DNA of 52,704 nt from positions 1-52,704 of the IMG/VR virus record IMGVR_UViG_3300046715_000106. One strand, written 5' to 3'. Position numbers and translations under genes: made by a program. This DNA is from a virus. Taxonomy: Duplodnaviria > Caudoviricetes. How positions within the stretch are numbered: position 1 is the stretch's first letter; the number at the start of each line of letters is the position of its first letter. Below are positions 1 through 52,704 of this stretch, one piece after another. The notes under the pieces are model-generated. The model was not told where the DNA came from. It saw only the letters and a list, made by a program, of their open reading frames with translations, and did no database searches.

Positions 1-142
1 ACGCGAAGCCGCAGAGGCCGACCCTCCCGCGAGGCAGGGCCACGTCACGTACATGGCCGGCGTGAACCTCGTCGAGGCGGCCCTCGTCAAGGAGGGGCTG
101 CTGTACAAGCGGTACGCCGGGGACGGCTCGTTCGGCTCGGCG
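1..142. repeat. Terminal direct repeat, left copy (circular overlap)
   Basis: 1-142 equals 52563-52704 except C127 vs T52689 (synonymous Gly codon). Confidence 0.97.
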
Positions 143-268
143 ACCCGGGATGCGTACGCGAAGTGGCAGCGCCACCTCGGCTACTCGGGCAGCGCCGCCG
201 ACGGCATCCCCGGCATGACCTCCCTCAAGAAGCTCGGGGCCCGTCACGGCTTCGACGTCATCGCCTGA
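2..268 (+). CDS. Endolysin C-terminal part (peptidoglycan-binding domain), continuation of 51910-52704
   Basis: DGSFGSATRDAYAKWQRHLG...ADGIPG PG-binding motif; in frame with the amidase ORF across the junction. Confidence 0.9.
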   Translation, partial: REAAEADPPARQGHVTYMAGVNLVEAALVKEGLLYKRYAGDGSFGSATRDAYAKWQRHLGYSGSAADGIPGMTSLKKLGARHGFDVIA

Positions 269-285
269 TCTGGAAGGACTGGCCC

Positions 286-489
286 ATGAAACTCTCGAAG
301 ATGTGGAAGGCGGTCGTCGGCGGCTTGGCCGCAGGCACCGCGGCCGCAGCCACCGCAATGCAGGACGGCACGCTGACGACCGGCGAAGGCGTCACCGTCG
401 CGCTCGCCATCCTCGGCGCCTACGGCGTCACGTGGGCTGTACCGAACCGGCAGGCAGACCCGAAGCACGCCGCCCCGTCTGGTCAGTAG
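286..489 (+). CDS. Holin-like small membrane protein
   Basis: Two hydrophobic segments, follows endolysin, RBS AAGGA. Confidence 0.7.
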   Translation: MKLSKMWKAVVGGLAAGTAAAATAMQDGTLTTGEGVTVALAILGAYGVTWAVPNRQADPKHAAPSGQ

Positions 490-499
490 GGAGCCCTGA

Positions 500-760
500 T
501 TGGACGCCACCGCCCTTGGCGCGGTCCTCGCCTGCGTGGGCGTGCTGTCCGGCTCGGTGGTGGCGTACATCGGGAAGCGCGGCGAGAACGCCAACTCGCT
601 GACGGACCAAGTCCAAGAGGAACGCGACGGACTGGTGAGGCGCCTCGCCGAGAAGGACGCACAGATCTCGGCGTTGGAGCAACAGCGGCACGACTACCTC
701 GTCAGGATCACGCAGCTTGAGATAGAAAACATTCGACTCGGAGGAACCCCGACCCCATGA
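500..760 (+). CDS. Membrane protein with coiled-coil C-terminus (lysis accessory)
   Basis: N-terminal TM helix plus heptad-like region; TTG start after GGAG. Confidence 0.65.
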   Translation: MDATALGAVLACVGVLSGSVVAYIGKRGENANSLTDQVQEERDGLVRRLAEKDAQISALEQQRHDYLVRITQLEIENIRLGGTPTP

Positions 761-1419
761 CCCGGACAGAGCGCACGATCGTCCTGCACTGGCGCGGCCT
801 CGTCGTGGCGTGCGCGATCGTCGCTCTGTTCGGGATCGCGTGGGCGACGTGGCACCGCATCGACGCCTCGGACCGCAGCTATGCGGCGGCCGCGGCTGAG
901 GCGAACAAGCGTGGCGACGCGGTCAGCACGCTCGCCGGGGACGTGCGAGCCCTACGTCAGCAGGTGCAGGACTCGGGTAAGACCCCGGTGGCCCCGGACC
1001 CGACGAAGGCCGTCGACAATCTGCCCGCCCGCGCTGAGGTTCCGGTGCCGATCCCGGGCCCGAAGGGCGAGCCGGGGTCGCCCGGCCCGTCTGGGTCGCC
1101 GGGGAAGTCGGGTGCGGCGGGGTCCGCGGGGAGTCCCGGAGCGGTCGGCCCGACCGGGCCAGCTGGTCCCGGCGGTCCTGCTGGCCCGCAGGGTGAGCAG
1201 GGTCCGGCTGGACCCGCAGGGCAGGACGGCACGGACGGTACCGACGGCAGGGACGGGCAGGATGGGCAGACCTGCCCGGACGGCTACAGTCTCCAGGCCC
1301 CGTCGTATGACCCGGATGCGCTGGTGTGCCGCCGGAATGGGGCGCCGGACCCGGGCGGCAGTGAGACGCCGACACCACAGGCGGCCGGACTGGACCCAAC
1401 TCGCCGGATCTACGCCTAA
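757..1419 (+). CDS. Membrane-anchored collagen-like protein
   Basis: N-terminal TM, 24 consecutive Gly-X-Y triplets, CPDGY...LVC C-terminus. Confidence 0.85.
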   Translation: MTRTERTIVLHWRGLVVACAIVALFGIAWATWHRIDASDRSYAAAAAEANKRGDAVSTLAGDVRALRQQVQDSGKTPVAPDPTKAVDNLPARAEVPVPIPGPKGEPGSPGPSGSPGKSGAAGSAGSPGAVGPTGPAGPGGPAGPQGEQGPAGPAGQDGTDGTDGRDGQDGQTCPDGYSLQAPSYDPDALVCRRNGAPDPGGSETPTPQAAGLDPTRRIYA

Positions 1420-1595
1420 GCCGCTTCGACGACCTCAGCACGGACAGCGGCCGCCCACTCCACCAACAGGCGTTCGTACGCCGCCCGTTCCTTCGCTGTC
1501 AGCTGCGTCCCCGCGCGCGGCCACAGGGCGCGGATGTCCCCGTTCACGACCGCGGCAGGCCGCACGCGGCCCGGGGCCAGGGGGTTGGGGGACAT
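1416..1595 (-). CDS. Small hypothetical protein, probably leaderless
   Basis: 59-aa ORF divergent from XRE-TPR; TAGACT -10 box 6 nt upstream of ATG. Confidence 0.65.
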   Translation of the reverse strand: MSPNPLAPGRVRPAAVVNGDIRALWPRAGTQLTAKERAAYERLLVEWAAAVRAEVVEAA

Positions 1596-1694
1596 GCGCA
1601 AAGTCTACGAGCCTGGCACGACAACCACGAGGCCCCCGCACACGTCACCCGCCAGCAGTACCGTAGAAAGACAAACCTTCTGGCGGGGGTACAC

Positions 1695-2900
1695 ATGAAC
1701 ACTTCCATCGGCGACCGCATCCGCAGCTTGCGCGAGTTCCGCGATCTCACCCAAGAGGAACTTGCCGCGCGGGCCGGCGTCCACGTCGACACCATCCGGA
1801 AGCTCGAGCAGGGCACACGCCAGTCCGCGCGCATCAACACCCTCCGCGCGCTCGCACGCGCTCTCGATGTGCAGCTCGAGCGTCTGGTAGGACAGCCCAC
1901 TGTGACGCAGCAACTCTCCGACGACGGCGGCCTCCTCGCTCTGCGCGACGCAATCCAGGACGTCAGCGCCCTGCCTGGAGTCCTCGAGGAGGACGACCTT
2001 GAGGACCCGCCGGGCGAGCAGGCGTGGGCCGACAGCGTGAAGGCCGCGACCACCATGTATTGGCGCGGCGACTACACGCGGCTGTCCGGCGCGCTGCCGC
2101 TGCTCCTGCGCGACGGGCGCGCGGTGGCCCGGGAGACCCCAACGGAGCTGGTGTGGCGGCGCCTCGCTCTCGCCTACCAGCTTGCCGCTTGCCTGGCGAC
2201 GCAGGCCGGGCACAGCGATTGGGCGTTCGCCGCGGTGGAGAAGCAGCTCGCCGCCGCGGCTCGAGCTTCCGACCCTCTGACGGAGGGAATGGGAGTGTCC
2301 ACGCTGTCGTGGGTGCTGCTGCGGCAGGGGCGTTGGGAGCAGGCGCAGACGGTCGCTGAGCGGAAAGCCGACGCGCTCGAGCCCAGCTTCCGCAAGTCCA
2401 CGCCGACACAGCTCGCCGTGTACGGGAACCTCCTCATCGCCGCGGCGACGCCGGCCGCGCGCCGGGACCAGCGTGACGACGCCATGCAGCTGCTGACGGC
2501 CGCCGAGGCGGCAGCGATCCGCTCCGGGCCGGTCCGCGCGTACGGGAGCGCATTCTCGGTGGTCGACGTCCGCACCCAGAAGGTGAACATTGCGCTGGCG
2601 GGCAACGACAACCGGCCCGCAGATGCGCTCAGGTTCTCGAACGACGTGGCCGTCGCCGACATCTCCCGTCCGGTGCACTCTGCCGCGTACCGGGTGGATG
2701 TCGCGCAGGCGCGCTATCAGACGGGTGACTGCGGCGGGGCTCTCGAGACGCTCCTCGAGGTGGAGGAGGAGCAGCCGGAATGGATCCGTTTCCAGACGCT
2801 GGCTGCGGCGACGGTGCGGGAGATGCTCGAATCGGAGCGCCGCCGCAATACGCCGTTGCGGGGTCTCGCGGCGCGTCTTGGGGTGGACCCGACTTTGTGA
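1695..2900 (+). CDS. XRE-family HTH regulator with helical TPR-like C-terminal domain
   Basis: IGDRIRSLREFRDLTQEELAARAGVHVDTIRKLEQG HTH followed by about 330 aa of Ala-rich helical repeats. Confidence 0.88.
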   Translation: MNTSIGDRIRSLREFRDLTQEELAARAGVHVDTIRKLEQGTRQSARINTLRALARALDVQLERLVGQPTVTQQLSDDGGLLALRDAIQDVSALPGVLEEDDLEDPPGEQAWADSVKAATTMYWRGDYTRLSGALPLLLRDGRAVARETPTELVWRRLALAYQLAACLATQAGHSDWAFAAVEKQLAAAARASDPLTEGMGVSTLSWVLLRQGRWEQAQTVAERKADALEPSFRKSTPTQLAVYGNLLIAAATPAARRDQRDDAMQLLTAAEAAAIRSGPVRAYGSAFSVVDVRTQKVNIALAGNDNRPADALRFSNDVAVADISRPVHSAAYRVDVAQARYQTGDCGGALETLLEVEEEQPEWIRFQTLAAATVREMLESERRRNTPLRGLAARLGVDPTL

Positions 2901-3071
2901 GCGGGTAGGACAACACGTCCTAGTGCGGGGAGAATTGACGGTGCGACTGGTGGCTTCTGTCACTGGGCTGTGACGACACGCTTCCATAGCGTGATCCTCG
3001 TCACGCGGTGCCGCCCCATGCCCCCGCCAGAGGTCGGGGCGGCGCCGCAACCCGCAGCCCAGGGAGCGATC

Positions 3072-3293
3072 GTGAGCGCCAGCGTCAGAAGCATCCGGAC
3101 GACTATGGACGAGCCGGCGCGTCTGGCCCTGCCCCTGGAACCCCCCGCCCCAAAGCCCGGATGCGGCGTGTGCGCGGCCCTCGGCCGCCAGCGCGCCGAG
3201 GCCGAAGCCACTGGCGACATGTCCAAGGCCTCGGACTGCAACGTCGAGATCCGCAACCACCCGCACCCCACGCGCCGCGGCGGCACGTCATGA
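3072..3293 (+). CDS. Small Cys-containing hypothetical protein
   Basis: RBS AGGGAG, CGVC motif, coupled to next ORF. Confidence 0.6.
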   Translation: MSASVRSIRTTMDEPARLALPLEPPAPKPGCGVCAALGRQRAEAEATGDMSKASDCNVEIRNHPHPTRRGGTS

Positions 3294-3499
3294 CCGGCGC
3301 CCGGTGGGAGTGGCAGGACTCTGGCAGCTCATCCGGCCACCTGCAGCGGGTCGCCGACAGCGGCACGTTCAACCGCGTGCAGGCCGCATACCGCGCCTAC
3401 CTCGACCACTCGACCGCATGCGTCGGCTGCGAGCACGGAGAGATCCGCTGCCCCACGGCGGCCGAGCTGTGGGCCGTGTATCAGGCTGCCCGCTCATAG
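3290..3499 (+). CDS. Small putative zinc-binding protein
   Basis: HxxxCxxC...C motif; ATGA overlap. Confidence 0.6.
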   Translation: MTGARWEWQDSGSSSGHLQRVADSGTFNRVQAAYRAYLDHSTACVGCEHGEIRCPTAAELWAVYQAARS

Positions 3500-3590
3500 A
3501 CCCCCGCCCCGGCTCCCCAACCCTGGACAGGTCGAGCAGCCGGGGCGGGCCGCAAGTGCACTGCTCCACCACATCCGCAGAGGAGTGAGC

Positions 3591-4064
3591 ATGACTGCAC
3601 CTGTCATCACTGCCGTGCAGGCCAGGACACTGGCCGACCCGGCGTTCTTCACGCGGCTCAGCCGCCGCGTCGCCACCGTCCACGGCCTGGACCAGGAGGA
3701 GGCCGAGGGCATCGCCGATCAGACGCTGGCCTATCTCGCCACGGCGGCTCAGAAGCCGGCCGGGACGGGAACGCTGAGCCCCAGCCCGACTGTGGACCTC
3801 GGCCTGCACTGCTTCCTGGAGTACACCGCAGAGTACGACAGCTTCTTCCGGGCCCATGGCTGGCCGAAGGTCCACCACCACCCGTGGGACAACCCGAGCA
3901 AGACGTACGAGAGTTCCGCGGTGGTGATCCCGCGCACCGTCGCGGCGATCCGTGCGGCCGGGTACACGGTGGCGCCGGCGCTGTGGGACGCGGACCGCGT
4001 CGACTGCTCCGACGACAGCGACGGCCAGGAGGGCGACCCGCCGCCGTGCGGTGACCACGGCTGA
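3591..4064 (+). CDS. Glycine-rich-domain-containing (GRDP-like) protein
   Basis: SPSPTVDLGLHCFLEYTAEYDSF...HHHP resembles the PSxxVDxxWHxxxxxTxxY...HHxP family motif. Confidence 0.65.
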   Translation: MTAPVITAVQARTLADPAFFTRLSRRVATVHGLDQEEAEGIADQTLAYLATAAQKPAGTGTLSPSPTVDLGLHCFLEYTAEYDSFFRAHGWPKVHHHPWDNPSKTYESSAVVIPRTVAAIRAAGYTVAPALWDADRVDCSDDSDGQEGDPPPCGDHG

Positions 4065-4142
4065 CCAGAACAGGTAGGTGGTGTGGGCCCGCACCGGTAC
4101 GGTGGCCGGGCCCACACCCTCACGCACGAGAGAGGCACACGA

Positions 4143-4595
4143 ATGGCGAAGAACACGTCGGGGATCGGCCGGGTCACGATCTTCCCGTTCATCCACGACT
4201 GGGAAACCGGCTCCCGCTGCGCCCTCGCCTACACCACCACCGACGGCGGAACGACCGCCGTGATGGGTGTGATCCCTGTCGAAGGCAACGTGCACGAGCC
4301 GGGTGACCTGTTCGCCATGGCCGGACGGCACGGGTTCATCGGGGAGTGGAAGGGCAGCCACGAGCAGCGCTGCGGCGCGTGGCTCGCTTGTACCGGCGCG
4401 GGCTCTCGGACGGTGCAGAAGGCAGGCACGATCGACGTGCCCGACGCTGGGTGGGCGCTGGACATGGCGCGGGCCGCCGACCTCGAAGGCGCCTACTACG
4501 GGCACCTGCGGGTCGCTGCCGGCCGGATCACACTCGACGACCCGGCGTTGATGGAGCGGGCTCGCGCTCTAGTGCCCCTGCCGGTGGCCGTGTAG
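4143..4595 (+). CDS. Hypothetical protein
   Basis: 150-aa ORF with RBS GAGG and high-GC3 codon usage. Confidence 0.7.
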   Translation: MAKNTSGIGRVTIFPFIHDWETGSRCALAYTTTDGGTTAVMGVIPVEGNVHEPGDLFAMAGRHGFIGEWKGSHEQRCGAWLACTGAGSRTVQKAGTIDVPDAGWALDMARAADLEGAYYGHLRVAAGRITLDDPALMERARALVPLPVAV

Positions 4596-4661
4596 CCGAG
4601 GTGCTGGCCCCGTCTGTCCGCTTCCCCCGTGGCGGATGGGCGGGGCCTCTTGCGGCCCGCT

Positions 4662-4895
4662 TCAGCGCACGAGGTCGGCGAGCGGCACGTTGAGGGCGTC
4701 GGCGATGAGGAGCAGGTCTTCCAGGTTCGGGATGCGGGTGGCGTGCTCGTATCGGTGGACCGTTTTGTGGTCGCGGCCGATGCGGTCGCCGAGCTGGACC
4801 TGCGTGAGGTTCGCCTCCTCGCGCGCTGCGCGGACGCGCGCTCCGATGACCGCACGGCGGGCTGGAACCCAGGCAGGCAACGGATCGAGTGGCAC
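4662..4895 (-). CDS. Small XRE-family HTH regulator
   Basis: IGARVRAAREEANLTQVQLGDRIGRDHKTVHRYEHATRIPNLEDLLLIADAL. Confidence 0.88.
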   Translation of the reverse strand: MPLDPLPAWVPARRAVIGARVRAAREEANLTQVQLGDRIGRDHKTVHRYEHATRIPNLEDLLLIADALNVPLADLVR

Positions 4896-4928
4896 CCGCC
4901 CACGCTTGCCGCACCATGATCATAAGTC

Positions 4929-4947
4929 TTTACCTGACCGGGTAAAT
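4929..4947. promoter_or_regulatory. Inverted repeat TTTACC-N6-GGTAAA, candidate operator
   Basis: AT-rich palindrome upstream of the small XRE gene. Confidence 0.45.
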
Positions 4948-5088
4948 TTAAGGATCTTGAACCGGGGAAACTGACCGATGCCGCACCATCGCACGTCAGA
5001 GTATGGACCGCGGCCGTGAAGCGGTCGCCGGGTGTACGCGTCTCCACCCGATCCGGCCGTTAGACGCTAAGACTCGGTCAAAGCGTCC

Positions 5089-5116
5089 CGCCCCGGAGGT
5101 GTTCACCTCCGGGGCG
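5089..5116. terminator. Stem-loop, putative intrinsic terminator
   Basis: CGCCCCGGAGGT / ACCTCCGGGGCG 12-bp stem. Confidence 0.55.
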
Positions 5117-5364
5117 GTCTACGTTGTACGTCAAGAGGCCCTCACCGACATATCCGGCGAGGGCCTCTCCCCGTGAGGCCGGCCTCCCCGCCGGACACCC
5201 ACAGGACGTGAGAGACGCGTCTCAGGCGCGCGTGGGGAGACGCGCCTGCCTCTCTCAGGGCAGCACTGTACGTGGTTGTTGAACATAGTCCAGCCCCTCA
5301 TTCGAGTGAACTGCACGACATGATCACGTGAGGGTGTGGCATCTATGTGGCACTCGATCATGGA

Positions 5365-5398
5365 AGAGGCCTCCCGTTCGAATGAACGAGAGGCCTCT
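5365..5398 (-). terminator. Hairpin downstream of the tRNA 3' fragment (replacement terminator after integration)
   Basis: AGAGGCCTCcCGTTC / GAACGaGAGGCCTCT. Confidence 0.55.
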
Positions 5399-5424
5399 CA
5401 ACTCTCTGACCTGCTGTACAGGCA

Positions 5425-5468
5425 GTGCCCCCGGCAGGATTCGAACCTGCGACACCCGCTTTAGGAGA
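5425..5468 (-). tRNA. att core: 3' half of tRNA-Arg(CCT), a fragment and not a full gene
   Basis: Reverse complement TCTCCTAAAGCGGGTGTCGCAGGTTCGAATCCTGCCGGGGGCAC has anticodon loop CTCCTAA and T-arm GCAGG-TTCGAAT-CCTGC; no 5' half seen. Confidence 0.88.
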
Positions 5469-5626
5469 GAACGTAAAGCGATCATGAGGCTCAGTGAGGC
5501 CGAATGGGGCTCAGTGAGTCTCGGACCATAGGGGCGTGACCTGCACAAACAAGAATCAGCGAGTCTCAGTGAGGATCAATGAGGGGGTGTTGTGGCATCC
5601 ATGTGGCATCTGCGTGGCATCCAGCC

Positions 5627-6910
5627 TCACACCGCCCGCAACGTTCGAACACCCTCGGTCTCCGGGGCCATCCGCGCGAGCACCTTCGCGGCCACGTCCT
5701 CGGGGGAGTGCTGATAGATCCACGTGACCTTCGAGCCGCGTTCGTGGCCCATCACGGTCTGCGTGTCCTTCTCATCGATCCCGAGCTCCTTGAGCCACGT
5801 CGCGAACACGTGCCGCAGATCGTGCACCCGCGGCCACCACTCCAGCCGACCCGTCTCCGGGTTCTTGACCTGCCTTGCAAGACCCGCGTCCTGGATGGCC
5901 GGCACCCACACACGGCGGAAGTTGTGCCGCGTGAGCGTGCCCCCCTGCGGCCCACGGAAGACAAGCTCCTTCGGCACGAGGTCGTACGGGTCGTCGCCGA
6001 TCGGTGTCACCTTCTCCGACGGCCGCCACCGATCCACCATCGTGCGGACCGCGTCGGCCGCCTGCGGGGTGAGCGGCACTGTGCGGAACCCAGCGACGCT
6101 CTTAGGTGCAGGCTTCCGGAAGAGCCGCCCGTGGTCCTCACTGAGCACTTCCTTCACCTTGAGGTGGTTAGCCTCCAGGTCCACGTTCTCCCACCGCAGC
6201 GCCGTCGCCTCACCCCACCGCAGACCGGTGTGCTCCAAGAACACGACCAACGGCCGGTAGTACATGGGCAGATGCTCGACGATGAGCGCGCACTGTGCAC
6301 GGCTCGGCGGCCGAAGATCATCGGGGTGCTTGGTCTGCGGCTCCCCGATGTCGAGGTCAGCAGCCGGGTTGAAGGGGATGCGGCGCCCGTCCTTCACTGC
6401 GGCCTTGAGCATCTGGTTCAGGACCTCGTGGACCTTCTTCCGCGTGTGGTAGCCCTTCACTTCCTTCGTGATCCATGCCTGTAGCTCGATGTACTCCAGG
6501 TCGCACAGCCGCCACTCGCCCCACTTCGGTTTGATGTGGGCATTCCAGTTGGACACCTTCCGGTTCGTCGTCGTGACCGCCCGGTCCGGCTGCGCCTCCC
6601 ACCACTTCACCCACCACTGCGCGAGAGTGATCTGCCCGCGCTTGGGGTCGGAGTACGTCTTGGTGCGGACTTGGTCGCGCATCTTGTCGAGGTGCGCCTC
6701 GGCCGCCTTGAAGCCGCCGTCTTCGATCGAGAAGCACTTCTGCTTCTGGTTTCCGGCGCGATCCCGGTACCGGGCCTGCCACGAACCCGTGCAGTCCCGG
6801 CGCCTGTTGCGCTCGCCGTACTCCTCGGGCGGGTACTTGGCCATGCACAGCTGGCATCCGCAACTCTTCGCGCGCAGCTGCCGCGGGTTGTTCGAAGCCC
6901 TACGCCCCAT
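5627..6910 (-). CDS. int: Tyrosine integrase
   Basis: TGLRWGE, HDLRH and MGH...TWIY catalytic motifs; adjacent to att core. Confidence 0.97.
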   Translation of the reverse strand: MGRRASNNPRQLRAKSCGCQLCMAKYPPEEYGERNRRRDCTGSWQARYRDRAGNQKQKCFSIEDGGFKAAEAHLDKMRDQVRTKTYSDPKRGQITLAQWWVKWWEAQPDRAVTTTNRKVSNWNAHIKPKWGEWRLCDLEYIELQAWITKEVKGYHTRKKVHEVLNQMLKAAVKDGRRIPFNPAADLDIGEPQTKHPDDLRPPSRAQCALIVEHLPMYYRPLVVFLEHTGLRWGEATALRWENVDLEANHLKVKEVLSEDHGRLFRKPAPKSVAGFRTVPLTPQAADAVRTMVDRWRPSEKVTPIGDDPYDLVPKELVFRGPQGGTLTRHNFRRVWVPAIQDAGLARQVKNPETGRLEWWPRVHDLRHVFATWLKELGIDEKDTQTVMGHERGSKVTWIYQHSPEDVAAKVLARMAPETEGVRTLRAV

Positions 6911-7154
6911 GATGAATCACCACCTGGTCTCCGTTCACTCGCTGCTGAGATACCTGAGCGAGGAGACGGACTCTCTCCCCACAGAAGCAGCGTGCACCCA
7001 ATTCGGGCTGCTCGACGGCGAGTTCGGAGAGGACCTTACGGACGGCGCGCAGGGCGTATATGCCCTCCAGCTGCGCCGGGATCCGGATCAGCCGCCGCTC
7101 TGGGTCCCATGGGGAGGCCGTGCCAGAGGAGACGTAATGGACGCGGATACACAT
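6900..7154 (-). CDS. Small hypothetical protein between repressor and integrase
   Basis: 84-aa ORF overlapping int start, CFCG motif. Confidence 0.6.
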   Translation of the reverse strand: MCIRVHYVSSGTASPWDPERRLIRIPAQLEGIYALRAVRKVLSELAVEQPELGARCFCGERVRLLAQVSQQRVNGDQVVIHHGA

Positions 7155-7337
7155 GCCGAACCCCCGGAGACGCAGGCGACAGGATGGAAGCCGTGGGGGA
7201 GGACATCGGCCGTGTGAGCGACCGTACTCGCAGATTGGTGAATATGCGACCAGTCTGCGCATGCTCCGTGTGCATAAATGCGCGCAGTGTGAACGAGCGT
7301 ATTTCGCTCAGGCTTGCGAACGGGTCAGAAGGTTGCG

Positions 7338-7703
7338 CTACGTCCGGTTTGCTTCGTTCAGCGCCCGCATCTCGATCTCCTTCGCCCGCTGCTGCTCCTC
7401 GGTGAGCCCGCGGAAGTACTCCAGTACGCGAGCTTCCCTGGCTGCGTCGAGGGGGCCCGGGGTGGCGCGGCCGGCGGCGGCGAAGATCTGTTCCTCGGTG
7501 AACTTGGGGAACTCGCGGGCGAGTGCGCGCAGGCTTTCCGCCTTGACGCCGCGCTTGGTGCCGCGCAGGCGGTGTGTCCAGGCGTTGACCGTGGCTGGGG
7601 CGACGCCGATGCGGCGCGCGACTTCGCTCTCGTTGACGTCGTACTCCGACTTCAGACGGGCGAGCAGCTGCGCGAGGTCTTCAGTGCGCTCCTCATGCTC
7701 CAC
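7338..7703 (-). CDS. Immunity repressor (XRE HTH), probably leaderless
   Basis: NESEVARRIGVAPATVNAW HTH; upstream of int and divergent from the Cro-like gene. Confidence 0.82.
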   Translation of the reverse strand: MEHEERTEDLAQLLARLKSEYDVNESEVARRIGVAPATVNAWTHRLRGTKRGVKAESLRALAREFPKFTEEQIFAAAGRATPGPLDAAREARVLEYFRGLTEEQQRAKEIEMRALNEANRT

Positions 7704-7725
7704 GGGGCTAAGAGTGCACGCCAGT

Positions 7726-7753
7726 CTTCTACTTTCGCAAGTGAAAGTAGAAG
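7726..7753. promoter_or_regulatory. Operator-like inverted repeat CTTCTACTTTC-N6-GAAAGTAGAAG
   Basis: Perfect 11-bp arms just upstream of the repressor. Confidence 0.65.
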
Positions 7754-7887
7754 CGTGGCGCGATGTCAGCGCGGCGCGTAACCTCCCCGTCACGCACCGG
7801 CGCACGTGGCATATGCACCGAGAATAGAACGCACATTCGATGACCGCCAGTGGGGCGCACAACTTGCAGAAACAACCCGCCACTCAC

Positions 7888-7924
7888 TTGACCTCACTGA
7901 CACTGACACAGTAGAAATGTGTCA
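7888..7924 (+). promoter_or_regulatory. Early rightward promoter with overlapping palindrome
   Basis: TTGACC-N18-TAGAAA; TGACACA-N7-TGTGTCA at 7904-7924. Confidence 0.55.
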
Positions 7925-7973
7925 ACGGCAGCCCGGCAGGCCGCACCACTCACCAACTGGCACGAGGTCCCAC

Positions 7974-8252
7974 ATGTCCAACCTGATCCGCAAGGGCAAA
8001 GGCAAGCCACTCAGAGACGCACTGGAGCGGCACGGCCTGAACGCCCCCCAGCTCGCCGCCGCCACCAAAAGCGTGGACGCGAAGGGGCGCGGGATCAGTA
8101 CAGCCACCGTCTACAACGTCCTCGACGAAGACAACGGCGCATCCGACACCTGCCACATGCGCACCGCATGGCTGATGACCACGGCCATGGGTGAACCCCT
8201 CCAAACGCACTTCGACTTGCCCTCCGTTTCAACTGACACAGTGGAAAAGTAG
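7974..8252 (+). CDS. Cro-like HTH protein
   Basis: LRDALERHGLNAPQLA...ISTATVYNV; first gene of the rightward early operon. Confidence 0.7.
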   Translation: MSNLIRKGKGKPLRDALERHGLNAPQLAAATKSVDAKGRGISTATVYNVLDEDNGASDTCHMRTAWLMTTAMGEPLQTHFDLPSVSTDTVEK

Positions 8253-8267
8253 AAAGGCTCCCCCCTC

Positions 8268-8540
8268 ATGGCGAGCAAGACCCTCGCTGAACGCGTCGAG
8301 ACCCTCCGCCCCACCGGACTCGCCCCCCTCCTCAACAGCGCCCAACTGATGGCCCACTACGGCGTCTCCAACTGGACCGTCAACGAGTGGATCAAGGACG
8401 GGTGCCCCGTCGAGCGACTCCCCGGCGGCAACCGCCGCTTCGACCTCTCCAAGGTCAAGGAGTGGATGGACTCCCGCAGCGAACAGGCCGCAGAGATCGG
8501 CGCGCAGCGCTCCCGCCGCGCCGTCGCCGGCCGCGCCTGA
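8268..8540 (+). CDS. xis: Excisionase-like (MerR-type HTH) protein
   Basis: LMAHYGVSNWTVNEWIKDGCP...GGNRRFDLSKVKEW. Confidence 0.75.
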   Translation: MASKTLAERVETLRPTGLAPLLNSAQLMAHYGVSNWTVNEWIKDGCPVERLPGGNRRFDLSKVKEWMDSRSEQAAEIGAQRSRRAVAGRA

Positions 8541-8626
8541 CCCCACAAGAAAAGCGGGGCCGCCCGGACGGCCAGGTCCAGGAAGCCCCTCGGCACACCT
8601 CAACCAGTCAGAAAGAAGAGGTCACC

Positions 8627-8845
8627 GTGACCACACAGATTACCGACCCCGAGAACACCGCTGGCGACTTGATCGCCCCGAACGGCAAGGTCTGGCGGAT
8701 CACCGAGCACACGCGGAACGGCGCGGCGCTGTACGTGATCGACGGCGTGGACCCGGTGAAGTGCCCGCGTCTGGTGATGTCGACGCGGATGGAGCTGGAG
8801 GCGATCTTCGGCGCGGAGCTGCTGCCGCTGGGTGGTGCCGCGTGA
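8627..8845 (+). CDS. Hypothetical protein
   Basis: RBS AGAGG; coupled to next gene. Confidence 0.65.
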   Translation: MTTQITDPENTAGDLIAPNGKVWRITEHTRNGAALYVIDGVDPVKCPRLVMSTRMELEAIFGAELLPLGGAA

Positions 8846-9432
8846 ATACGAAGCTCGTGAACTCGGCGGCGGGCGTGATCCTGGCCGCTCTCACGCAGAA
8901 CCGGACGGCCGCGGGGATCGCGCTGGCGTTGGACTCGGCGCAGCTGCTGATGACGCCCGAGAAGGCCGTCGAGCTGGCCGAGTTGCGGCGGCAGTTGGAG
9001 TCCTCCCGTGTCGACGGTCGGCGTCTGATCCGTGCTGAGCAGCGGTGTGCGGAGTTGGAAGCGGTGCTGGGCACGCACCGGAAGGACGACCAGGCCGTGA
9101 TCGAGCGGCTGCGGGCTCGGGTCGCCGAGCTGGAGCAGAGGGGCGCTGAGGCGCCTGTCGCAGTCGCCTTGACGCCGAAGGCGGCCGAGTCGGCGGACAA
9201 GCTGACCGCGCTGTTCGCGCCGACGCAGGCCCTCCGCGAGGGCGCGCCCGCACCGACGGCCGTCACCTGCGCCGACCACGACCCGGCGATGGAGTGCACG
9301 GACGGAAAGTGCACCTGCCCCTGCGGCAAGCCGTGCACGTGCGGCGGCTGCTGCGGCTGCTGCACCTCGTTCTGCAGCCACACCTCCTACTGCGAGTCAG
9401 CGTGGCTCCACTCGGGTCGTGATGACGCGTGA
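8842..9432 (+). CDS. Coiled-coil protein with Cys-rich metallothionein-like C-terminus
   Basis: C-terminal CTDGKCTCPCGKPCTCGGCCGCCTSFCSHTSYC. Confidence 0.7.
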   Translation: MNTKLVNSAAGVILAALTQNRTAAGIALALDSAQLLMTPEKAVELAELRRQLESSRVDGRRLIRAEQRCAELEAVLGTHRKDDQAVIERLRARVAELEQRGAEAPVAVALTPKAAESADKLTALFAPTQALREGAPAPTAVTCADHDPAMECTDGKCTCPCGKPCTCGGCCGCCTSFCSHTSYCESAWLHSGRDDA

Positions 9433-9653
9433 TGCACGAGTCCTCCACCGACGTCCTCGCCTGCGTCCTCCTCGCGATCAGCCTGTTCGCCGCGTCGCTG
9501 GTGCCGTGGCTGCTCCTCGTCAACGCCGAGCACCTCACCCCCGCGTGGATGCGTGAACTCCCCGCGAAGGCCTCCGAGTTGCGGCGTGATGCCGCTCTGT
9601 CGGCGGCGGCTCTCCTGCTTCTCCTCTCTGCTCCGAAGGGGTCGACCTCATGA
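9429..9653 (+). CDS. Small membrane protein
   Basis: Two hydrophobic stretches; coupled. Confidence 0.6.
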   Translation: MMHESSTDVLACVLLAISLFAASLVPWLLLVNAEHLTPAWMRELPAKASELRRDAALSAAALLLLLSAPKGSTS

Positions 9654-10024
9654 CCACCACTCCCGTTGACGGCCCGTTCCCCATCAAGGTCACGGCCACC
9701 CCGTCCGGCGCCGAACTCGACTTGTCCGCCTTCCTGTTCAAGGCCGTGTTCACCGAGCTCATCACCAAGGCGGACGAGGACCCCGAGGGCCTCGTCTCCG
9801 AGCTCACGGACATGGCGGACCTGCTCCGCTCGGCGGCTCACGGCGGCCGGGACAGCCACGCCAGGCACGAGTTCGACGAGCGGATGAACTCGATGCTCAA
9901 GGAGTTCGCCAACGACGGTGTGATCCCCGTGTACGGGGAGCAGGTCGGCAGGCTTCGCGACCGGCTGGCGGAGATCGCGGCCCCCCGCCCGGTGCCCTCG
10001 CAGCAGGACCGGAGGGCGTCATGA
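9650..10024 (+). CDS. Hypothetical protein
   Basis: ATGA coupling, codon bias. Confidence 0.7.
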   Translation: MTTTPVDGPFPIKVTATPSGAELDLSAFLFKAVFTELITKADEDPEGLVSELTDMADLLRSAAHGGRDSHARHEFDERMNSMLKEFANDGVIPVYGEQVGRLRDRLAEIAAPRPVPSQQDRRAS

Positions 10025-10272
10025 GCGCCATCGTCTCCCCGTACAGCAGCAACCCCCGCTCCCGGGTCGCCCGCCTCGTCGCGCTCCTCGTCGAACGGCA
10101 GCGCGCCGCCGCCGAGCAGGAGAGGCTCACCGCCCTCGACACCTACCGCACGCACCTCCCCGTCGACCACCCGTACCGGCACATGCTCGACACCGTGGAC
10201 GTGGCGTGCGCCCGGATGGTGTGCACGCCCACGGAGATCTGCTCGTGCCCGCCGCAGGACGGTGCCGCATGA
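10021..10272 (+). CDS. Hypothetical protein
   Basis: ATGA coupling. Confidence 0.65.
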   Translation: MSAIVSPYSSNPRSRVARLVALLVERQRAAAEQERLTALDTYRTHLPVDHPYRHMLDTVDVACARMVCTPTEICSCPPQDGAA

Positions 10273-10769
10273 ACGCCCGCCGCCAGATCATCGCCGCCCT
10301 GTCCGAGGACAGCCTCGGCGGGATCGCCACCCTCCACGACGTGACTCGCGCGGAGCAACTGGCCGACGCCTACCGCGCCGAGCTGCTCGCCGAGGTTGAT
10401 GCCCTCCTCGAAGCCGAACGCATGGAACACGCGGACCGCCGCCTGTTCAGCGAAGGCATCGAGCAGGGCCGGCAGGCCGTCAAGCGGCTGGCCGCTGAGA
10501 CCAGGGAGAAGGCCACCGCCACGGCGGCGACGGCCACTCCCAACGCCGCCGCCCGACAGACCAAACTCCTGGCCCGCATCCGCGACGAAGGCGGCCACTG
10601 GAAGACCGGTCGCGTCGTCCGCACCTACGGCCAACTCGGCTACAGCGGCAGCGTCCGTACCGCCCGCTTCGACCTCGCCATCCTCCGCGACTCAGGCGCC
10701 ATCACCGAGCACAACGAGAAGGGCGTCAGGTTCTACACCCTCAACTCCCAGAAGGGCAGCCGTTCGTGA
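10269..10769 (+). CDS. Hypothetical protein with possible C-terminal winged helix
   Basis: VRTARFDLAILRDSGAIT wHTH-like segment; coupled. Confidence 0.65.
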   Translation: MNARRQIIAALSEDSLGGIATLHDVTRAEQLADAYRAELLAEVDALLEAERMEHADRRLFSEGIEQGRQAVKRLAAETREKATATAATATPNAAARQTKLLARIRDEGGHWKTGRVVRTYGQLGYSGSVRTARFDLAILRDSGAITEHNEKGVRFYTLNSQKGSRS

Positions 10770-11650
10770 GCACCACCGCGCAGGCCGGGGCGAGCGTCGC
10801 CCCGGCCGCCGGCCCCGACCGAATCCCCCGCCCCTCGCAGGGCTGGTACCGCGTCCCCGGCACCGACATCAAACTCCGCCGCGTCACCACCATCCTGTCG
10901 CAGGGATTCCCCAAGCCGCAGCTCGTGTTCTGGGCAGCCAACCTCACCGCGGCCGACGCCTTCGCCACCCTGCCCCGCCTCGTCCACGCCTCGCTCCGAC
11001 CGGCCGACAAGGAAGCCGCATACGACTGGCTGCGCAAGGGCCACATCCGCAAGAAGGACGAACGCGGAGAGATCGGCGGCGCCGTCCACGACGTCATCGA
11101 AGCGAAGGTCCTCGGCACCCCCATCCCCGAAAGCTTCCTCACCGACGACGAGATCGCCCCGTTCATCGACCACTTCCTCCGCTTCGTCGAGGAGTGGGAG
11201 ATCGAGTTCGAGGCCTCGGAGATGACCGTCGGGAACTTCACCGACGGATGGGCCGGGAAGCTCGACTACCTGTTCCGCTCACCTCGCATCGCGGCCGCGC
11301 TCCGAGTCCCCACGAACACGCTGTTCATCGGCGACACGAAGACCGGCGGTGAGCTCGACGAGAAGGGCGTGTACCCGGAGGCCGGCGCGCAGATGTCCGC
11401 GTACCGGCGGGCCGAGGTGGCGTGGCTGCCGGACGGCACGCAGGTCCCCATGCCGAAGGCGCACCCAGTCGGAATCGTTCTGCACCTGCGCCCGGAGGGT
11501 TACCGCCCTATGCCGCTGAAGTGCGGCGACGACGTGTACGAGGCCTTCCGCCACGTCCAGCAGGTCGCCGAGTTCCAGCGCGTCCTCGCCAAATCCGTTG
11601 TGGGTGAGGCCCTCACCCTTCCCGCCACCACTGAAGAGAGGGCCGCCTGA
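10766..11650 (+). CDS. PD-(D/E)XK (RecB/Cas4-like) exonuclease
   Basis: GGAVH, GKLD, GDTKTG and QMSAY motifs. Confidence 0.8.
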   Translation: MSTTAQAGASVAPAAGPDRIPRPSQGWYRVPGTDIKLRRVTTILSQGFPKPQLVFWAANLTAADAFATLPRLVHASLRPADKEAAYDWLRKGHIRKKDERGEIGGAVHDVIEAKVLGTPIPESFLTDDEIAPFIDHFLRFVEEWEIEFEASEMTVGNFTDGWAGKLDYLFRSPRIAAALRVPTNTLFIGDTKTGGELDEKGVYPEAGAQMSAYRRAEVAWLPDGTQVPMPKAHPVGIVLHLRPEGYRPMPLKCGDDVYEAFRHVQQVAEFQRVLAKSVVGEALTLPATTEERAA

Positions 11651-12759
11651 TGCCCATCCTCGATCTCCAGCAGCGCATCCGCGAGTTGGGCCGGATCCGC
11701 ATCGGCCAGAAGGTCGCCACCTCCAACGGCAAGACCCGCCCGTCGAAGCTCAACCGCTTCCGCCTGACGTCGCCCTCCCGCGAGCTCCTCGACAGGGTGG
11801 CCACGCAGTACGGCGGGACCGTCGCCCCGTGGACCCCCGACGGCGGGGCCGGGCAGTACGAGGTCATCACCGAGGCAACCCGCATGCCGATCCTCGTACC
11901 GCACCAGCCCGTCTCCCAGTACTACGAGCTGTGGTCGGGCGGCGGATGCCAGCGTCGCTGCGACGGCGTCACCGAGCTGCTCAAGGATCGGCCGTGCATC
12001 TGCGGCCCGGACCCCGAGGAGCGGCAGTGCAAGCCCACCACCCGCCTGAACGTCGTCCTCTCCGAGGTGCCCGGCGTCGGCGTGTGGCGGCTGGAGTCCC
12101 ACGGCTACTACGCAGCCCTCGAACTCCCCGGGGTGGCCGAGCTGCTGGCGAAGGCTGGCGGGTACGTGCCCGCGTTCCTCGGTCTGGAGGAGCGCACCGC
12201 GAAGCGGGACGGGCAGACCCGGCGGTGGATGGTGCCGACGATCGACGTCGACATCACCCCGACTGCACTCATGGCGGGCAACACGACCGCGGTTCCGGCG
12301 GTGACGGGCGGCCCGGAGCGGGCCGCGATCGAGGCGCCGCGCCCGGACTACGTGCAACTCGCGTCTGTGGCGAAGACGTCGGCCGAGGTGCGGGACCTGT
12401 ACAAGCAGGCCGTCGCGGCGAAGCACATGACCAAGGACATCGCGAACGCCCTGACCGCGCGGGCTGCGGAACTGGACACGCCGAAGAAGACACCGGACGC
12501 GCCGGACGCCACCCCGCAGGACCAGACACCGCCTCCGTCTGAGGAAGGCGAGGTGTATGAGGCCGAGTTCGTCGACGACCCGGCCGACGTGCAAGACGTC
12601 TGGTTCCAGGTCATCGCCGCCGCCGGCGCCCACGGCCTGACGACGGAGCAGGTAGAGGCCGGGTTTGCGCAACGCCACGGCGGGCTGCACCCGTCGTCCG
12701 CGACCGTCGCGCAGATGAACACGTACCTCGCCGCGGTGAAGGCCGGTGAGGTCCGATGA
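11650..12759 (+). CDS. Gp3-like recombination protein (candidate ssDNA-annealing partner)
   Basis: LGRIRIG...PSKLNRFRLTS N-terminus and Cys cluster; follows the exonuclease. Confidence 0.6.
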   Translation: MPILDLQQRIRELGRIRIGQKVATSNGKTRPSKLNRFRLTSPSRELLDRVATQYGGTVAPWTPDGGAGQYEVITEATRMPILVPHQPVSQYYELWSGGGCQRRCDGVTELLKDRPCICGPDPEERQCKPTTRLNVVLSEVPGVGVWRLESHGYYAALELPGVAELLAKAGGYVPAFLGLEERTAKRDGQTRRWMVPTIDVDITPTALMAGNTTAVPAVTGGPERAAIEAPRPDYVQLASVAKTSAEVRDLYKQAVAAKHMTKDIANALTARAAELDTPKKTPDAPDATPQDQTPPPSEEGEVYEAEFVDDPADVQDVWFQVIAAAGAHGLTTEQVEAGFAQRHGGLHPSSATVAQMNTYLAAVKAGEVR

Positions 12760-13505
12760 GCACCTTCGCCGAGGTCCCCAAGACCGCGTGGGACACCGAG
12801 ACAACCGGCCCGAATCCGCTCGAAGACCGCATCGTCACCGCCGCCTTCATCGTCCGGGGCGGAGGCCAGGACGAGCGCGACCTGTCGTGGCTCATCAACC
12901 CAGGCATCCCGATCCCGGCCGAGGCAACTGCGGTTCATGGGATTACCGACGCCATGGTGCAGGCCAACGGACTGGACCCGAAGGTCGCCCTCGACGAGGT
13001 CGCCAACTGCCTGGCCTACGCGATCGAGTCGCACATGCCGGTCATCGCGTTCAACCACAGCTTCGACTGGTCGATCCTCCACTACGACCTGATCCGCAAC
13101 GGACTGCCCACCGTCCACGACCGGGTCGGCGCGGGCCCGCTGCCGCTGCTGGATCCGCACGTCATCGACCGGCAGTGCCTCCAGCGGCTGCGCGGTGCGG
13201 GCATGCGGAAGTTGAAGCCGACGGCCGAGCGGTATGGCGTCGAGCTGAAGGACTGGCACACCGCGGAGGCGGACGCATTGGCCGCGCTGCTCATCACCGA
13301 GGCCCTGTTCGCCAAGTACGGGCAGCTCAACAGCATGGGTCCGCAGCAGTTGTACGCGGCGCAGAAGGCGTGGCGGGCGGAGCAGCAGGCCGGGTTGCAG
13401 GACTGGTTCCGGACGAAGGCCACGCCGGAGCAGGGCGGCGCCCCGGACAAAGTGATCGACGGCTCCTGGCCTCTCATCCCGGCGCAGCGTGGGGAGGGCG
13501 AGTGA
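12756..13505 (+). CDS. DnaQ-like DEDDh 3'-5' exonuclease
   Basis: DTETTG, FNHSFD and HTAEAD motifs. Confidence 0.92.
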   Translation: MSTFAEVPKTAWDTETTGPNPLEDRIVTAAFIVRGGGQDERDLSWLINPGIPIPAEATAVHGITDAMVQANGLDPKVALDEVANCLAYAIESHMPVIAFNHSFDWSILHYDLIRNGLPTVHDRVGAGPLPLLDPHVIDRQCLQRLRGAGMRKLKPTAERYGVELKDWHTAEADALAALLITEALFAKYGQLNSMGPQQLYAAQKAWRAEQQAGLQDWFRTKATPEQGGAPDKVIDGSWPLIPAQRGEGE

Positions 13506-13843
13506 TGTTCGTTGCCCGCCCGAGATACGCCGCCCTCCGCGCCCGCTATCAGGAGGTCGTCGAAGAACGCGACGAAGCCGTGAAGCTCGCCGCGGAACGC
13601 CTGTCCACGATCACCCGGCAGGCCGAGACGATCACCCATCTCCGCGACACCACCCCCGACAGCCCGGTGTCACAGCCCCAGCCCGTGCAGGGCGACGCAG
13701 AGCTGCGCCGTCAGCTGCGCCTCTCGCAGAAGGCGCGGGCCGCACTGGAGGAGCAGCTCCTCACCGTGCAGCGGTCAAACGAGGTGCAGGCCCGGCAGTT
13801 GCGTGAGCACGCCGAGGCAGCGCGGGAGGTGACCGAGTCGTGA
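13505..13843 (+). CDS. Coiled-coil hypothetical protein
   Basis: TGATG coupling. Confidence 0.65.
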   Translation: MFVARPRYAALRARYQEVVEERDEAVKLAAERLSTITRQAETITHLRDTTPDSPVSQPQPVQGDAELRRQLRLSQKARAALEEQLLTVQRSNEVQARQLREHAEAAREVTES

Positions 13844-14130
13844 CCAGTCCCATCCATGTCCTGCGGCAGATCGTCAACGGCGGCGGCCGACACCGGCCGC
13901 GCCGCCCGCTGCTCCTGCCGGACGCCCCGCTCGCGCCGGCCGCAGAGCCGGTACCGCATGTGGTGCTCGACGAAGACGAGTTGGAGCAGCTCCTCAACAC
14001 CGGCGACGCTCTCGCGAACGAGTTCGACACCTGCCCCGCCGAACAGCGCACCACCTTCCACGCCCTGTACCGCGACGGCTCCCGCCGCTGCTGGACCTGC
14101 GGTGTGGAGACGCTAGGGGGCGGCCAGTGA
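13840..14130 (+). CDS. Hypothetical protein with zinc-ribbon motif
   Basis: CPAE...H...CWTC. Confidence 0.65.
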   Translation: MTSPIHVLRQIVNGGGRHRPRRPLLLPDAPLAPAAEPVPHVVLDEDELEQLLNTGDALANEFDTCPAEQRTTFHALYRDGSRRCWTCGVETLGGGQ

Positions 14131-14714
14131 GCACGCTCTTCGACCTCAGTCCCGAGGTTCCGGCCGCCCTTCCGGCGGTCGGGCCCCGGCCCCTGGTGGT
14201 CGTGGCACTCGATGTCTCCCTCACCTGCACCGGCGTGGCCGGACTCGGCTGGACCGACCGCATCCGTACGAAGCTCCGCGGCGACGAACGGCTCGCGTAC
14301 CTGGAGACCGAGATCGCATCGTTCATCCGGGCCGCGGACATGGTCGCCATGGAAGGCCCGTCGTACGGACACAGCGGGCCGCGGTACCACGAAGACCTCG
14401 CCGGGCTCCGCGTGTTGGTGCGCCGCTACTGCCACCGGCATGGCATCCCGTACGCCCTGGTACCGCCGTCGAACCTGAAGCTGTACGTCACCGGCCGCGG
14501 CAACGCCGCGAAGGGCGAGGTGCGTTCGGCGATCGCCGACCGGTACGACGTCCACACGGAGGGCGTCGGCCGGTACGACATGGCGGACGCGTATGGCGCG
14601 CTCGCCGCGGCGTCGGACTGGTTGGGCCAGTCGCTCGCCGCGGTGCCGGACAAGAACCGCGGGGCTCTGGCTGGCTGCCAGTGGCCGGACCGCGAGGCGG
14701 TGACCGCGCGATGA
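14127..14714 (+). CDS. RuvC-like Holliday junction resolvase
   Basis: ALDVSLTCTG, AMEG, TGRGNAAK and DMADA motifs. Confidence 0.85.
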   Translation: MSTLFDLSPEVPAALPAVGPRPLVVVALDVSLTCTGVAGLGWTDRIRTKLRGDERLAYLETEIASFIRAADMVAMEGPSYGHSGPRYHEDLAGLRVLVRRYCHRHGIPYALVPPSNLKLYVTGRGNAAKGEVRSAIADRYDVHTEGVGRYDMADAYGALAAASDWLGQSLAAVPDKNRGALAGCQWPDREAVTAR

Positions 14715-15199
14715 AGCTCGTACACGCCGCCCCCGACACCGCCGAACCCGAGCCCGCCTGGCAGGACTCCGCATCCTGCATCGGACCCGAACACGACGAC
14801 CACCGCGACCTCTGGTACGCGCCCGACAGCGACCACAAGGGAGTGGCCCACGCGGTCAGCATCTGCAAGCAGTGCCCCGTCGTAAAGGAGTGCGCGGCCG
14901 CCGCGTTCGCGAGCGGTGAGAAGTTCGGTATCTGGGGCGGGATGACGGCCCGGCAGCGCAAGCTCGCCCTGCGCCGGGCGACGAAGGCCCGCGCCCGCGC
15001 CAAGGCGGCCGCCCCGGAGACCGCTCCTGTTCCGGTCAAGGCGAAGCGCAGCCGGAAGCCTGCCGAGTGCGGCACCCGCAGCGGCTACCAGAAGCACCTC
15101 CGGGACAAGACGGAGATCTGCGCGCCGTGCCGTCAGGCGAATACGGACGCAGACAACCGGCTGCGCCGCACAGGGACCACCAAGGAGCTCGCGGCATGA
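14711..15199 (+). CDS. whiB: WhiB-family transcription factor with extra C-terminal zinc-like motif
   Basis: WQDSASC, ICKQCPVVKEC, GIWGG; CGTRSGYQKH...CAPC. Confidence 0.9.
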   Translation: MKLVHAAPDTAEPEPAWQDSASCIGPEHDDHRDLWYAPDSDHKGVAHAVSICKQCPVVKECAAAAFASGEKFGIWGGMTARQRKLALRRATKARARAKAAAPETAPVPVKAKRSRKPAECGTRSGYQKHLRDKTEICAPCRQANTDADNRLRRTGTTKELAA

Positions 15200-15414
15200 C
15201 GGGCCCGTGGATCGGCGGCCTCACCGTCCGCCGCACCGAGCGCGGCCAGACCCCGATCGCCGACTTCCTGTGCACCGCATGCGGCCTCCATCGCCGCGTC
15301 ACCGGCCGCGCGAAAGTCCAGGACTTCACCCGCGCCAACCCCATCACCGACCACCGGGCCACCTGCCCGGCCACCACCCGCACCGCCAACCCGCAAGGAG
15401 CACACGCCGCATGA
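15196..15414 (+). CDS. Small zinc-finger-like protein
   Basis: CTAC...HRATC. Confidence 0.65.
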   Translation: MTGPWIGGLTVRRTERGQTPIADFLCTACGLHRRVTGRAKVQDFTRANPITDHRATCPATTRTANPQGAHAA

Positions 15415-15605
15415 CCACCCGGCACCTCACCGGCGACGACCGCGACACCACCCGCAACGAAGCCGCCCGCCTCTACCAGACCGGCTTCACCATCCGCGTC
15501 GTCGCCAAACAGATCGGCCGCTCCTACGGCAACACCCGCGTCCTGCTGCTGGAGGCCGGGGTGGCGCTCCGCTCCAAGGGCGGCTACCACCCCAAGACCT
15601 CCTGA
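15411..15605 (+). CDS. Small HTH protein
   Basis: YQTGFTIRVVAKQIGRSYGNTRVLLLEAGVALR. Confidence 0.75.
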   Translation: MTTRHLTGDDRDTTRNEAARLYQTGFTIRVVAKQIGRSYGNTRVLLLEAGVALRSKGGYHPKTS

Positions 15606-15649
15606 CCTCAACACCCGTGCACCACAACGAAGAAAGGCACCACCAGCAC

Positions 15650-16024
15650 ATGACCACCCAGCACGAGACCGACACCGAGGCCACCGTCGAGCGCGCCGAC
15701 ATCGCCGCCTTCCTCGCCAGCCACCTCAACGGCCGCACCGCCGAAGAACTCTCCACCGAGTTCCACCAGTTGCTCGACGCCGTCCGCGCCCACGGCAAGA
15801 AGGGCCAGCTCGTCATCACCGTCGTCGTCGACCCGCCGGCGAACGGCGTCGAGTCCGCGCCGATGCCCATCGGTGTCGAGTCCGCAGTGAAGGCCCCGAA
15901 GCCGACGCCGGTGAAGTCCCTCTACTTCCTCGACGACGACGGCAACCCCGTCCGCGAGGACCCGCGGCAGCTCTCCATCGAGTTCCGCACCGCGCCCACC
16001 ACCGACAACTACAAGAAGGCCTGA
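15650..16024 (+). CDS. Hypothetical protein, partner of DUF2303 gene
   Basis: KKGQLVITV...FLDDDGNPVREDPRQL. Confidence 0.7.
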   Translation: MTTQHETDTEATVERADIAAFLASHLNGRTAEELSTEFHQLLDAVRAHGKKGQLVITVVVDPPANGVESAPMPIGVESAVKAPKPTPVKSLYFLDDDGNPVREDPRQLSIEFRTAPTTDNYKKA

Positions 16025-16029
16025 CCACT

Positions 16030-16866
16030 GTGACGACCTACACCACCGCCCCGGCCACCGACCTCGACGGCATCCAGTCCGTCATCGACATCGCACAGCA
16101 GGCCACCGAGCCGTTCCCGCTGGAGACCGGCAGGGTCTACGCCGTCACCACCCCGCGCGGCGTCGAGCGCATCGACCTCACCGGCATCGAGTACAAGGAG
16201 GCACCCGACCGGAAGACCGGCACCACCGTCGTCCGCGACAGCGCATCCTTCCTCGCCTACTTCGCCAAGCACTCCGACGACAACACCGAGGTCTACGCCG
16301 ACGCCGAGCGGCTCACGACGACCGCCATCCTCGACGCCAACACCCGCGAGGCAGCGCGCTGGGAAAGCCACCGCCTCGCCCTCATCCTGCGCCGCACGGA
16401 GGCGTGGCAGCAGTGGATCGACAACGACGGCCGTCTCATGAAGCAGGACGCGTTCGCCGAGTTCATCCAAGACCACCTCCCCGAGCTCCGGACGCCGTCG
16501 GCCGCCGAGATGCTGGAGATCGCGCAGTCCATCCAGGGAGTGTCGAAGGCGGAGTTCCAGTCCGGCAGCCGCCTCTCCGACGGGCGCCGACAGTTCCAGT
16601 ACGTCGAGACCGTCACCGCGAAGGCCGGGCAGAAGGGCCAGCTCGAAATCCCGGACACGTTCGTCGTCGGCCTGGTGCCGTTCGAGGGCTCGGAGGGGTA
16701 CGAGCTCACCGCCCGCTTCCGCTACCGCATCGGCAGCGGCGGCGAGTTGACGATGGGCTACAAGCTCGAACGGCCCACCGACACGCTTCGCGCCGCCTTC
16801 GCGGACGTGGTCACCGCGATCAGTAGCGAGATCACGGTGCCGGTTATGAACGGGACGCCCGCCTGA
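16030..16866 (+). CDS. DUF2303 (YfdQ-like) protein
   Basis: QDAFAEFIQD and ARFRYRI motifs. Confidence 0.75.
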   Translation: MTTYTTAPATDLDGIQSVIDIAQQATEPFPLETGRVYAVTTPRGVERIDLTGIEYKEAPDRKTGTTVVRDSASFLAYFAKHSDDNTEVYADAERLTTTAILDANTREAARWESHRLALILRRTEAWQQWIDNDGRLMKQDAFAEFIQDHLPELRTPSAAEMLEIAQSIQGVSKAEFQSGSRLSDGRRQFQYVETVTAKAGQKGQLEIPDTFVVGLVPFEGSEGYELTARFRYRIGSGGELTMGYKLERPTDTLRAAFADVVTAISSEITVPVMNGTPA

Positions 16867-17165
16867 TGGCCGGCCGGACGCGGGGCGGCGCCGACTCCCG
16901 CTGCCCCGCGTGCGGCCGCCCCCTCCTCGTCCAGTGGGTCGGAGACGTCGCAGCCCTCCAAGCCGTCGTCACCCTCCACCCGCCCGAGGAGCACCTCCCC
17001 TACCCGCAGGCGGCGCAAGACCAGACGGCGAACGACCTCGTCTGGTGCCTGCCCCGCCTCCCGCACCGGGCGCCACGCCTCCGCTGGACCAGCAGCCGAC
17101 ATCCACCCGACTGCCCCCACCAGCACCTCACAACGCACAAGTGCCCGACGCAACCGCTCTTTTGA
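16866..17165 (+). CDS. Small Cys/His-rich protein
   Basis: CPACG and C..H....H.C; coupled. Confidence 0.6.
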   Translation: MAGRTRGGADSRCPACGRPLLVQWVGDVAALQAVVTLHPPEEHLPYPQAAQDQTANDLVWCLPRLPHRAPRLRWTSSRHPPDCPHQHLTTHKCPTQPLF

Positions 17166-17177
17166 GGAGACCCGCCC

Positions 17178-18980
17178 GTGGACAACGTCCGCCACATGCC
17201 GCGCGACCAGGCGGACCAGGACGGCCTCAACCGCGTAAGCCCCCACGACGCCGAGGCCGAAAACTGGATGGCCGGCGTCATCATGCACAGCCGCACCGCC
17301 TACCTCGAATGCGCCGAAGTCCTCGACCGCGACGACATCTACCAGCCCGCGGTCCGCCTCATCTGGGACGTCGTCGGCGGCATGGTCGCCGAGCAGAAGC
17401 AACTCCACCCCATCACCGTCCGCGCCGACATCGAGAAGCAGAAGCAGCTCCGCCTCGTCGACGAGGGCCGCCTCCTCGACCGCCTCGGCGCCGAGACGAT
17501 CAGCCCGACGATGGCGCAGGCCTTCGCCGAACGCATCGCGGACGTCGCGAAGATCCGCCGCCACGACGAGCACGCCAACCGCGTCAAAGCACAGATCATG
17601 CTCGGCGCCACCGCCGAAGAGCTCGACAAGCTCGACGCCGACCACCGCCAGTACGAAGAGCGCCGCGCCACCACCGGCCACGGCCCCTCACACCTCACCG
17701 CCGCGTTCATTGACTGGAACCCGTTCTTCGCCACCGACTTCGGCCGGGTCCAGCTCCTGCCCGGCCGGCTCCTCGGCCCCGGCCAGCAGATCACCATCGT
17801 CGGCGAGGGCAAGGCCGGTAAGAGCCTGGTTGTCCAAGAGTGGCTGTGGCGCATGGCCACCGGCCAAAGCTTCCTCGGCGACCGCCCTCAGGCCCCCATC
17901 CCCCTGCTGTACGTCGACGCGGAGAACGGCCACCAGGACATTCAGGAACGGTTCGTGTCCTACGGCGGCGGCCCCGGACGGATGGGCCTGCTCACCTACG
18001 CGTCCTTCCCGCCGCTGCGCCCCCTCGACACTGCGGGCGGCGGCGCCGACCTGATGGCCATGGTCAAAGAGTCCGAGGCCCAACTCGTCTGCCTCGACAC
18101 CGTGTCCCGGTTCATCTCCGGCCCGGAGAACGACGCCGACACGTGGCTGTCCCTGTACCGGCACACGCTGCTCCCGCTGAAGCGCGCCGGCATCGCCAGC
18201 GTGCGCTTGGACCACATGGGCAAGGACGGGGAGCGGGGCGCCCGCGGGTCGTCCGCGAAGACCCAGGACGTCGACCACGTGTGGGAGCTGCGGGCGCAGG
18301 GCGGCGGCACGCTCGTGCTGAAGCGCACGCACACGCGTACCGGGATCGGCCCGGATGCCTTCGTCGTGGTGCGGCAGTCGCAGAAGGACGGAGACCGCTA
18401 CCGGCCGGGCTGCACCCGCCACGTCCTCATGGACTACGACCGCATGGAGCAGGCCGCCGAGGGCTCGGTGGAGTGGCTGATCCAGAAGATCGACGACCTC
18501 GGTCTGCCGAACGATGCGGGCAACCCGCGGACGATCGCAGCGCTCGCACACGCACAGATCAAGATCGGCAAAGACAAGATCGCGACGGCCGTCCGGGCAC
18601 GGAAAAACCGGGACAACTTGGGTTCCCCGGAAACCTTCCCCGAGACCTTCCCCGAAGGGGTTCCCCGGGAACCTTCCCCGGGAACCCCCGCGGGAACTGA
18701 AAAACCCCAGGTCAAACATTCCCCGGGAACCCTCCGGGAACCTTCCCCCGACCCGGGTTCCCCCCCTTCCCCCCCTCTACGAGAGGGGAAGGGGGAGGGA
18801 ACGCCCGCCACACAGGTTCCAAGCGGGCCCCCCTGCACCATCTGCGACCGCCCCATGACCACCGACTGGGCAAGCCGCGGCTACGACACCCACATCGGCT
18901 GCGACCCCGCCACCGGCAGCCACCCCGACAGGCCCCAACACCCCACCGCAGACGCCCACACCGAAAGGCACAGCGCATGA
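17178..18980 (+). CDS. Replicative helicase/initiator (DnaB-like N-domain, RepA/AAA_25-type ATPase, C-terminal extension)
   Basis: PHDAEAE DnaB-N motif, Walker A GEGKAGKS, Walker B LVCLD, DHMGK, ARGSSA. Confidence 0.85.
   Translation: MDNVRHMPRDQADQDGLNRVSPHDAEAENWMAGVIMHSRTAYLECAEVLDRDDIYQPAVRLIWDVVGGMVAEQKQLHPITVRADIEKQKQLRLVDEGRLLDRLGAETISPTMAQAFAERIADVAKIRRHDEHANRVKAQIMLGATAEELDKLDADHRQYEERRATTGHGPSHLTAAFIDWNPFFATDFGRVQLLPGRLLGPGQQITIVGEGKAGKSLVVQEWLWRMATGQSFLGDRPQAPIPLLYVDAENGHQDIQERFVSYGGGPGRMGLLTYASFPPLRPLDTAGGGADLMAMVKESEAQLVCLDTVSRFISGPENDADTWLSLYRHTLLPLKRAGIASVRLDHMGKDGERGARGSSAKTQDVDHVWELRAQGGGTLVLKRTHTRTGIGPDAFVVVRQSQKDGDRYRPGCTRHVLMDYDRMEQAAEGSVEWLIQKIDDLGLPNDAGNPRTIAALAHAQIKIGKDKIATAVRARKNRDNLGSPETFPETFPEGVPREPSPGTPAGTEKPQVKHSPGTLREPSPDPGSPPSPPLREGKGEGTPATQVPSGPPCTICDRPMTTDWASRGYDTHIGCDPATGSHPDRPQHPTADAHTERHSA
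18615..18825. repeat. Iteron-like GGGAAC/GTTCCC/CCTTCCCC cluster, candidate origin
   Basis: Dense direct and inverted copies inside the helicase 3' end. Confidence 0.7.
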
Positions 18981-19135
18981 CCCGAGGCATGACCATCCGC
19001 GGCTACACCGGCTTCACCTACTCCATCGACTGGGAATGCGGAGCATGCGGCGCCACCGGAGAGATCGACAACAGCGATGAAAGCGGCGAAGTCATCGAGT
19101 CCATCGACCACCGATGCGAAGCAGACGACGACTGA
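18977..19135 (+). CDS. Small acidic zinc-binding-like protein
   Basis: WECGACG...HRC; ATGA coupling. Confidence 0.55.
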   Translation: MTRGMTIRGYTGFTYSIDWECGACGATGEIDNSDESGEVIESIDHRCEADDD

Positions 19136-19188
19136 GCCCCGCCGTCTGACCGTCCACCACCCCACCCACACGAACGGACAAACCACCC

Positions 19189-19626
19189 ATGACCGCCCGA
19201 CAGATCGCCCTCGACACCCAACCCCGCCGCATCCAACGCCGCCGCACCAAAGGCTGGCGCGCACCCGCCGGAGCCATCTACGTCGGCCGCGGCACCCGAT
19301 GGGGCAACCCCTGCACCCAAGTCCGCTACCCGGCCCTCGACGGCACCGAGTGGGAGCGAGAGGGACGCCTCGGCAAGACCTCCGGACAACGACACGCGTT
19401 CGTCCACCCCGACAAAACCGTCACCTGGCACCTCGTCCAGGACGCCACCCCCGAGCAGGCAGTCGAGATGTTCCGCCGCTGGCTCACCGAGGCGCCTTCG
19501 CTGACTGCCGCTGTCCGTGAGCACCTCTCGGGCCGCGACCTCATGTGCTGGTGCCCCACCGACGAGCCCTGCCACGCCGACATCCTCCTCGAACTCGCCA
19601 ACACGCCGGCCCCCGCGTCTTGCTGA
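19189..19626 (+). CDS. DUF4326 family protein
   Basis: YVGRGTRWGNP...LSGRDLMCWC...CHADIL. Confidence 0.85.
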   Translation: MTARQIALDTQPRRIQRRRTKGWRAPAGAIYVGRGTRWGNPCTQVRYPALDGTEWEREGRLGKTSGQRHAFVHPDKTVTWHLVQDATPEQAVEMFRRWLTEAPSLTAAVREHLSGRDLMCWCPTDEPCHADILLELANTPAPASC

Positions 19627-19705
19627 CGTTCCCGTCACCAACTGAACCCACCACAACCCAACACAACTGACCAGCCAGTCAGTGGCAACCAGACAGGATC
19701 ACACC

Positions 19706-20179
19706 ATGCCCGACCAGCCCACACCCCTCACCGAGCAGCAGCTCACCGACATCGAGACCCGCGCCGCCCACCTCTACGAGTACGTGACCATGCCGACCGA
19801 CGAGGCCGACCAGATGGCGGGTGTGGACGTGCCCGCCCTGCTCGCCGAAGTCCGCCAGCTGCGCGCCCGCACGCTCACCGAGAGCGAGTACGACTCCGCC
19901 TGGCACGCCGTCGAAGGCGCCGCAGGAGAGGAAGGAGCGGACCCCGGCACGGTCCTGCATGCCGTTCTCGACAGGCTCGGGATCACCGTCCCCGGCGCCG
20001 TAGAGCAGCCGGCCGTCGATGCGTCCGAGGCGTGCGGCAAGTGCCGGCAGCCCTTCGACCCGGCCGACACCCGCTTCGACGGACAGGCCCGCCACTACCT
20101 CACCCCGTACTGCCGCGGGTGTGTCGACCGCTGCCACGACAACGAGATCGCCGACCACCGATGCGTCATCTGCGCCTGA
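19706..20179 (+). CDS. Hypothetical protein with Cys-rich C-terminal domain
   Basis: DVPALLAEVRQLR, CGKC, CRGCVDRCH...HRCVIC. Confidence 0.7.
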   Translation: MPDQPTPLTEQQLTDIETRAAHLYEYVTMPTDEADQMAGVDVPALLAEVRQLRARTLTESEYDSAWHAVEGAAGEEGADPGTVLHAVLDRLGITVPGAVEQPAVDASEACGKCRQPFDPADTRFDGQARHYLTPYCRGCVDRCHDNEIADHRCVICA

Positions 20180-20256
20180 CCACAGCAGGACGGCGGCCCC
20201 GCTCGAACCGGGGCCGCCGCCCGCCCATCCTCTCGCACGATCAAGGAGCAGCAGCA

Positions 20257-20814
20257 ATGACCGACACCACCGACCCGCAGCCCCTCTGCCGCACCTGCAT
20301 GACCCAGATCGGCTACATCGGCGCCCCCACCGGCGGCTGGTGGGCCCACGAGACGCATCCCACTGACGAGCACGACGCTGTACCCGGCGGATGGGTGGAC
20401 GGCGACGAGCTGATGGAGGCGATCGCCGCCGCGGTGTGGGAGCACTGCTCGATCGAGGGCACCGCGAGCCTCGTCGTCGACGACCCGCGGAACATCGCGG
20501 GCACGGCTGCCGCGGTCGCTCGCCGACTGCTCGCCGCGCCTGTCGCCGTGCCGTCTGCGCCCGCCGACCGGGCCGCGATCTACCGCGAGGTCGCCGACCG
20601 CCTCGCCGCCGACGCTGAGCAGGGCGCCAAGGAAGGCTTCACCCGGATCTACCGCAGGTCCGCCGCGCGGCAGGTCCGCGAGTGGGCCGGCGAGGCGCAG
20701 CAGCCCGAGACGGGGGCGTTTGTCTGCAAGTGCCCCGCCGAGCTCTGCCACTGCGGCCACCACGCCACCGTGTCCCAGCCCGCCGTCGGGGCGCAGCAGC
20801 CGAAGGAGGCCTGA
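20257..20814 (+). CDS. Mosaic hypothetical protein
   Basis: RBS AAGGAG. Confidence 0.65.
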   Translation: MTDTTDPQPLCRTCMTQIGYIGAPTGGWWAHETHPTDEHDAVPGGWVDGDELMEAIAAAVWEHCSIEGTASLVVDDPRNIAGTAAAVARRLLAAPVAVPSAPADRAAIYREVADRLAADAEQGAKEGFTRIYRRSAARQVREWAGEAQQPETGAFVCKCPAELCHCGHHATVSQPAVGAQQPKEA

Positions 20815-20816
20815 CC

Positions 20817-21008
20817 ATGGCCCGCCAGCTGAACGCGTGCGGGTTCTCCATCGAGACCATCGCCGCCGAATACGAGACCGACGCTGCCCTCGCCGAGGCC
20901 GGACAGGACATGGACGACCCGTACTTCCTCGCCGCGTTCGCCGCCGAGGACGCGCACCGGATCCTGGACCGCGCCACCGCGTCCCAGCCCGCCGAGGAGC
21001 CGTCGTGA
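20817..21008 (+). CDS. Small acidic hypothetical protein
   Basis: RBS GGAGG. Confidence 0.6.
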   Translation: MARQLNACGFSIETIAAEYETDAALAEAGQDMDDPYFLAAFAAEDAHRILDRATASQPAEEPS

Positions 21009-21313
21009 TCGCTGAGGCCATCGACACCGCGTACACCATCGGCTGGGCCATCGTCGCCTGGATCATCCTCACCGCCGCCGCGGGCACGCTCGCCCTGTAC
21101 ACGCTGGCCGTGACCGCATGGACCGTGTGCCGGCTCATCTGGCGGGCGGGGCACGCAGCCTGGCGTGCCATCAGGCGGCGCCACACGCCCGCCTCCCCGC
21201 CGCACACCGTCCCATGCGACTCCAGCGACGCCAACACACCCCAGAAGGCCACACAGGCCCGCTCAGTCCCCTCGTGGGCGCGCGAACCACACGACCACCA
21301 GGAGGCAGCGTGA
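21005..21313 (+). CDS. Membrane protein
   Basis: Long hydrophobic N-terminal half; coupled. Confidence 0.6.
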   Translation: MIAEAIDTAYTIGWAIVAWIILTAAAGTLALYTLAVTAWTVCRLIWRAGHAAWRAIRRRHTPASPPHTVPCDSSDANTPQKATQARSVPSWAREPHDHQEAA

Positions 21314-21702
21314 CCATCGCAATCGACTTCGACGGCGTCATCCACACCTACAGCAAGGGCTGGGCCGACGGCACCATCTACGACAAGCCGCTCCCCGACG
21401 CCCTATTCGCCCTCGAACTCCTCATGCGGCAGGACGCCGTGTTCATCCACACCACCCGCAACCCGCGCCAAGTCGCCCGCTGGATCGAACGCAAGTCCTG
21501 GCACGACATCGACTGCACCACCCACCTGCCCCGCACCTGGTACGGGCGCCGCAAACCGTTCTGGAACACGCGCGGCCTACTCCTCGTCACCGACCGGAAG
21601 TTGGCCGCCGCGGTGTACGTCGACGACCGGGCGCTCCGCTTCGAGAGCTGGGATCAGACGCTCGCCGTGCTGGCGCCCGACGTCCCCGGGCCCACCTTGT
21701 GA
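21310..21702 (+). CDS. HAD-superfamily phosphatase-like protein
   Basis: IAIDFDGVI motif I, HTTR, K...YVDDR motifs. Confidence 0.8.
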   Translation: MTIAIDFDGVIHTYSKGWADGTIYDKPLPDALFALELLMRQDAVFIHTTRNPRQVARWIERKSWHDIDCTTHLPRTWYGRRKPFWNTRGLLLVTDRKLAAAVYVDDRALRFESWDQTLAVLAPDVPGPTL

Positions 21703-21842
21703 GCCGCGTCGACTGGGGCTGGGTCCTCGGCGTCACCGTCATCTGCTGGCCCTTCGCGTTCTGCGCCCTCCTCGGCATCCGCCGGGGCGGGCGCGCCCTC
21801 ACCCGCTACGCACGCACCCACCTCCGACGGGGGACCCGATGA
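21699..21842 (+). CDS. Small membrane protein
   Basis: Single TM; coupled. Confidence 0.5.
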   Translation: MSRVDWGWVLGVTVICWPFAFCALLGIRRGGRALTRYARTHLRRGTR

Positions 21843-22201
21843 CCACAGCTCAGCTCACCCTCGACATACCGGCCACACCGCCCCCACCTGGTGCTGCCCT
21901 GCGCGTCGACGAGATAGGCGTCGCCCTGCATGCCCCCCGCGAGACCCGGGCGACGTGGGAGCTGTACCGGCTGCGCCACGCCACCCGGTTGACGACCGTC
22001 GCCGTGCGCATGCCCGGCGACCTGATCGACATCGCCTGCGACGACCGGGCCCACGCGCAGTGGCTGGCCGACTGGCTGCACTCCCTCGGCGTCCCGAAGG
22101 TCTCGCTCAAGGTCCACGGCGGCGCAGCGATGACCCGCCGCGACCCCGAACCCGACGACGACGACAACGGGCCATGGTGCCCGGCAAGGGGGCAGCGATG
22201 A
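21839..22201 (+). CDS. Hypothetical protein
   Basis: Coupled ORF. Confidence 0.6.
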   Translation: MTTAQLTLDIPATPPPPGAALRVDEIGVALHAPRETRATWELYRLRHATRLTTVAVRMPGDLIDIACDDRAHAQWLADWLHSLGVPKVSLKVHGGAAMTRRDPEPDDDDNGPWCPARGQR

Positions 22202-22401
22202 TCGCCGCGCTCGTCGCCACCCTCACCCTCGCCGCCGGCTGGACCATCGGCTACCGCATCCGCCCCCACACCCCGCCCGCGCCCGGCTGCCCCTGCGCCG
22301 ACGAGGCCGCGATCGCCGCCGACACCGCGTTCATAGCCGAGCAGCGCGCCCGCTTCGACGAGATCGTCGCCGGGTTCAACGACAAGGACCAAGCCGCATG
22401 A
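22198..22401 (+). CDS. Small membrane-anchored protein
   Basis: N-terminal hydrophobic segment; coupled. Confidence 0.55.
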   Translation: MIAALVATLTLAAGWTIGYRIRPHTPPAPGCPCADEAAIAADTAFIAEQRARFDEIVAGFNDKDQAA

Positions 22402-22769
22402 ACGACCGCCCCATGATCGGCGTCGGCATGCCCGCCGCCCTCCACCTCGAAGCCTTCGGCCGCGAGATCAACGACGCCTTCGGCCACCTGCCCTACCTCG
22501 TCGGCACGGCCGCCGTCGGCAAGCAGTGGCGGGACGTCGACGTCCGCCTGATCCTGACCGACGACGAGTTCGACGCACTGTTCCCGCAGCCCACCGGACC
22601 CGGCCAGCCCGACGGGCGGTGGGGCCTGCTGTGCGCAGCGATCTCCGAGCTGGCCCGCGTCCGCACCGGGCTGCCCGTCGACTTCCAGATCCAGCGGCAG
22701 AGCTACGCCAACGACCGCTTCCCCGGGGTGCGGCAGGCCCTCGGCCTCCACGACAGGAACGGCCAATGA
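22398..22769 (+). CDS. Minimal nucleotidyltransferase (Pol beta-like) protein
   Basis: YLVGT...RDVDVRL and distal PVDF. Confidence 0.65.
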   Translation: MNDRPMIGVGMPAALHLEAFGREINDAFGHLPYLVGTAAVGKQWRDVDVRLILTDDEFDALFPQPTGPGQPDGRWGLLCAAISELARVRTGLPVDFQIQRQSYANDRFPGVRQALGLHDRNGQ

Positions 22770-23161
22770 CCGACCGCCACACCGCCGACACGATCAACAG
22801 CGACGCCCTCGACCAGCTGTACGAGCGGCTCGACCGAGCACGGGCCGCCGCCGCTCTCCACCGGCAGGGGCTGCTCACCACGGCTGAGCTGTACGCCGTG
22901 ATCGAGGCCGCTCACGAGTCCGGCCCGGCAGCGACCCAAGCGACCGACAGCGAGCAGCCGCTGTTCCTGCCCCGCGCCGAGGTCACCACACTCCACCGCA
23001 CCCTCGGCCAACTCCTCGGCGACGAAGACGCACAAGCCATCGCCCGCGTCCGCGCCCTGCACCACGAGGAGTACGGGTCGTGCGCCGAGTGCACCCACGA
23101 GTTCAGCGTGCCGTTCCCATGCCCGACGGTCCGCGCGATCGACGGAGAGGAGCAGCCGTGA
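22766..23161 (+). CDS. Hypothetical protein with zinc motif
   Basis: ALDQLY, H...CAEC...PCPT. Confidence 0.65.
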   Translation: MTDRHTADTINSDALDQLYERLDRARAAAALHRQGLLTTAELYAVIEAAHESGPAATQATDSEQPLFLPRAEVTTLHRTLGQLLGDEDAQAIARVRALHHEEYGSCAECTHEFSVPFPCPTVRAIDGEEQP

Positions 23162-23352
23162 CCACCTGCCGCGACTGCCGCCACCCCTACCACCCCGGCA
23201 CCAGCTGCCAACTCGCCGCCGAACGCCGCGAACTATGGGAAGCCTTCGACGCCTACGCCGGACAGAGCCTCAACTTCCTCGCGTCCCTCGCCGGGCGCAC
23301 CCCGATGTCCGAGGTGCCGCCCGCGCTGCGCGGCCCCAACTGGAAGGCGTAG
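23158..23352 (+). CDS. Small hypothetical protein
   Basis: CRDCRH..H...C; coupled. Confidence 0.55.
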   Translation: MTTCRDCRHPYHPGTSCQLAAERRELWEAFDAYAGQSLNFLASLAGRTPMSEVPPALRGPNWKA

Positions 23353-23462
23353 CCCGGACACGAACGCGGCCCGCCGCTGGTGGAGAGAACGACGGGCCGC
23401 GCGCCTCCAAGGGCATCCCTCGCGGGGTGCAGCCGACGGTACGCCCGCACCAGGCAGGCATG

Positions 23463-23500
23463 GAAGAGCCCCGACCGAGAGGTGGTCGGGGCTTCTTCGT
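23463..23500. terminator. Terminator between convergent operons
   Basis: AGCCCCGACC / GGTCGGGGCT followed by TCTTCGT. Confidence 0.7.
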
Positions 23501-23530
23501 GTGCGGGGTGTCATCCCCAAGCGGTGTCGC

Positions 23531-23914
23531 TCATGATGCCCACTCCTCCCGGTATCCAGGACGGTCAGCGTACGCCGACGCGAGCAGGCGCACCGCGGTG
23601 ATGCCGCTCGGGTTGGTCTCCAGGCACAGGCCTGCGGCGATCTCGTCGGCGTCGTGGCAGCATCCCCACTCGCCGTCGATCTTCGCCTCGTAGATGAACA
23701 CCTCGTCGAGCATCTTCCGCTTGGCGTCGATCTCGCGCAGCACCCGAGCCGGATCATGACGGGCCATGTGGGCGAGGACTTCCACGCCGAGGTGCGGGCC
23801 GTAGATGGCGATGTCGCGCTCGGCCCACTTGCCGTCGCCCGAGCAGGCGCGCGCTACCCGCTCGTCCTCGTCGAGTTGGGCCGTCAGCCACTGCACAAGA
23901 TCCACGCCGCTCAC
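23531..23914 (-). CDS. DUF6221-like protein
   Basis: LVQWLTAQLDEDE...HDPARVLREIDAKR...LLASAYADRPGYREEW. Confidence 0.75.
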   Translation of the reverse strand: MSGVDLVQWLTAQLDEDERVARACSGDGKWAERDIAIYGPHLGVEVLAHMARHDPARVLREIDAKRKMLDEVFIYEAKIDGEWGCCHDADEIAAGLCLETNPSGITAVRLLASAYADRPGYREEWAS

Positions 23915-24123
23915 TCCTCAGCACCATCCGACTCAGGCGCCTCCCACACGTTCCGGGCAGGACGCTCGGGCATCCGCGCACCCGGCGTACGCAGGTACCA
24001 AGCGATGAACTCCCTGATCACCGTGGCCCGATCAGTGCCCAACGCCTTCGCCGCTGCGTCGAAGTCGTACCACTCATCGCCGATACGGATCTGGCGAGCA
24101 GGGGTCTTCGGCGCGTTTGGCAT
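23911..24123 (-). CDS. Ribbon-helix-helix repressor, probably leaderless
   Basis: TPARQIRIGDEWYDFDAAAKALGTDRATVIREFIAWY; TACGGT -10 box 6 nt upstream. Confidence 0.75.
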   Translation of the reverse strand: MPNAPKTPARQIRIGDEWYDFDAAAKALGTDRATVIREFIAWYLRTPGARMPERPARNVWEAPESDGAEE

Positions 24124-24140
24124 GCGCAAACCGTATCCGG

Positions 24141-24289
24141 GCGTAGCTACACGCGGCAATGGAAGCTCCTCTCATCGGTAGCTACACGCGTCTCGGATCG
24201 AACGGCTTGCGGTGTAGCTACACCTCACTCTAAGGTGTAGCTACACCTCCAATCAAGGCGGTGCAATCCAACGGGGTGTAGCTACACCC
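24141..24289. promoter_or_regulatory. Divergent promoter with five GTAGCTACAC operators
   Basis: Copies at 24143, 24178, 24214, 24237, 24278; TTGCGG-N18-TAAGGT at 24207-24236. Confidence 0.85.
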
Positions 24290-24301
24290 GAGGGGGAGCA
24301 A

Positions 24302-24451
24302 GTGACCGCAGAACCCGAGCCGGACCTCACGCCGCAGCCGAACCAGATCCTCGCCGCACCCGCCACCGTGCAGGCCTGCCAGCAGGACTACGCGGCCGGC
24401 GCCGACGTCCGCCAGACCATGGCCGACCAGGAAGCGAGGGCGCAGCGCTGA
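24302..24451 (+). CDS. Small hypothetical protein
   Basis: RBS GGGAG; TGATG coupling. Confidence 0.55.
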   Translation: MTAEPEPDLTPQPNQILAAPATVQACQQDYAAGADVRQTMADQEARAQR

Positions 24452-24648
24452 TGAGCTTCCTCGGACGGATCTTCGGCGGCGGCAACGACCGCGAGCTCGC
24501 CGAAACGAAGTACGCCGGGCGTGAGTCCGCCACCGCCAGCGCCGCCCGCGGCCGCCGCCAAGGCCACAAGCGCAGCGGCGCCACCAAGGCCGCCCGCGCC
24601 GGCCAGTCCTGGGAGGACAAGTACTTCCACGACCACGGCGGCTACTGA
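24451..24648 (+). CDS. Small basic protein with N-terminal amphipathic helix
   Basis: MSFLGRIFGGG. Confidence 0.65.
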   Translation: MSFLGRIFGGGNDRELAETKYAGRESATASAARGRRQGHKRSGATKAARAGQSWEDKYFHDHGGY

Positions 24649-24724
24649 CCACCACCAACCACCGGGCCCGTGCTGTCCACCCCCCAGCACGGGCCCGGCC
24701 CCTTCTTCCGAGAGGCACCACCCC

Positions 24725-25066
24725 ATGAAGATCCGCCGTATCACCGTCGCCCTGCTCGCCGCCGCCGCGTTCGCGCTCACCGCCTGCGGCCACAGCAGCC
24801 CGCCCGCCAGCACCAGCAGCGCCACCACCACCGTCGCGCCCGAGCCCACGCCGACACCCGAGCTCACCCCCGACGACATGACCGACGCCATCGTCGACAT
24901 CACCTGGGGCCAGACCAGCGAGGCCGACAAGGACGACCTGTGCGCAGGCATCGCGCTCCTCGGCACCGACTGGGCTGCCGAGCAGCTGGCCATCGGAGGC
25001 GGCGACGACAGCCTCGACTGGGACCGGGCCGCCGTCCTCTACGAAGCGAAGTGCAACGCGCGCTGA
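24725..25066 (+). CDS. Lipoprotein
   Basis: Signal peptide with LTAC lipobox. Confidence 0.8.
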   Translation: MKIRRITVALLAAAAFALTACGHSSPPASTSSATTTVAPEPTPTPELTPDDMTDAIVDITWGQTSEADKDDLCAGIALLGTDWAAEQLAIGGGDDSLDWDRAAVLYEAKCNAR

Positions 25067-25110
25067 CCCGCCATCCGTTCGCCACCCTCGCCGCCACCCA
25101 GGAGCTCTTC

Positions 25111-25578
25111 ATGACCACGCCGCCCGCCGTACTCGAACAGCGCCGCGCCACCGTGCGCCAACTGCACGCGGCCGGCCACTCCAACCGCGCCATCGCGCGC
25201 CAGCTCGGCGTCAGCAAGGACGCCGTGGCGCGCGACCTGCGAGCCACCGAGCCACCCCCCGGTGAGCCGCAGGCCGCGCCGGACGCGCCACCCGCCGAGA
25301 CGGCTGTGCACGCCACCAGCGAGCCGGACCGAGCCACGCCCGCGCCGCCCATCCCGACCAGCGGCAACCCAGTGAAACCGTGGCTCGTCCACGACATGGA
25401 CCCGCGGCTCGTCCAGGACCTCAACATCCTCATCGACCCGCGCACCGGCCGCCTGCCCGCGCCACTGGAGCGCGCCATCAGCATCGCCGCCGCGGCCCGG
25501 CGCGCCGCCTGGCGCGGCAGCGAGTCGAGCCAGGCGCGCGACGACCGCGCCACCGCGAGCCAGGGCGGCGCGCGATGA
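25111..25578 (+). CDS. HTH DNA-binding protein with Pro/Ala linker
   Basis: GHSNRAIARQLGVSKDAVARDL. Confidence 0.78.
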   Translation: MTTPPAVLEQRRATVRQLHAAGHSNRAIARQLGVSKDAVARDLRATEPPPGEPQAAPDAPPAETAVHATSEPDRATPAPPIPTSGNPVKPWLVHDMDPRLVQDLNILIDPRTGRLPAPLERAISIAAAARRAAWRGSESSQARDDRATASQGGAR

Positions 25579-26168
25579 GCGACCAGAAGCCGGGCGCAGA
25601 CGAGCTCCGGATGCGCGGCATCCTCCGCAGGCGCGGTGTCGGGTATGACGCCGGACCCCCTGCTGTCCCACCGGCCCTGCCCGACGGGTACGAGCCCGCG
25701 CAGGCCGACGCCGACTGGTGGGACGACCTCTACGACGAGGACGACCCCGGGCCCGCAGAAGGGGAGGAGCCCGCGGCGACGGACGCTGCCCCGTCCGGGC
25801 CCGGCTGGTGGCAGACGCAGCCCAACTACTACCCGCGCCCCCACATGCCGGCCGCCCTCACCCGCACCCGCGACCGCGCCGACGCCGCGCTCAGCCCCCG
25901 CACCCGCAAGCTCCTGTACAACGCGTCCGCGGCCGGGGCCGGTTGGGTCCTCGGCCTCTACGACCAGCTCGCCCACGCGATCGCGGACTGCGGCCAGCAG
26001 TACAGCATCAGCGGCGCCCTCACCCTCGGCATTGGCGCCTGCCTCCTCATCGCCCACGTGTGGGACCGGCGCACCCGCCACTGGTGGCCCGGCATCGCCT
26101 GGGTCGCCCGCATCCCGCTTGCCACCGCCCTCACTGCGCTCGCCCTGTGGGCGCCCGCGTCAGCCTGA
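25575..26168 (+). CDS. Membrane protein with acidic N-terminus
   Basis: About three C-terminal hydrophobic helices; coupled. Confidence 0.75.
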   Translation: MSDQKPGADELRMRGILRRRGVGYDAGPPAVPPALPDGYEPAQADADWWDDLYDEDDPGPAEGEEPAATDAAPSGPGWWQTQPNYYPRPHMPAALTRTRDRADAALSPRTRKLLYNASAAGAGWVLGLYDQLAHAIADCGQQYSISGALTLGIGACLLIAHVWDRRTRHWWPGIAWVARIPLATALTALALWAPASA

Positions 26169-26181
26169 ACAGGGGAAAACT

Positions 26182-26694
26182 ATGTTCACGCACATCATCG
26201 CCGCCGCCCCCGCCATCAGCGTGGAAGGCGGACGCATCCTCGGCTCGGTCGGCGCGGGCGGTATCGCGACCGCGCTCACCGTGATCCTCGTCGCCGGGAT
26301 CCGCGAGCCGAAGGGTGGTGGAGGCGCCGGCCCGGGCGGCGGCGGGGGTGGCGGGAAGAAGGGCCGCATCCGCAAGCGGCTGACCAGCGACCAAGCCCAG
26401 TGGACGGGTGTCGCCGCGGGCACGTTCTACATGACCGCCGGGTCCATCTGGACGGTCGGCAAGAACCTCTCCGACGCGTTCGCCACCGTCTTCACCGGCG
26501 GCGGGTTCGGCACGGCGGGCATGGGCGCGGTCAGCCTGCTGCTCGCGGCGCTCATGTACTTCCGTGAGCTGGCCCCGGCGAAGGCTGCGTTCGTGGGCGT
26601 GTTGGCGGCGGGGGTGTGGTCGCAGGCGGGCGGGATTTGGGGTCTGCCGCAGGCGTTGATCCTCACCGGGGCGCATGCGGTGGGCGCCATCTAA
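26182..26694 (+). CDS. Gly/Ala-rich polytopic membrane protein
   Basis: Several GxxxG-rich hydrophobic helices. Confidence 0.75.
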   Translation: MFTHIIAAAPAISVEGGRILGSVGAGGIATALTVILVAGIREPKGGGGAGPGGGGGGGKKGRIRKRLTSDQAQWTGVAAGTFYMTAGSIWTVGKNLSDAFATVFTGGGFGTAGMGAVSLLLAALMYFRELAPAKAAFVGVLAAGVWSQAGGIWGLPQALILTGAHAVGAI

Positions 26695-27353
26695 TGAAGA
26701 TCATTACGAAGGCAGGGGAGCGGCTCCCCCAATGGCTGGCCACCGAGATCCGGCCCGTCCTCGCATTCACCGGAGCAGGCCGCGCCCTCGTGACCGGGTC
26801 CCGGATCCTCACCCGCCGCGGATGGGACGCCCTCAGCGAACGCCTCTACGGGTGGGAAAAGTACGGGGCCCTGGCGTTCACCGGATACGCGGCCGTCTAC
26901 ACCGGCGGCCACGCCCCGCACATCGCACGCTTCGTCATCCCCGCGGCCGCCGTCGTCTGGTGTGTCGCCGCATGGTGGGTGGCCCCGCCCGTTGTGCAGC
27001 CGGCCGTCGAGGACACCGAACCGGAACCCGACGAGCAGCCCGGCGCCAGCGACCCCCAAGGGGTGTACGAGGCCACCCTCGAATGGATCTGGCAACAGAT
27101 CGGCGACGCCCAAGGCGTACACCTCCGCGACCTCCTCGCCCACGCCCACGCCCACGGCATGTTCGAGGACCTGGAAGTGACCGACCTCAAGGGCCACTTG
27201 GAGCGGTGGGCGATCCCCATCCGCAAGCGCTGCCGAGTCCGCGGACTCGGGGTGACCGTCGGCATCCACCGGGACGACCTGCCAGCCCCTTCCCGCCCCT
27301 CCCCCGGGCGAGAGGCCCAAGACCCCCCGGAATCTGAACTACACGCTGGGTGA
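26694..27353 (+). CDS. Membrane protein with C-terminal winged-helix-like domain (TraB-like ends, no ATPase)
   Basis: Two TM helices, acidic linker, GVHLRDLL...LKGHLERWAIPIRKR...GIHRDDL. Confidence 0.65.
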   Translation: MKIITKAGERLPQWLATEIRPVLAFTGAGRALVTGSRILTRRGWDALSERLYGWEKYGALAFTGYAAVYTGGHAPHIARFVIPAAAVVWCVAAWWVAPPVVQPAVEDTEPEPDEQPGASDPQGVYEATLEWIWQQIGDAQGVHLRDLLAHAHAHGMFEDLEVTDLKGHLERWAIPIRKRCRVRGLGVTVGIHRDDLPAPSRPSPGREAQDPPESELHAG

Positions 27354-27401
27354 CCTGCGAAACCACACCCCGACTACGCCCCGACTACAGGGGCCGACCA
27401 C
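27336..27401 (+). repeat. Short direct repeats (CCGACYAC / ACYAC)
   Basis: CCCCGACTAC at 27368 and 27379, CCGACCAC at 27394, degenerate copies at 27336 and 27360. Confidence 0.55.
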
Positions 27402-27417
27402 AGGACGGAGGCCCGGG

Positions 27418-27669
27418 ATGCCGTACGTGTACCGCTGCCGGAAGTGCCGCGCATCAAGCCCCCCGGGCCCCCGAAGAACCGCCGAGGAGTACCGGCAGGA
27501 GCACCGCGACGAGAGGCACGGCGGGCTCGTCCCGCGCGGCGAAGAGATCGTGCGGGTACCAGGGAGCACCCCGAATCCGGACGGCAGATACGTCAGCACG
27601 GGTGGGCTCCTCGGTCTGCTCGGTCTGCTCGCGGTCGCCGAGTTCCTGGCGCGGGTCCTCGGCCGGTGA
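27418..27669 (+). CDS. Zinc-finger protein with C-terminal TM anchor
   Basis: CRKC...H....H plus hydrophobic tail. Confidence 0.7.
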   Translation: MPYVYRCRKCRASSPPGPRRTAEEYRQEHRDERHGGLVPRGEEIVRVPGSTPNPDGRYVSTGGLLGLLGLLAVAEFLARVLGR

Positions 27670-27812
27670 CCGGTTGCCCGGACCGCCTGCACCCGCGGGC
27701 GGTGCGGGGAGCCAGGCACCGCCTGAACTCCACACCCCGGGACGGCTGTTCCTCCGCCAAGACGTCCAGCCGCCCCGGGCCCATCCCGATCACACGAGAC
27801 AGGAGCGCCATC

Positions 27813-27959
27813 ATGGCACTCGGCTGGACGACCAACCCCGAGCCGGACGACGAGCGGCTGCAAGGACACGAGACCGTCTACCAGGCAAGCCGCGGCGGGC
27901 ACTTCCCCGTCGAGGAGAAGCCCGTACCGGGAACACCGCAGGAGCCGCAGCAGAGTTGA
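27813..27959 (+). CDS. Small hypothetical peptide
   Basis: RBS AGGAG, 48 aa. Confidence 0.55.
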   Translation: MALGWTTNPEPDDERLQGHETVYQASRGGHFPVEEKPVPGTPQEPQQS

Positions 27960-28063
27960 CGCGCCCTGCCACACTGGCGGCAGGTCGTCAGTGCCAGGCC
28001 CCGCCACGCAACCCCCCGTCGTGGCGGGGCCGTCCCACACCAGCACAGCGATAGGACAAGACC

Positions 28064-28213
28064 ATGACGGACAACAGGCCGGCCCGCCGCACGCACACCC
28101 GCCTCGCCGACATCGATCCGACCGCGCAGTCGACGGTGCGCTCGGCTGGCAGGGTGCGGGACATCCCGGGCCGCCGGCCCGCCAAGCCGATCACCTTCGA
28201 CTCGGCGCTGTAG
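28064..28213 (+). CDS. FxSxx-COOH RiPP precursor-like peptide
   Basis: MTDNRPARRTHTRLADIDPTAQSTVRSAGRVRDIPGRRPAKPITFDSAL*; RBS AGGA; followed by terminator; absent from the ORF track. Confidence 0.72.
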   Translation: MTDNRPARRTHTRLADIDPTAQSTVRSAGRVRDIPGRRPAKPITFDSAL

Positions 28214-28223
28214 CACCCATACG

Positions 28224-28264
28224 CGAAGGGCCCCTGCTGGCTTGGGAGCAGCAGGGGCCCTTCG
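28224..28264. terminator. Terminator hairpin between convergent genes
   Basis: 16-bp stem CGAAGGGCCCCTGCTG / CAGCAGGGGCCCTTCG. Confidence 0.8.
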
Positions 28265-28285
28265 TCATCCCCGAGACCGGCCGCG

Positions 28286-28738
28286 TCAGTTCTTCGCCTC
28301 GTCAGCCTCCAAGCTGAGCGTCAACGCCGACCCGCCCGCCAGGATGGTCCGCGCATCGTCAGGACACGGCGACCCCTCGATGCTGGCGTTCTCATCGCCG
28401 AGACACTCGTGCTTGGTGTACGCCTCGACAGCATCGTTGACCTTGCCGATCTCCGCGACAGTCCGCGGGTACGAGTCCTTCCCCCCAGCCTCCGTGACCG
28501 CCTGCTCCAGATCGGTGACGGCGAGAGCAATGTCCGTGAGGTGGTCGGCGCAGGCCTCGTCGCCGGCCTGGTTGCAGATCCCGGTGTCGGCTTTGGCCGC
28601 GGCTTCGAGCTTCGGTGCCCACTCCGCGGCGAGGCTGCTGCTGCTCGGGCTGGGCTTGCTGTCGCTGCCGTTGCTGCTGCTGGTGCATGCGGTGGCGGCG
28701 GCGAGGATGAGCGCGGCGGCGATGGCGTGTCTGTGCAT
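28286..28738 (-). CDS. Lipoprotein with four Cys in the mature domain
   Basis: MHRHAIAAALILAAATAC lipobox, Ser-rich linker. Confidence 0.78.
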   Translation of the reverse strand: MHRHAIAAALILAAATACTSSSNGSDSKPSPSSSSLAAEWAPKLEAAAKADTGICNQAGDEACADHLTDIALAVTDLEQAVTEAGGKDSYPRTVAEIGKVNDAVEAYTKHECLGDENASIEGSPCPDDARTILAGGSALTLSLEADEAKN

Positions 28739-28854
28739 GGTGGTGCCCCCCTTGTGTTGCCGGTGAGGGTAGATGACCGGCGGGTTGGGGGGTGAGGGGT
28801 TCGCGTGGATTCGTTCGCGAGGAGGCCCCGCTCGGTGTCCGGGCGGGGCCTTCG

Positions 28855-29106
28855 TCATGCGGGGAGTTGGGCGTCGCAGTCCGGGCAGAGGTAGGCCAGC
28901 AGCTCGCCCGTGACGACGCTGCGCACCTCGGCCGGGGTGAGGTGACGGCAGGCGCCCTTCACGTACTCGGGGCGGCCGTCAATGCCGGTTACGTCGATCC
29001 ATTCCCAGCGCGGGTCGAGATCGAGGGTGGGGCCGAAGACTGCGTCGAGTATTTCCGCCCCGCGGGCCAGCTCTTGGAGCCGGGCCTGGTTCTCGGCGTC
29101 GCTCAT
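28855..29106 (-). CDS. Small zinc-ribbon protein
   Basis: CRH...CPDC. Confidence 0.6.
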   Translation of the reverse strand: MSDAENQARLQELARGAEILDAVFGPTLDLDPRWEWIDVTGIDGRPEYVKGACRHLTPAEVRSVVTGELLAYLCPDCDAQLPA

Positions 29107-29369
29107 GTGGCCGGCTCCTCGCCCGGACGCACCGGCGGTTGCGCCTCGAACACCTCGGCTACGGCCCCGTCGTAATCCCGAACCTCGAACCGTCCGGTCG
29201 GGACGAACGTCGCCTGCGCATACGTGCCGTCACCAGGCGGCGTCCAGTCGTCGGGCGGGGGCGGTGGAAGGGCCGTCCGGTCGATCCAGCGGCCGTCCCA
29301 GCGTGGTGGGAGGAACCAATCGGGGGCGCCGGGTGCTGCGCGGAGAACGACGTAGTCCGGCTCGCTCAT
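29103..29369 (-). CDS. Hypothetical protein
   Basis: Coupled; PTGRFEVRDYDGAVAEVFE. Confidence 0.6.
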   Translation of the reverse strand: MSEPDYVVLRAAPGAPDWFLPPRWDGRWIDRTALPPPPPDDWTPPGDGTYAQATFVPTGRFEVRDYDGAVAEVFEAQPPVRPGEEPAT

Positions 29370-29608
29370 GCGTTCTTCTCCTCGCCGCCCGGCGGGCGCT
29401 CGCGCAGGTCGGTCCGTGCGCCCTGGCCCGGCCGCTCGAACCCGATGATCGTGGCTGGCTTCCAGACCGGGGAGCGGCCGAACACCTGGTCGGGCTCGGG
29501 GAGTTCGCCGCGCTTCCGGGAGCGGTAGGTGCGCACGGTCTGTGGGCTGATGCCCCAGTGTTCGGCGACGTCGGTGATGGTCCAGTAGTCGGCGTTGGGG
29601 TCGGGCAT
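29366..29608 (-). CDS. AlpA/MerR-type HTH regulator
   Basis: WTITDVAEHWGISPQTVRTYRSR..LPEPD..FGRSPVW...RPGQGARTDL. Confidence 0.82.
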   Translation of the reverse strand: MPDPNADYWTITDVAEHWGISPQTVRTYRSRKRGELPEPDQVFGRSPVWKPATIIGFERPGQGARTDLRERPPGGEEKNA

Positions 29609-29681
29609 GGTCCGCCTCGTTGTCGTTGTGGTGTGGACAAAGTCTAGCGGGTCCAGCCTCGAATACTTCGCTGCATTCATG

Positions 29682-29717
29682 TTGACAAGGTTCCATCGGG
29701 AGGTCTAACCTTGTCAA
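29682..29717 (+). promoter_or_regulatory. Sigma70/HrdB-type promoter overlapped by an 11-bp inverted repeat
   Basis: TTGACA-N18-TAACCT; TTGACAAGGTT-N14-AACCTTGTCAA. Confidence 0.75.
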
Positions 29718-29746
29718 TATCAAGGCGACAAGGTGAGGGGAACGAC

Positions 29747-30136
29747 ATGAGGCACACGGCGAACGAGACCAGCACCACCACCCTCACCCGCCTCATCAAG
29801 GCCCTCGACGCCAAGCACCCGGTGACGATCACCTACACCAAGGCCGACGAGACCGTCACGGTGAGGACGATCGAGGTCTACGACATCGTGGTCAGCGCCG
29901 CCGGCGACATCCTGCTGAAGGCCATGGACCGCGAGACCGGCGAGTCCCGCTCCTTCCGCCTCGACCGCCTCGTCTCGTACACGGTCCACCGCACCGAGTA
30001 CACCGTCGCCCGGCCGGCCGCCGACGAGCCCAAGACCCGCCCCACCCACGGCCTCGCTTCGGTCACCGTGCTCTACCCGGTCGACCTCCCCGCCCTCGCC
30101 CGCGTCGAGCTGCTCGCCGACGCCCTCGCCGCCTGA
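29747..30136 (+). CDS. Stand-alone WYL-domain protein
   Basis: VTITYTKAD..VTVRTIE...D..TGESRSFRLDRL. Confidence 0.85.
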   Translation: MRHTANETSTTTLTRLIKALDAKHPVTITYTKADETVTVRTIEVYDIVVSAAGDILLKAMDRETGESRSFRLDRLVSYTVHRTEYTVARPAADEPKTRPTHGLASVTVLYPVDLPALARVELLADALAA

Positions 30137-30154
30137 CCCCGACCGGAGGCACCG

Positions 30155-30373
30155 ATGGCCCGCGCCGTAATCAACGAGACCCTCACCGAAGCCTGCGCCC
30201 AATTCGCGGCGCTGAAGAAGACGCTCCCCATGGAGTCGAGCATCCGCGGCGCCGAACGCACCGCACTGATGCACGCCCTGTACTGCCCAACCTGCCAGCC
30301 GATCGCAGACGATCTGCGCCGTCAGCAGGCCGCCGAGATCGCTCGGCTCGCTAACGAAGGAGAGGAGTCCTGA
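30155..30373 (+). CDS. Small hypothetical protein
   Basis: H...CPTC; RBS GGAGG. Confidence 0.6.
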   Translation: MARAVINETLTEACAQFAALKKTLPMESSIRGAERTALMHALYCPTCQPIADDLRRQQAAEIARLANEGEES

Positions 30374-30528
30374 TGCCCCGCATGATCGGCCGCCACGCCC
30401 CGGACGGCCCTGGTGGCCGCGACTGCCACTGCTGCGGCCAGCCCCCCGGCCGGCAGCGCACCACCGCCCGCCGGCGTGTGAAGCGCAGCGAACGCAACGC
30501 CTGGAAGCGCGACACCCGCCGCGCCTGA
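30373..30528 (+). CDS. Small Arg-rich peptide with CHCC motif
   Basis: TGATG coupling, RBS GAGGAG. Confidence 0.55.
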   Translation: MPRMIGRHAPDGPGGRDCHCCGQPPGRQRTTARRRVKRSERNAWKRDTRRA

Positions 30529-30570
30529 CCGCCACCAGCACCTGCCAGACCTGAACTGAAGGAGCAAGCC

Positions 30571-31017
30571 GTGGACTTCCGCGACGCCATCAACATCGTC
30601 ACCGCCGAACTCACCCCGCAGCCCTGGGAGTACACGGACCAGGCCGGGACGACGCTCACCGTCATCCCCGCCGGCCTACGCGAGGCCCCGGGCTGCGCCG
30701 AGGTCGTCGTCCGCGTCACTGCCAGCCGCACCCTGGCCGCCGAGACCCGCGTCCCCACCGTGGACCTCCCCGAGATGATCGCGGCAGTCGCCGAGGCGCT
30801 CGGCTGGGAACACTTCACCGTCACCGACGACCGCCTGGCCCTCATCCCCGACGACAACGGTGACCTCATCCTGACCATCGGCGAAATGGGCTACGGGAGG
30901 GGAGAGCCGGTCGAGACGACCGCCGCTGTCCGCGTCCCCGCCGCTCAGCGGCTGCCGCTCGCCTCGGCGCTGCGCAGGGCTACCGATGTCGCCCGCGGCT
31001 GGGAGGACGAGGCGTGA
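30571..31017 (+). CDS. Hypothetical protein
   Basis: RBS AAGGAG. Confidence 0.7.
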   Translation: MDFRDAINIVTAELTPQPWEYTDQAGTTLTVIPAGLREAPGCAEVVVRVTASRTLAAETRVPTVDLPEMIAAVAEALGWEHFTVTDDRLALIPDDNGDLILTIGEMGYGRGEPVETTAAVRVPAAQRLPLASALRRATDVARGWEDEA

Positions 31018-31026
31018 TCTACCGCC

Positions 31027-31288
31027 TCTGACCCCGCGCACGCCGAAGGCCCGACCCTCACCGAGGAGAACCCCATGCAGGTCATCACCGTCGCCGACGA
31101 CGGCACCCTCCGTATCGAGTTCACCGCCGAGGAGGCCAAGCAGATCCGCGAAGCCCTCGAACGGAACTGGAACAGCATCTACAGCCCGGCCAAGGAGTTC
31201 GTCCGCTACGTCGACACCCTGTACGGCGAGCGCCCGCGCCCGACGTTCCCCGGCGGCGGCTTCTGACCCCGCGCACGCCGAAGGCCCG
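31027..31288 (+). repeat. 27-bp direct repeats flanking a one-gene cassette
   Basis: TCTGACCCCGCGCACGCCGAAGGCCCG at 31027-31053 and 31262-31288. Confidence 0.9.
31075..31266 (+). CDS. Small hypothetical protein
   Basis: RBS GAGGAG, 63 aa. Confidence 0.7.
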   Translation: MQVITVADDGTLRIEFTAEEAKQIREALERNWNSIYSPAKEFVRYVDTLYGERPRPTFPGGGF

Positions 31289-31367
31289 CCCCGGACGCCC
31301 GACCCGGAGTGGGCCTTCAACGCGTGCACCAAGGCCACCAGTTGCACACCCTCGTTACCATCAGACC

Positions 31368-31931
31368 ATGAATACCGGTAACGAGCCACCCGTACCGGCC
31401 GAGCCCAACCAGCCCGCCGGCCAGGACGAAGCCGCGCCCGCACGCGCTGACGGCTGGTACCGCGCCCGCGACAGCCGAGGCCACTTCTTCCAAACCCTCG
31501 ACAGCGCCGAACGCGACGCAGCGGCCGCACGGCTCGCGGCCCAAGGCCGGAAGTACCAGGACATCGCCGAGGAACTCGGATACCACGGCAGGGGCGACGC
31601 CTGGCGCGCCGTCCAGCGGTGCCGCAAGGCCGCCCTCAAAACCGCCGGCGCAGAGCTCATCGCGACCGAGGCTGCCCAGCTCGATGACCTGTACGTTGCC
31701 GCGCTCGAAGTCCTCGAACGCGACCACTACGCCCACGGAAACGGCAAGGTCGTCACCATGGACGGCGTGCCCGTCCTCGACGACGGGCCGAAGCTCGCTG
31801 CAATCCGGGAGCTGCGGCAGATCCGCGAGTCCTACCGCAAGCTCACGGGCGCCGACGCGGCACAGAAGATCAACGTGGAAGGTGCCGTGCGGTACGAGGT
31901 CGTTGGCGTCGACGCAGAAGACCTCACGTGA
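31368..31931 (+). CDS. terS: Terminase small subunit, probably leaderless
   Basis: HTH (YQDIAEELGY); coupled to TerL; TACCAT 6 nt upstream of ATG. Confidence 0.75.
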   Translation: MNTGNEPPVPAEPNQPAGQDEAAPARADGWYRARDSRGHFFQTLDSAERDAAAARLAAQGRKYQDIAEELGYHGRGDAWRAVQRCRKAALKTAGAELIATEAAQLDDLYVAALEVLERDHYAHGNGKVVTMDGVPVLDDGPKLAAIRELRQIRESYRKLTGADAAQKINVEGAVRYEVVGVDAEDLT

Positions 31932-33277
31932 CGACCGCGCTCGACCAGGACGCGATCGTCCGGTACGAACCCCGCGGCGCGGCACGCGAGTTGTTCAAGG
32001 CGCGGGGCTCCGAGGTCGTCCTCGCGGGCCCGGCCGGCACGGGCAAGTCGCTGGCCGCGCTGTTCCGCCTGCACCTTGCCGCGCTCCACAACCCCGGCAT
32101 CCGCTGCCTCATCGCCCGCAAGACCGCGGTATCGCTCGGGTCGACGACGCTGGTGACGTACGAGAAGAAGGTCGCCGCGGACGCCCTCGCCCGGGGCATC
32201 GTGTCCTGGTTCGGCGGGTCGGCGCGGGAAGCCGCCTGCTACCGGTACTCCAACGGCTCCGTCATCGTGGTCGGGGGCCTCGACAAACCGGAGAAGATCC
32301 TCTCCGCGGAGTATGACCTCGTGTTCTGCGACGAGGCGACCGAGCTGACGGAGACCGACTGGGAGACGATCGGCACCCGGCTCCGTAACGGAGTCCTGTC
32401 GTGGCAGCAGCAGATCGCGGCGTGCAACCCGGCGCACCCAACCCATTGGATCAAGCAGCGGTCCGGGCGCGGCCAGATGCGGATGCTGGTGTCCCGGCAC
32501 CGCGACAACCCCGCATACGTGCTCGCGGACGGCACGTTCACAGACAAGGGCCGCGACTACTTCGCGAAGCTCGACGCGCTCACCGGTGTCCGCCAACTCC
32601 GCTTCCGCGACGGGATCTGGGCTGCGGCCGAGGGCTTGATCTATGAGTCGTTCGATGAAGCGCTGCACGTCATCGAGCCGTTCAAGATCCCGAACGAATG
32701 GACGCGGTGGCTCGGCGTCGACTTCGGATACACCAACCCGATGGTCATGCAGTGGTGGGCCGAGGACGGCGACGGCCGCCTCTACCTCTACCGCGAGACC
32801 TACCGCACGCAGCGCCTCGTCGAGGACCACGCGAAGACCGCCCTGTCCCTGATGCGGTACCCGCGCGGGCAGTGGAAGGAGCCGCAGCCCCGCGCGATCA
32901 TCTGCGACCACGATGCGGAGGACCGGGCCACGCTGGAGAAGCACATCGGGTTGGGCACGGTCGCCGCGAAGAAGACGGTGTCCGACGGGATTCAGGCGGT
33001 GCAGTCGCGGCTGAAGGTCCAAGACGACGGCCGGCCCCGCCTGTTCATTGTGCGGGGTGCGCTCGCGGAGCGGGATGACGCGCTCGCCGAGCGGTCCCTG
33101 CCGACCTGTACGGCCGAGGAAGTCGCGGGCTACGTGTGGGCGGTGAAGCCGGGGACGGGCGGGGCGGGGCTGAAGGAGCAGCCGCTCAAGGAGAACGATC
33201 ACGGGCTTGATGCCCTGCGCTACGTCGTCGCGGAGCGGGATCTCGGCGGGCGGCCCCAGTTGAGGTGGGTGGGATGA
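31928..33277 (+). CDS. terL: Terminase large subunit
   Basis: GPAGTGKS, LVFCDE, CNP, GVDFG, DHGLDALRY. Confidence 0.95.
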   Translation: MTTALDQDAIVRYEPRGAARELFKARGSEVVLAGPAGTGKSLAALFRLHLAALHNPGIRCLIARKTAVSLGSTTLVTYEKKVAADALARGIVSWFGGSAREAACYRYSNGSVIVVGGLDKPEKILSAEYDLVFCDEATELTETDWETIGTRLRNGVLSWQQQIAACNPAHPTHWIKQRSGRGQMRMLVSRHRDNPAYVLADGTFTDKGRDYFAKLDALTGVRQLRFRDGIWAAAEGLIYESFDEALHVIEPFKIPNEWTRWLGVDFGYTNPMVMQWWAEDGDGRLYLYRETYRTQRLVEDHAKTALSLMRYPRGQWKEPQPRAIICDHDAEDRATLEKHIGLGTVAAKKTVSDGIQAVQSRLKVQDDGRPRLFIVRGALAERDDALAERSLPTCTAEEVAGYVWAVKPGTGGAGLKEQPLKENDHGLDALRYVVAERDLGGRPQLRWVG

Positions 33278-33450
33278 GGAAGCTTCGCGTGAACCCCAAG
33301 AGGCTGAAAGATTTGCGGCCAGCAAGCATGTTGACAGGAGGATTTACACTCATCACAGCGGGATGCTGGAACATCTTCGGCACCGGGGTTGGCCTCATCG
33401 CCGGAGGAGTCCTCACTTGCGTCTTGCAGTGGGTGCTCGACAGCGACTGA
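33274..33450 (+). CDS. Small two-TM protein between TerL and portal
   Basis: Hydrophobic pair; coupled. Confidence 0.6.
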   Translation: MRKLRVNPKRLKDLRPASMLTGGFTLITAGCWNIFGTGVGLIAGGVLTCVLQWVLDSD

Positions 33451-33467
33451 CGTGAAGGGGGTGGCCG

Positions 33468-35042
33468 GTGGGCAAGACCCTCTTCGGCTCCCTCGGCCGA
33501 GCAGCCGCGACGTTCGCCAACCGCACCCCCGTACCCTTCGCCCCCACCACCGGCCGCGCCGGACTCGGCTCCGGACTCCTGCGCCCCGCCGGGCAGGAAG
33601 CCCAGATGCGCGCCATGGGCGGCAGCAGCACGCTGTACGCGATCGTCGACCGCATCACCACCACGTACGCCGGCGTCGAGTGGAAGCTGTACCGCAGCTC
33701 CTCGACTGGCCGTGACGAGGATCGTGTCGAGGTCACCCGGCACGCGGCGCTCGACTTGTGGAACAAGCCCAACGCGTTCATGACCGGGCCGTCGTTCCGT
33801 GAGTCGGCGCAGCAGCACGAGGAACTCACCGGCGAGCAGTGGTGGGTGATCGCCCGCCACGAGAACAGCACGATCCCGCTGGAACTGTGGCCGGTGCGCC
33901 CCGACCGCATCGAGCCCGTCCCGGACGCGGAGGAGTTCCTGCTCGGCTACCTGTACCGCGGCCCGTCCGGCGAGCGCGTGCCGCTCGGTGTCGACGACGT
34001 GATCAGCCTGCGCCGCCCCAATCCGCTGGACCCGTACCGCGGTATGGGTGTGGTGCAGACGATCCTCATGGACATCGACGCCACCCGCGCGAGCGCCGAG
34101 TGGAACGCAAACTTCTTCCGCAACTCGGCCGAGCCGGGCGGTGTCGTCGAGGTCGACCGACGTCTGGACGACGGCGAGTTCAACGAGTTCCGCGACCGGT
34201 GGGCCGAGCAGCACCGCGGCGTATCGAACGCGCACCGGGTGGCCGTGCTGGAGAACGGCCTCAAGTGGGTGGACCGCAAGTACTCGATGCGGGACATGCA
34301 GTTCACAGAGCTCCGCGGTGTGAATCGGGAGATCATCCGGGAGGCGTTCGGGTTCCCCAAGCCCATGCTCGGTGCGACCGACGACGTCAACCGGGCCAAC
34401 GCTGAGGCGGCCGCCTACGTGTTCGCCCGCTGGCTGATCCAACCCCGGCTGGAACGGATCCGCGAGATCCTCAACACGCGGCTCCTGCCCATGTACGGGA
34501 CCACAGGCAGCGGCCTGGAATTTGATTTCTGCAACCCCGTCCCCGAGGACAAGGAAGCAGACGCCCGCACCCTGCAACAGCGCGCCCTCGCGGCCGCGTC
34601 GCTGCACGGCGCGGGCTGGTTCTCCGCCGACATCCTCTCCGTGGTCGACCTCCCCGAGATGGGCTCCCGTGACCCGCAGGAGCAGCTCCTCGTCGACATC
34701 GTCCGCGGCGCCCCATCGACGGCGCCCGTCATCCTGCCGCTCCTCGGCTTCGACATCGCGCCCGGTGCGCTTGCCCCGGCCGCGTCGAACGCATGGCAGC
34801 CGCCGGCGTGGGCGGTCCCGGAGATCGAAGCGGCTCAACGCTGGGTCGTGAAGATCGTCGACGACGGCGACACCTGCCACAACTGCCGCGAGCAGGACGG
34901 CCGCACCTACAAGAACCGGCAGCAGGCGTACGAGGACTATCCGGGCGGCGAGGGCTACGTGCGCTGCGAGGGCGTGGCGTACGGCAACGCCTGCCGCTGC
35001 AAGGTCGTCAAGCGAGGCCGTAAGGGCGGTGACGGCGAATGA
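33468..35042 (+). CDS. Portal protein (HK97 family) with Cys-rich C-terminal extension
   Basis: LWPVRPDRI, PNPLDPYRGMG, FFRNSAEPGG, DMQFTE, EAFGFP motifs. Confidence 0.93.
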   Translation: MGKTLFGSLGRAAATFANRTPVPFAPTTGRAGLGSGLLRPAGQEAQMRAMGGSSTLYAIVDRITTTYAGVEWKLYRSSSTGRDEDRVEVTRHAALDLWNKPNAFMTGPSFRESAQQHEELTGEQWWVIARHENSTIPLELWPVRPDRIEPVPDAEEFLLGYLYRGPSGERVPLGVDDVISLRRPNPLDPYRGMGVVQTILMDIDATRASAEWNANFFRNSAEPGGVVEVDRRLDDGEFNEFRDRWAEQHRGVSNAHRVAVLENGLKWVDRKYSMRDMQFTELRGVNREIIREAFGFPKPMLGATDDVNRANAEAAAYVFARWLIQPRLERIREILNTRLLPMYGTTGSGLEFDFCNPVPEDKEADARTLQQRALAAASLHGAGWFSADILSVVDLPEMGSRDPQEQLLVDIVRGAPSTAPVILPLLGFDIAPGALAPAASNAWQPPAWAVPEIEAAQRWVVKIVDDGDTCHNCREQDGRTYKNRQQAYEDYPGGEGYVRCEGVAYGNACRCKVVKRGRKGGDGE

Positions 35043-35103
35043 GCATCGTCACGTTCACGCCCCAACTCGCCTGCTCCGCACGGGTATTGACCTGCGGAAA
35101 CGA

Positions 35104-35180
35104 TAGAATCAGCAGCAACAGAGGACCCCGGCGAGTGCTGGTAACACTCCCGGGGCGCGGCCGATCTGAGATGGAGATCG
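35104..35180 (+). promoter_or_regulatory. Internal -10 box and two leader hairpins upstream of the HNH gene
   Basis: TAGAAT; CCCCGG-c-GAGTG-N7-CACTC-CCGGGG; CGATCT/AGATCG stem over the GGAG RBS. Confidence 0.55.
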
Positions 35181-35182
35181 AC

Positions 35183-36046
35183 ATGACTGAGGTTACCCCT
35201 GCCTGCGCGAAAGCGACCGCCAAGTTCCCTCAGGGGCGCACGGGCACCCCTGCCGGATATGCGGCGCACCGGAAGCTGAGCGAGATGGCATGCGAGGCGT
35301 GCCTCGCCGCTTGGACATTGAAGTGTGTTGAGCAGAAGCGGAACGCCGCGCCGGAAGACCGGAAGCGCTGGAACAAGGCAGCCAAGGCGGCCGAGAAGCT
35401 CCGAAGGGCTGAGCGTCGGGCGTGTGTACCAGGCGGCCAGGAGGGGACTGAAGCGGGCTACGCCGCACACATGGCGACGGGGCAATACCCCTGCAAGGCG
35501 TGTAAGGAAGCGGTGCTGATTCCTGGAGCCGCTTGCGCTCGGCCGACGCTTGGACTCCCCGAAGGGCGCACCGGGACGACGGCCGGGTACCAGGCGCATC
35601 GGGACGCCAGTGAGGTTGCATGCCGAGCGTGCATGGACGCGTTTTCGGCCAAGACCATCTCGCGGCGGCGCAACCTCCCGCCTGAGGCGCTGGAGGCCTA
35701 CCGCCGGGGGAACACCGAGGCGTCCAGGCGCCGCAGGGAGCAGAATCCCGAGGCAGTTCGGGCCGCGAAGCACAGGCTGCTGGCCAAGACCCGCGCCGCT
35801 GTCCATGCGGCAAAGAGCAGGCCGTGCGCCGACTGCGGCACCCAGTACCCGTACTACGTCATGGAGTTCGATCACCTCGATGCGAGCTCGAAGGAGTTCA
35901 ACGTCAGCGCGGGCGTCACGAGCGTGAGCTACGAGCGGCTCCTCGCCGAGATCGCCAAGTGCGAAGTGGTGTGCGCCAACTGCCATGCCGAGCGCACACA
36001 CCAGCGGAAGCAGACCCGGAAGGGGGCGCAGGTTGATGCCGTTTGA
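35183..36046 (+). CDS. HNH endonuclease with three N-terminal zinc-like repeats
   Basis: CADC...MEFDH...CEVVCANCHAERT; three GTxAGYxAH...CxAC repeats. Confidence 0.85.
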   Translation: MTEVTPACAKATAKFPQGRTGTPAGYAAHRKLSEMACEACLAAWTLKCVEQKRNAAPEDRKRWNKAAKAAEKLRRAERRACVPGGQEGTEAGYAAHMATGQYPCKACKEAVLIPGAACARPTLGLPEGRTGTTAGYQAHRDASEVACRACMDAFSAKTISRRRNLPPEALEAYRRGNTEASRRRREQNPEAVRAAKHRLLAKTRAAVHAAKSRPCADCGTQYPYYVMEFDHLDASSKEFNVSAGVTSVSYERLLAEIAKCEVVCANCHAERTHQRKQTRKGAQVDAV

Positions 36047-37088
36047 CCCGTCGAAGGTCCGGGCTCGTCTCGCGCCCAAGACCGACTGGTACCGCATCGA
36101 GAACCTCGTTAGCGGCGAGGTCGACGTCATGCTGTACGGAGAGATCGGCTGGCTCGGAACGACCGCCGACGACTTCGTGCGCGACCTCAAGGGCCTCAAC
36201 GCCTCACAGATCAATCTGCACCTGTCCTCGCCAGGCGGAAGTGTGTTCGACGGGATCGCGATCATGAACGCGCTCCGGGCTCACCAGGCTGACGTCACGG
36301 TTTACGTCGACTCGCTGGCCGCGTCGATCGCGTCCGTCATCGCCATGGCCGGGGACCGCGTCGTGGCAATGCCTGCTTCTGAATTCATGATCCACGAAGC
36401 CAGTGGATTGTGTGTCGGGGGGGCCTCGGACCTTCGCGAGCTGGCTGACCTGCTGGACCGCCAGTCCGACAAGATCGCCGGTATCTATGCCGAGCGTGCT
36501 GGCGGGACCGTCGAGGAGTGGCGGGCCGCGATGGAGCGGGAGACCTGGTACAGCGCTGAGGAAGCCGTCGCGGCCGGGCTCGCGGATGAGGTTGCCGAGC
36601 TGCCCCGCAAGGGCGCCGACACCCGCCAGGAAGAGGCCGTGGCCGCACGCGCCGAGTGGGACCTGTCCGTGTTCCAGTACGCCGGACGCGAGCAGGCGCC
36701 CGCTCCGGTGCTGGCAGCCAAGCCTGAGACGCCGAAGCCCGCACCGCCGGCCCCGCGCGCGGAGGGCGAGCCGACGCTCACGATCGCTCTCGCGGATCTC
36801 CTCGACGAGGACACCGTGGCCCGGCTGCGCGCCGCGGTGCAGCCCCCGGCCGCCGAACCCGAAGCCGTTGTCGACCCGGAGCCTGTGGCCGAGCCCGAAG
36901 TCCCGGCCGAGCCTGTGGCCACGGCCGAACCCACCGAACCCGCGGAGCCCGGCACCCAGCCGGACAACGCCGACGACTGGACGGCCATGGTCGCCAGCCT
37001 CATCCCCGACGACGACGACGACACCTGGTCGGCGCTCGTCTCCAACCTGATCGAGCCCGATGCGTCGTCCAGCGCGGCGACGGCCTGA
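36036..37088 (+). CDS. ClpP-like head maturation protease
   Basis: SPGGSVFDG, AASIASVIAMAG, FMIH, ETWY. Confidence 0.93.
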   Translation: MPFDPSKVRARLAPKTDWYRIENLVSGEVDVMLYGEIGWLGTTADDFVRDLKGLNASQINLHLSSPGGSVFDGIAIMNALRAHQADVTVYVDSLAASIASVIAMAGDRVVAMPASEFMIHEASGLCVGGASDLRELADLLDRQSDKIAGIYAERAGGTVEEWRAAMERETWYSAEEAVAAGLADEVAELPRKGADTRQEEAVAARAEWDLSVFQYAGREQAPAPVLAAKPETPKPAPPAPRAEGEPTLTIALADLLDEDTVARLRAAVQPPAAEPEAVVDPEPVAEPEVPAEPVATAEPTEPAEPGTQPDNADDWTAMVASLIPDDDDDTWSALVSNLIEPDASSSAATA

Positions 37089-37099
37089 AGGAGGCAACA

Positions 37100-38452
37100 G
37101 TGGCACCCACGATGACCATCCCGCGCAACGCCGACGAGCTCGCGGAGATGCTCGCCGACGGCGCGAAGCTGAAGGAGGTCATGGCCTCCCGCGAGTCCCT
37201 GACCGAGTTCATCACCGCCTACGGCAACGCTCTGCAGGGTGAGGGCACCGACCTGAACCGCATGGTGGCCGAGGAGACTCAGCGGGTGTTCGCGCAGATG
37301 ATGCGCGAGAACGGCATGTCCGATACGAAGGACGGCATCAAGCGTCTCGACCTGGACCCGCAGGCGAAGCGCGGTGGGATGCTCACCTCGCACCGACAGG
37401 GCACCGCCCACAACGCCTCGGCCCCGGGCGCGGCGGTCGACAAGCACTTCGCGAACGCCATCGAGTACGTGCAGCAGATCTGGCACAAGAACGTGAACGC
37501 GGACGCGGAGAAGCTCGGCGCGCTCCGCAACGCGGCGGGCAGCGTCAGCCCGGCTGACGGCGGGTTCCTGGTCCCTGAGACCCTCCGGTCGCAGCTGCTT
37601 CAGCTCGCACTGGAGAAGGCGGTCGTCCGGCCGCTCGCGACGGTCGTCCCCATGGACAGTGCCCGCGTCCCGTTCCCGATGATCGACACCACCACCAACG
37701 CCGGGTCGGTGTTCGGCGGCATGGTCGCCTACTGGGGTGAGGAAGGTGCCCTCCTCCAGGACTCCAACCCGAAGTTCGGCCGCGTCGAACTCGACGCGAA
37801 GAAGCTCACCGGCCTGTCCGCCGTCCCGAACGAGCTGCTCCAGGACTCCATCGTCTCCTTCTCAGCGCTGATCGAGACGCTGTGGCCGACCGCCCTCGCG
37901 TTCGAGGAGGACAACAAGTTCCAGACCGGCAGCGGTACGGGCGAGCCCCTCGGGTTCCGCGGTGCCGGCAACTCGGCCGCCGTGACGGTGACTCGCACCA
38001 CCGCCAGCAAGATCCAGTACGTGGACGTCATCGCCATGTACGCCCGCATGCTGCCCTCGTCGCTGTCCAACGCGGTGTGGATGTGCTCGCCGGACGCACT
38101 GCCGCAGCTCCTTCAGCTGTCCCTCACCGTCGGCACCGGCGGCAACTCGGTGTTCGTCGTCAACGCCGCAGCCGGGATGCCGATGTCCATCTTCGGCCGC
38201 CCGCTGATCATCACCGAGAAGGGCGGCATCCTCGGCGCCCGCGGCGACCTCGCGTTCGTCGACCTCTCGTACTACTTGGTGGGCGACCGGCAGGTCATGA
38301 CCGCCGACTCCTCGACGGACTACAACTTCGGCACCGACAAGACGACGTTCCGGATCATCCAGCGCGTCGACGGCCGCCCGTGGATCCAGTCGGCGATCAC
38401 CCCGGCCAACGGTTCGACGGCCACGCTCTCCCCGTTCGTCGAGCTCCTGTAA
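37100..38452 (+). CDS. Major capsid protein (HK97 fold)
   Basis: DGGFLVPE, GTGEPLG, RVDGRP; position after protease. Confidence 0.93.
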   Translation: MAPTMTIPRNADELAEMLADGAKLKEVMASRESLTEFITAYGNALQGEGTDLNRMVAEETQRVFAQMMRENGMSDTKDGIKRLDLDPQAKRGGMLTSHRQGTAHNASAPGAAVDKHFANAIEYVQQIWHKNVNADAEKLGALRNAAGSVSPADGGFLVPETLRSQLLQLALEKAVVRPLATVVPMDSARVPFPMIDTTTNAGSVFGGMVAYWGEEGALLQDSNPKFGRVELDAKKLTGLSAVPNELLQDSIVSFSALIETLWPTALAFEEDNKFQTGSGTGEPLGFRGAGNSAAVTVTRTTASKIQYVDVIAMYARMLPSSLSNAVWMCSPDALPQLLQLSLTVGTGGNSVFVVNAAAGMPMSIFGRPLIITEKGGILGARGDLAFVDLSYYLVGDRQVMTADSSTDYNFGTDKTTFRIIQRVDGRPWIQSAITPANGSTATLSPFVELL

Positions 38453-38548
38453 CACCCCTGGCCGCCGCCGGCATTCACACCCCGGCGGCGGCTACCACCA
38501 ACCCGGCAGTGTCGCCCCGGCGCGGCCCCCAGACGGAAGGAACACTCG

Positions 38549-38989
38549 ATGTCTCAGAAGGCACTCGGCAGGCTCTTCAACACCACCCCCGCCGCGGATG
38601 GCGTGTGGATCGCCCTCAAGGGCGCCGCGGCGGGCGTCACGTTCTCCTGCTACCTGGCGGGCGCGGTCGGCGACACGTACACGCTTCAGGAGGCGAAGGA
38701 CTCCGCAGGCACCGGCGCGCAGAACCTCCTTGCGATCACGGAGCGGTACACCTGCACCGGCAACGGCACGGACGCGTGGACCCGGACGCCGCAGACTGCG
38801 GCCGCAACCGTCGTGACCACGGCCACTGCCGCGCAGAACGCCATGGTGTGCGAGGTCGAAGGCACCAGCCTCTCCGACACCTACAAGTACGTGAAGCTCA
38901 CCAGCACGGGCGCGGGCACGGTGAACGCGATCACCCGTGACCTGGGAGCGATGCGCGCCCCGCAGAACCTGCCCGCGACGGGCGCCTGA
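38549..38989 (+). CDS. Putative head decoration/accessory protein
   Basis: Beta-rich Thr/Ala protein after the capsid gene. Confidence 0.55.
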   Translation: MSQKALGRLFNTTPAADGVWIALKGAAAGVTFSCYLAGAVGDTYTLQEAKDSAGTGAQNLLAITERYTCTGNGTDAWTRTPQTAAATVVTTATAAQNAMVCEVEGTSLSDTYKYVKLTSTGAGTVNAITRDLGAMRAPQNLPATGA

Positions 38990-39369
38990 TGGCTGTGTGG
39001 ACGTGCGCCGACTGCACCACCGACTACGCGGTGGGTGCCCCCGAGTGCCCGCAGTGCGGGTCGGTGGTGCGGATCGACGAGAGGCCCCGGCCGAAGGAGG
39101 AGGGCAACGACATGCCGAAGATCACCGTGCACGGCGGCCCCAGCAACGCGGCCGCCAGCGAGGGGAGTGAGGACGTATCAGCTGGTACGAGCTCCTCGAC
39201 ATCCTCCGAGAAGGAGCTGAGCTCCACCGAGCCGAGCGAGCAGCCCCGCCCGTCGCGTGCCCGCGGGACGGCGAACCGCTCGAAGCAGGCCCGGAAGGCA
39301 GCGGGATCCTCCACTGCCGAAGCGACGGATACCAGTGGCCCCGAGACGGCCGCTGCTGACGAGTCCTGA
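38989..39369 (+). CDS. Zinc-ribbon protein with disordered tail
   Basis: CADC...CPQCG. Confidence 0.6.
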   Translation: MAVWTCADCTTDYAVGAPECPQCGSVVRIDERPRPKEEGNDMPKITVHGGPSNAAASEGSEDVSAGTSSSTSSEKELSSTEPSEQPRPSRARGTANRSKQARKAAGSSTAEATDTSGPETAAADES

Positions 39370-39409
39370 CCCCGCCCCGACTACGCACACCGAGAGGAGG
39401 TGACGAGAG

Positions 39410-40468
39410 ATGACGACACCCTGGTACGCGACCCGCGAGGAGATCAAGGCCGAGCTGGACGTGAAGGAGACCGCGCGCAGCAACGCCCGGATCGACCGCG
39501 CGCTGGCCGACGCGACCGAGGCCGTCGAGGGCCTGACGCACCGCGTGTTCTACCCGGTGCAAGACACCCGCAAGATGGACTGGCCGCCCCGGGCCGGGGC
39601 CACGCCGTGGATCCTGCGCCTCGACGCGAACGAACTCATCTCCGTCACCTCCCTCACCTCCGGCGGCGTGGCCATCGCCGCAGCCGACTACCTGCTGCGG
39701 CGCGCCGACGATCGCAGCGAACCCCCGTACACGCGCATCGAGATCAACCTCGGCTCCAACGCCAGCTTCGGCGGCGGCGACACCTACCAGCAGGACATCA
39801 CCGTCACCGGCCTGTTCGGCTACCGCAACGACGAGACTGCCGCGGGCACCCTCGCCGCGCAGGTCGCGACCGCGGGCGCCACCACCATCACCGTCGACGG
39901 CCCCGCGGGCGCCGCGCTCGGTATCGGCTCGCTGCTGCGCATCGACAACGAGCGGATGATCGTCACCGGCCGAGCGATGCTCGACACCGGGCAGGGCTTC
40001 GGCGACTCGATGACCGCCACCAACAACGACGTGGCCATCGGCGCGGCCAACGGCACAGCGTACGCCGTCGGCGAGGTAATCCTCCGAGATTCCGAGCGGA
40101 TGCTGATCACTGAGATTGCAGGCAACACGCTCACGGTGACCCGTGCGTGGGACGGCTCCGTGCTCGCCGTCCACACCGACTCGGCGATCTACGCCCCCCG
40201 CGTCCTCACCGTCACGCGCGGCGCGCTCGGCACCACGGCCGCCACCCACAGCAACGGGGCGAGCGTGGCCCGCTGGGATGCGCCCGGCAGCGTCCGGCAG
40301 CTGTGCATTGCCGAGGCCCTTACTGATCTGTTGCAGGGCCGCTCCGGTTACGCACGCACCGCCGGGTCTGGGGAGAACGAGCGGGAGACGTCCGGGAAGG
40401 GCCTCGCTGACCTGCGGGCCCGCGTGTACACCAGCCACGGCCGCAAGGCCCGGACGAGGGCGGTCTAG
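39410..40468 (+). CDS. Head-tail adaptor with inserted beta domains
   Basis: YATREEIKAEL...ALADATEAVEG N-terminus; ITVTGLFGY; PGSVRQLC. Confidence 0.7.
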   Translation: MTTPWYATREEIKAELDVKETARSNARIDRALADATEAVEGLTHRVFYPVQDTRKMDWPPRAGATPWILRLDANELISVTSLTSGGVAIAAADYLLRRADDRSEPPYTRIEINLGSNASFGGGDTYQQDITVTGLFGYRNDETAAGTLAAQVATAGATTITVDGPAGAALGIGSLLRIDNERMIVTGRAMLDTGQGFGDSMTATNNDVAIGAANGTAYAVGEVILRDSERMLITEIAGNTLTVTRAWDGSVLAVHTDSAIYAPRVLTVTRGALGTTAATHSNGASVARWDAPGSVRQLCIAEALTDLLQGRSGYARTAGSGENERETSGKGLADLRARVYTSHGRKARTRAV

Positions 40469-40470
40469 TC

Positions 40471-40845
40471 ATGCGCCTCGACGTGTCCACCAGCAGCCGC
40501 GGCCCCCTCTTCGACGGCCGGGCCCGCGCCGCAGCCAACGCCTACGTCAACCGGCTCGAACGCGACCTCGCCGAAGAGGGCCTCAACATCCTCCGCGGCG
40601 AGATGCACCGCGTGTTCCGCAACCCGACGGGCTACTACGAGTCCCGTTGCAAGGTCGTCGACGGCCACACCATCTCGGACAGCCGTGTCGTCTACGGGCC
40701 GTGGCTCGCAGGGATCGGCTCCCGAAACTTCCCCGCGACCAAGTTCAAGGGCTATGACCACTGGATCGTGACGCGGGACAAGCTCAACGCCCGCAAGCGC
40801 GGTATCGGTGAGCGACTCCTGCGCCGCTACACAGGCAGGATGTGA
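40471..40845 (+). CDS. Neck protein (HK97 gp10-like)
   Basis: Basic protein, PTGYY, YGPWL; position. Confidence 0.55.
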   Translation: MRLDVSTSSRGPLFDGRARAAANAYVNRLERDLAEEGLNILRGEMHRVFRNPTGYYESRCKVVDGHTISDSRVVYGPWLAGIGSRNFPATKFKGYDHWIVTRDKLNARKRGIGERLLRRYTGRM

Positions 40846-41309
40846 GCGCCGTGGCCCTCGATCTCCTCGCCTACCGCAGCGCGGCCCTGTCGCACGCACA
40901 GGGCCTCGGCCTGTTCGAGCAAGTCCTCGGCCACGAGCCCGTATCCGCGCCCGGCTCCGGGCTGGTCTACGCGATGTGGGTCACGGACATCGCGCCGATC
41001 CCGGCCCGCTCCGGCCTGGCGTCCGTGTCGGTGCGGCTGGAGCTGACCGGCCGGATCCTCATGCCCGCGGACACGGAGCCGCAGGACGGCATCGACATCG
41101 CCGTGACGGGCGCGGTCGACGGCCTCATGCAGGCGTACAGCGGTGACTTCGACCTCGGCGGGACGGTTGCGAACGTCGACCTCCTCGGCATGCACGGCGC
41201 CGGCCTGCGGGCGCGGTTCGGGTTCACCCGCTTCGACAGCACGACTTACCGGGTGGCCACGCTCACTATCCCGCTTGTGATCAACGATGCATGGAATGAG
41301 GTGGCGTAG
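40842..41309 (+). CDS. Tail terminator
   Basis: Size and position; DFDLGGTV. Confidence 0.6.
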   Translation: MSAVALDLLAYRSAALSHAQGLGLFEQVLGHEPVSAPGSGLVYAMWVTDIAPIPARSGLASVSVRLELTGRILMPADTEPQDGIDIAVTGAVDGLMQAYSGDFDLGGTVANVDLLGMHGAGLRARFGFTRFDSTTYRVATLTIPLVINDAWNEVA

Positions 41310-42062
41310 GTGGCCAAGTCGGGCGGTCTTGGAGACGCGCTCTTCATCGCCGGGTTCAACAGCAGCGGTGACATTCAGCAGCTCGGGCGGATTGGCGGCG
41401 GGCCTGCGCTGCTCAACTTCACGGGCATCGACAAGAGCGCCTTTGAGCGGCAAGGCGGCCTCCGCGACGGCGCCATCGAGTACACGGCGTTCTTCAACCA
41501 CGTCGCGGCGGGTGTCGGTACGCATGAGCGGTTGTCGGCGCTGCCGCGTACGGACCAGATCGTCACGTACTGCCGGGGTACGACCATCGGGGATCCGGCG
41601 GCGTCGCTGGTGTCGAAGCAGATCAACTACGACCCGAACCGCGGCGACGACGGCATGTTCACCTTCGGCGTCAGCGCGCAGGCGAACGGCTTCGGGTTGG
41701 AGTGGGGGCAGCAGCTCACCGCGGGGATGCGTACGGACACTGCGGCAACGAACGGGACCGGGCTCGACACTCTCGCGTCGGCCGCGTTCGGCGGGCAGGC
41801 ATATCTCCAGGTGTCGGCGTTCACGGGCACGGACGTGACGGTGAAGGTCCAGGACAGCGCGGACAACATCACGTTCGCGGACGTCGCCGGCTTCAACTTC
41901 ACGCAGATCACCGCCGGGGCCCCGCTCGCGGAGCGGATCGCCCTGTCGAACACGGCCACCCTGCGCCGCTACCTGCGGGCGACCACGGTCACGACGGCCG
42001 GGTTCAGCGCGCTCACCTTCTCCGTCAACGTGATCAAGAACGAGACGACGGTGACCTTCTGA
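41310..42062 (+). CDS. Tail tube-like protein 1 with extra C-terminal domain
   Basis: MAKSGGLG...TGIDKSAFER..GLRDG. Confidence 0.6.
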   Translation: MAKSGGLGDALFIAGFNSSGDIQQLGRIGGGPALLNFTGIDKSAFERQGGLRDGAIEYTAFFNHVAAGVGTHERLSALPRTDQIVTYCRGTTIGDPAASLVSKQINYDPNRGDDGMFTFGVSAQANGFGLEWGQQLTAGMRTDTAATNGTGLDTLASAAFGGQAYLQVSAFTGTDVTVKVQDSADNITFADVAGFNFTQITAGAPLAERIALSNTATLRRYLRATTVTTAGFSALTFSVNVIKNETTVTF

Positions 42063-42511
42063 TGGGCGCCCAACTGTCCAGGATCCAGCCCCTCATGGGC
42101 GCGGAGTCGTACAAGACGTACGAGGTGCGGTCGCCGTTGTCGACGCACTTCCGGAAGGCGACTTGCGTCGAGGCCGGGTGCGAGCACTACCGCCTCGGCT
42201 GGCAGACCCGCGTCGAGGGACTTCCCCCGGAGATGCTGCACGCCGCGAAGACGTCCGGCCGGAAGTACACGGAGCAGCGGATCGCCGAGGGCGAGACCTA
42301 CCTCGTGTTCGAGGCCGGGCAGCCCTGTTTCCGGGCGTCACAGCACCGGATGCGCATCAACGACCGGCCGCCGCTGTACGTCGTCCGGGACGGCGACTTC
42401 CGCGGGAACCCGCGCGGCACGAAAGCCCGGCTCCACCAGAACCCGGGCGACTGGGTGGACGACTTCGCCGAGCACCAGCAGGCGATTGCAGACGAAATCG
42501 AGAAGGGGTGA
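42062..42511 (+). CDS. Hypothetical protein in tail module
   Basis: Cys/His motifs; coupled. Confidence 0.65.
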   Translation: MGAQLSRIQPLMGAESYKTYEVRSPLSTHFRKATCVEAGCEHYRLGWQTRVEGLPPEMLHAAKTSGRKYTEQRIAEGETYLVFEAGQPCFRASQHRMRINDRPPLYVVRDGDFRGNPRGTKARLHQNPGDWVDDFAEHQQAIADEIEKG

Positions 42512-42517
42512 TTGGCC

Positions 42518-42919
42518 ATGGCGAAGACCTCCGGCCTCGGCCAGACAGTACTGTCGGTGGACACCAGCGCAGGGACGCCGACGGACATCCGTAACGATGT
42601 CACCAACTGGCAGATGTCCACGCCGCGCGGCGTGCAGGACACCACGGGCGTCGACAAGAGCGCGAACGAGCGGCTGCTCCTCCTCGCGGACATGAGCGCC
42701 ACCTACAACGGCGTGAACAACGCGGTCGGGGCCCACCTCGTGTTCCGCACCGTGTCGTCCACCAGCGTGGCTCGGACCTGCACGAACACCGTCAACGGCG
42801 TCACCCTCGCGGCCGAACTCCTGTTCTCCGACTACCAGCTGACCCGCTCCGACTCGGGCGAGCTCACCTGGTCCGCGCCCGGCTCGCTGGCCGACGGCAC
42901 CGTCCCCACCTGGGCCTGA
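42518..42919 (+). CDS. Major tail (tube) protein
   Basis: MAKTSGLG...TGVDKSANER; immediately upstream of the chaperone. Confidence 0.65.
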   Translation: MAKTSGLGQTVLSVDTSAGTPTDIRNDVTNWQMSTPRGVQDTTGVDKSANERLLLLADMSATYNGVNNAVGAHLVFRTVSSTSVARTCTNTVNGVTLAAELLFSDYQLTRSDSGELTWSAPGSLADGTVPTWA

Positions 42920-42932
42920 GAGGCACACACCC

Positions 42933-43340
42933 ATGGGCTACAAGGCCAAGCTGAAGACCTACCTCGTCCGCTTCGACGAGGGCCACGAGTTCCACGGCGC
43001 AGAGGCCCGCCTCAGCGGCATGACCTACGGCGAATGGGAAGTCGCCGCCGGACTCGACGGAGGCGACGGCGACACCAACGGCGCCGCCTCCGTACGACGA
43101 TTCGTCGACCACCTCATCTCCTGGAACATCGAAGAAGAGGACGGCAAGCCACTGCCGACCACGATGGACGCGGTCAAGACCATCGACCACGACCTCGTCA
43201 CCGCGCTGAACAACGCGTGGATCCGGACGCTGATCGGGGTGCATGACGCTGACCCTTTGCCGGAGAGCTCGCCCTCTGGCGAGCCGTCCCTGGTGGAGTC
43301 CGTTCCGATGGAAGCACTGTCGGAGAGCCTGGCGAGCTGA
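42933..43340 (+). CDS. Tail assembly chaperone (G)
   Basis: Position before tape measure; LISWNIEEEDGKPLP. Confidence 0.8.
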   Translation: MGYKAKLKTYLVRFDEGHEFHGAEARLSGMTYGEWEVAAGLDGGDGDTNGAASVRRFVDHLISWNIEEEDGKPLPTTMDAVKTIDHDLVTALNNAWIRTLIGVHDADPLPESSPSGEPSLVESVPMEALSESLAS

Positions 43341-43492
43341 CCCGAGCCCGCTACCTGCTCGGACTCTTGGAGCGGTTCCCGGGCTACACCCTGACCTCCC
43401 TGCTGGAGGAGGACACCGAGCTGATGCGGCTGGTTGCCATCGAGGAGCTCGGCGGCGCACGCGACAACGGAGAGGAGGCGGGCGATGTCTGA
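43253..43492 (+). CDS. -1 frameshift extension of the tail chaperone (GT)
   Basis: In-phase heptamer C CCT TTG at 43253-43259; -1 frame open to TGA 43490-43492 (...LLERFPGYTLTSLLEED...). Confidence 0.75.
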   Translation, partial: PFAGELALWRAVPGGVRSDGSTVGEPGELTRARYLLGLLERFPGYTLTSLLEEDTELMRLVAIEELGGARDNGEEAGDV

Positions 43493-46400
43493 CGACGTGA
43501 CGATCACAGTGCGGGTCAACGACCAGACCGCGGCCGGGTTCCGCGACGTCAACGGGCATTTGCGCACCCTCGACGGCCGGTTCGCGGCGACGGCCGGATC
43601 GGTGAACCGCCACTCTTCGGCCATGTCGAAGGCCATGGTCGACATCAAGGCGTCACTGCTGTCGCTGGCCCCGGCCGCCGTTCCTGTGGCGGCGTCGCTC
43701 GCGCCGATTGCTGTGCAGGCCGGCGCGGCCGGGCTGGCGGTGGCGGCGTTCGGCGCTGCGGTCATTCCGCAGATATCGAACCTGAAGAACGCGGCGCAGG
43801 CGCAGACCAAGTACACGCAGGCGGTGCAGCAGTACGGCAAGGGTTCGCAGCAGGCGGCCGCGGCGCAGCACCAGGCGGCGCAAGTCCTCGGCGCGATGCC
43901 GAAAGCCACGCAACGCGCGGCCGCCGGATACATGGTGCTGAAGGACCAGTTCAAGAGCTTCTCCGACAGCACCGCCAAGTTCACGATGGTGCCCGTTGAG
44001 AAGAGCTTCGCGGTCCTGGGGCAGATCATTCCGAAGCTGAAGCCGATGGTGGAGGGCACGGCGACGCAGCTGGACCGGCTGATGACAGTGGCGGGCGGGG
44101 GCGTGAGCACGGCGGCGTTCGACACGCTGTCGAAGAAGGTCTCCGACTTCGCGAACAGTGCGCTGAAGGGCGCCACCGACAAAGCCATCCACTTCATGCG
44201 GGTGCTGTCGGAAGGCAGCGCGCGCGGGCCGATCGCCTCGTTTTTCGACTACGCGCGGGCGCAGGGCCCGGCGGTGAAGGAGTTGTTGACCAACGTTGCG
44301 AAGGCCGTCAGTAACCTGCTGGAGGGTGCGTCGCAGGCCGGGCCGGGGCTGCTGACGCTGGTGAATGCGTTTGCCAAGCTCGTTGCGGCGCTGCCGCCGT
44401 CGTTGATCGCGAACCTGATGCAGGTGTACGCGGCTTTCAAGCTGATCAAGCTGGCGGGTGCGGGGGTCGGTGCGATCGCCGGGGGGTACGCCACCCTGGC
44501 GACGAAGGTGACGGCGTTGCGCACGGCTGCTGCTGCTGCGGGCGGCGGTATCGCGGGCATGAACGCCGCGCTCGGCACGCTGTCGACGGGCGGTAAGGCT
44601 GCGCTCGCGCTCGGTGTGGTGGGCGGGCTGGCGCTGGCCATGCACAAGCTGTCCGACAACAAGGCCCCGATCTCGGTTGATGATCTGACGGCGTCGCTGA
44701 ACACGCTGGGTTCCACGGGCAAGGTGACCGGAAACCTGGCCGCGAACTGGGACGAGATGACCGCGTCGATCGCGATGATGTCGAAGGGCGCGAGCGACAA
44801 CAAGTTCTTGCAGATGGCATCCGACTTCGGCACCTGGGTGGGTATCGCCAAGGGCCCCAGCATTTCCGACGCGACCAAGAATTTGGACGCGTGGGACAAG
44901 GTCATGGCGAACAACGTCAGATCTGGCAACGTCAAGCTCGCGGCGGCTCAGTTCGAGAAGCTCAAGAGTGGGTGGAGGGGCGGCCATGGCGACTTGGACC
45001 GCCTGAAGTCGCTGACCAACGACTACAACAACGCGTTGGCGGACCAGGCGTTCGAGCAGAAGATGGTCGCCGACAGCATGGGTATCTTCGGGCAGGCTTC
45101 GCTCGATACCCAGGCCAAGCTGGACGCGCAGAAGAATGCAGCGGATGGGCTGCGGTCCAGCATCATCGCCCTCAACGACGTCAACCGGTCCGCGTACGAC
45201 GCGCAGATCGGATTTGAGGCCTCCCTCGACAGCCTGACCGCTTCTTTCAAGGAGCACGGCGCGACCCTGAACCTGGACACGGAGGCCGGCCGGGCGAACG
45301 GCACGGCAATGTCGACGGCAGCGAAGGCGCAGGATGAGCTGATCGCGTCGGGGTTGGCGGCGGGCGACTCTCTGGGGTCGATGACGAAGAAGTCCGACGA
45401 ACTGCGCACCACGATGATGCGGCTCGCAACGGACGCGTTCGACGGGAACAAGAAGAAGGCCCGCGAGTACGTCAATGAGCTGCTCGGGGTGCCGAGCGAG
45501 ATCAAGACCTTGATCAAGGCGGAGAAGGACCAGGCGGTCGCCGGGCTGAAGGAAGTCGAGGCGGCGATCCAGCGGACGCCGGGCGCCAAGTCCATCAAGG
45601 TGGACACGCTCAACGGTGCGGCGATCAAGGCGCTCGAAGCGGTGGGTTTCAAGACGAAGCAGCTGCCCGACGGCAGGACCGAGGTGTCCACGAAGAACGG
45701 GCAGGCAATCGGGTCGATCGCCGCGGTAGCGAAGGCCCTGCGGAACCTGAACGGCAAGACCGCTACGACGTGGACGTATCACAACGTCAAGACCACGTAC
45801 ATCAACAGCCTCGCCAAGCCGGGCCAGTCGGTCCACGACGTCGTGGGCGCCACCGGCGGGCTCTTCACCGGCAGTTCGTTCCGGCACGGCTACGCGGACG
45901 GCGGCCCGGTCCGCGGGCCTGGTACGGGCACCTCGGACGATGTGTTCGCGCCGTGGCTGTCCAACGGCGAGTTCGTCATGAAGAAGACGGCTGTTGACCG
46001 GTACGGCGAGAGGTTCTTGCAGCTCCTCAACGAGGGTCGCCTGGACATGCCACGGTTCGCCAAGGGCGGCAAGGTGACGAAGGCGGAGAAGCAGGCCCGC
46101 GCCGACGCCCAACACGACCTCACGATCAGCCACTTCGGGCAGATGGCCGGGTATCAGCGGAGCGAGTTCCGGTCGGGGCTCGCGAAGCCGGACTCGCTGG
46201 GTTCGCTGGTCGACTCGCTGAACCAGTGGCGTCACATGATCGAGAAGATGACGCACGGCGCGACCGAGAGCAAGTTGCTGAAGGCTCTGGACTCGACAGG
46301 CAAGAAGCTTCTCACCTACGAGAAGCAACTGAACTCGGTGAACGCGAGCCTCGGCAAAGCGAAGGACAAGCTGGAGTCGCTGAAGTCCGCGGCCGCATCG

Positions 46401-47225
46401 CTGGCCGACTCGGTGAAGGGCGGGGTTCTCAGCTCGGCGAACATCACCAAGGGTGCACGTGGGGATGCGCCTGTCACGACCAAGAGCATCATGGCGGGCC
46501 TCACGGCGTCCCGCGACAAGGCCACCAGCTTCGCATCCGCGCTGAAGCAGCTCCAAAAGAAGGGGCTGTCGAAGGACCTGATCCAGCAGATCGCGGAGGC
46601 CGGGATCGAGGGCGGCGGTCTGGAGACCGCGGGCGCCCTGTTGGGTGCGTCGTCGTCGGAGATCAAGTCGGCGAACAGTCTCCAGGGCCAGATCGGGAGC
46701 GCCGCCACCAGCGCGGGGAAGACGACCGCGGACAGCGTGTACGGGGCGGCGATCAAGTGGCAGGAGAGGGTCGTCAAGGATCTGACGAAGCAGCAGGAGA
46801 AGCTCACCAAGGCCATGGACAACTTGGCCAAGGTCATGGAAAAGATGATTGAGAAGGCCACCGGGAAGGCCGCGGGCGGCATCGTCGGCGCGGCCGCGTC
46901 GGGCGGGGTCCGCAGCAACCTGACATGGGTGGGCGAACACGGGGCGGAACTGCTGGATCTGCCGGCGGGGTCGCGGGTGTGGTCGAACCCGGACTCGCGG
47001 AGGAAGGCCGCGCCGCCGTGGGCGTCGATGCTGAACACGCCGCGCGGTGGCGGGGTGCGGCGCACCGCCACCCCGGTGGGCGGGTCCGCGCAGCCGATCC
47101 TCGTGCAGCAGACGATCGAGCTCGACGGACGGGTGATTGCCCGGCAGATTTTTGACCCGTTGCGCGCTGAGATCGCGCACCGCGGTGGCAGTGTTCAGCG
47201 CTCGCTCGGGCAGGGGGCCGGCTGA
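43485..47225 (+). CDS. Tape measure protein
   Basis: 1246-aa Ala/Gly-rich helical protein; GPGTGTSDD..LSNGEFV motif. Confidence 0.92.
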   Translation: MSDDVTITVRVNDQTAAGFRDVNGHLRTLDGRFAATAGSVNRHSSAMSKAMVDIKASLLSLAPAAVPVAASLAPIAVQAGAAGLAVAAFGAAVIPQISNLKNAAQAQTKYTQAVQQYGKGSQQAAAAQHQAAQVLGAMPKATQRAAAGYMVLKDQFKSFSDSTAKFTMVPVEKSFAVLGQIIPKLKPMVEGTATQLDRLMTVAGGGVSTAAFDTLSKKVSDFANSALKGATDKAIHFMRVLSEGSARGPIASFFDYARAQGPAVKELLTNVAKAVSNLLEGASQAGPGLLTLVNAFAKLVAALPPSLIANLMQVYAAFKLIKLAGAGVGAIAGGYATLATKVTALRTAAAAAGGGIAGMNAALGTLSTGGKAALALGVVGGLALAMHKLSDNKAPISVDDLTASLNTLGSTGKVTGNLAANWDEMTASIAMMSKGASDNKFLQMASDFGTWVGIAKGPSISDATKNLDAWDKVMANNVRSGNVKLAAAQFEKLKSGWRGGHGDLDRLKSLTNDYNNALADQAFEQKMVADSMGIFGQASLDTQAKLDAQKNAADGLRSSIIALNDVNRSAYDAQIGFEASLDSLTASFKEHGATLNLDTEAGRANGTAMSTAAKAQDELIASGLAAGDSLGSMTKKSDELRTTMMRLATDAFDGNKKKAREYVNELLGVPSEIKTLIKAEKDQAVAGLKEVEAAIQRTPGAKSIKVDTLNGAAIKALEAVGFKTKQLPDGRTEVSTKNGQAIGSIAAVAKALRNLNGKTATTWTYHNVKTTYINSLAKPGQSVHDVVGATGGLFTGSSFRHGYADGGPVRGPGTGTSDDVFAPWLSNGEFVMKKTAVDRYGERFLQLLNEGRLDMPRFAKGGKVTKAEKQARADAQHDLTISHFGQMAGYQRSEFRSGLAKPDSLGSLVDSLNQWRHMIEKMTHGATESKLLKALDSTGKKLLTYEKQLNSVNASLGKAKDKLESLKSAAASLADSVKGGVLSSANITKGARGDAPVTTKSIMAGLTASRDKATSFASALKQLQKKGLSKDLIQQIAEAGIEGGGLETAGALLGASSSEIKSANSLQGQIGSAATSAGKTTADSVYGAAIKWQERVVKDLTKQQEKLTKAMDNLAKVMEKMIEKATGKAAGGIVGAAASGGVRSNLTWVGEHGAELLDLPAGSRVWSNPDSRRKAAPPWASMLNTPRGGGVRRTATPVGGSAQPILVQQTIELDGRVIARQIFDPLRAEIAHRGGSVQRSLGQGAG

Positions 47226-50200
47226 TGGTGTTCCCGCAGACCCCGCTCCCGCTGAAGGTGGAGTTGCAGGTCGGCTCCGTGTGGACAGACGTCACGACGG
47301 ATGTCCGCGGCGAGCAGCAGATCCGTATCCAGCGGGGCCGCTCCGACTGGGGCCAGGAAGTGGACTCGACGCGCTGCTCGTTCACGCTGGACAACAACTC
47401 GGGGAAGTACAGCCCGAGGAACGCGTCCGGCCCGTACTACGGGCAGATAGGTCGCAACACGCCGTGCCGCGTCAGCGTGATGACGGGCACCCCGTACCTC
47501 GACCTGCCCGGCAGCAGCAGCGACTTCGCGGAGACCGCCGACGTAGCCGCGCTGGACATCACGGGCGACCTCGACGTCCGGCTCGACGCATCGTTCGCGA
47601 ACTGGCTCCCGCCCCTGGCGAGCGGCAACGCTGCCAGCGTCGAGATGATCGGCAAGTTCTCGGGGACGGGCCAAAAGTCCTGGTTCCTCGGGTCACGGAA
47701 CGGCCTGCTCTACTTCGAGTGGTCCGCGGACGGCACGAACTCCCTGTCGGCGTCATCGACACTGCCGCCAGTAATTCCGGGATCAGGTCGCCTGGCGATC
47801 CGGGTCGCGCTGGACGTCAACAACGGCGCGAGCGGGAACACGGTCACCTTCTACACGGCCGACAACCTGGATGCGCCATGGACGCAGCTCGGCGCCACGG
47901 TCGTACAGGCTGGTACGACCAGCGTGTTCAGCTCGACGTCACCGGTACGGATCGGGAACGCGACGGGCTTCAACTTTGCGCAGCCCTTCAGCCGCGTGCA
48001 TTCGGCGGAGATCCGCAACGGCCTGTGGGGAACGATCGTTGCCCAGCCCTATTTCTCCAACCAAGCAGTGGGCGCCACCTCGTTCTCGGATGCGCCCGGC
48101 CGCACATGGACCGTGAACGGTGCAGCGTCGATCACGAACCGGCAGACCCGCTTTGTCGGCGAAGTCAGTGCGTGGGCTGTCCGCTGGGAGACACGGTTCG
48201 ACGTTGTCACCCAGATCGACGCGTCAGGCATCCTGCGGCGGCTCACGCAGGGCGCTTCCCCGGTCCGTAGTGCGATGTACCGGGAGCTGACGAACCCCTC
48301 GCGCACGGGGATCGTCGGGTACTGGCCGATGGAGGACGACGCCGGGGCCACGACGCTTGCGTCCGCGCTGCCTGCACAGGCAGCTATGCCTGCCCCGTCG
48401 TCGGGTATGTCGCTCGCGGCATTCTCGGACTGGGCAGCGTCCGCGCCGCTGCCGACGTTCACGTTCGGCACGACGAAGGCGCGGCTCGCCCCGTACACGG
48501 CAACAAACTTCCTCTTCGCCCGCTTCTTCACGCAGGTCCCTGCGGGCGGTGTCTCGGGTACTGACCGGCTGTTCAGCTTTACGACGACAGGGACCGCCCG
48601 CACCTGGAGCCTGTTCATCAACACGGCGGGTGCTCTCGCCTTGCAGGCGTATGACATCGACGGAACGCAGCTGTTCACTTCCGGGTTCGGGCTCTTCGCC
48701 ATCAACGGCGTACCGAGGCATATCGGAATCGAACTGACGCAGAGCGGCGCCAATATCAACTGGGTTCTGGTCGTCTACGAGATCGACGAGACGGACCTCG
48801 CCACCATCACATTGAGCACACTGTCCGGAACCCTCAACAGCAACACGGCAGGGGCCGCTACCGAGGTGCGGGTTGGGCAGGACGGCCTACTCAACGGAAC
48901 CGCGGTCGGCCACGTCGCCATGGCGAGCAGCAGCACCGCGTTCACGGCCACCCAGGGCGCGATGATCGGATGGCGGGAGGAGACCGCCAGCGGCCGCGTC
49001 CAGAGGCTGGGAAGTGAGGAGGGGTTCCCCGCGTACAGCGTGGCCGCGTCGGACCAGCAGATGGGCCCACAGGGGCGGTCGACGCTGGTGGACCTGCTGC
49101 GCGAAGCGGAGGCTGCCGACGAGGGCATCCTGTGCGAGGGCCGCTCCTACCTTGGGTTGCGGCTGCGTGACCGCATCAGCCTGTACAACCAGCGCTCGGC
49201 GCTCACCCTCGACTACACCGGCAGCTCGGGGCTCGTCACACCGCTGGAGCCCACCGACGACGACCAGTCCGTCCGCAACGACCGCACCGTCGCCCGGGTC
49301 GGCGGCTCGTCGTCGCGTCTCACTCTCGACACCGGGCCCCTGTCGACGCAGGCCCCGCCGACCGGGGTCGGACGGTACGACGACTCCGTCACCCGCAACC
49401 TCGCCACCGACGATCAAACCCTTGACCATGCGGGATGGCTGCTTCACGTGGGCACGTGGGATGAGACCCGCTATCCGGTTGTGCGGCTGGTCCTGTCGAA
49501 GGTGCCGGCGATGCTGGAGTCCGCGGCCGCGGTCGATATCGGGGACCGGATCCAGATCACGAACCCGCCGTCCTGGCTGCCGCTGGACACGGCCGATCTG
49601 CAAGTGCAGGGCTACTCCGAGGTGTTGGACCAGTTCACGTGGAACCTCGATTTCAACTGCATTCCGGCCGGGCCGTGGGATGTGGCGTGGGCTGGTGACG
49701 CGTCGACGGCGTCCAGCCCGCGCGAGTTCCGGTGGACGGACACTACAGGCAGTGCGCTGGTGGAGGCTCTGACGACGACGGAGACCGACGTTGACGTCCG
49801 CACCACTGACGGGCCCGTCTGGTCGCCGAACGTGCGCGACACCCCGTTCGACTGGCGGGTCGCGGGTGAGGTCATGACTGTCACCGCACCCCACACGCTG
49901 CTCAACCCGAACCCGTTCTTCAACACGACGGTGAACAACTGGACAGCACAGTCCAGCACGATGACGTGGTCGCAGACGTTCGTCCACCCGCACCCGCGCG
50001 CGGTCGGCTCGATGCGCATCGCCCCCGATGGGGTGTCCGCGACGGGTGGTGCGCTGGGTGACCTGACCGGGGTCGGCACGATCACGCCGGGAGCGGTGTA
50101 CGTGGTGTCGGCGTGGGTGTTCTCCGTGAACGGCTGGTCCGATCTGCAACCGGCGGTGAACTGGTACGACTCCGGTGGTGCGCTCATCAGCTCGGTGACG

Positions 50201-51079
50201 GGGACGAGTATGTCGGTGTCCGCGAGCGTGTGGACGTATCTGGAGCAGCAGTTCACGGCCCCGGCCAACGCATCGCAGGCGAAGGTGCGGCTACGCCATG
50301 GGGGCACGCCGGCCACGTCGGATATCTGGTACGTGTGGGCTGCGCGGATCACCCGGCCTACGTCGAGCTGGCTGCACGACAACTTCGGGCGGACGGCGTC
50401 GTCTACGTGGTCGCTGGCGGACTCGGGTCAGACGTGGTCGACGGGTGGCGGCACGGCCGCCGACTACAACGTCACGGCCGGGTACGGCGGGCATATCCTC
50501 GCCACCGTCAACGCGAGCCGTAGGACTTTCGTCGACTTCACGTACCCGGATTTCGACTACTACGCCGACGTCACCACCTCGGCGACGGCGACGGGCGGCT
50601 CTCTGTTCGGCGGGCCGACCGGGCGGTACCTCGACAGCGACAACCTGTACCAGGCGCGGCTGGAGTTCACGACGGCCAACGCGATCTTGCTGACGATCCG
50701 CAAGCGGGTCACCGCAGTGGAGACGCAGCTCGGCACGGCCACGGTGGAGCTCACCCACGCTGCCGGAGCGTTCGTGCGGGTGCGGTTCCAGGCGTCGGGG
50801 ACAACGCTGCGCGCCAAGGCGTGGCTGGCGTCGGCGCGGGAGCCCGACGTATGGCACGTGACGGTCACCGACTCATCGATCACCACCTCCAGCTTCATCG
50901 GCGTGCGGTCGGTCTCGGCCAGCACGACCACCAACGTCAACCCAGAGATCCGCTACGACAACCTCGCCGTGATCAACCCGCAGACGTACACGGTCACGCG
51001 CAGTGCGAACCGCGTCGTCAAAGCCCAATCGTCCGGTGCGAGCGTTGCACTCGCCTATCCCACCCCTACGGCCCTGTAG
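47225..51079 (+). CDS. Large multidomain minor tail/baseplate protein with lectin/CBM-like domains
   Basis: VELQVGSVWTDVT, LDN..GKYSP, GYWPMED, NP.F..TVNNW. Confidence 0.85.
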   Translation: MVFPQTPLPLKVELQVGSVWTDVTTDVRGEQQIRIQRGRSDWGQEVDSTRCSFTLDNNSGKYSPRNASGPYYGQIGRNTPCRVSVMTGTPYLDLPGSSSDFAETADVAALDITGDLDVRLDASFANWLPPLASGNAASVEMIGKFSGTGQKSWFLGSRNGLLYFEWSADGTNSLSASSTLPPVIPGSGRLAIRVALDVNNGASGNTVTFYTADNLDAPWTQLGATVVQAGTTSVFSSTSPVRIGNATGFNFAQPFSRVHSAEIRNGLWGTIVAQPYFSNQAVGATSFSDAPGRTWTVNGAASITNRQTRFVGEVSAWAVRWETRFDVVTQIDASGILRRLTQGASPVRSAMYRELTNPSRTGIVGYWPMEDDAGATTLASALPAQAAMPAPSSGMSLAAFSDWAASAPLPTFTFGTTKARLAPYTATNFLFARFFTQVPAGGVSGTDRLFSFTTTGTARTWSLFINTAGALALQAYDIDGTQLFTSGFGLFAINGVPRHIGIELTQSGANINWVLVVYEIDETDLATITLSTLSGTLNSNTAGAATEVRVGQDGLLNGTAVGHVAMASSSTAFTATQGAMIGWREETASGRVQRLGSEEGFPAYSVAASDQQMGPQGRSTLVDLLREAEAADEGILCEGRSYLGLRLRDRISLYNQRSALTLDYTGSSGLVTPLEPTDDDQSVRNDRTVARVGGSSSRLTLDTGPLSTQAPPTGVGRYDDSVTRNLATDDQTLDHAGWLLHVGTWDETRYPVVRLVLSKVPAMLESAAAVDIGDRIQITNPPSWLPLDTADLQVQGYSEVLDQFTWNLDFNCIPAGPWDVAWAGDASTASSPREFRWTDTTGSALVEALTTTETDVDVRTTDGPVWSPNVRDTPFDWRVAGEVMTVTAPHTLLNPNPFFNTTVNNWTAQSSTMTWSQTFVHPHPRAVGSMRIAPDGVSATGGALGDLTGVGTITPGAVYVVSAWVFSVNGWSDLQPAVNWYDSGGALISSVTGTSMSVSASVWTYLEQQFTAPANASQAKVRLRHGGTPATSDIWYVWAARITRPTSSWLHDNFGRTASSTWSLADSGQTWSTGGGTAADYNVTAGYGGHILATVNASRRTFVDFTYPDFDYYADVTTSATATGGSLFGGPTGRYLDSDNLYQARLEFTTANAILLTIRKRVTAVETQLGTATVELTHAAGAFVRVRFQASGTTLRAKAWLASAREPDVWHVTVTDSSITTSSFIGVRSVSASTTTNVNPEIRYDNLAVINPQTYTVTRSANRVVKAQSSGASVALAYPTPTAL

Positions 51080-51088
51080 GAGGCCCGC

Positions 51089-51613
51089 ATGTCGCAGTAC
51101 CCGGTCATCTACGCAGGGCAGCGCATCACCGCATCGCTCCTGACGTCCATGGAGCCGCTGGAGGCGTACAAGGCCACCGACACGACCCGCACGTCAACGA
51201 CGACGGTCGCCGATGACCCGGACTTGGTGATCGCCCTGGAGGCGAACGCCACCTACGTCGTGGAGATGCTCATCAAATATGCGGCCGTGACCGCCGAGCA
51301 GTTCAAGACCCAGTGGTCCGTTCCGGCTGGCGCCTCCGGCGGGCGTGGCCGGATCGGTGTCTCCTCGTCGGTGAACGACACCACGACCGGCGGTCCGTTC
51401 GGCGACGGCGCGTTCGGCCAGCACGGGTTTGCCACCCCTCTGACGTACGGAACCCGCGCCAGCGCAGTGAACCAAGTCATCGCGTATGAGCTCGGCACCG
51501 TGACGACGACGACCGCGGGGAACGTGGCCCTGTCGTGGGCGCAGAACGCGTCGGGGCTGACGGGGACGAAGGTGGCTGCGGGGTCGTACGCCCGCGCTAA
51601 GCGGATCTTCTAA
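51089..51613 (+). CDS. Minor tail/fibre protein
   Basis: AGQRITASLL N-terminus; beta-rich. Confidence 0.7.
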   Translation: MSQYPVIYAGQRITASLLTSMEPLEAYKATDTTRTSTTTVADDPDLVIALEANATYVVEMLIKYAAVTAEQFKTQWSVPAGASGGRGRIGVSSSVNDTTTGGPFGDGAFGQHGFATPLTYGTRASAVNQVIAYELGTVTTTTAGNVALSWAQNASGLTGTKVAAGSYARAKRIF

Positions 51614-51628
51614 GCGAAGGAGTACGAG

Positions 51629-51895
51629 ATGGCCTTGCAGTGGGGCGTTCCCAGCACCATTACATTCCATCCGCAAACGTCGGTAGATGTCATAGCGACG
51701 AAAGCGCTCGGCGGCGGCAGCTCGACCGGCATGTTCTTCCGGGTCACCTTCGGCGGGGAAGGGCCTGAGCCGACAGAGGAGACGGTTCTCGGCTGGCTGG
51801 CCGTCCTCCACAACGCGTTCGAGGCGGACGGCTGGACAGCCGATCTGCGGTTCACGCAGACCACCAGCGTGACCCGGCAGATCGAGGAAGTCTGA
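51629..51895 (+). CDS. Hypothetical protein
   Basis: RBS AAGGAG. Confidence 0.6.
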   Translation: MALQWGVPSTITFHPQTSVDVIATKALGGGSSTGMFFRVTFGGEGPEPTEETVLGWLAVLHNAFEADGWTADLRFTQTTSVTRQIEEV

Positions 51896-51909
51896 GAGAG
51901 AAGGTTCGC

Positions 51910-52704
51910 ATGGCCACACCAATGACGGCCGCCGAGCGGCTGGCCGCGTACAAGTACGAGGGCCTCACGGCCTTCGAGCACGACGGGTGGCGCACCCACA
52001 ACCGGGACACGGCGACCGGGAAGACGTTCGGCCCGGTGGTGGGGGTGCTCATCCACCACACGGCCGGGCACAACGACAAGGAGATCTGCTACAAGGGCAG
52101 ACCCGATCTCCCGGGCCCGCTGTGCCACAACTGGCTGGGCAAGACGGACGGCCTGTGGATGATAGGGCAGGGCCGGGCGAACCATGCCGGGCTCGTCGAC
52201 CTCGACGTCGTCAACGCCCTGCGCGCCGAACAGTCCCCGCTGCCGCACGACGACCAGGCCAACTACGACGGCAACGACGTCCTGTACGGGCTGGAGATCG
52301 AAAACCTCGGCGACGGCCACGACCCGTACCCGGCCGAGCAGTACCGGCAAGCGGTGCTGTGGGCGGCCGCGCACTGCCGGCACCACGGCTGGACGGAACG
52401 TTCCGTCGCCGGGCACAAGGAAGTTCAGCCCGGGAAGATCGACCCATCGTTCGACATGGACGTGTTCCGGGCGGACGTCCGCAAGCAGCTCGCGATACGG
52501 CCCGACACCCCGGCCACCCCGAAGCCCACGCCGTCCCGGCCACGCGTAAGCGTGAAGCGGCTACGCGAAGCCGCAGAGGCCGACCCTCCCGCGAGGCAGG
52601 GCCACGTCACGTACATGGCCGGCGTGAACCTCGTCGAGGCGGCCCTCGTCAAGGAGGGGCTGCTGTACAAGCGGTACGCCGGGGACGGTTCGTTCGGCTC
52701 GGCG
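51910..52704 (+). CDS. Endolysin, N-acetylmuramoyl-L-alanine amidase (continues across the junction to 268)
   Basis: LIHHTAG, ANHAG, GLEIEN, GHKE...KIDP Amidase_2 motifs; absent from the ORF track because it has no stop before the window end. Confidence 0.92.
   Translation, partial: MATPMTAAERLAAYKYEGLTAFEHDGWRTHNRDTATGKTFGPVVGVLIHHTAGHNDKEICYKGRPDLPGPLCHNWLGKTDGLWMIGQGRANHAGLVDLDVVNALRAEQSPLPHDDQANYDGNDVLYGLEIENLGDGHDPYPAEQYRQAVLWAAAHCRHHGWTERSVAGHKEVQPGKIDPSFDMDVFRADVRKQLAIRPDTPATPKPTPSRPRVSVKRLREAAEADPPARQGHVTYMAGVNLVEAALVKEGLLYKRYAGDGSFGSA
52563..52704. repeat. Terminal direct repeat, right copy
   Basis: Matches 1-142. Confidence 0.97.

Follow-up and report, generated by a model that had tools for sequence, protein, structure and literature searches.

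Organization of the operon

The window, a 52.7-kb IMG/VR virus record (GC ∼70%) analysed over its full length, derives from a temperate Streptomyces siphophage and encodes a tyrosine integrase, a DnaB-like helicase, terminase, portal and capsid proteins and an amidase. Its rightward early genes end at 23352 and are followed by two minus-strand genes and a divergent plus-strand operon. Gene limits were set with a third-position GC plot and a purpose-made gene caller, giving the following features.

23459–23504, intergenic hairpin, near-perfect stem (RNAfold −29.4 kcal/mol)
23531–23914, minus strand, DUF6221 gene, 127 aa (PF19730, E 5.7e-30)
23911–24123, minus strand, RHH gene, 70 aa (phrog_6506 'Arc-like repressor', E 2.2e-7)
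24130–24159, minus strand, putative leftward promoter, TTGCCG-18 nt-TACGGT
24141–24287, five operators, palindrome GTGTAGCTACAC, copies at 24141, 24176, 24212, 24235 and 24276
24207–24236, plus strand, putative rightward promoter, TTGCGG-18 nt-TAAGGT
24302–24451, plus strand, s1, 49 aa, acidic, soluble (third-position GC 0.90)
24451–24648, plus strand, s2, 65 aa, basic (third-position GC 0.92), start overlapping the s1 stop
24662–24698, plus strand, hairpin after s2, perfect 14-bp, repeat I18 (−32.3 kcal/mol)
24725–25066, plus strand, lipoprotein, 113 aa, signal peptide and L-T-A-C lipobox
25111–25578, plus strand, HTH protein, 155 aa, soluble, best match HTH_38 (E 1.3e-5)
25575–26168, plus strand, Mem1, 197 aa, three hydrophobic helices
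26182–26694, plus strand, Mem2, 170 aa, glycine-rich polytopic membrane protein
26694–27353, plus strand, Mem3, 219 aa, N-terminal helical membrane part, acidic linker, C-terminal winged helix
27418–27669, plus strand, zinc-finger/TM protein, 83 aa, CxxC...HxxxxH and C-terminal hydrophobic helix
27671–27716, plus strand, hairpin after the zinc-finger gene (−37 to −41 kcal/mol)
27813–27959, plus strand, s3, 48 aa, hydrophilic, MALGW...
27997–28034, plus strand, hairpin between s3 and s4 (−32.1 kcal/mol)
28064–28213, plus strand, s4, 49 aa, ending F-D-S-A-L (third-position GC ∼0.9)
28223–28265, hairpin at the operon end, perfect 16-bp, repeat I7 (−38.4 kcal/mol)

A preliminary description of this DNA had proposed a separately regulated operon at 23911–27669 with small peptides, a lipoprotein, an HTH protein, three coupled membrane proteins and a TM-anchored zinc finger. 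This gene content was confirmed, as was the coupling: stop and start overlap in s1/s2, HTH/Mem1 and Mem2/Mem3, and Mem1 and Mem2 lie 13 nt apart. The unit itself also stood, but its end did not, since the operon runs to ∼28265 and gains the small ORFs s3 and s4. Of two claimed clusters of DNA repeats, only that formed by the operators held; elsewhere the repeat search returned weak items, such as an 11-nt unit ×1.9 at 27368–27388, none exceeding what DNA so GC-rich yields.

The hairpin at 23459–23504 separates the end of the early genes from that of the leftward DUF6221 gene and is likely a two-way terminator insulating the unit on its left. Its counterpart at 28223–28265, between the operon and convergent minus-strand genes, is likewise likely to terminate in both directions. 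Stable hairpins are found 3′ of s2, the zinc-finger gene, s3 and s4 (−32 to −41 kcal/mol). The one after s2, at whose place L004 (L numbers denote loci compared) has a hairpin of other sequence, possibly serves as an attenuator or RNA-end element within the operon. Hairpins on both sides, a canonical immunity region at 7.3–8.3 kb and an amidase at 51.9 kb, both far from the operon, support a separate unit.

A divergent RHH gene and five operators

The RHH protein, divergently encoded as previously described, is assigned by its phrog match and has no Pfam match at E≤0.01. Its gene has an alternative TTG start at 24159 and a third-position GC below that of neighbouring genes; homologues of 57–65 aa occur in L013 and L019. 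The RHH stop overlaps the DUF6221 start, suggesting that the two genes are co-transcribed, and a DUF6221 homologue adjoins the divergent regulator in L004, L006, L007, L008, L012, L013 and L014.

The earlier assignment of five operators to the promoter region proved robust. When up to two mismatches were allowed, GTGTAGCTACAC matched five times as against 0.71 expected, a number reached in 0 of 100 shuffles, and had no further copy anywhere in the record; with up to one mismatch the operator 14-mer occurs three times. Repeats D1, I8 and I13 from the repeat search also cover the region. A consensus scan found no sigma-70-type promoter and no T-tailed terminator, and both promoters named here are our own reading. 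The putative rightward promoter has weak hexamers (3/6 each), with operator 3 in its spacer, operator 4 on the −10/start and operator 5 in the leader. The putative leftward promoter contains operator 1 in its spacer, and 6 nt separate its end from the RHH ATG, so the mRNA would be leaderless; the L013 cassette has a similar layout. This arrangement suggests that the RHH protein represses through the palindromes. Other loci have different regulators, yet again possess repeated palindromes (four copies in L008, for example), so that tight repression seems general across the module family. The RHH-operator unit is itself portable, fronting other genes in L013.

Products of the operon

Homologues of s1 are VWB gp23 (52% identity, E 2e-8) and proteins of L008 and L014, and those of s2 are found in L004, L008, L011, L012 and L013. 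The s3 protein is 55% identical to OnionKnight gp61 and 60–62% to its L007 and L014 homologues, and the DNA of its region matches OnionKnight (H2). For s4 a weak match to TIGR04268 FxSxx-COOH was obtained (E 0.005, 17 bits versus a cut-off of 28). In the lipoprotein the lipobox is followed by a Thr/Pro linker and then by a 65-aa domain with two cysteines; NCBIfam gave signal-peptide-type matches only, all under cut-off, and a search of 401 Streptomyces genomes gave true homologues in just two, G001 and G155. The HTH protein scored 25.3 bits against HTH_38 (cut-off 27), with other HTH families of Pfam also under cut-off. The zinc-finger-like protein is predicted to be tail-anchored in the membrane, matches phrog_32136 (E 1.2e-10) and is 63–80% identical to its relatives in L004, L009 and L011.

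Mem1, Mem2 and Mem3 match no Pfam family. Mem1 has an acidic proline-rich N-terminal half with WWDDLY, followed by the helices and WDRRTRHWWP; it has 121 relatives (cluster representatives at E≤1e-3) and is aligned in A5, and its Atlas clusters hold no Pfam family. Within the module Mem2 is conserved best, with 253 proteins at E≤1e-3 and a mean column identity of 83% in alignment A4; the best 120 of these relatives show 76–100% identity and lack any Pfam family. Mem3 has 179 homologues, 0 with a Pfam family. Its AlphaFold2 model (pLDDT 78.7) places the winged helix at residues 121–192 and matched only generic winged-helix structures (Foldseek E≥1, VIA Z≤6.7). The modelled fold is generic and could recognise a protein rather than DNA, a point against DNA handling. 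For the membrane part of Mem3, matches are confined to loci where Mem1 and Mem2 share the window's type, whereas the winged helix matches both types; this hints that the membrane part docks with Mem1 and Mem2.

The module in related phages

Comparison across Streptomyces prophages showed synteny: 15 related prophage loci have the module, as do phages VWB and OnionKnight. A Mem3 relative follows the early genes in 15/15 loci; terminase, portal or capsid genes are recognisable within 10 kb downstream in 11, and where packaging genes can be recognised the module precedes them. In VWB the module (gp21–26) lies upstream of the primase/polymerase gene and does not adjoin packaging genes. In OnionKnight, where the module spans gp56–62, the genes for the immunity repressor (gp33), integrase (gp30), endolysin (gp22) and holins (gp23–24) all lie elsewhere. 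Presence of the lipoprotein, HTH gene, X gene and inserts varies between loci, the inserts including a GT2 glycosyltransferase (L007), MUG113/T5orf172 (L004) and GIY-YIG. Lysogenic-conversion or exclusion islands typically hold genes such as the lipoprotein and these inserts, which counts against a role in DNA handling.

Relation to plasmid spread proteins

Thirteen of the 15 loci encode, directly upstream of the Mem1 position, a membrane protein that has four helices and a C-terminal HTH. The protein at this place in L004 and L006, the closest syntenic prophage, and in plasmid pSAM1 is related to the pIJ101 SpdB family (hhalign 95.1%, E 3e-8, 185 columns; 90.5% with a mixed alignment), and SpdB and the L008 protein align at their C-termini (94.2%). 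Seven of nine X subfamilies, in small alignments, gave ≤1.8% against SpdB. DUF2637 members are VWB gp24 (1.2e-35), OnionKnight gp57 (1.1e-14) and proteins of L017 and L014. pSAM2-type AICEs encode DUF2637 directly after an FtsK-like tra gene; 7 of 25 DUF2637 matches, from three genomes, lie up to ∼1.2 kb downstream of an FtsK_SpoIIIE gene, and L023 has the order GntR - FtsK - DUF2637 - RepSA - Xis - Int.

In the window the HTH gene fills this slot, and its product is related neither to SpdB nor to the X proteins (probability ≤2.9%). No relation of the membrane proteins to Spd emerged: Mem1, Mem2 and Mem3 gave probabilities of 4.2%, 0.4% and 0.2%, respectively, against SpdB, and are unrelated to pIJ101 proteins and to proteins from six AICE loci. 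A tblastn search with Mem3 found no match in 72,556 plasmids either. Nor did the record contain a TraB-like protein, with 0 matches at E≤10 for FtsK/TraB-like translocases and likewise for SpdB or DUF2637 genes, which counts against DNA handling. At 77% estimated completeness (CheckV), a missing gene could sit outside the record. FtsK-like proteins were also absent from the 74 larger neighbouring proteins scanned, of 88 listed (4 more were scanned separately; the remaining 10, clear packaging homologues, were left out).

Spd operons comprise 3–7 diverse coupled genes that are not recognisable by sequence, and TraB is indispensable for plasmid transfer and pock formation, as stated in PMC4447253. 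The window resembles spd and kil-kor operons in its own repressor, multi-operator promoter, coupled genes and small, mostly membrane proteins; its regulator is RHH-type in contrast to the GntR-type. Likeness to a spread operon therefore survives in the layout and in the relatives' SpdB/DUF2637 proteins, not in the regulator type, a translocase or the window's own proteins, and judged from homology the spread-module reading is only partly supported, through these relatives.

A possible role in DNA handling at the membrane

Most members of the module family carry an SpdB- or DUF2637-type protein, making DNA handling at the membrane or cross-walls the likeliest job. We tentatively propose, at a probability of about 0.35, an accessory operon under its own repressor whose product is most likely a tightly repressed DNA-handling membrane complex. 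The Arc-like RHH repressor would bind the five palindromes, covering both divergent promoters and the operon leader, and silence a set of probably toxic membrane proteins in kil-kor fashion. Upon its release Mem1, Mem2 and Mem3 would assemble in the cytoplasmic membrane, joined by the tail-anchored zinc-finger protein, the soluble HTH protein and the lipoprotein. Three nucleic-acid-type domains (winged helix, zinc finger and HTH) point to DNA-binding faces, which would lie on the cytoplasmic side. After infection or induction the assembly may act on double-stranded DNA of the phage, either at the membrane or at hyphal cross-walls, using a host translocase or no motor, so that the replicating genome is distributed or held within the multi-genome mycelium. 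If so, such phages may move or anchor their own DNA inside the mycelium.

The main rival, less probable and itself doubtful, is an island for superinfection exclusion, defence or lysogenic conversion. Here an RHH protein that regulates itself would set how strongly the prophage expresses the operon, and the lipoprotein and membrane proteins would keep the DNA of other phages out or alter the envelope. A moron-like own promoter between hairpins, the lipoprotein and several small membrane proteins, variable cargo at the matching place (L007, L004), sporadic distribution (Mem1 in 8 of 201 genomes searched) and the temperate nature of every carrier observed are consistent with it. However, the order and place of Mem2 and Mem3 are kept across phages with terminases just 27% identical, the identity among the best Mem2 relatives is unlike that of fast-evolving defence genes, and the lipoprotein is not core. 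Five operators favour tight silencing over steady expression, and an entry block needs none of the three cytoplasmic domains.

DNA-binding membrane proteins might alternatively organise replicating or concatemeric phage DNA without passage between compartments, by analogy with phi29, where p16.7 and p1 form a membrane anchor for phage DNA replication. In most loci the replication/early genes end with the module and terS/terL follow directly, which fits such an anchor, as do the combination of membrane part and winged helix in Mem3 and the tail-anchored zinc finger. We consider it improbable, as VWB has the module upstream of its primase/polymerase gene, the operon has its own repressor and terminators rather than belonging to the early transcript, and the SpdB/DUF2637 link favours transport. 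In addition, most isolated Streptomyces phages lack the module: tblastn with Mem3 found no match at E≤1e-3 in 50,697 phage records (VWB gp26 is related by pairwise BLASTP).

More improbable still is an accessory to lysis or envelope remodelling that acts on the timing of holins, passage through the cell wall or the integrity of hyphal compartments in the lytic cycle. Small polytopic membrane proteins under tight control would suit this role, gp60 of OnionKnight gave a weak match of Holin-X type (E 0.006, under cut-off), and pSVH1 SpdB2 is described in PMC4447253 as pore-forming and peptidoglycan-binding. No holin family scored above threshold, however, lysis genes lie elsewhere in both the window and OnionKnight, and the DNA-binding-type domains would be left unexplained. 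An equally slim chance is given to unrelated accessory genes sharing a promoter by recombination accident, which would suit the portable regulator cassette and the varying genes but not the Mem1-like, Mem2-like and Mem3 genes, whose order is preserved, whose translation is coupled and whose types change in concert.

The phage and its operon

The IMG/VR record (52,704 bases, about 70% G+C, completeness 77% by CheckV estimate) is a temperate siphophage with a Streptomyces-type host, and the related DNA and proteins that we found were of Streptomyces origin throughout. A search for sequencing runs listed ten, all of DNA from soil metagenomes and none of RNA. A Pfam scan located an exonuclease, a WhiB protein, two very long tail proteins and the following landmarks:

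5627-6910 (-), tyrosine integrase (PF00589)
11650-12759 (+), Gp3-like 'recombination directionality factor' protein (PF18897, E 4e-42)
17178-18980, DnaB-like helicase
31928, terminase
33468, portal
37100, capsid protein
51910, amidase

A repressor/Cro-like pair appears to adjoin the integrase at 7338-8252. Factors of the Gp3 type are known from serine-integrase phages; here one coexists with a tyrosine-type integrase.

Raw ORF calls in DNA of this kind are mostly spurious, so the gene set was decided by a third-position GC plot together with a simple likelihood caller. The products of the ten operon ORFs measure 48-219 aa, and no fewer than five of them have a signal peptide or membrane helices. 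At three junctions (s1/s2, HTH/Mem1 and Mem2/Mem3) the stop codon of one gene overlaps the start codon of the next. From left to right the region reads:

23459-23504, hairpin separating the RHH-DUF6221 pair from the early genes
leftward, DUF6221 gene (E 5.7e-30), its start overlapped by the RHH gene
23911-24123 (-), RHH repressor
24141-24287, five palindromic operators
rightward, small ORFs s1 (49 aa) and s2 (65 aa)
rightward, lipoprotein with an L-T-A-C lipobox
25111-25578 (+), HTH protein of 155 aa, HTH families slightly below cut-offs
rightward, membrane proteins Mem1 (197 aa), Mem2 (170 aa) and Mem3 (219 aa)
rightward, zinc-finger protein of 83 aa (CxxC...HxxxxH plus a hydrophobic tail)
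27813-27959 (+), s3, conserved 48-aa ORF, 55% identical to gp61 of phage OnionKnight
28064-28213 (+), s4, 49-aa ORF with the C-terminus F-D-S-A-L
28223-28265, perfect 16-bp hairpin separating the operon from convergent leftward genes

All the parts named in the preliminary description (small peptides, lipoprotein, HTH protein, membrane trio and membrane-anchored zinc finger) are present. Its unit of 23911-27669 was extended past its right end, where s3 and s4 precede the 28223-28265 hairpin. Strong hairpins directly follow s2, the zinc-finger gene and s3. Hairpins of like energy are common within genes of this DNA, so those of the operon draw their weight from their position right behind stop codons rather than from their energy.

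The 49-aa ORF s4 sits between two strong hairpins and gave a weak match to the FxSxx-COOH RiPP precursor model TIGR04268 (E 0.005, 17 bits against a cut-off of 28); no radical-SAM maturase was seen among the window genes scanned.

A local repressor with five predicted operators

The preliminary description had placed a divergent RHH repressor and a promoter with five operators at the head of the region. The regulator was confirmed: residues 2-46 of its product match phrog_6506 ('Arc-like repressor', E 2.2e-7), which by family profile gives the short N-terminal strand-helix-helix domain of Arc/MetJ-type proteins. No Pfam RHH family matched it at E≤0.01, nor did it match GntR. So was the set of predicted operators. 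The palindrome GTGTAGCTACAC occurs in five copies within 147 bp between the RHH gene and the rightward genes; allowing up to two mismatches, five were observed against 0.71 expected, none of 100 shuffles reached five, and no further copy lies elsewhere in the 52.7-kb window. As in Arc/MetJ systems, these predicted symmetric operators are repeated and adjoin the repressor's own gene.

The promoter fared less well, as a consensus scan of the region returned neither promoter nor terminator. Picked by eye, TTGCGG-18-TAAGGT at 24207-24236 is a weak candidate for the operon promoter; operator 3 falls in the spacer of this putative element and operator 4 on its -10/start, and operator 5 lies in the operon leader ahead of the GAGGGGGAG ribosome site. 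TTGCCG-18-TACGGT (24159-24130), with operator 1 in its spacer, would be a weak promoter for a leaderless RHH mRNA. Two DNA repeat clusters had also been proposed. One is the operator cluster; for the second, Tandem Repeats Finder returned weak items alone, such as an 11-nt unit repeated 1.9 times at 27368-27388, and no clt-like repeat set was identified.

One related prophage locus (L013, 11617-11860) encodes an RHH protein 58% identical to that of the window, with the sites GGTGTACGGACACC and GGTGTACGTACACC in the same CTTGCGG context. The sites of this cassette follow GGTGTAC(G/T)(G/T)ACACC and the genes downstream differ from the window operon; judged from these sequences, the RHH-operator cassette is portable. 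Other relatives have a different regulator, an HTH protein of 100-103 aa. In locus L008 (6400-6640) a regulator other than RHH accompanies four copies of the palindrome AGACCCTAGGGTCT. Since the window, L013 and L008 each carry repeated palindromes, possession of a local repressor and multiple operators seems to be typical of the module as a whole.

Membrane proteins with nucleic-acid-type domains

No above-threshold match to Pfam or NCBIfam was obtained for Mem1-3, the lipoprotein or s1-s4. At E≤1e-3 Mem3 has 179 relatives, each named 'hypothetical' and lacking precomputed Pfam domains; Mem2 has 253, the best 120 of which are 76-100% identical; and Mem1 has 121 cluster representatives. The Atlas clusters of Mem1 and Mem2 are actinobacterial and without a Pfam family, and their structure rows reach TM≤0.33.

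In the AlphaFold2 model of Mem3 (pLDDT 78.7) four helices at the N-terminus are followed by an acidic linker and then, on the C-terminal side, by a predicted winged helix with the H-S-H-H-S-S fold at residues 121-192, where blocks of ten residues have a mean pLDDT of 80-94. In a VIA search with residues 114-205 the top rows were all winged-helix domains (Z 5-6.7), with no specific family. Foldseek of Mem3 against the PDB gave nothing at E≤0.001, generic winged-helix matches appearing at E≥1, and a Mem3 profile against PDB sequences gave nothing below E 0.45. By the positive-inside rule the winged helix, the zinc finger and the HTH protein would all be located at the inner membrane face. A complex prediction for Mem1 (100-197), Mem2 and Mem3 (1-110) scored 0.00, which speaks neither for nor against binding.

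The profile phrog_5650 (565 positions) was considered as a longer, fused relative of Mem3 and rejected as a composite, in which the Mem3 family accounts for positions ~14-226 and unrelated ORFs elsewhere, mostly of ~330-560 aa, account for 263-528 (genomes G001-G003, G051 and G140).

A module conserved in Streptomyces prophages

Relatives of Mem3 are encoded at 15 loci, one IMG/VR contig (L004) and 14 Streptomyces genome loci (L006-L019). At each of the 15 the Mem3 gene lies downstream of early-type genes and shares their strand, and in 11 recognizable terminase, portal or capsid genes lie within 10 kb downstream; the other four (L007, L010, L012 and L019) have phage-type neighbours, with no packaging gene recognized in the part examined. 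No FtsK-like protein was found among 78 of the 88 neighbouring proteins of at least 225 aa (74 + 4), the scan leaving out the ten with clear packaging homologues in the window.

The common order is a divergent regulator, often with DUF6221, then small ORFs (homologues of s1 and s2), a protein that we call X, a Mem1-type protein, a protein of ~170 aa at the Mem2 position, Mem3, and a zinc-finger protein or s3. In X (235-373 aa) a linker of coiled or low-complexity sequence joins four membrane helices to a C-terminal HTH; the protein is present at 13 of the 15 loci, L010 being cut by a contig end and L019 having a non-membrane protein there. In the window the soluble HTH protein occupies this position.

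The Mem3 match spans the membrane part in L004, L006, L009 and L011, where Mem1 and Mem2 are of the window type, and is confined to the winged-helix part in L007, L008, L012 and L013. Because the membrane-part match tracks window-type Mem1 and Mem2, we read this part as docking onto these two proteins. In small alignments the two Mem1 types were weakly linked (34%), and no relation was shown between window-type Mem2 and the other 170-aa type (1.0%).

Isolated temperate phages carry the module as well; its parts are annotated there only as hypothetical, as membrane protein or, in our view wrongly, as excisionase. In VWB (gp21-26) and OnionKnight (gp56-62), as in the window, small ORFs and then Mem2-type and Mem3-related membrane proteins stand behind a divergent DNA-binding gene; VWB gp23 is the s1 homologue and OnionKnight gp61 the s3 homologue. 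The last ~170 aa of VWB gp25 are Mem2-type, and gp26 is 31% identical to Mem3 (E 4e-15, pairwise BLASTP). Unlike the window, both phages encode a DUF2637 protein, and their regulators are HTH rather than RHH proteins. A tblastn search with Mem3 against phages and plasmids gave no match at E≤1e-3; as it missed VWB gp26, a relative by BLASTP, such blanks understate the distribution. At the DNA level the operon matched phage records in short pieces alone (s1 in VWB, s3 in OnionKnight, DUF6221 in Kromp and HTH in Alderaan).

The annotated VWB genes gp25 (416 aa) and gp26 (253 aa) overlap by 170 nt (L064, 7538-9378), and the match of gp26 to the Mem3 family is limited to its last ~190 aa; both annotated starts look too far upstream.

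Relatives are linked to plasmid spread proteins

We compared the module proteins with the pIJ101 SpdB family (PF27079/PF27080) by hhalign, using small alignments throughout. The X protein of L004/L006 aligned together with its homologue from plasmid pSAM1 reached a probability of 95.1% (E 3e-8, 185 columns), a mixed alignment of 11 X proteins 90.5%, and the C-terminus of the L008 X protein against that of SpdB 94.2%; the other seven X subfamilies remained at or below 1.8%. Controls with Mem1, Mem2 and Mem3 gave 0.0-4.2%. The window's own proteins were not related to SpdB by this measure (Mem1 4.2%, Mem2 0.4%, Mem3 0.2%, HTH 1.3%), and BLASTP of window proteins against pIJ101 proteins gave no match. 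An 'AAGHS' string common to the window HTH protein and the SpdB C-terminus was dropped in view of the hhalign value of 1.3%.

A second link is DUF2637 (PF10935, family threshold 22.8 bits), a family encoded just after the FtsK-like tra gene in pSAM2-type AICEs. VWB gp24 (123 bits, E 1.2e-35) and OnionKnight gp57 (55 bits, E 1.1e-14) exceed the threshold, as do two, from L017 (54 bits) and L014 (24.9 bits), of the 12 scanned X proteins from prophages. Of 25 DUF2637 matches in three Streptomyces genomes, seven lie no more than ~1.2 kb downstream of an FtsK_SpoIIIE gene. One such locus (L023), with the order GntR, FtsK_SpoIIIE, DUF2637, small ORFs, RepSA, Xis and Int, is a pSAM2-type AICE with its DUF2637 gene in the spd position, and 7-kb Streptomyces plasmids carry DUF2637 proteins 70-76% identical to that of L017. 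The window had no match to DUF2637 at E≤10, nor to the FtsK-like family PF01580 at E≤10 in a 52.7-kb record that is 77% complete by CheckV estimate. Mem1-3 had no detectable relation to the proteins of pIJ101 or of AICEs, nor to plasmid records.

The plasmid transfer/spread module of the preliminary description therefore holds for the layout and for the module family and does not extend to the window's own genes, which include neither SpdB nor DUF2637 nor an FtsK-like gene. A relation to Spd proteins, likewise, is carried by the relatives (L004/pSAM1 and the L008 C-terminus) and not by Mem1-3 of the window.

The RefSeq 'excisionases' phiSASD1 gp15 and Dubu gp38 are DUF2637-type membrane proteins (matches H24 and H27). 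The name looks wrong, and was probably prompted by their C-terminal HTH.

Comparison with known systems and possible function

Streptomyces grows as a multi-genome mycelium, in which an incoming element must reach other chromosome copies to be inherited through spores. In plasmids and AICEs this is solved by Spd proteins. The operons concerned include spdA-spdB-kilB under KorA/KorB in pIJ101 and spdB3-spd79-spdB2 under TraR in pSVH1. The window operon resembles these Spd and kil-kor operons in placing a dedicated repressor and a multi-site operator over small, mostly hydrophobic, coupled proteins, some with putative DNA-binding parts, and its relatives encode an SpdB homologue or DUF2637 at the matching place. 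By analogy, the repressor with its five operators is similar in logic to a kil-kor pair. Thoma et al. (PMC4447253) state that spd genes number three to seven, are coupled, act with TraB and are too diverse to be recognized by sequence, and that SpdB2 is a pore-forming, DNA-binding product; in a review of AICEs (PMC2440964) the spd products are small hydrophobic proteins that serve spread through septal cross-walls. The window differs from Spd operons in having no FtsK-like TraB, no SpdB/DUF2637 gene and no identified set of clt-like repeats, in its RHH rather than GntR-type (TraR/KorA) repressor, in Mem1-3, which are unrelated to any Spd protein tested, and in its carrier, a tailed phage. For these reasons we do not file it as an Spd operon.

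That it works like one is nevertheless the single most likely reading, to which we give a probability of roughly one in three. Core order and sequence are conserved across phages with very different packaging genes, the operon is probably tightly gated, several nucleic-acid-type domains would be placed at the membrane, and most relatives are built around a spread-type protein; each of these points favours Spd-like working. A temperate phage in a multi-genome mycelium faces the post-transfer problem of an AICE, an analogy that offers a rationale and not evidence.

The main rival, possible if somewhat doubtful, is a superinfection-exclusion or conversion island. Exclusion cassettes, for example those of Ltp-type lipoproteins, pair a lipoprotein with small membrane proteins within a prophage island that is transcribed on its own, and the lipoprotein, the moron-like insulation and the variable inserts of the relatives (glycosyltransferase, MUG113 and GIY-YIG) fit this description. 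The operon departs from such cassettes in its conserved cytoplasmic nucleic-acid-type domains, strongly conserved core and five operators, and a PHROGs search of the operon proteins found no match to exclusion-cassette families. The inserts lie within the module, at 6247-7350 in L007 and at 3605-3982 and 6548-7360 in L004; both loci have GIY-YIG-like proteins after Mem3, to which L007 adds a membrane GT2 glycosyltransferase and L004 a MUG113/T5orf172 protein.

Membrane anchoring of replication or packaging is unlikely. The early-region proteins p16.7 and p1 of phi29 likewise unite a membrane anchor with a DNA-binding domain; the window operon differs by its own repressor and several polytopic partners. 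In OnionKnight the module lies at the right genome end, apart from the immunity repressor, integrase, endolysin and holins, and we regard a lysis or envelope accessory as improbable. Equally improbable is a chance gene chain.

Within Spd-like working, a more specific and in itself unlikely proposal is that the repressed membrane module moves naked phage dsDNA across hyphal cross-walls, the window carrying a reduced form. Once infection or induction had occurred, the genome would, like AICEs and plasmids, colonize adjacent compartments and chromosome copies with no need of virions, and the window form would work without an SpdB-type pore protein, using a host FtsK-like motor.

A conserved phage module with a repressor gene of its own contains SpdB or DUF2637 homologues in many phages, including the laboratory phages VWB and OnionKnight, and the window is a variant without either gene. 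Taken together, the two findings open the question of phage spread to direct testing in non-pathogenic model strains. The module also suggests a tentative role for several protein families with ~120 to 250 database relatives each, none in Pfam, and its compact Arc-type repressor with a 12-bp operator could serve as a Streptomyces genetic switch. A literature search, with most subscription journals and supplementary files outside its scope, found no paper tying phages to Spd or DUF2637 proteins.

Plasmid pSAM1 and the neighbouring genes

In the 89.7-kb Streptomyces plasmid pSAM1 (L005, NZ_CP012383; 5000-16800) a GntR gene and an operon with the SpdB-like protein stand side by side with a 768-aa 'conjugative DNA transfer family' protein and a terminase. 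Plasmid pZL12 reportedly has a plasmid-phage layout, and that of pSAM1 is alike. The window differs from pSAM1 in that its integration relies on a tyrosine integrase, par and tra ATPase genes are absent from it, and none of its operon proteins is shared with the plasmid. A 769-aa protein of L007, of like size to the pSAM1 transfer-family protein, proved unrelated to it.

At the left end of the window (1-5000), beyond the integrase, an XRE-type HTH protein of 401 aa and a number of small ORFs may belong to host DNA or to another island inside the virus record. In the stretches 28286-29680 (-) and 29747-30136 (+), a leftward cassette convergent to the operon encodes an Xis/HTH-like protein (phrog_597, E 1e-22), a further lipoprotein of 150 aa and a cysteine-containing protein of 83 aa. 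The cassette is followed by a WYL-domain protein, with counterparts 60-81% identical in L009, L011 and L012.

Follow-up and report, generated by a model that had tools for sequence, protein, structure and literature searches.

Temperate phages of hosts that own an Fxs operon recurrently carry the precursor gene of that operon without its maturase, and keep it under selection. We describe one such gene in the window, by which we mean the whole 52,704-base stretch of DNA that was analysed (IMG/VR virus record IMGVR_UViG_3300046715_000106). The gene encodes a 49-aa peptide with the C-terminal core PGRRPAKPITFDSAL-COOH. Judged by homology, this peptide is a genuine FxsA-family RiPP precursor of the FxsBH-linked subfamily. 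We tentatively argue that phage fxsA could well be a mimic of a host ligand, matured by host FxsBH, that silences a TIR/STAND-TPR death module.

The phage

The window is a temperate tailed Streptomyces phage with 69% G+C (marker genes in Table 1). No tRNA gene was found in it. An HTH_3 protein (1695-2900) lies beyond the integrase, which is 5.6 kb from the left end. An earlier reading made from the letters alone (the sequence-only reading) called this a complete genome. That is unconfirmed, since IMG/VR classes the record as linear and CheckV puts its completeness at 77%. The right end also falls inside an open ORF (51910-52704, +). The stretch 27400-29200 was found in soil-metagenome DNA runs only. 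Cultured phages gave no megablast match to 27000-30000, and tblastn of the peptide against 50,697 of their records gave only 6 chance-level matches (E = 3-7).

Table 1. Coordinates of the peptide gene, its flanking signals and other phage features in the window
Feature	Position	Strand	Remark
Integrase	5627-6910	-	
RDF-like protein and exonuclease			temperate tailed phage genes
DnaB-like helicase/primase	17178-18980		
83-aa phage gene, phrog_32136	27418..27669	+	function unknown; PHROGs E = 1.2e-10
Upstream G+C-rich hairpin	27997..28031	+	-32.1 kcal/mol, z = -4.9, 0/200 shuffles as good
Shine-Dalgarno-like AGGA	28053..28056	+	7 nt before ATG, within GATAGGA
Orphan fxsA-type RiPP precursor gene	28064..28213	+	49 aa plus stop
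Downstream hairpin	28223..28265	.	19-bp stem with one bulge; -38.4 kcal/mol, z = -5.5, 0/200 shuffles as good
Convergent block	28286..29680	-	190-aa lipoprotein-like ORF, 83-aa ORF, 104-aa HTH DNA-binding protein
Large terminase	31928-33277		
Portal	33468-35042		

The peptide gene and its signals

The sequence-only reading had claimed a 49-aa ORF with a ribosome-binding site, and both are present. The peptide runs MTDNRP...LADID...GRV...PITFDSAL-stop, with HTRLADID and GRV in the leader. G+C by codon position is 0.62/0.62/0.96, a pattern typical of coding DNA when the genome has 69% G+C. The GATAGGA before the start codon is common to the window and the phage copies L007 and L008.

Two strong hairpins flank the gene, both without a T-tract. 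The upstream one separates the peptide gene from the early-region genes before it and lies about 33 nt from the ATG, which leaves scant room for a private promoter. It is kept in the related phage locus L008, and blastn homology between the window and L008 begins at 27997. The downstream hairpin, which separates the peptide gene from the convergent lipoprotein-like one, is likely a bidirectional terminator. It had been described as the peptide gene's own 16-bp terminator. The strong hairpin structure is real, but its place between convergent genes means that it need not belong to the peptide gene alone, and without a T-tract it is missed by a simple terminator scan. Scans of 27300-29000 for sigma-70 promoters and T-tract terminators returned 0 sites; such scans are uninformative for Streptomyces-type signals.

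The 83-aa gene upstream is syntenic with the peptide gene in L008, L073-L075, L078 and L079 by tblastx. Between it and the upstream hairpin is a small ORF (27814-27959, +) of 48 aa that begins MALGWTT and has an AGGAG about 8 nt upstream; NCBIfam gave no match to it. The convergent block on the other side is outside the peptide unit. Its 104-aa HTH protein is the phrog_597 DNA-binding protein (E = 9e-23), and its 190-aa ORF has a signal-peptide-like N-terminus with a Cys. This minus-strand block is not shared within the window's phage cluster. Related phages have both flanks but different DNA at 28286-29680, which marks the stretch as a variable accessory (moron-like) slot.

Homology to FxsA

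The ORF had been taken for an FxSxx-COOH precursor, and the HMM similarity agrees. TIGR04268 matches the window peptide at 17 bits (E = 0.0051), over profile positions 4-44 of 44 and residues 10-49, which falls below the curated cut-off of 28 bits. One can imagine that a sub-threshold score means the peptide is not an FxsA. This is ruled out because true FxsBH-adjacent peptides score alike: the host peptide L003 reaches 17.4 bits, so the low score typifies the whole subfamily and not the phage copy. Among the phage copies, L008 reaches 21.4 bits and L007 does not match TIGR04268.

A host-only profile is more telling. It was made from 41 distinct FxsB-adjacent Streptomyces peptides and no phage copies. 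It matches the window ORF at 78.0 bits (E = 2.4e-23), as the sole match among 793 six-frame fragments at E <= 10. Against this profile the remaining 8 phage copies reach 75-101 bits. The C-terminus of the window peptide reads F45-D-S47-A-L49-stop and fits F-x-S-x-x. The motifs of the subfamily are H-T-[PR]-L-x-x-I-D, G-R-V and T-F-[DN]-[SA]-x-x-COOH; the window has HTRLADID, GRV and TFDSAL. The C-terminus is conserved in homologues, with KPITFDSAL invariant in 12/12 of those aligned. Five relatives came up in a word-indexed protein search, with Streptomyces as the named source of two, and the last 15 residues are invariant in these relatives. An exhaustive profile search of 1.84 billion representative proteins gave just 50 clusters at E <= 0.001. 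Their lengths span 43-85 aa and the match is C-terminal in every one, so there are no fused forms at this threshold. Pfam, PHROGs and PADLOC had no match to the peptide.

The window peptide is like the FxSxx-COOH precursors (FxsA, TIGR04268, with FxsB, TIGR04269) in that it is small, ends F-D-S-A-L-COOH and aligns through to the C-terminus. Its host homologues also lie directly 5' of FxsB-family genes. It is unlike them in its score and its ending; canonical members in the same host genomes end, for example, in ...NNSF or ...FSSALL. The window copy also lacks a maturase, a hydroxylase, FxsC and FxsT. By score and by adjacency to FxsB it thus falls outside formal membership of TIGR04268.

The leader at 28091-28150 (HTRLADIDP.A.ST.R) resembles a host clade with the core ...PVTFNSGV (L055/L060), while the window core sides with the PITFDSAL clade. 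By these resemblances the peptide may be a mosaic of leader and core, but the tree is too short to tell. It has 50 peptides and 60 columns, with 29/47 inner branches open. The phage label changes 4 times on it, against 8.5 in shuffles.

The host operon

The host homologue is immediately 5' of the best-scoring FxsB in 5/5 Streptomyces genomes, with a gap of 35-165 bp. These five FxsB score 578-595 bits (cut-off 370). For three of these first five loci, the operon proteins were compared with NCBIfam and Pfam. The order is fxsA-fxsBH-(AAC3-like)-fxsC(TIR-like)-fxsT(NTPase-TPR). For the enzyme downstream of host fxsA, NF040587 ("FxsBH, inactivated beta-hydroxylase extension form") is a further match. 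This enzyme gene is followed by a gene with an AAC(3)-like acetyltransferase fold (PF02522) and then by the TIR-like FxsC (NF040588 and TIGR04276). FxsT combines a ParA-like KGGVGR ATPase, TIR_2, NB-ARC, DUF7779 and TPR (NF040586, about 1000 bits). The sequence-only reading had linked such peptides to FxsB-type enzymes, often in loci with a TIR-like FxsC and an NTPase-TPR protein. This is borne out by 24/24 full-length host loci, all of which have FxsBH, FxsC and FxsT. The AAC(3)-like gene is present in 22/24. The 2/24 without it are L101 (genome G223) and L102 (G285); G285 is also the genome with a PNTFNSAL core and a prophage orphan.

The association with FxsBH is tight. Among 401 sampled species genomes of Streptomyces (E <= 1e-4), 49 had a match, with 51 matches in all. 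FxsB adjoins 49 of the 51 matches (30/30 and 19/19), one is a prophage orphan (G285 contig 11) and one is spurious, being inside a 1361-aa frame. A scan of 185,579 species genomes for the pattern KPITFDSAL-stop found 18 places. FxsB is just downstream in 17, and the remaining one is an orphan in a prophage of G003. A family-level sample (401 genomes, E <= 1e-6) matched 7 genomes; 5/5 new loci were FxsB-adjacent and no new orphan appeared. In Streptomyces, then, every real homologue examined is directly 5' of an FxsBH gene, save two prophage copies.

Five of the genomes (G001-G005, L019-L023) also have separate canonical FxSxx-COOH peptides above the TIGR04268 cut-off, with endings ...NNSF, ...NNAF and ...FSSALL. 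These adjoin other FxsB paralogues (424-452 bits). Several Fxs-type systems thus coexist per genome.

FxsB-type enzymes form cyclophanes on their precursors, as stated in PMC10114670, which cites Nguyen et al. 2020. An October 2026 preprint (10.64898/2026.10.19.760177) bears on what the operon does. The passages that concern us describe FxsC (active TIR) and FxsT (ParA, inactive TIR) as a predicted antiviral "apoptosis" system of multicellular bacteria. They also predict the FxsAB peptide to be an antiviral molecule or alarm signal. As presented there, this is a comparative-genomic prediction only. PADLOC on the operon gave a candidate-system match only (PDC-M28B, on the ParA part of FxsT). 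We consider it plausible that the Fxs module is anti-phage immunity, as predicted from its TIR, NB-ARC and TPR architecture together with the PADLOC candidate and the preprint. The precursor family of these FxsBH-type operons (NF040587 FxsBH, NF040588/TIGR04276 FxsC, NF040586 FxSxx_TPR) includes the window peptide. The window peptide differs from them in being phage-encoded and alone, and the immune role of the operon is, in those passages of 10.64898/2026.10.19.760177, a computational prediction.

Orphan copies in unrelated phages

No radical SAM or HExxH maturase had been recognised in the window, and searches with FxsB (TIGR04269), Radical_SAM (PF04055) and HExxH (TIGR04267) bear this out, with no match at E <= 10. 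The same holds for FxsB elsewhere. The KPITFDSAL-stop pattern occurs in 9 IMG/VR records besides the window, and FxsB was found in 0/10 of these virus records, window included. CheckV rates the nine others at 100, 85, 49, 14, 64, 86, 100, 12 and 75%, so 2/10 are rated complete and 8/10, including the window, incomplete. Orphans of the second host clade (...STFNSAL) were not found in a pattern-limited scan of viral contigs. Two of the records (L072 and L076) are proviruses of one isolate, as their names carry the same genome number. Each has its own orphan fxsA, of 51 aa and 49 aa with different leaders, and neither record has FxsB.

The backbones differ. The window clusters with L008/L077, L073-L075, L078 and L079, in which the upstream genes (window 25100-27770) and the peptide gene are syntenic. 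L007/L072, L076, L080 and the G003 prophage (L069/L091) have essentially the peptide gene alone in common with the window; the G285 prophage (L070) also has a helicase in common with it. The gene is thus present in at least four unrelated phage backbones with nothing else nearby in common. Within +/-3 kb, no neighbouring gene recurs in every phage lineage, which rules out a hidden phage maturase beside the peptide gene. Where the locus is long enough, the gene lies between the early/replication genes and the terminase-portal module.

The phage copies are under purifying selection. The test used 9 phage copies, leaving out three records whose peptide is identical to L078. It must be noted that the last nine codons were ascertained by the search pattern, so their conservation in 8/9 copies is not independent evidence; the remaining copy (the G285 prophage, found by profile) has a different core. 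Outside the search pattern, codons -24..-10 have a pN/pS of 0.23 at a pS of 0.58. For codons -15..-10 it is 0.11. The ORF frame has the lowest pN/pS among the six.

This result bears on the two simplest explanations. The first is a chance ORF in G+C-rich DNA. High-G+C genomes are rich in spurious ORFs, and 36 ORFs of at least 25 aa overlap 27000-29500. However, a chance ORF does not account for the GC3, the score against the host-only profile or the pN/pS rank of the frame, and we give this explanation virtually no weight. The second is that the gene is a neutral passenger, a host gene fragment gained by illegitimate recombination and without function. The gene is small, it has no partner genes and no detectable promoter, and its homology to host DNA does not extend past the ORF. 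Yet the phage copies have diverged at synonymous sites while their pN/pS stayed low, the gene recurs across unrelated backbones, and the start, RBS and stop are intact in all phage copies. A passenger is therefore very improbable. The sequence-only reading had proposed that the phage captured the precursor, and on this point it is well supported by the homology, the lack of FxsB in the virus records, the pN/pS and the several backbones.

The same reading had also thought of titration. In this scenario the phage peptide would be a dominant-negative decoy. Its leader would bind FxsBH, its later handling would differ, perhaps because of a shorter N-terminus, and the host's mature peptide (an alarm or antiviral molecule) would be blocked in its production or release. 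The leader motifs are kept in the phage copies, as a decoy would need. Of the distinct phage copies, 7/9 have 47-51 aa. The lengths are 56 and 61 aa for the two prophage copies and 53-66 aa for hosts, and all of these figures rest on heuristically chosen start codons. The phage copies also have their own upstream GATAGGA ribosome-binding region in common. Nevertheless the core is identical to that of the host, so maturation should yield the same product and not a block. The strongest constraint falls on the phage core (codons -15..-10), which a pure leader decoy does not need. The N-terminal stretch that is missing from the phage copies is poorly conserved in hosts too, according to the consensus of the host-only profile. 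We find a decoy improbable.

Lysogens and core matching

Both lysogens that were found also own a chromosomal fxsA-fxsBH-fxsC-fxsT operon. In G003 this is L004/L093 and in G285 it is L043/L102. With the operon in 49/401 genomes, 2/2 would happen by chance about 1.5% of the time, at a sample size of two. It was the host locus that first led to G003, and the unbiased pattern scan recovered this genome again.

The cores of G285 are informative. The host core is ...GPNTFNSAL and that of the prophage is ...RPNTFNSAL. Among the survey host loci PNTFNSAL occurs in 1/49, namely in G285 itself. The prophage and host genes have a DNA identity of 118/180 (66%) and differ synonymously within the common core. 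With this identity and these differences, the prophage gene does not look like a fresh copy or the product of a recent conversion. The comparison argues for a prophage core that has been kept matched to the host's rare variant.

The presence of the operon in lysogens also suits another explanation, which is lysogenic conversion. Here the prophage fxsA would be matured by host FxsBH and would strengthen or re-tune the Fxs output, shielding the lysogen from other phages. The added or variant peptide could signal alarm, have antiviral activity itself or prime the module. The carriers all look temperate: the window has its integrase and RDF-like protein, and several of the records are proviruses. 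Flanked by hairpins, the gene sits in the variable accessory stretch that separates early genes from packaging genes, and such a moron-like spot of temperate phages fits conversion as well as anti-defence. The preprint's proposal for the FxsAB peptide, in the passages of 10.64898/2026.10.19.760177 that treat it, points the same way. Against this, the gene is on the same strand as the early lytic-type genes and directly after them. The short distance from the hairpin to the ATG shows no evident separate lysogenic promoter. A second identical core would also be of little gain to a host that already has fxsA. We think conversion is possible but unlikely.

A proposed mechanism

Our preferred reading is that the peptide silences the host module. 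The computed evidence is that the gene is homologous to fxsA, is an orphan, is under purifying selection, turns up in unrelated phages and shares its lysogens with host fxs operons. We infer that it is translated, that its product is matured in trans and binds FxsT, and that the effect is silencing. A phage copy without a maturase can act only via host Fxs proteins. It retains the leader motifs (HT[PR]L..ID, GRV) and the core PITFDSAL-COOH. The peptide would be made from the phage genome, and the resident host FxsBH would mature it in trans. The matured phage peptide would then mimic the host's own FxsA ligand and hold the TIR/STAND-TPR death module silent in infection or prophage induction. 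If host FxsBH is long-lived, a ligand supplied by the phage could keep the module quiet as host gene expression collapses.

The place of action is suggested by the operon itself. It encodes no exporter, and the end of FxsT is a large cytoplasmic array of TPR repeats, so the matured peptide would most simply be an intracellular ligand of FxsT. The direction matters too. If FxsA were to activate the module, the phage would gain nothing from FxsA in lytic growth.

One can take the silencing reading further. Fxs operons might be a peptide-gated, NLR-like (TIR-ParA-STAND-TPR) form of suicide immunity in which the cyclophane is the "all is well" ligand. Temperate Streptomyces phages would have repeatedly stolen the precursor alone, to be finished by the host, with a core matched to that host. 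This wider scenario is bolder and we hold it as doubtful. If it is true, phage fxsA would be the first RiPP precursor gene with an anti-defence role, and its antidote would be finished by the host itself.

Relation to known phage strategies

Phages are known to carry peptide signals with TPR receptors. Examples are arbitrium (AimP/AimR) and the Rap-Phr cassettes on Bacillus prophages, and a Clostridioides phage carries agrD. Phage fxsA is like these in being a short phage pre-peptide with a C-terminal ligand, and TPR receptors have a counterpart in the TPR array at the end of FxsT. The difference is that those phages encode receptor or processing genes, whereas for phage fxsA both the candidate receptor and the maturase are host-encoded.

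Orphan antitoxin-type counter-defences are documented in phages, according to the parts of PMC3475682 and PMC11257639 that treat them. The examples given are the pseudo-ToxI of phage PhiTE, the orphan DarG-like antitoxins of T4-like phages and the anti-DarTG mimic of ICP1 (PMC3475682, PMC11257639, 10.1101/2023.12.14.571748). As described there, the likeness is that the phage carries the neutralising or regulatory part of a host system and the effector genes are absent. Those antitoxins are self-acting RNAs or enzymes, however, whereas phage fxsA is a RiPP precursor that depends on a host maturase, and its neutralisation is putative.

Implications

We found no report of a phage-borne fxsA in the literature searched, although supplementary gene-neighbourhood tables may bear on the point. 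Nor is one mentioned where 10.64898/2026.10.19.760177 has passages on counter-defence, decoy, mimic, prophage and peptide. Three papers that came up have no relation to Fxs. These are on ADP-ribosylated triceptides (PNAS 2026, PMC12912966), aminomalonate (PMC12186529) and ocean RiPP phages (PMC11118758).

The chemistry of FxsA and FxsB is known. That the TIR-like and NTPase-TPR genes form an antiviral suicide module is a very recent prediction, made in the passages of that preprint. The phage copies are independent genomic evidence for a role of Fxs in phage-host conflict. Unrelated phages keep the precursor under selection, their hosts own the operon, and one core is matched. At the very least, a 150-bp phage gene is an experimental handle on the Fxs system. 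It would also be a new viral use of a RiPP pathway, in which the phage brings the substrate and borrows the enzyme.
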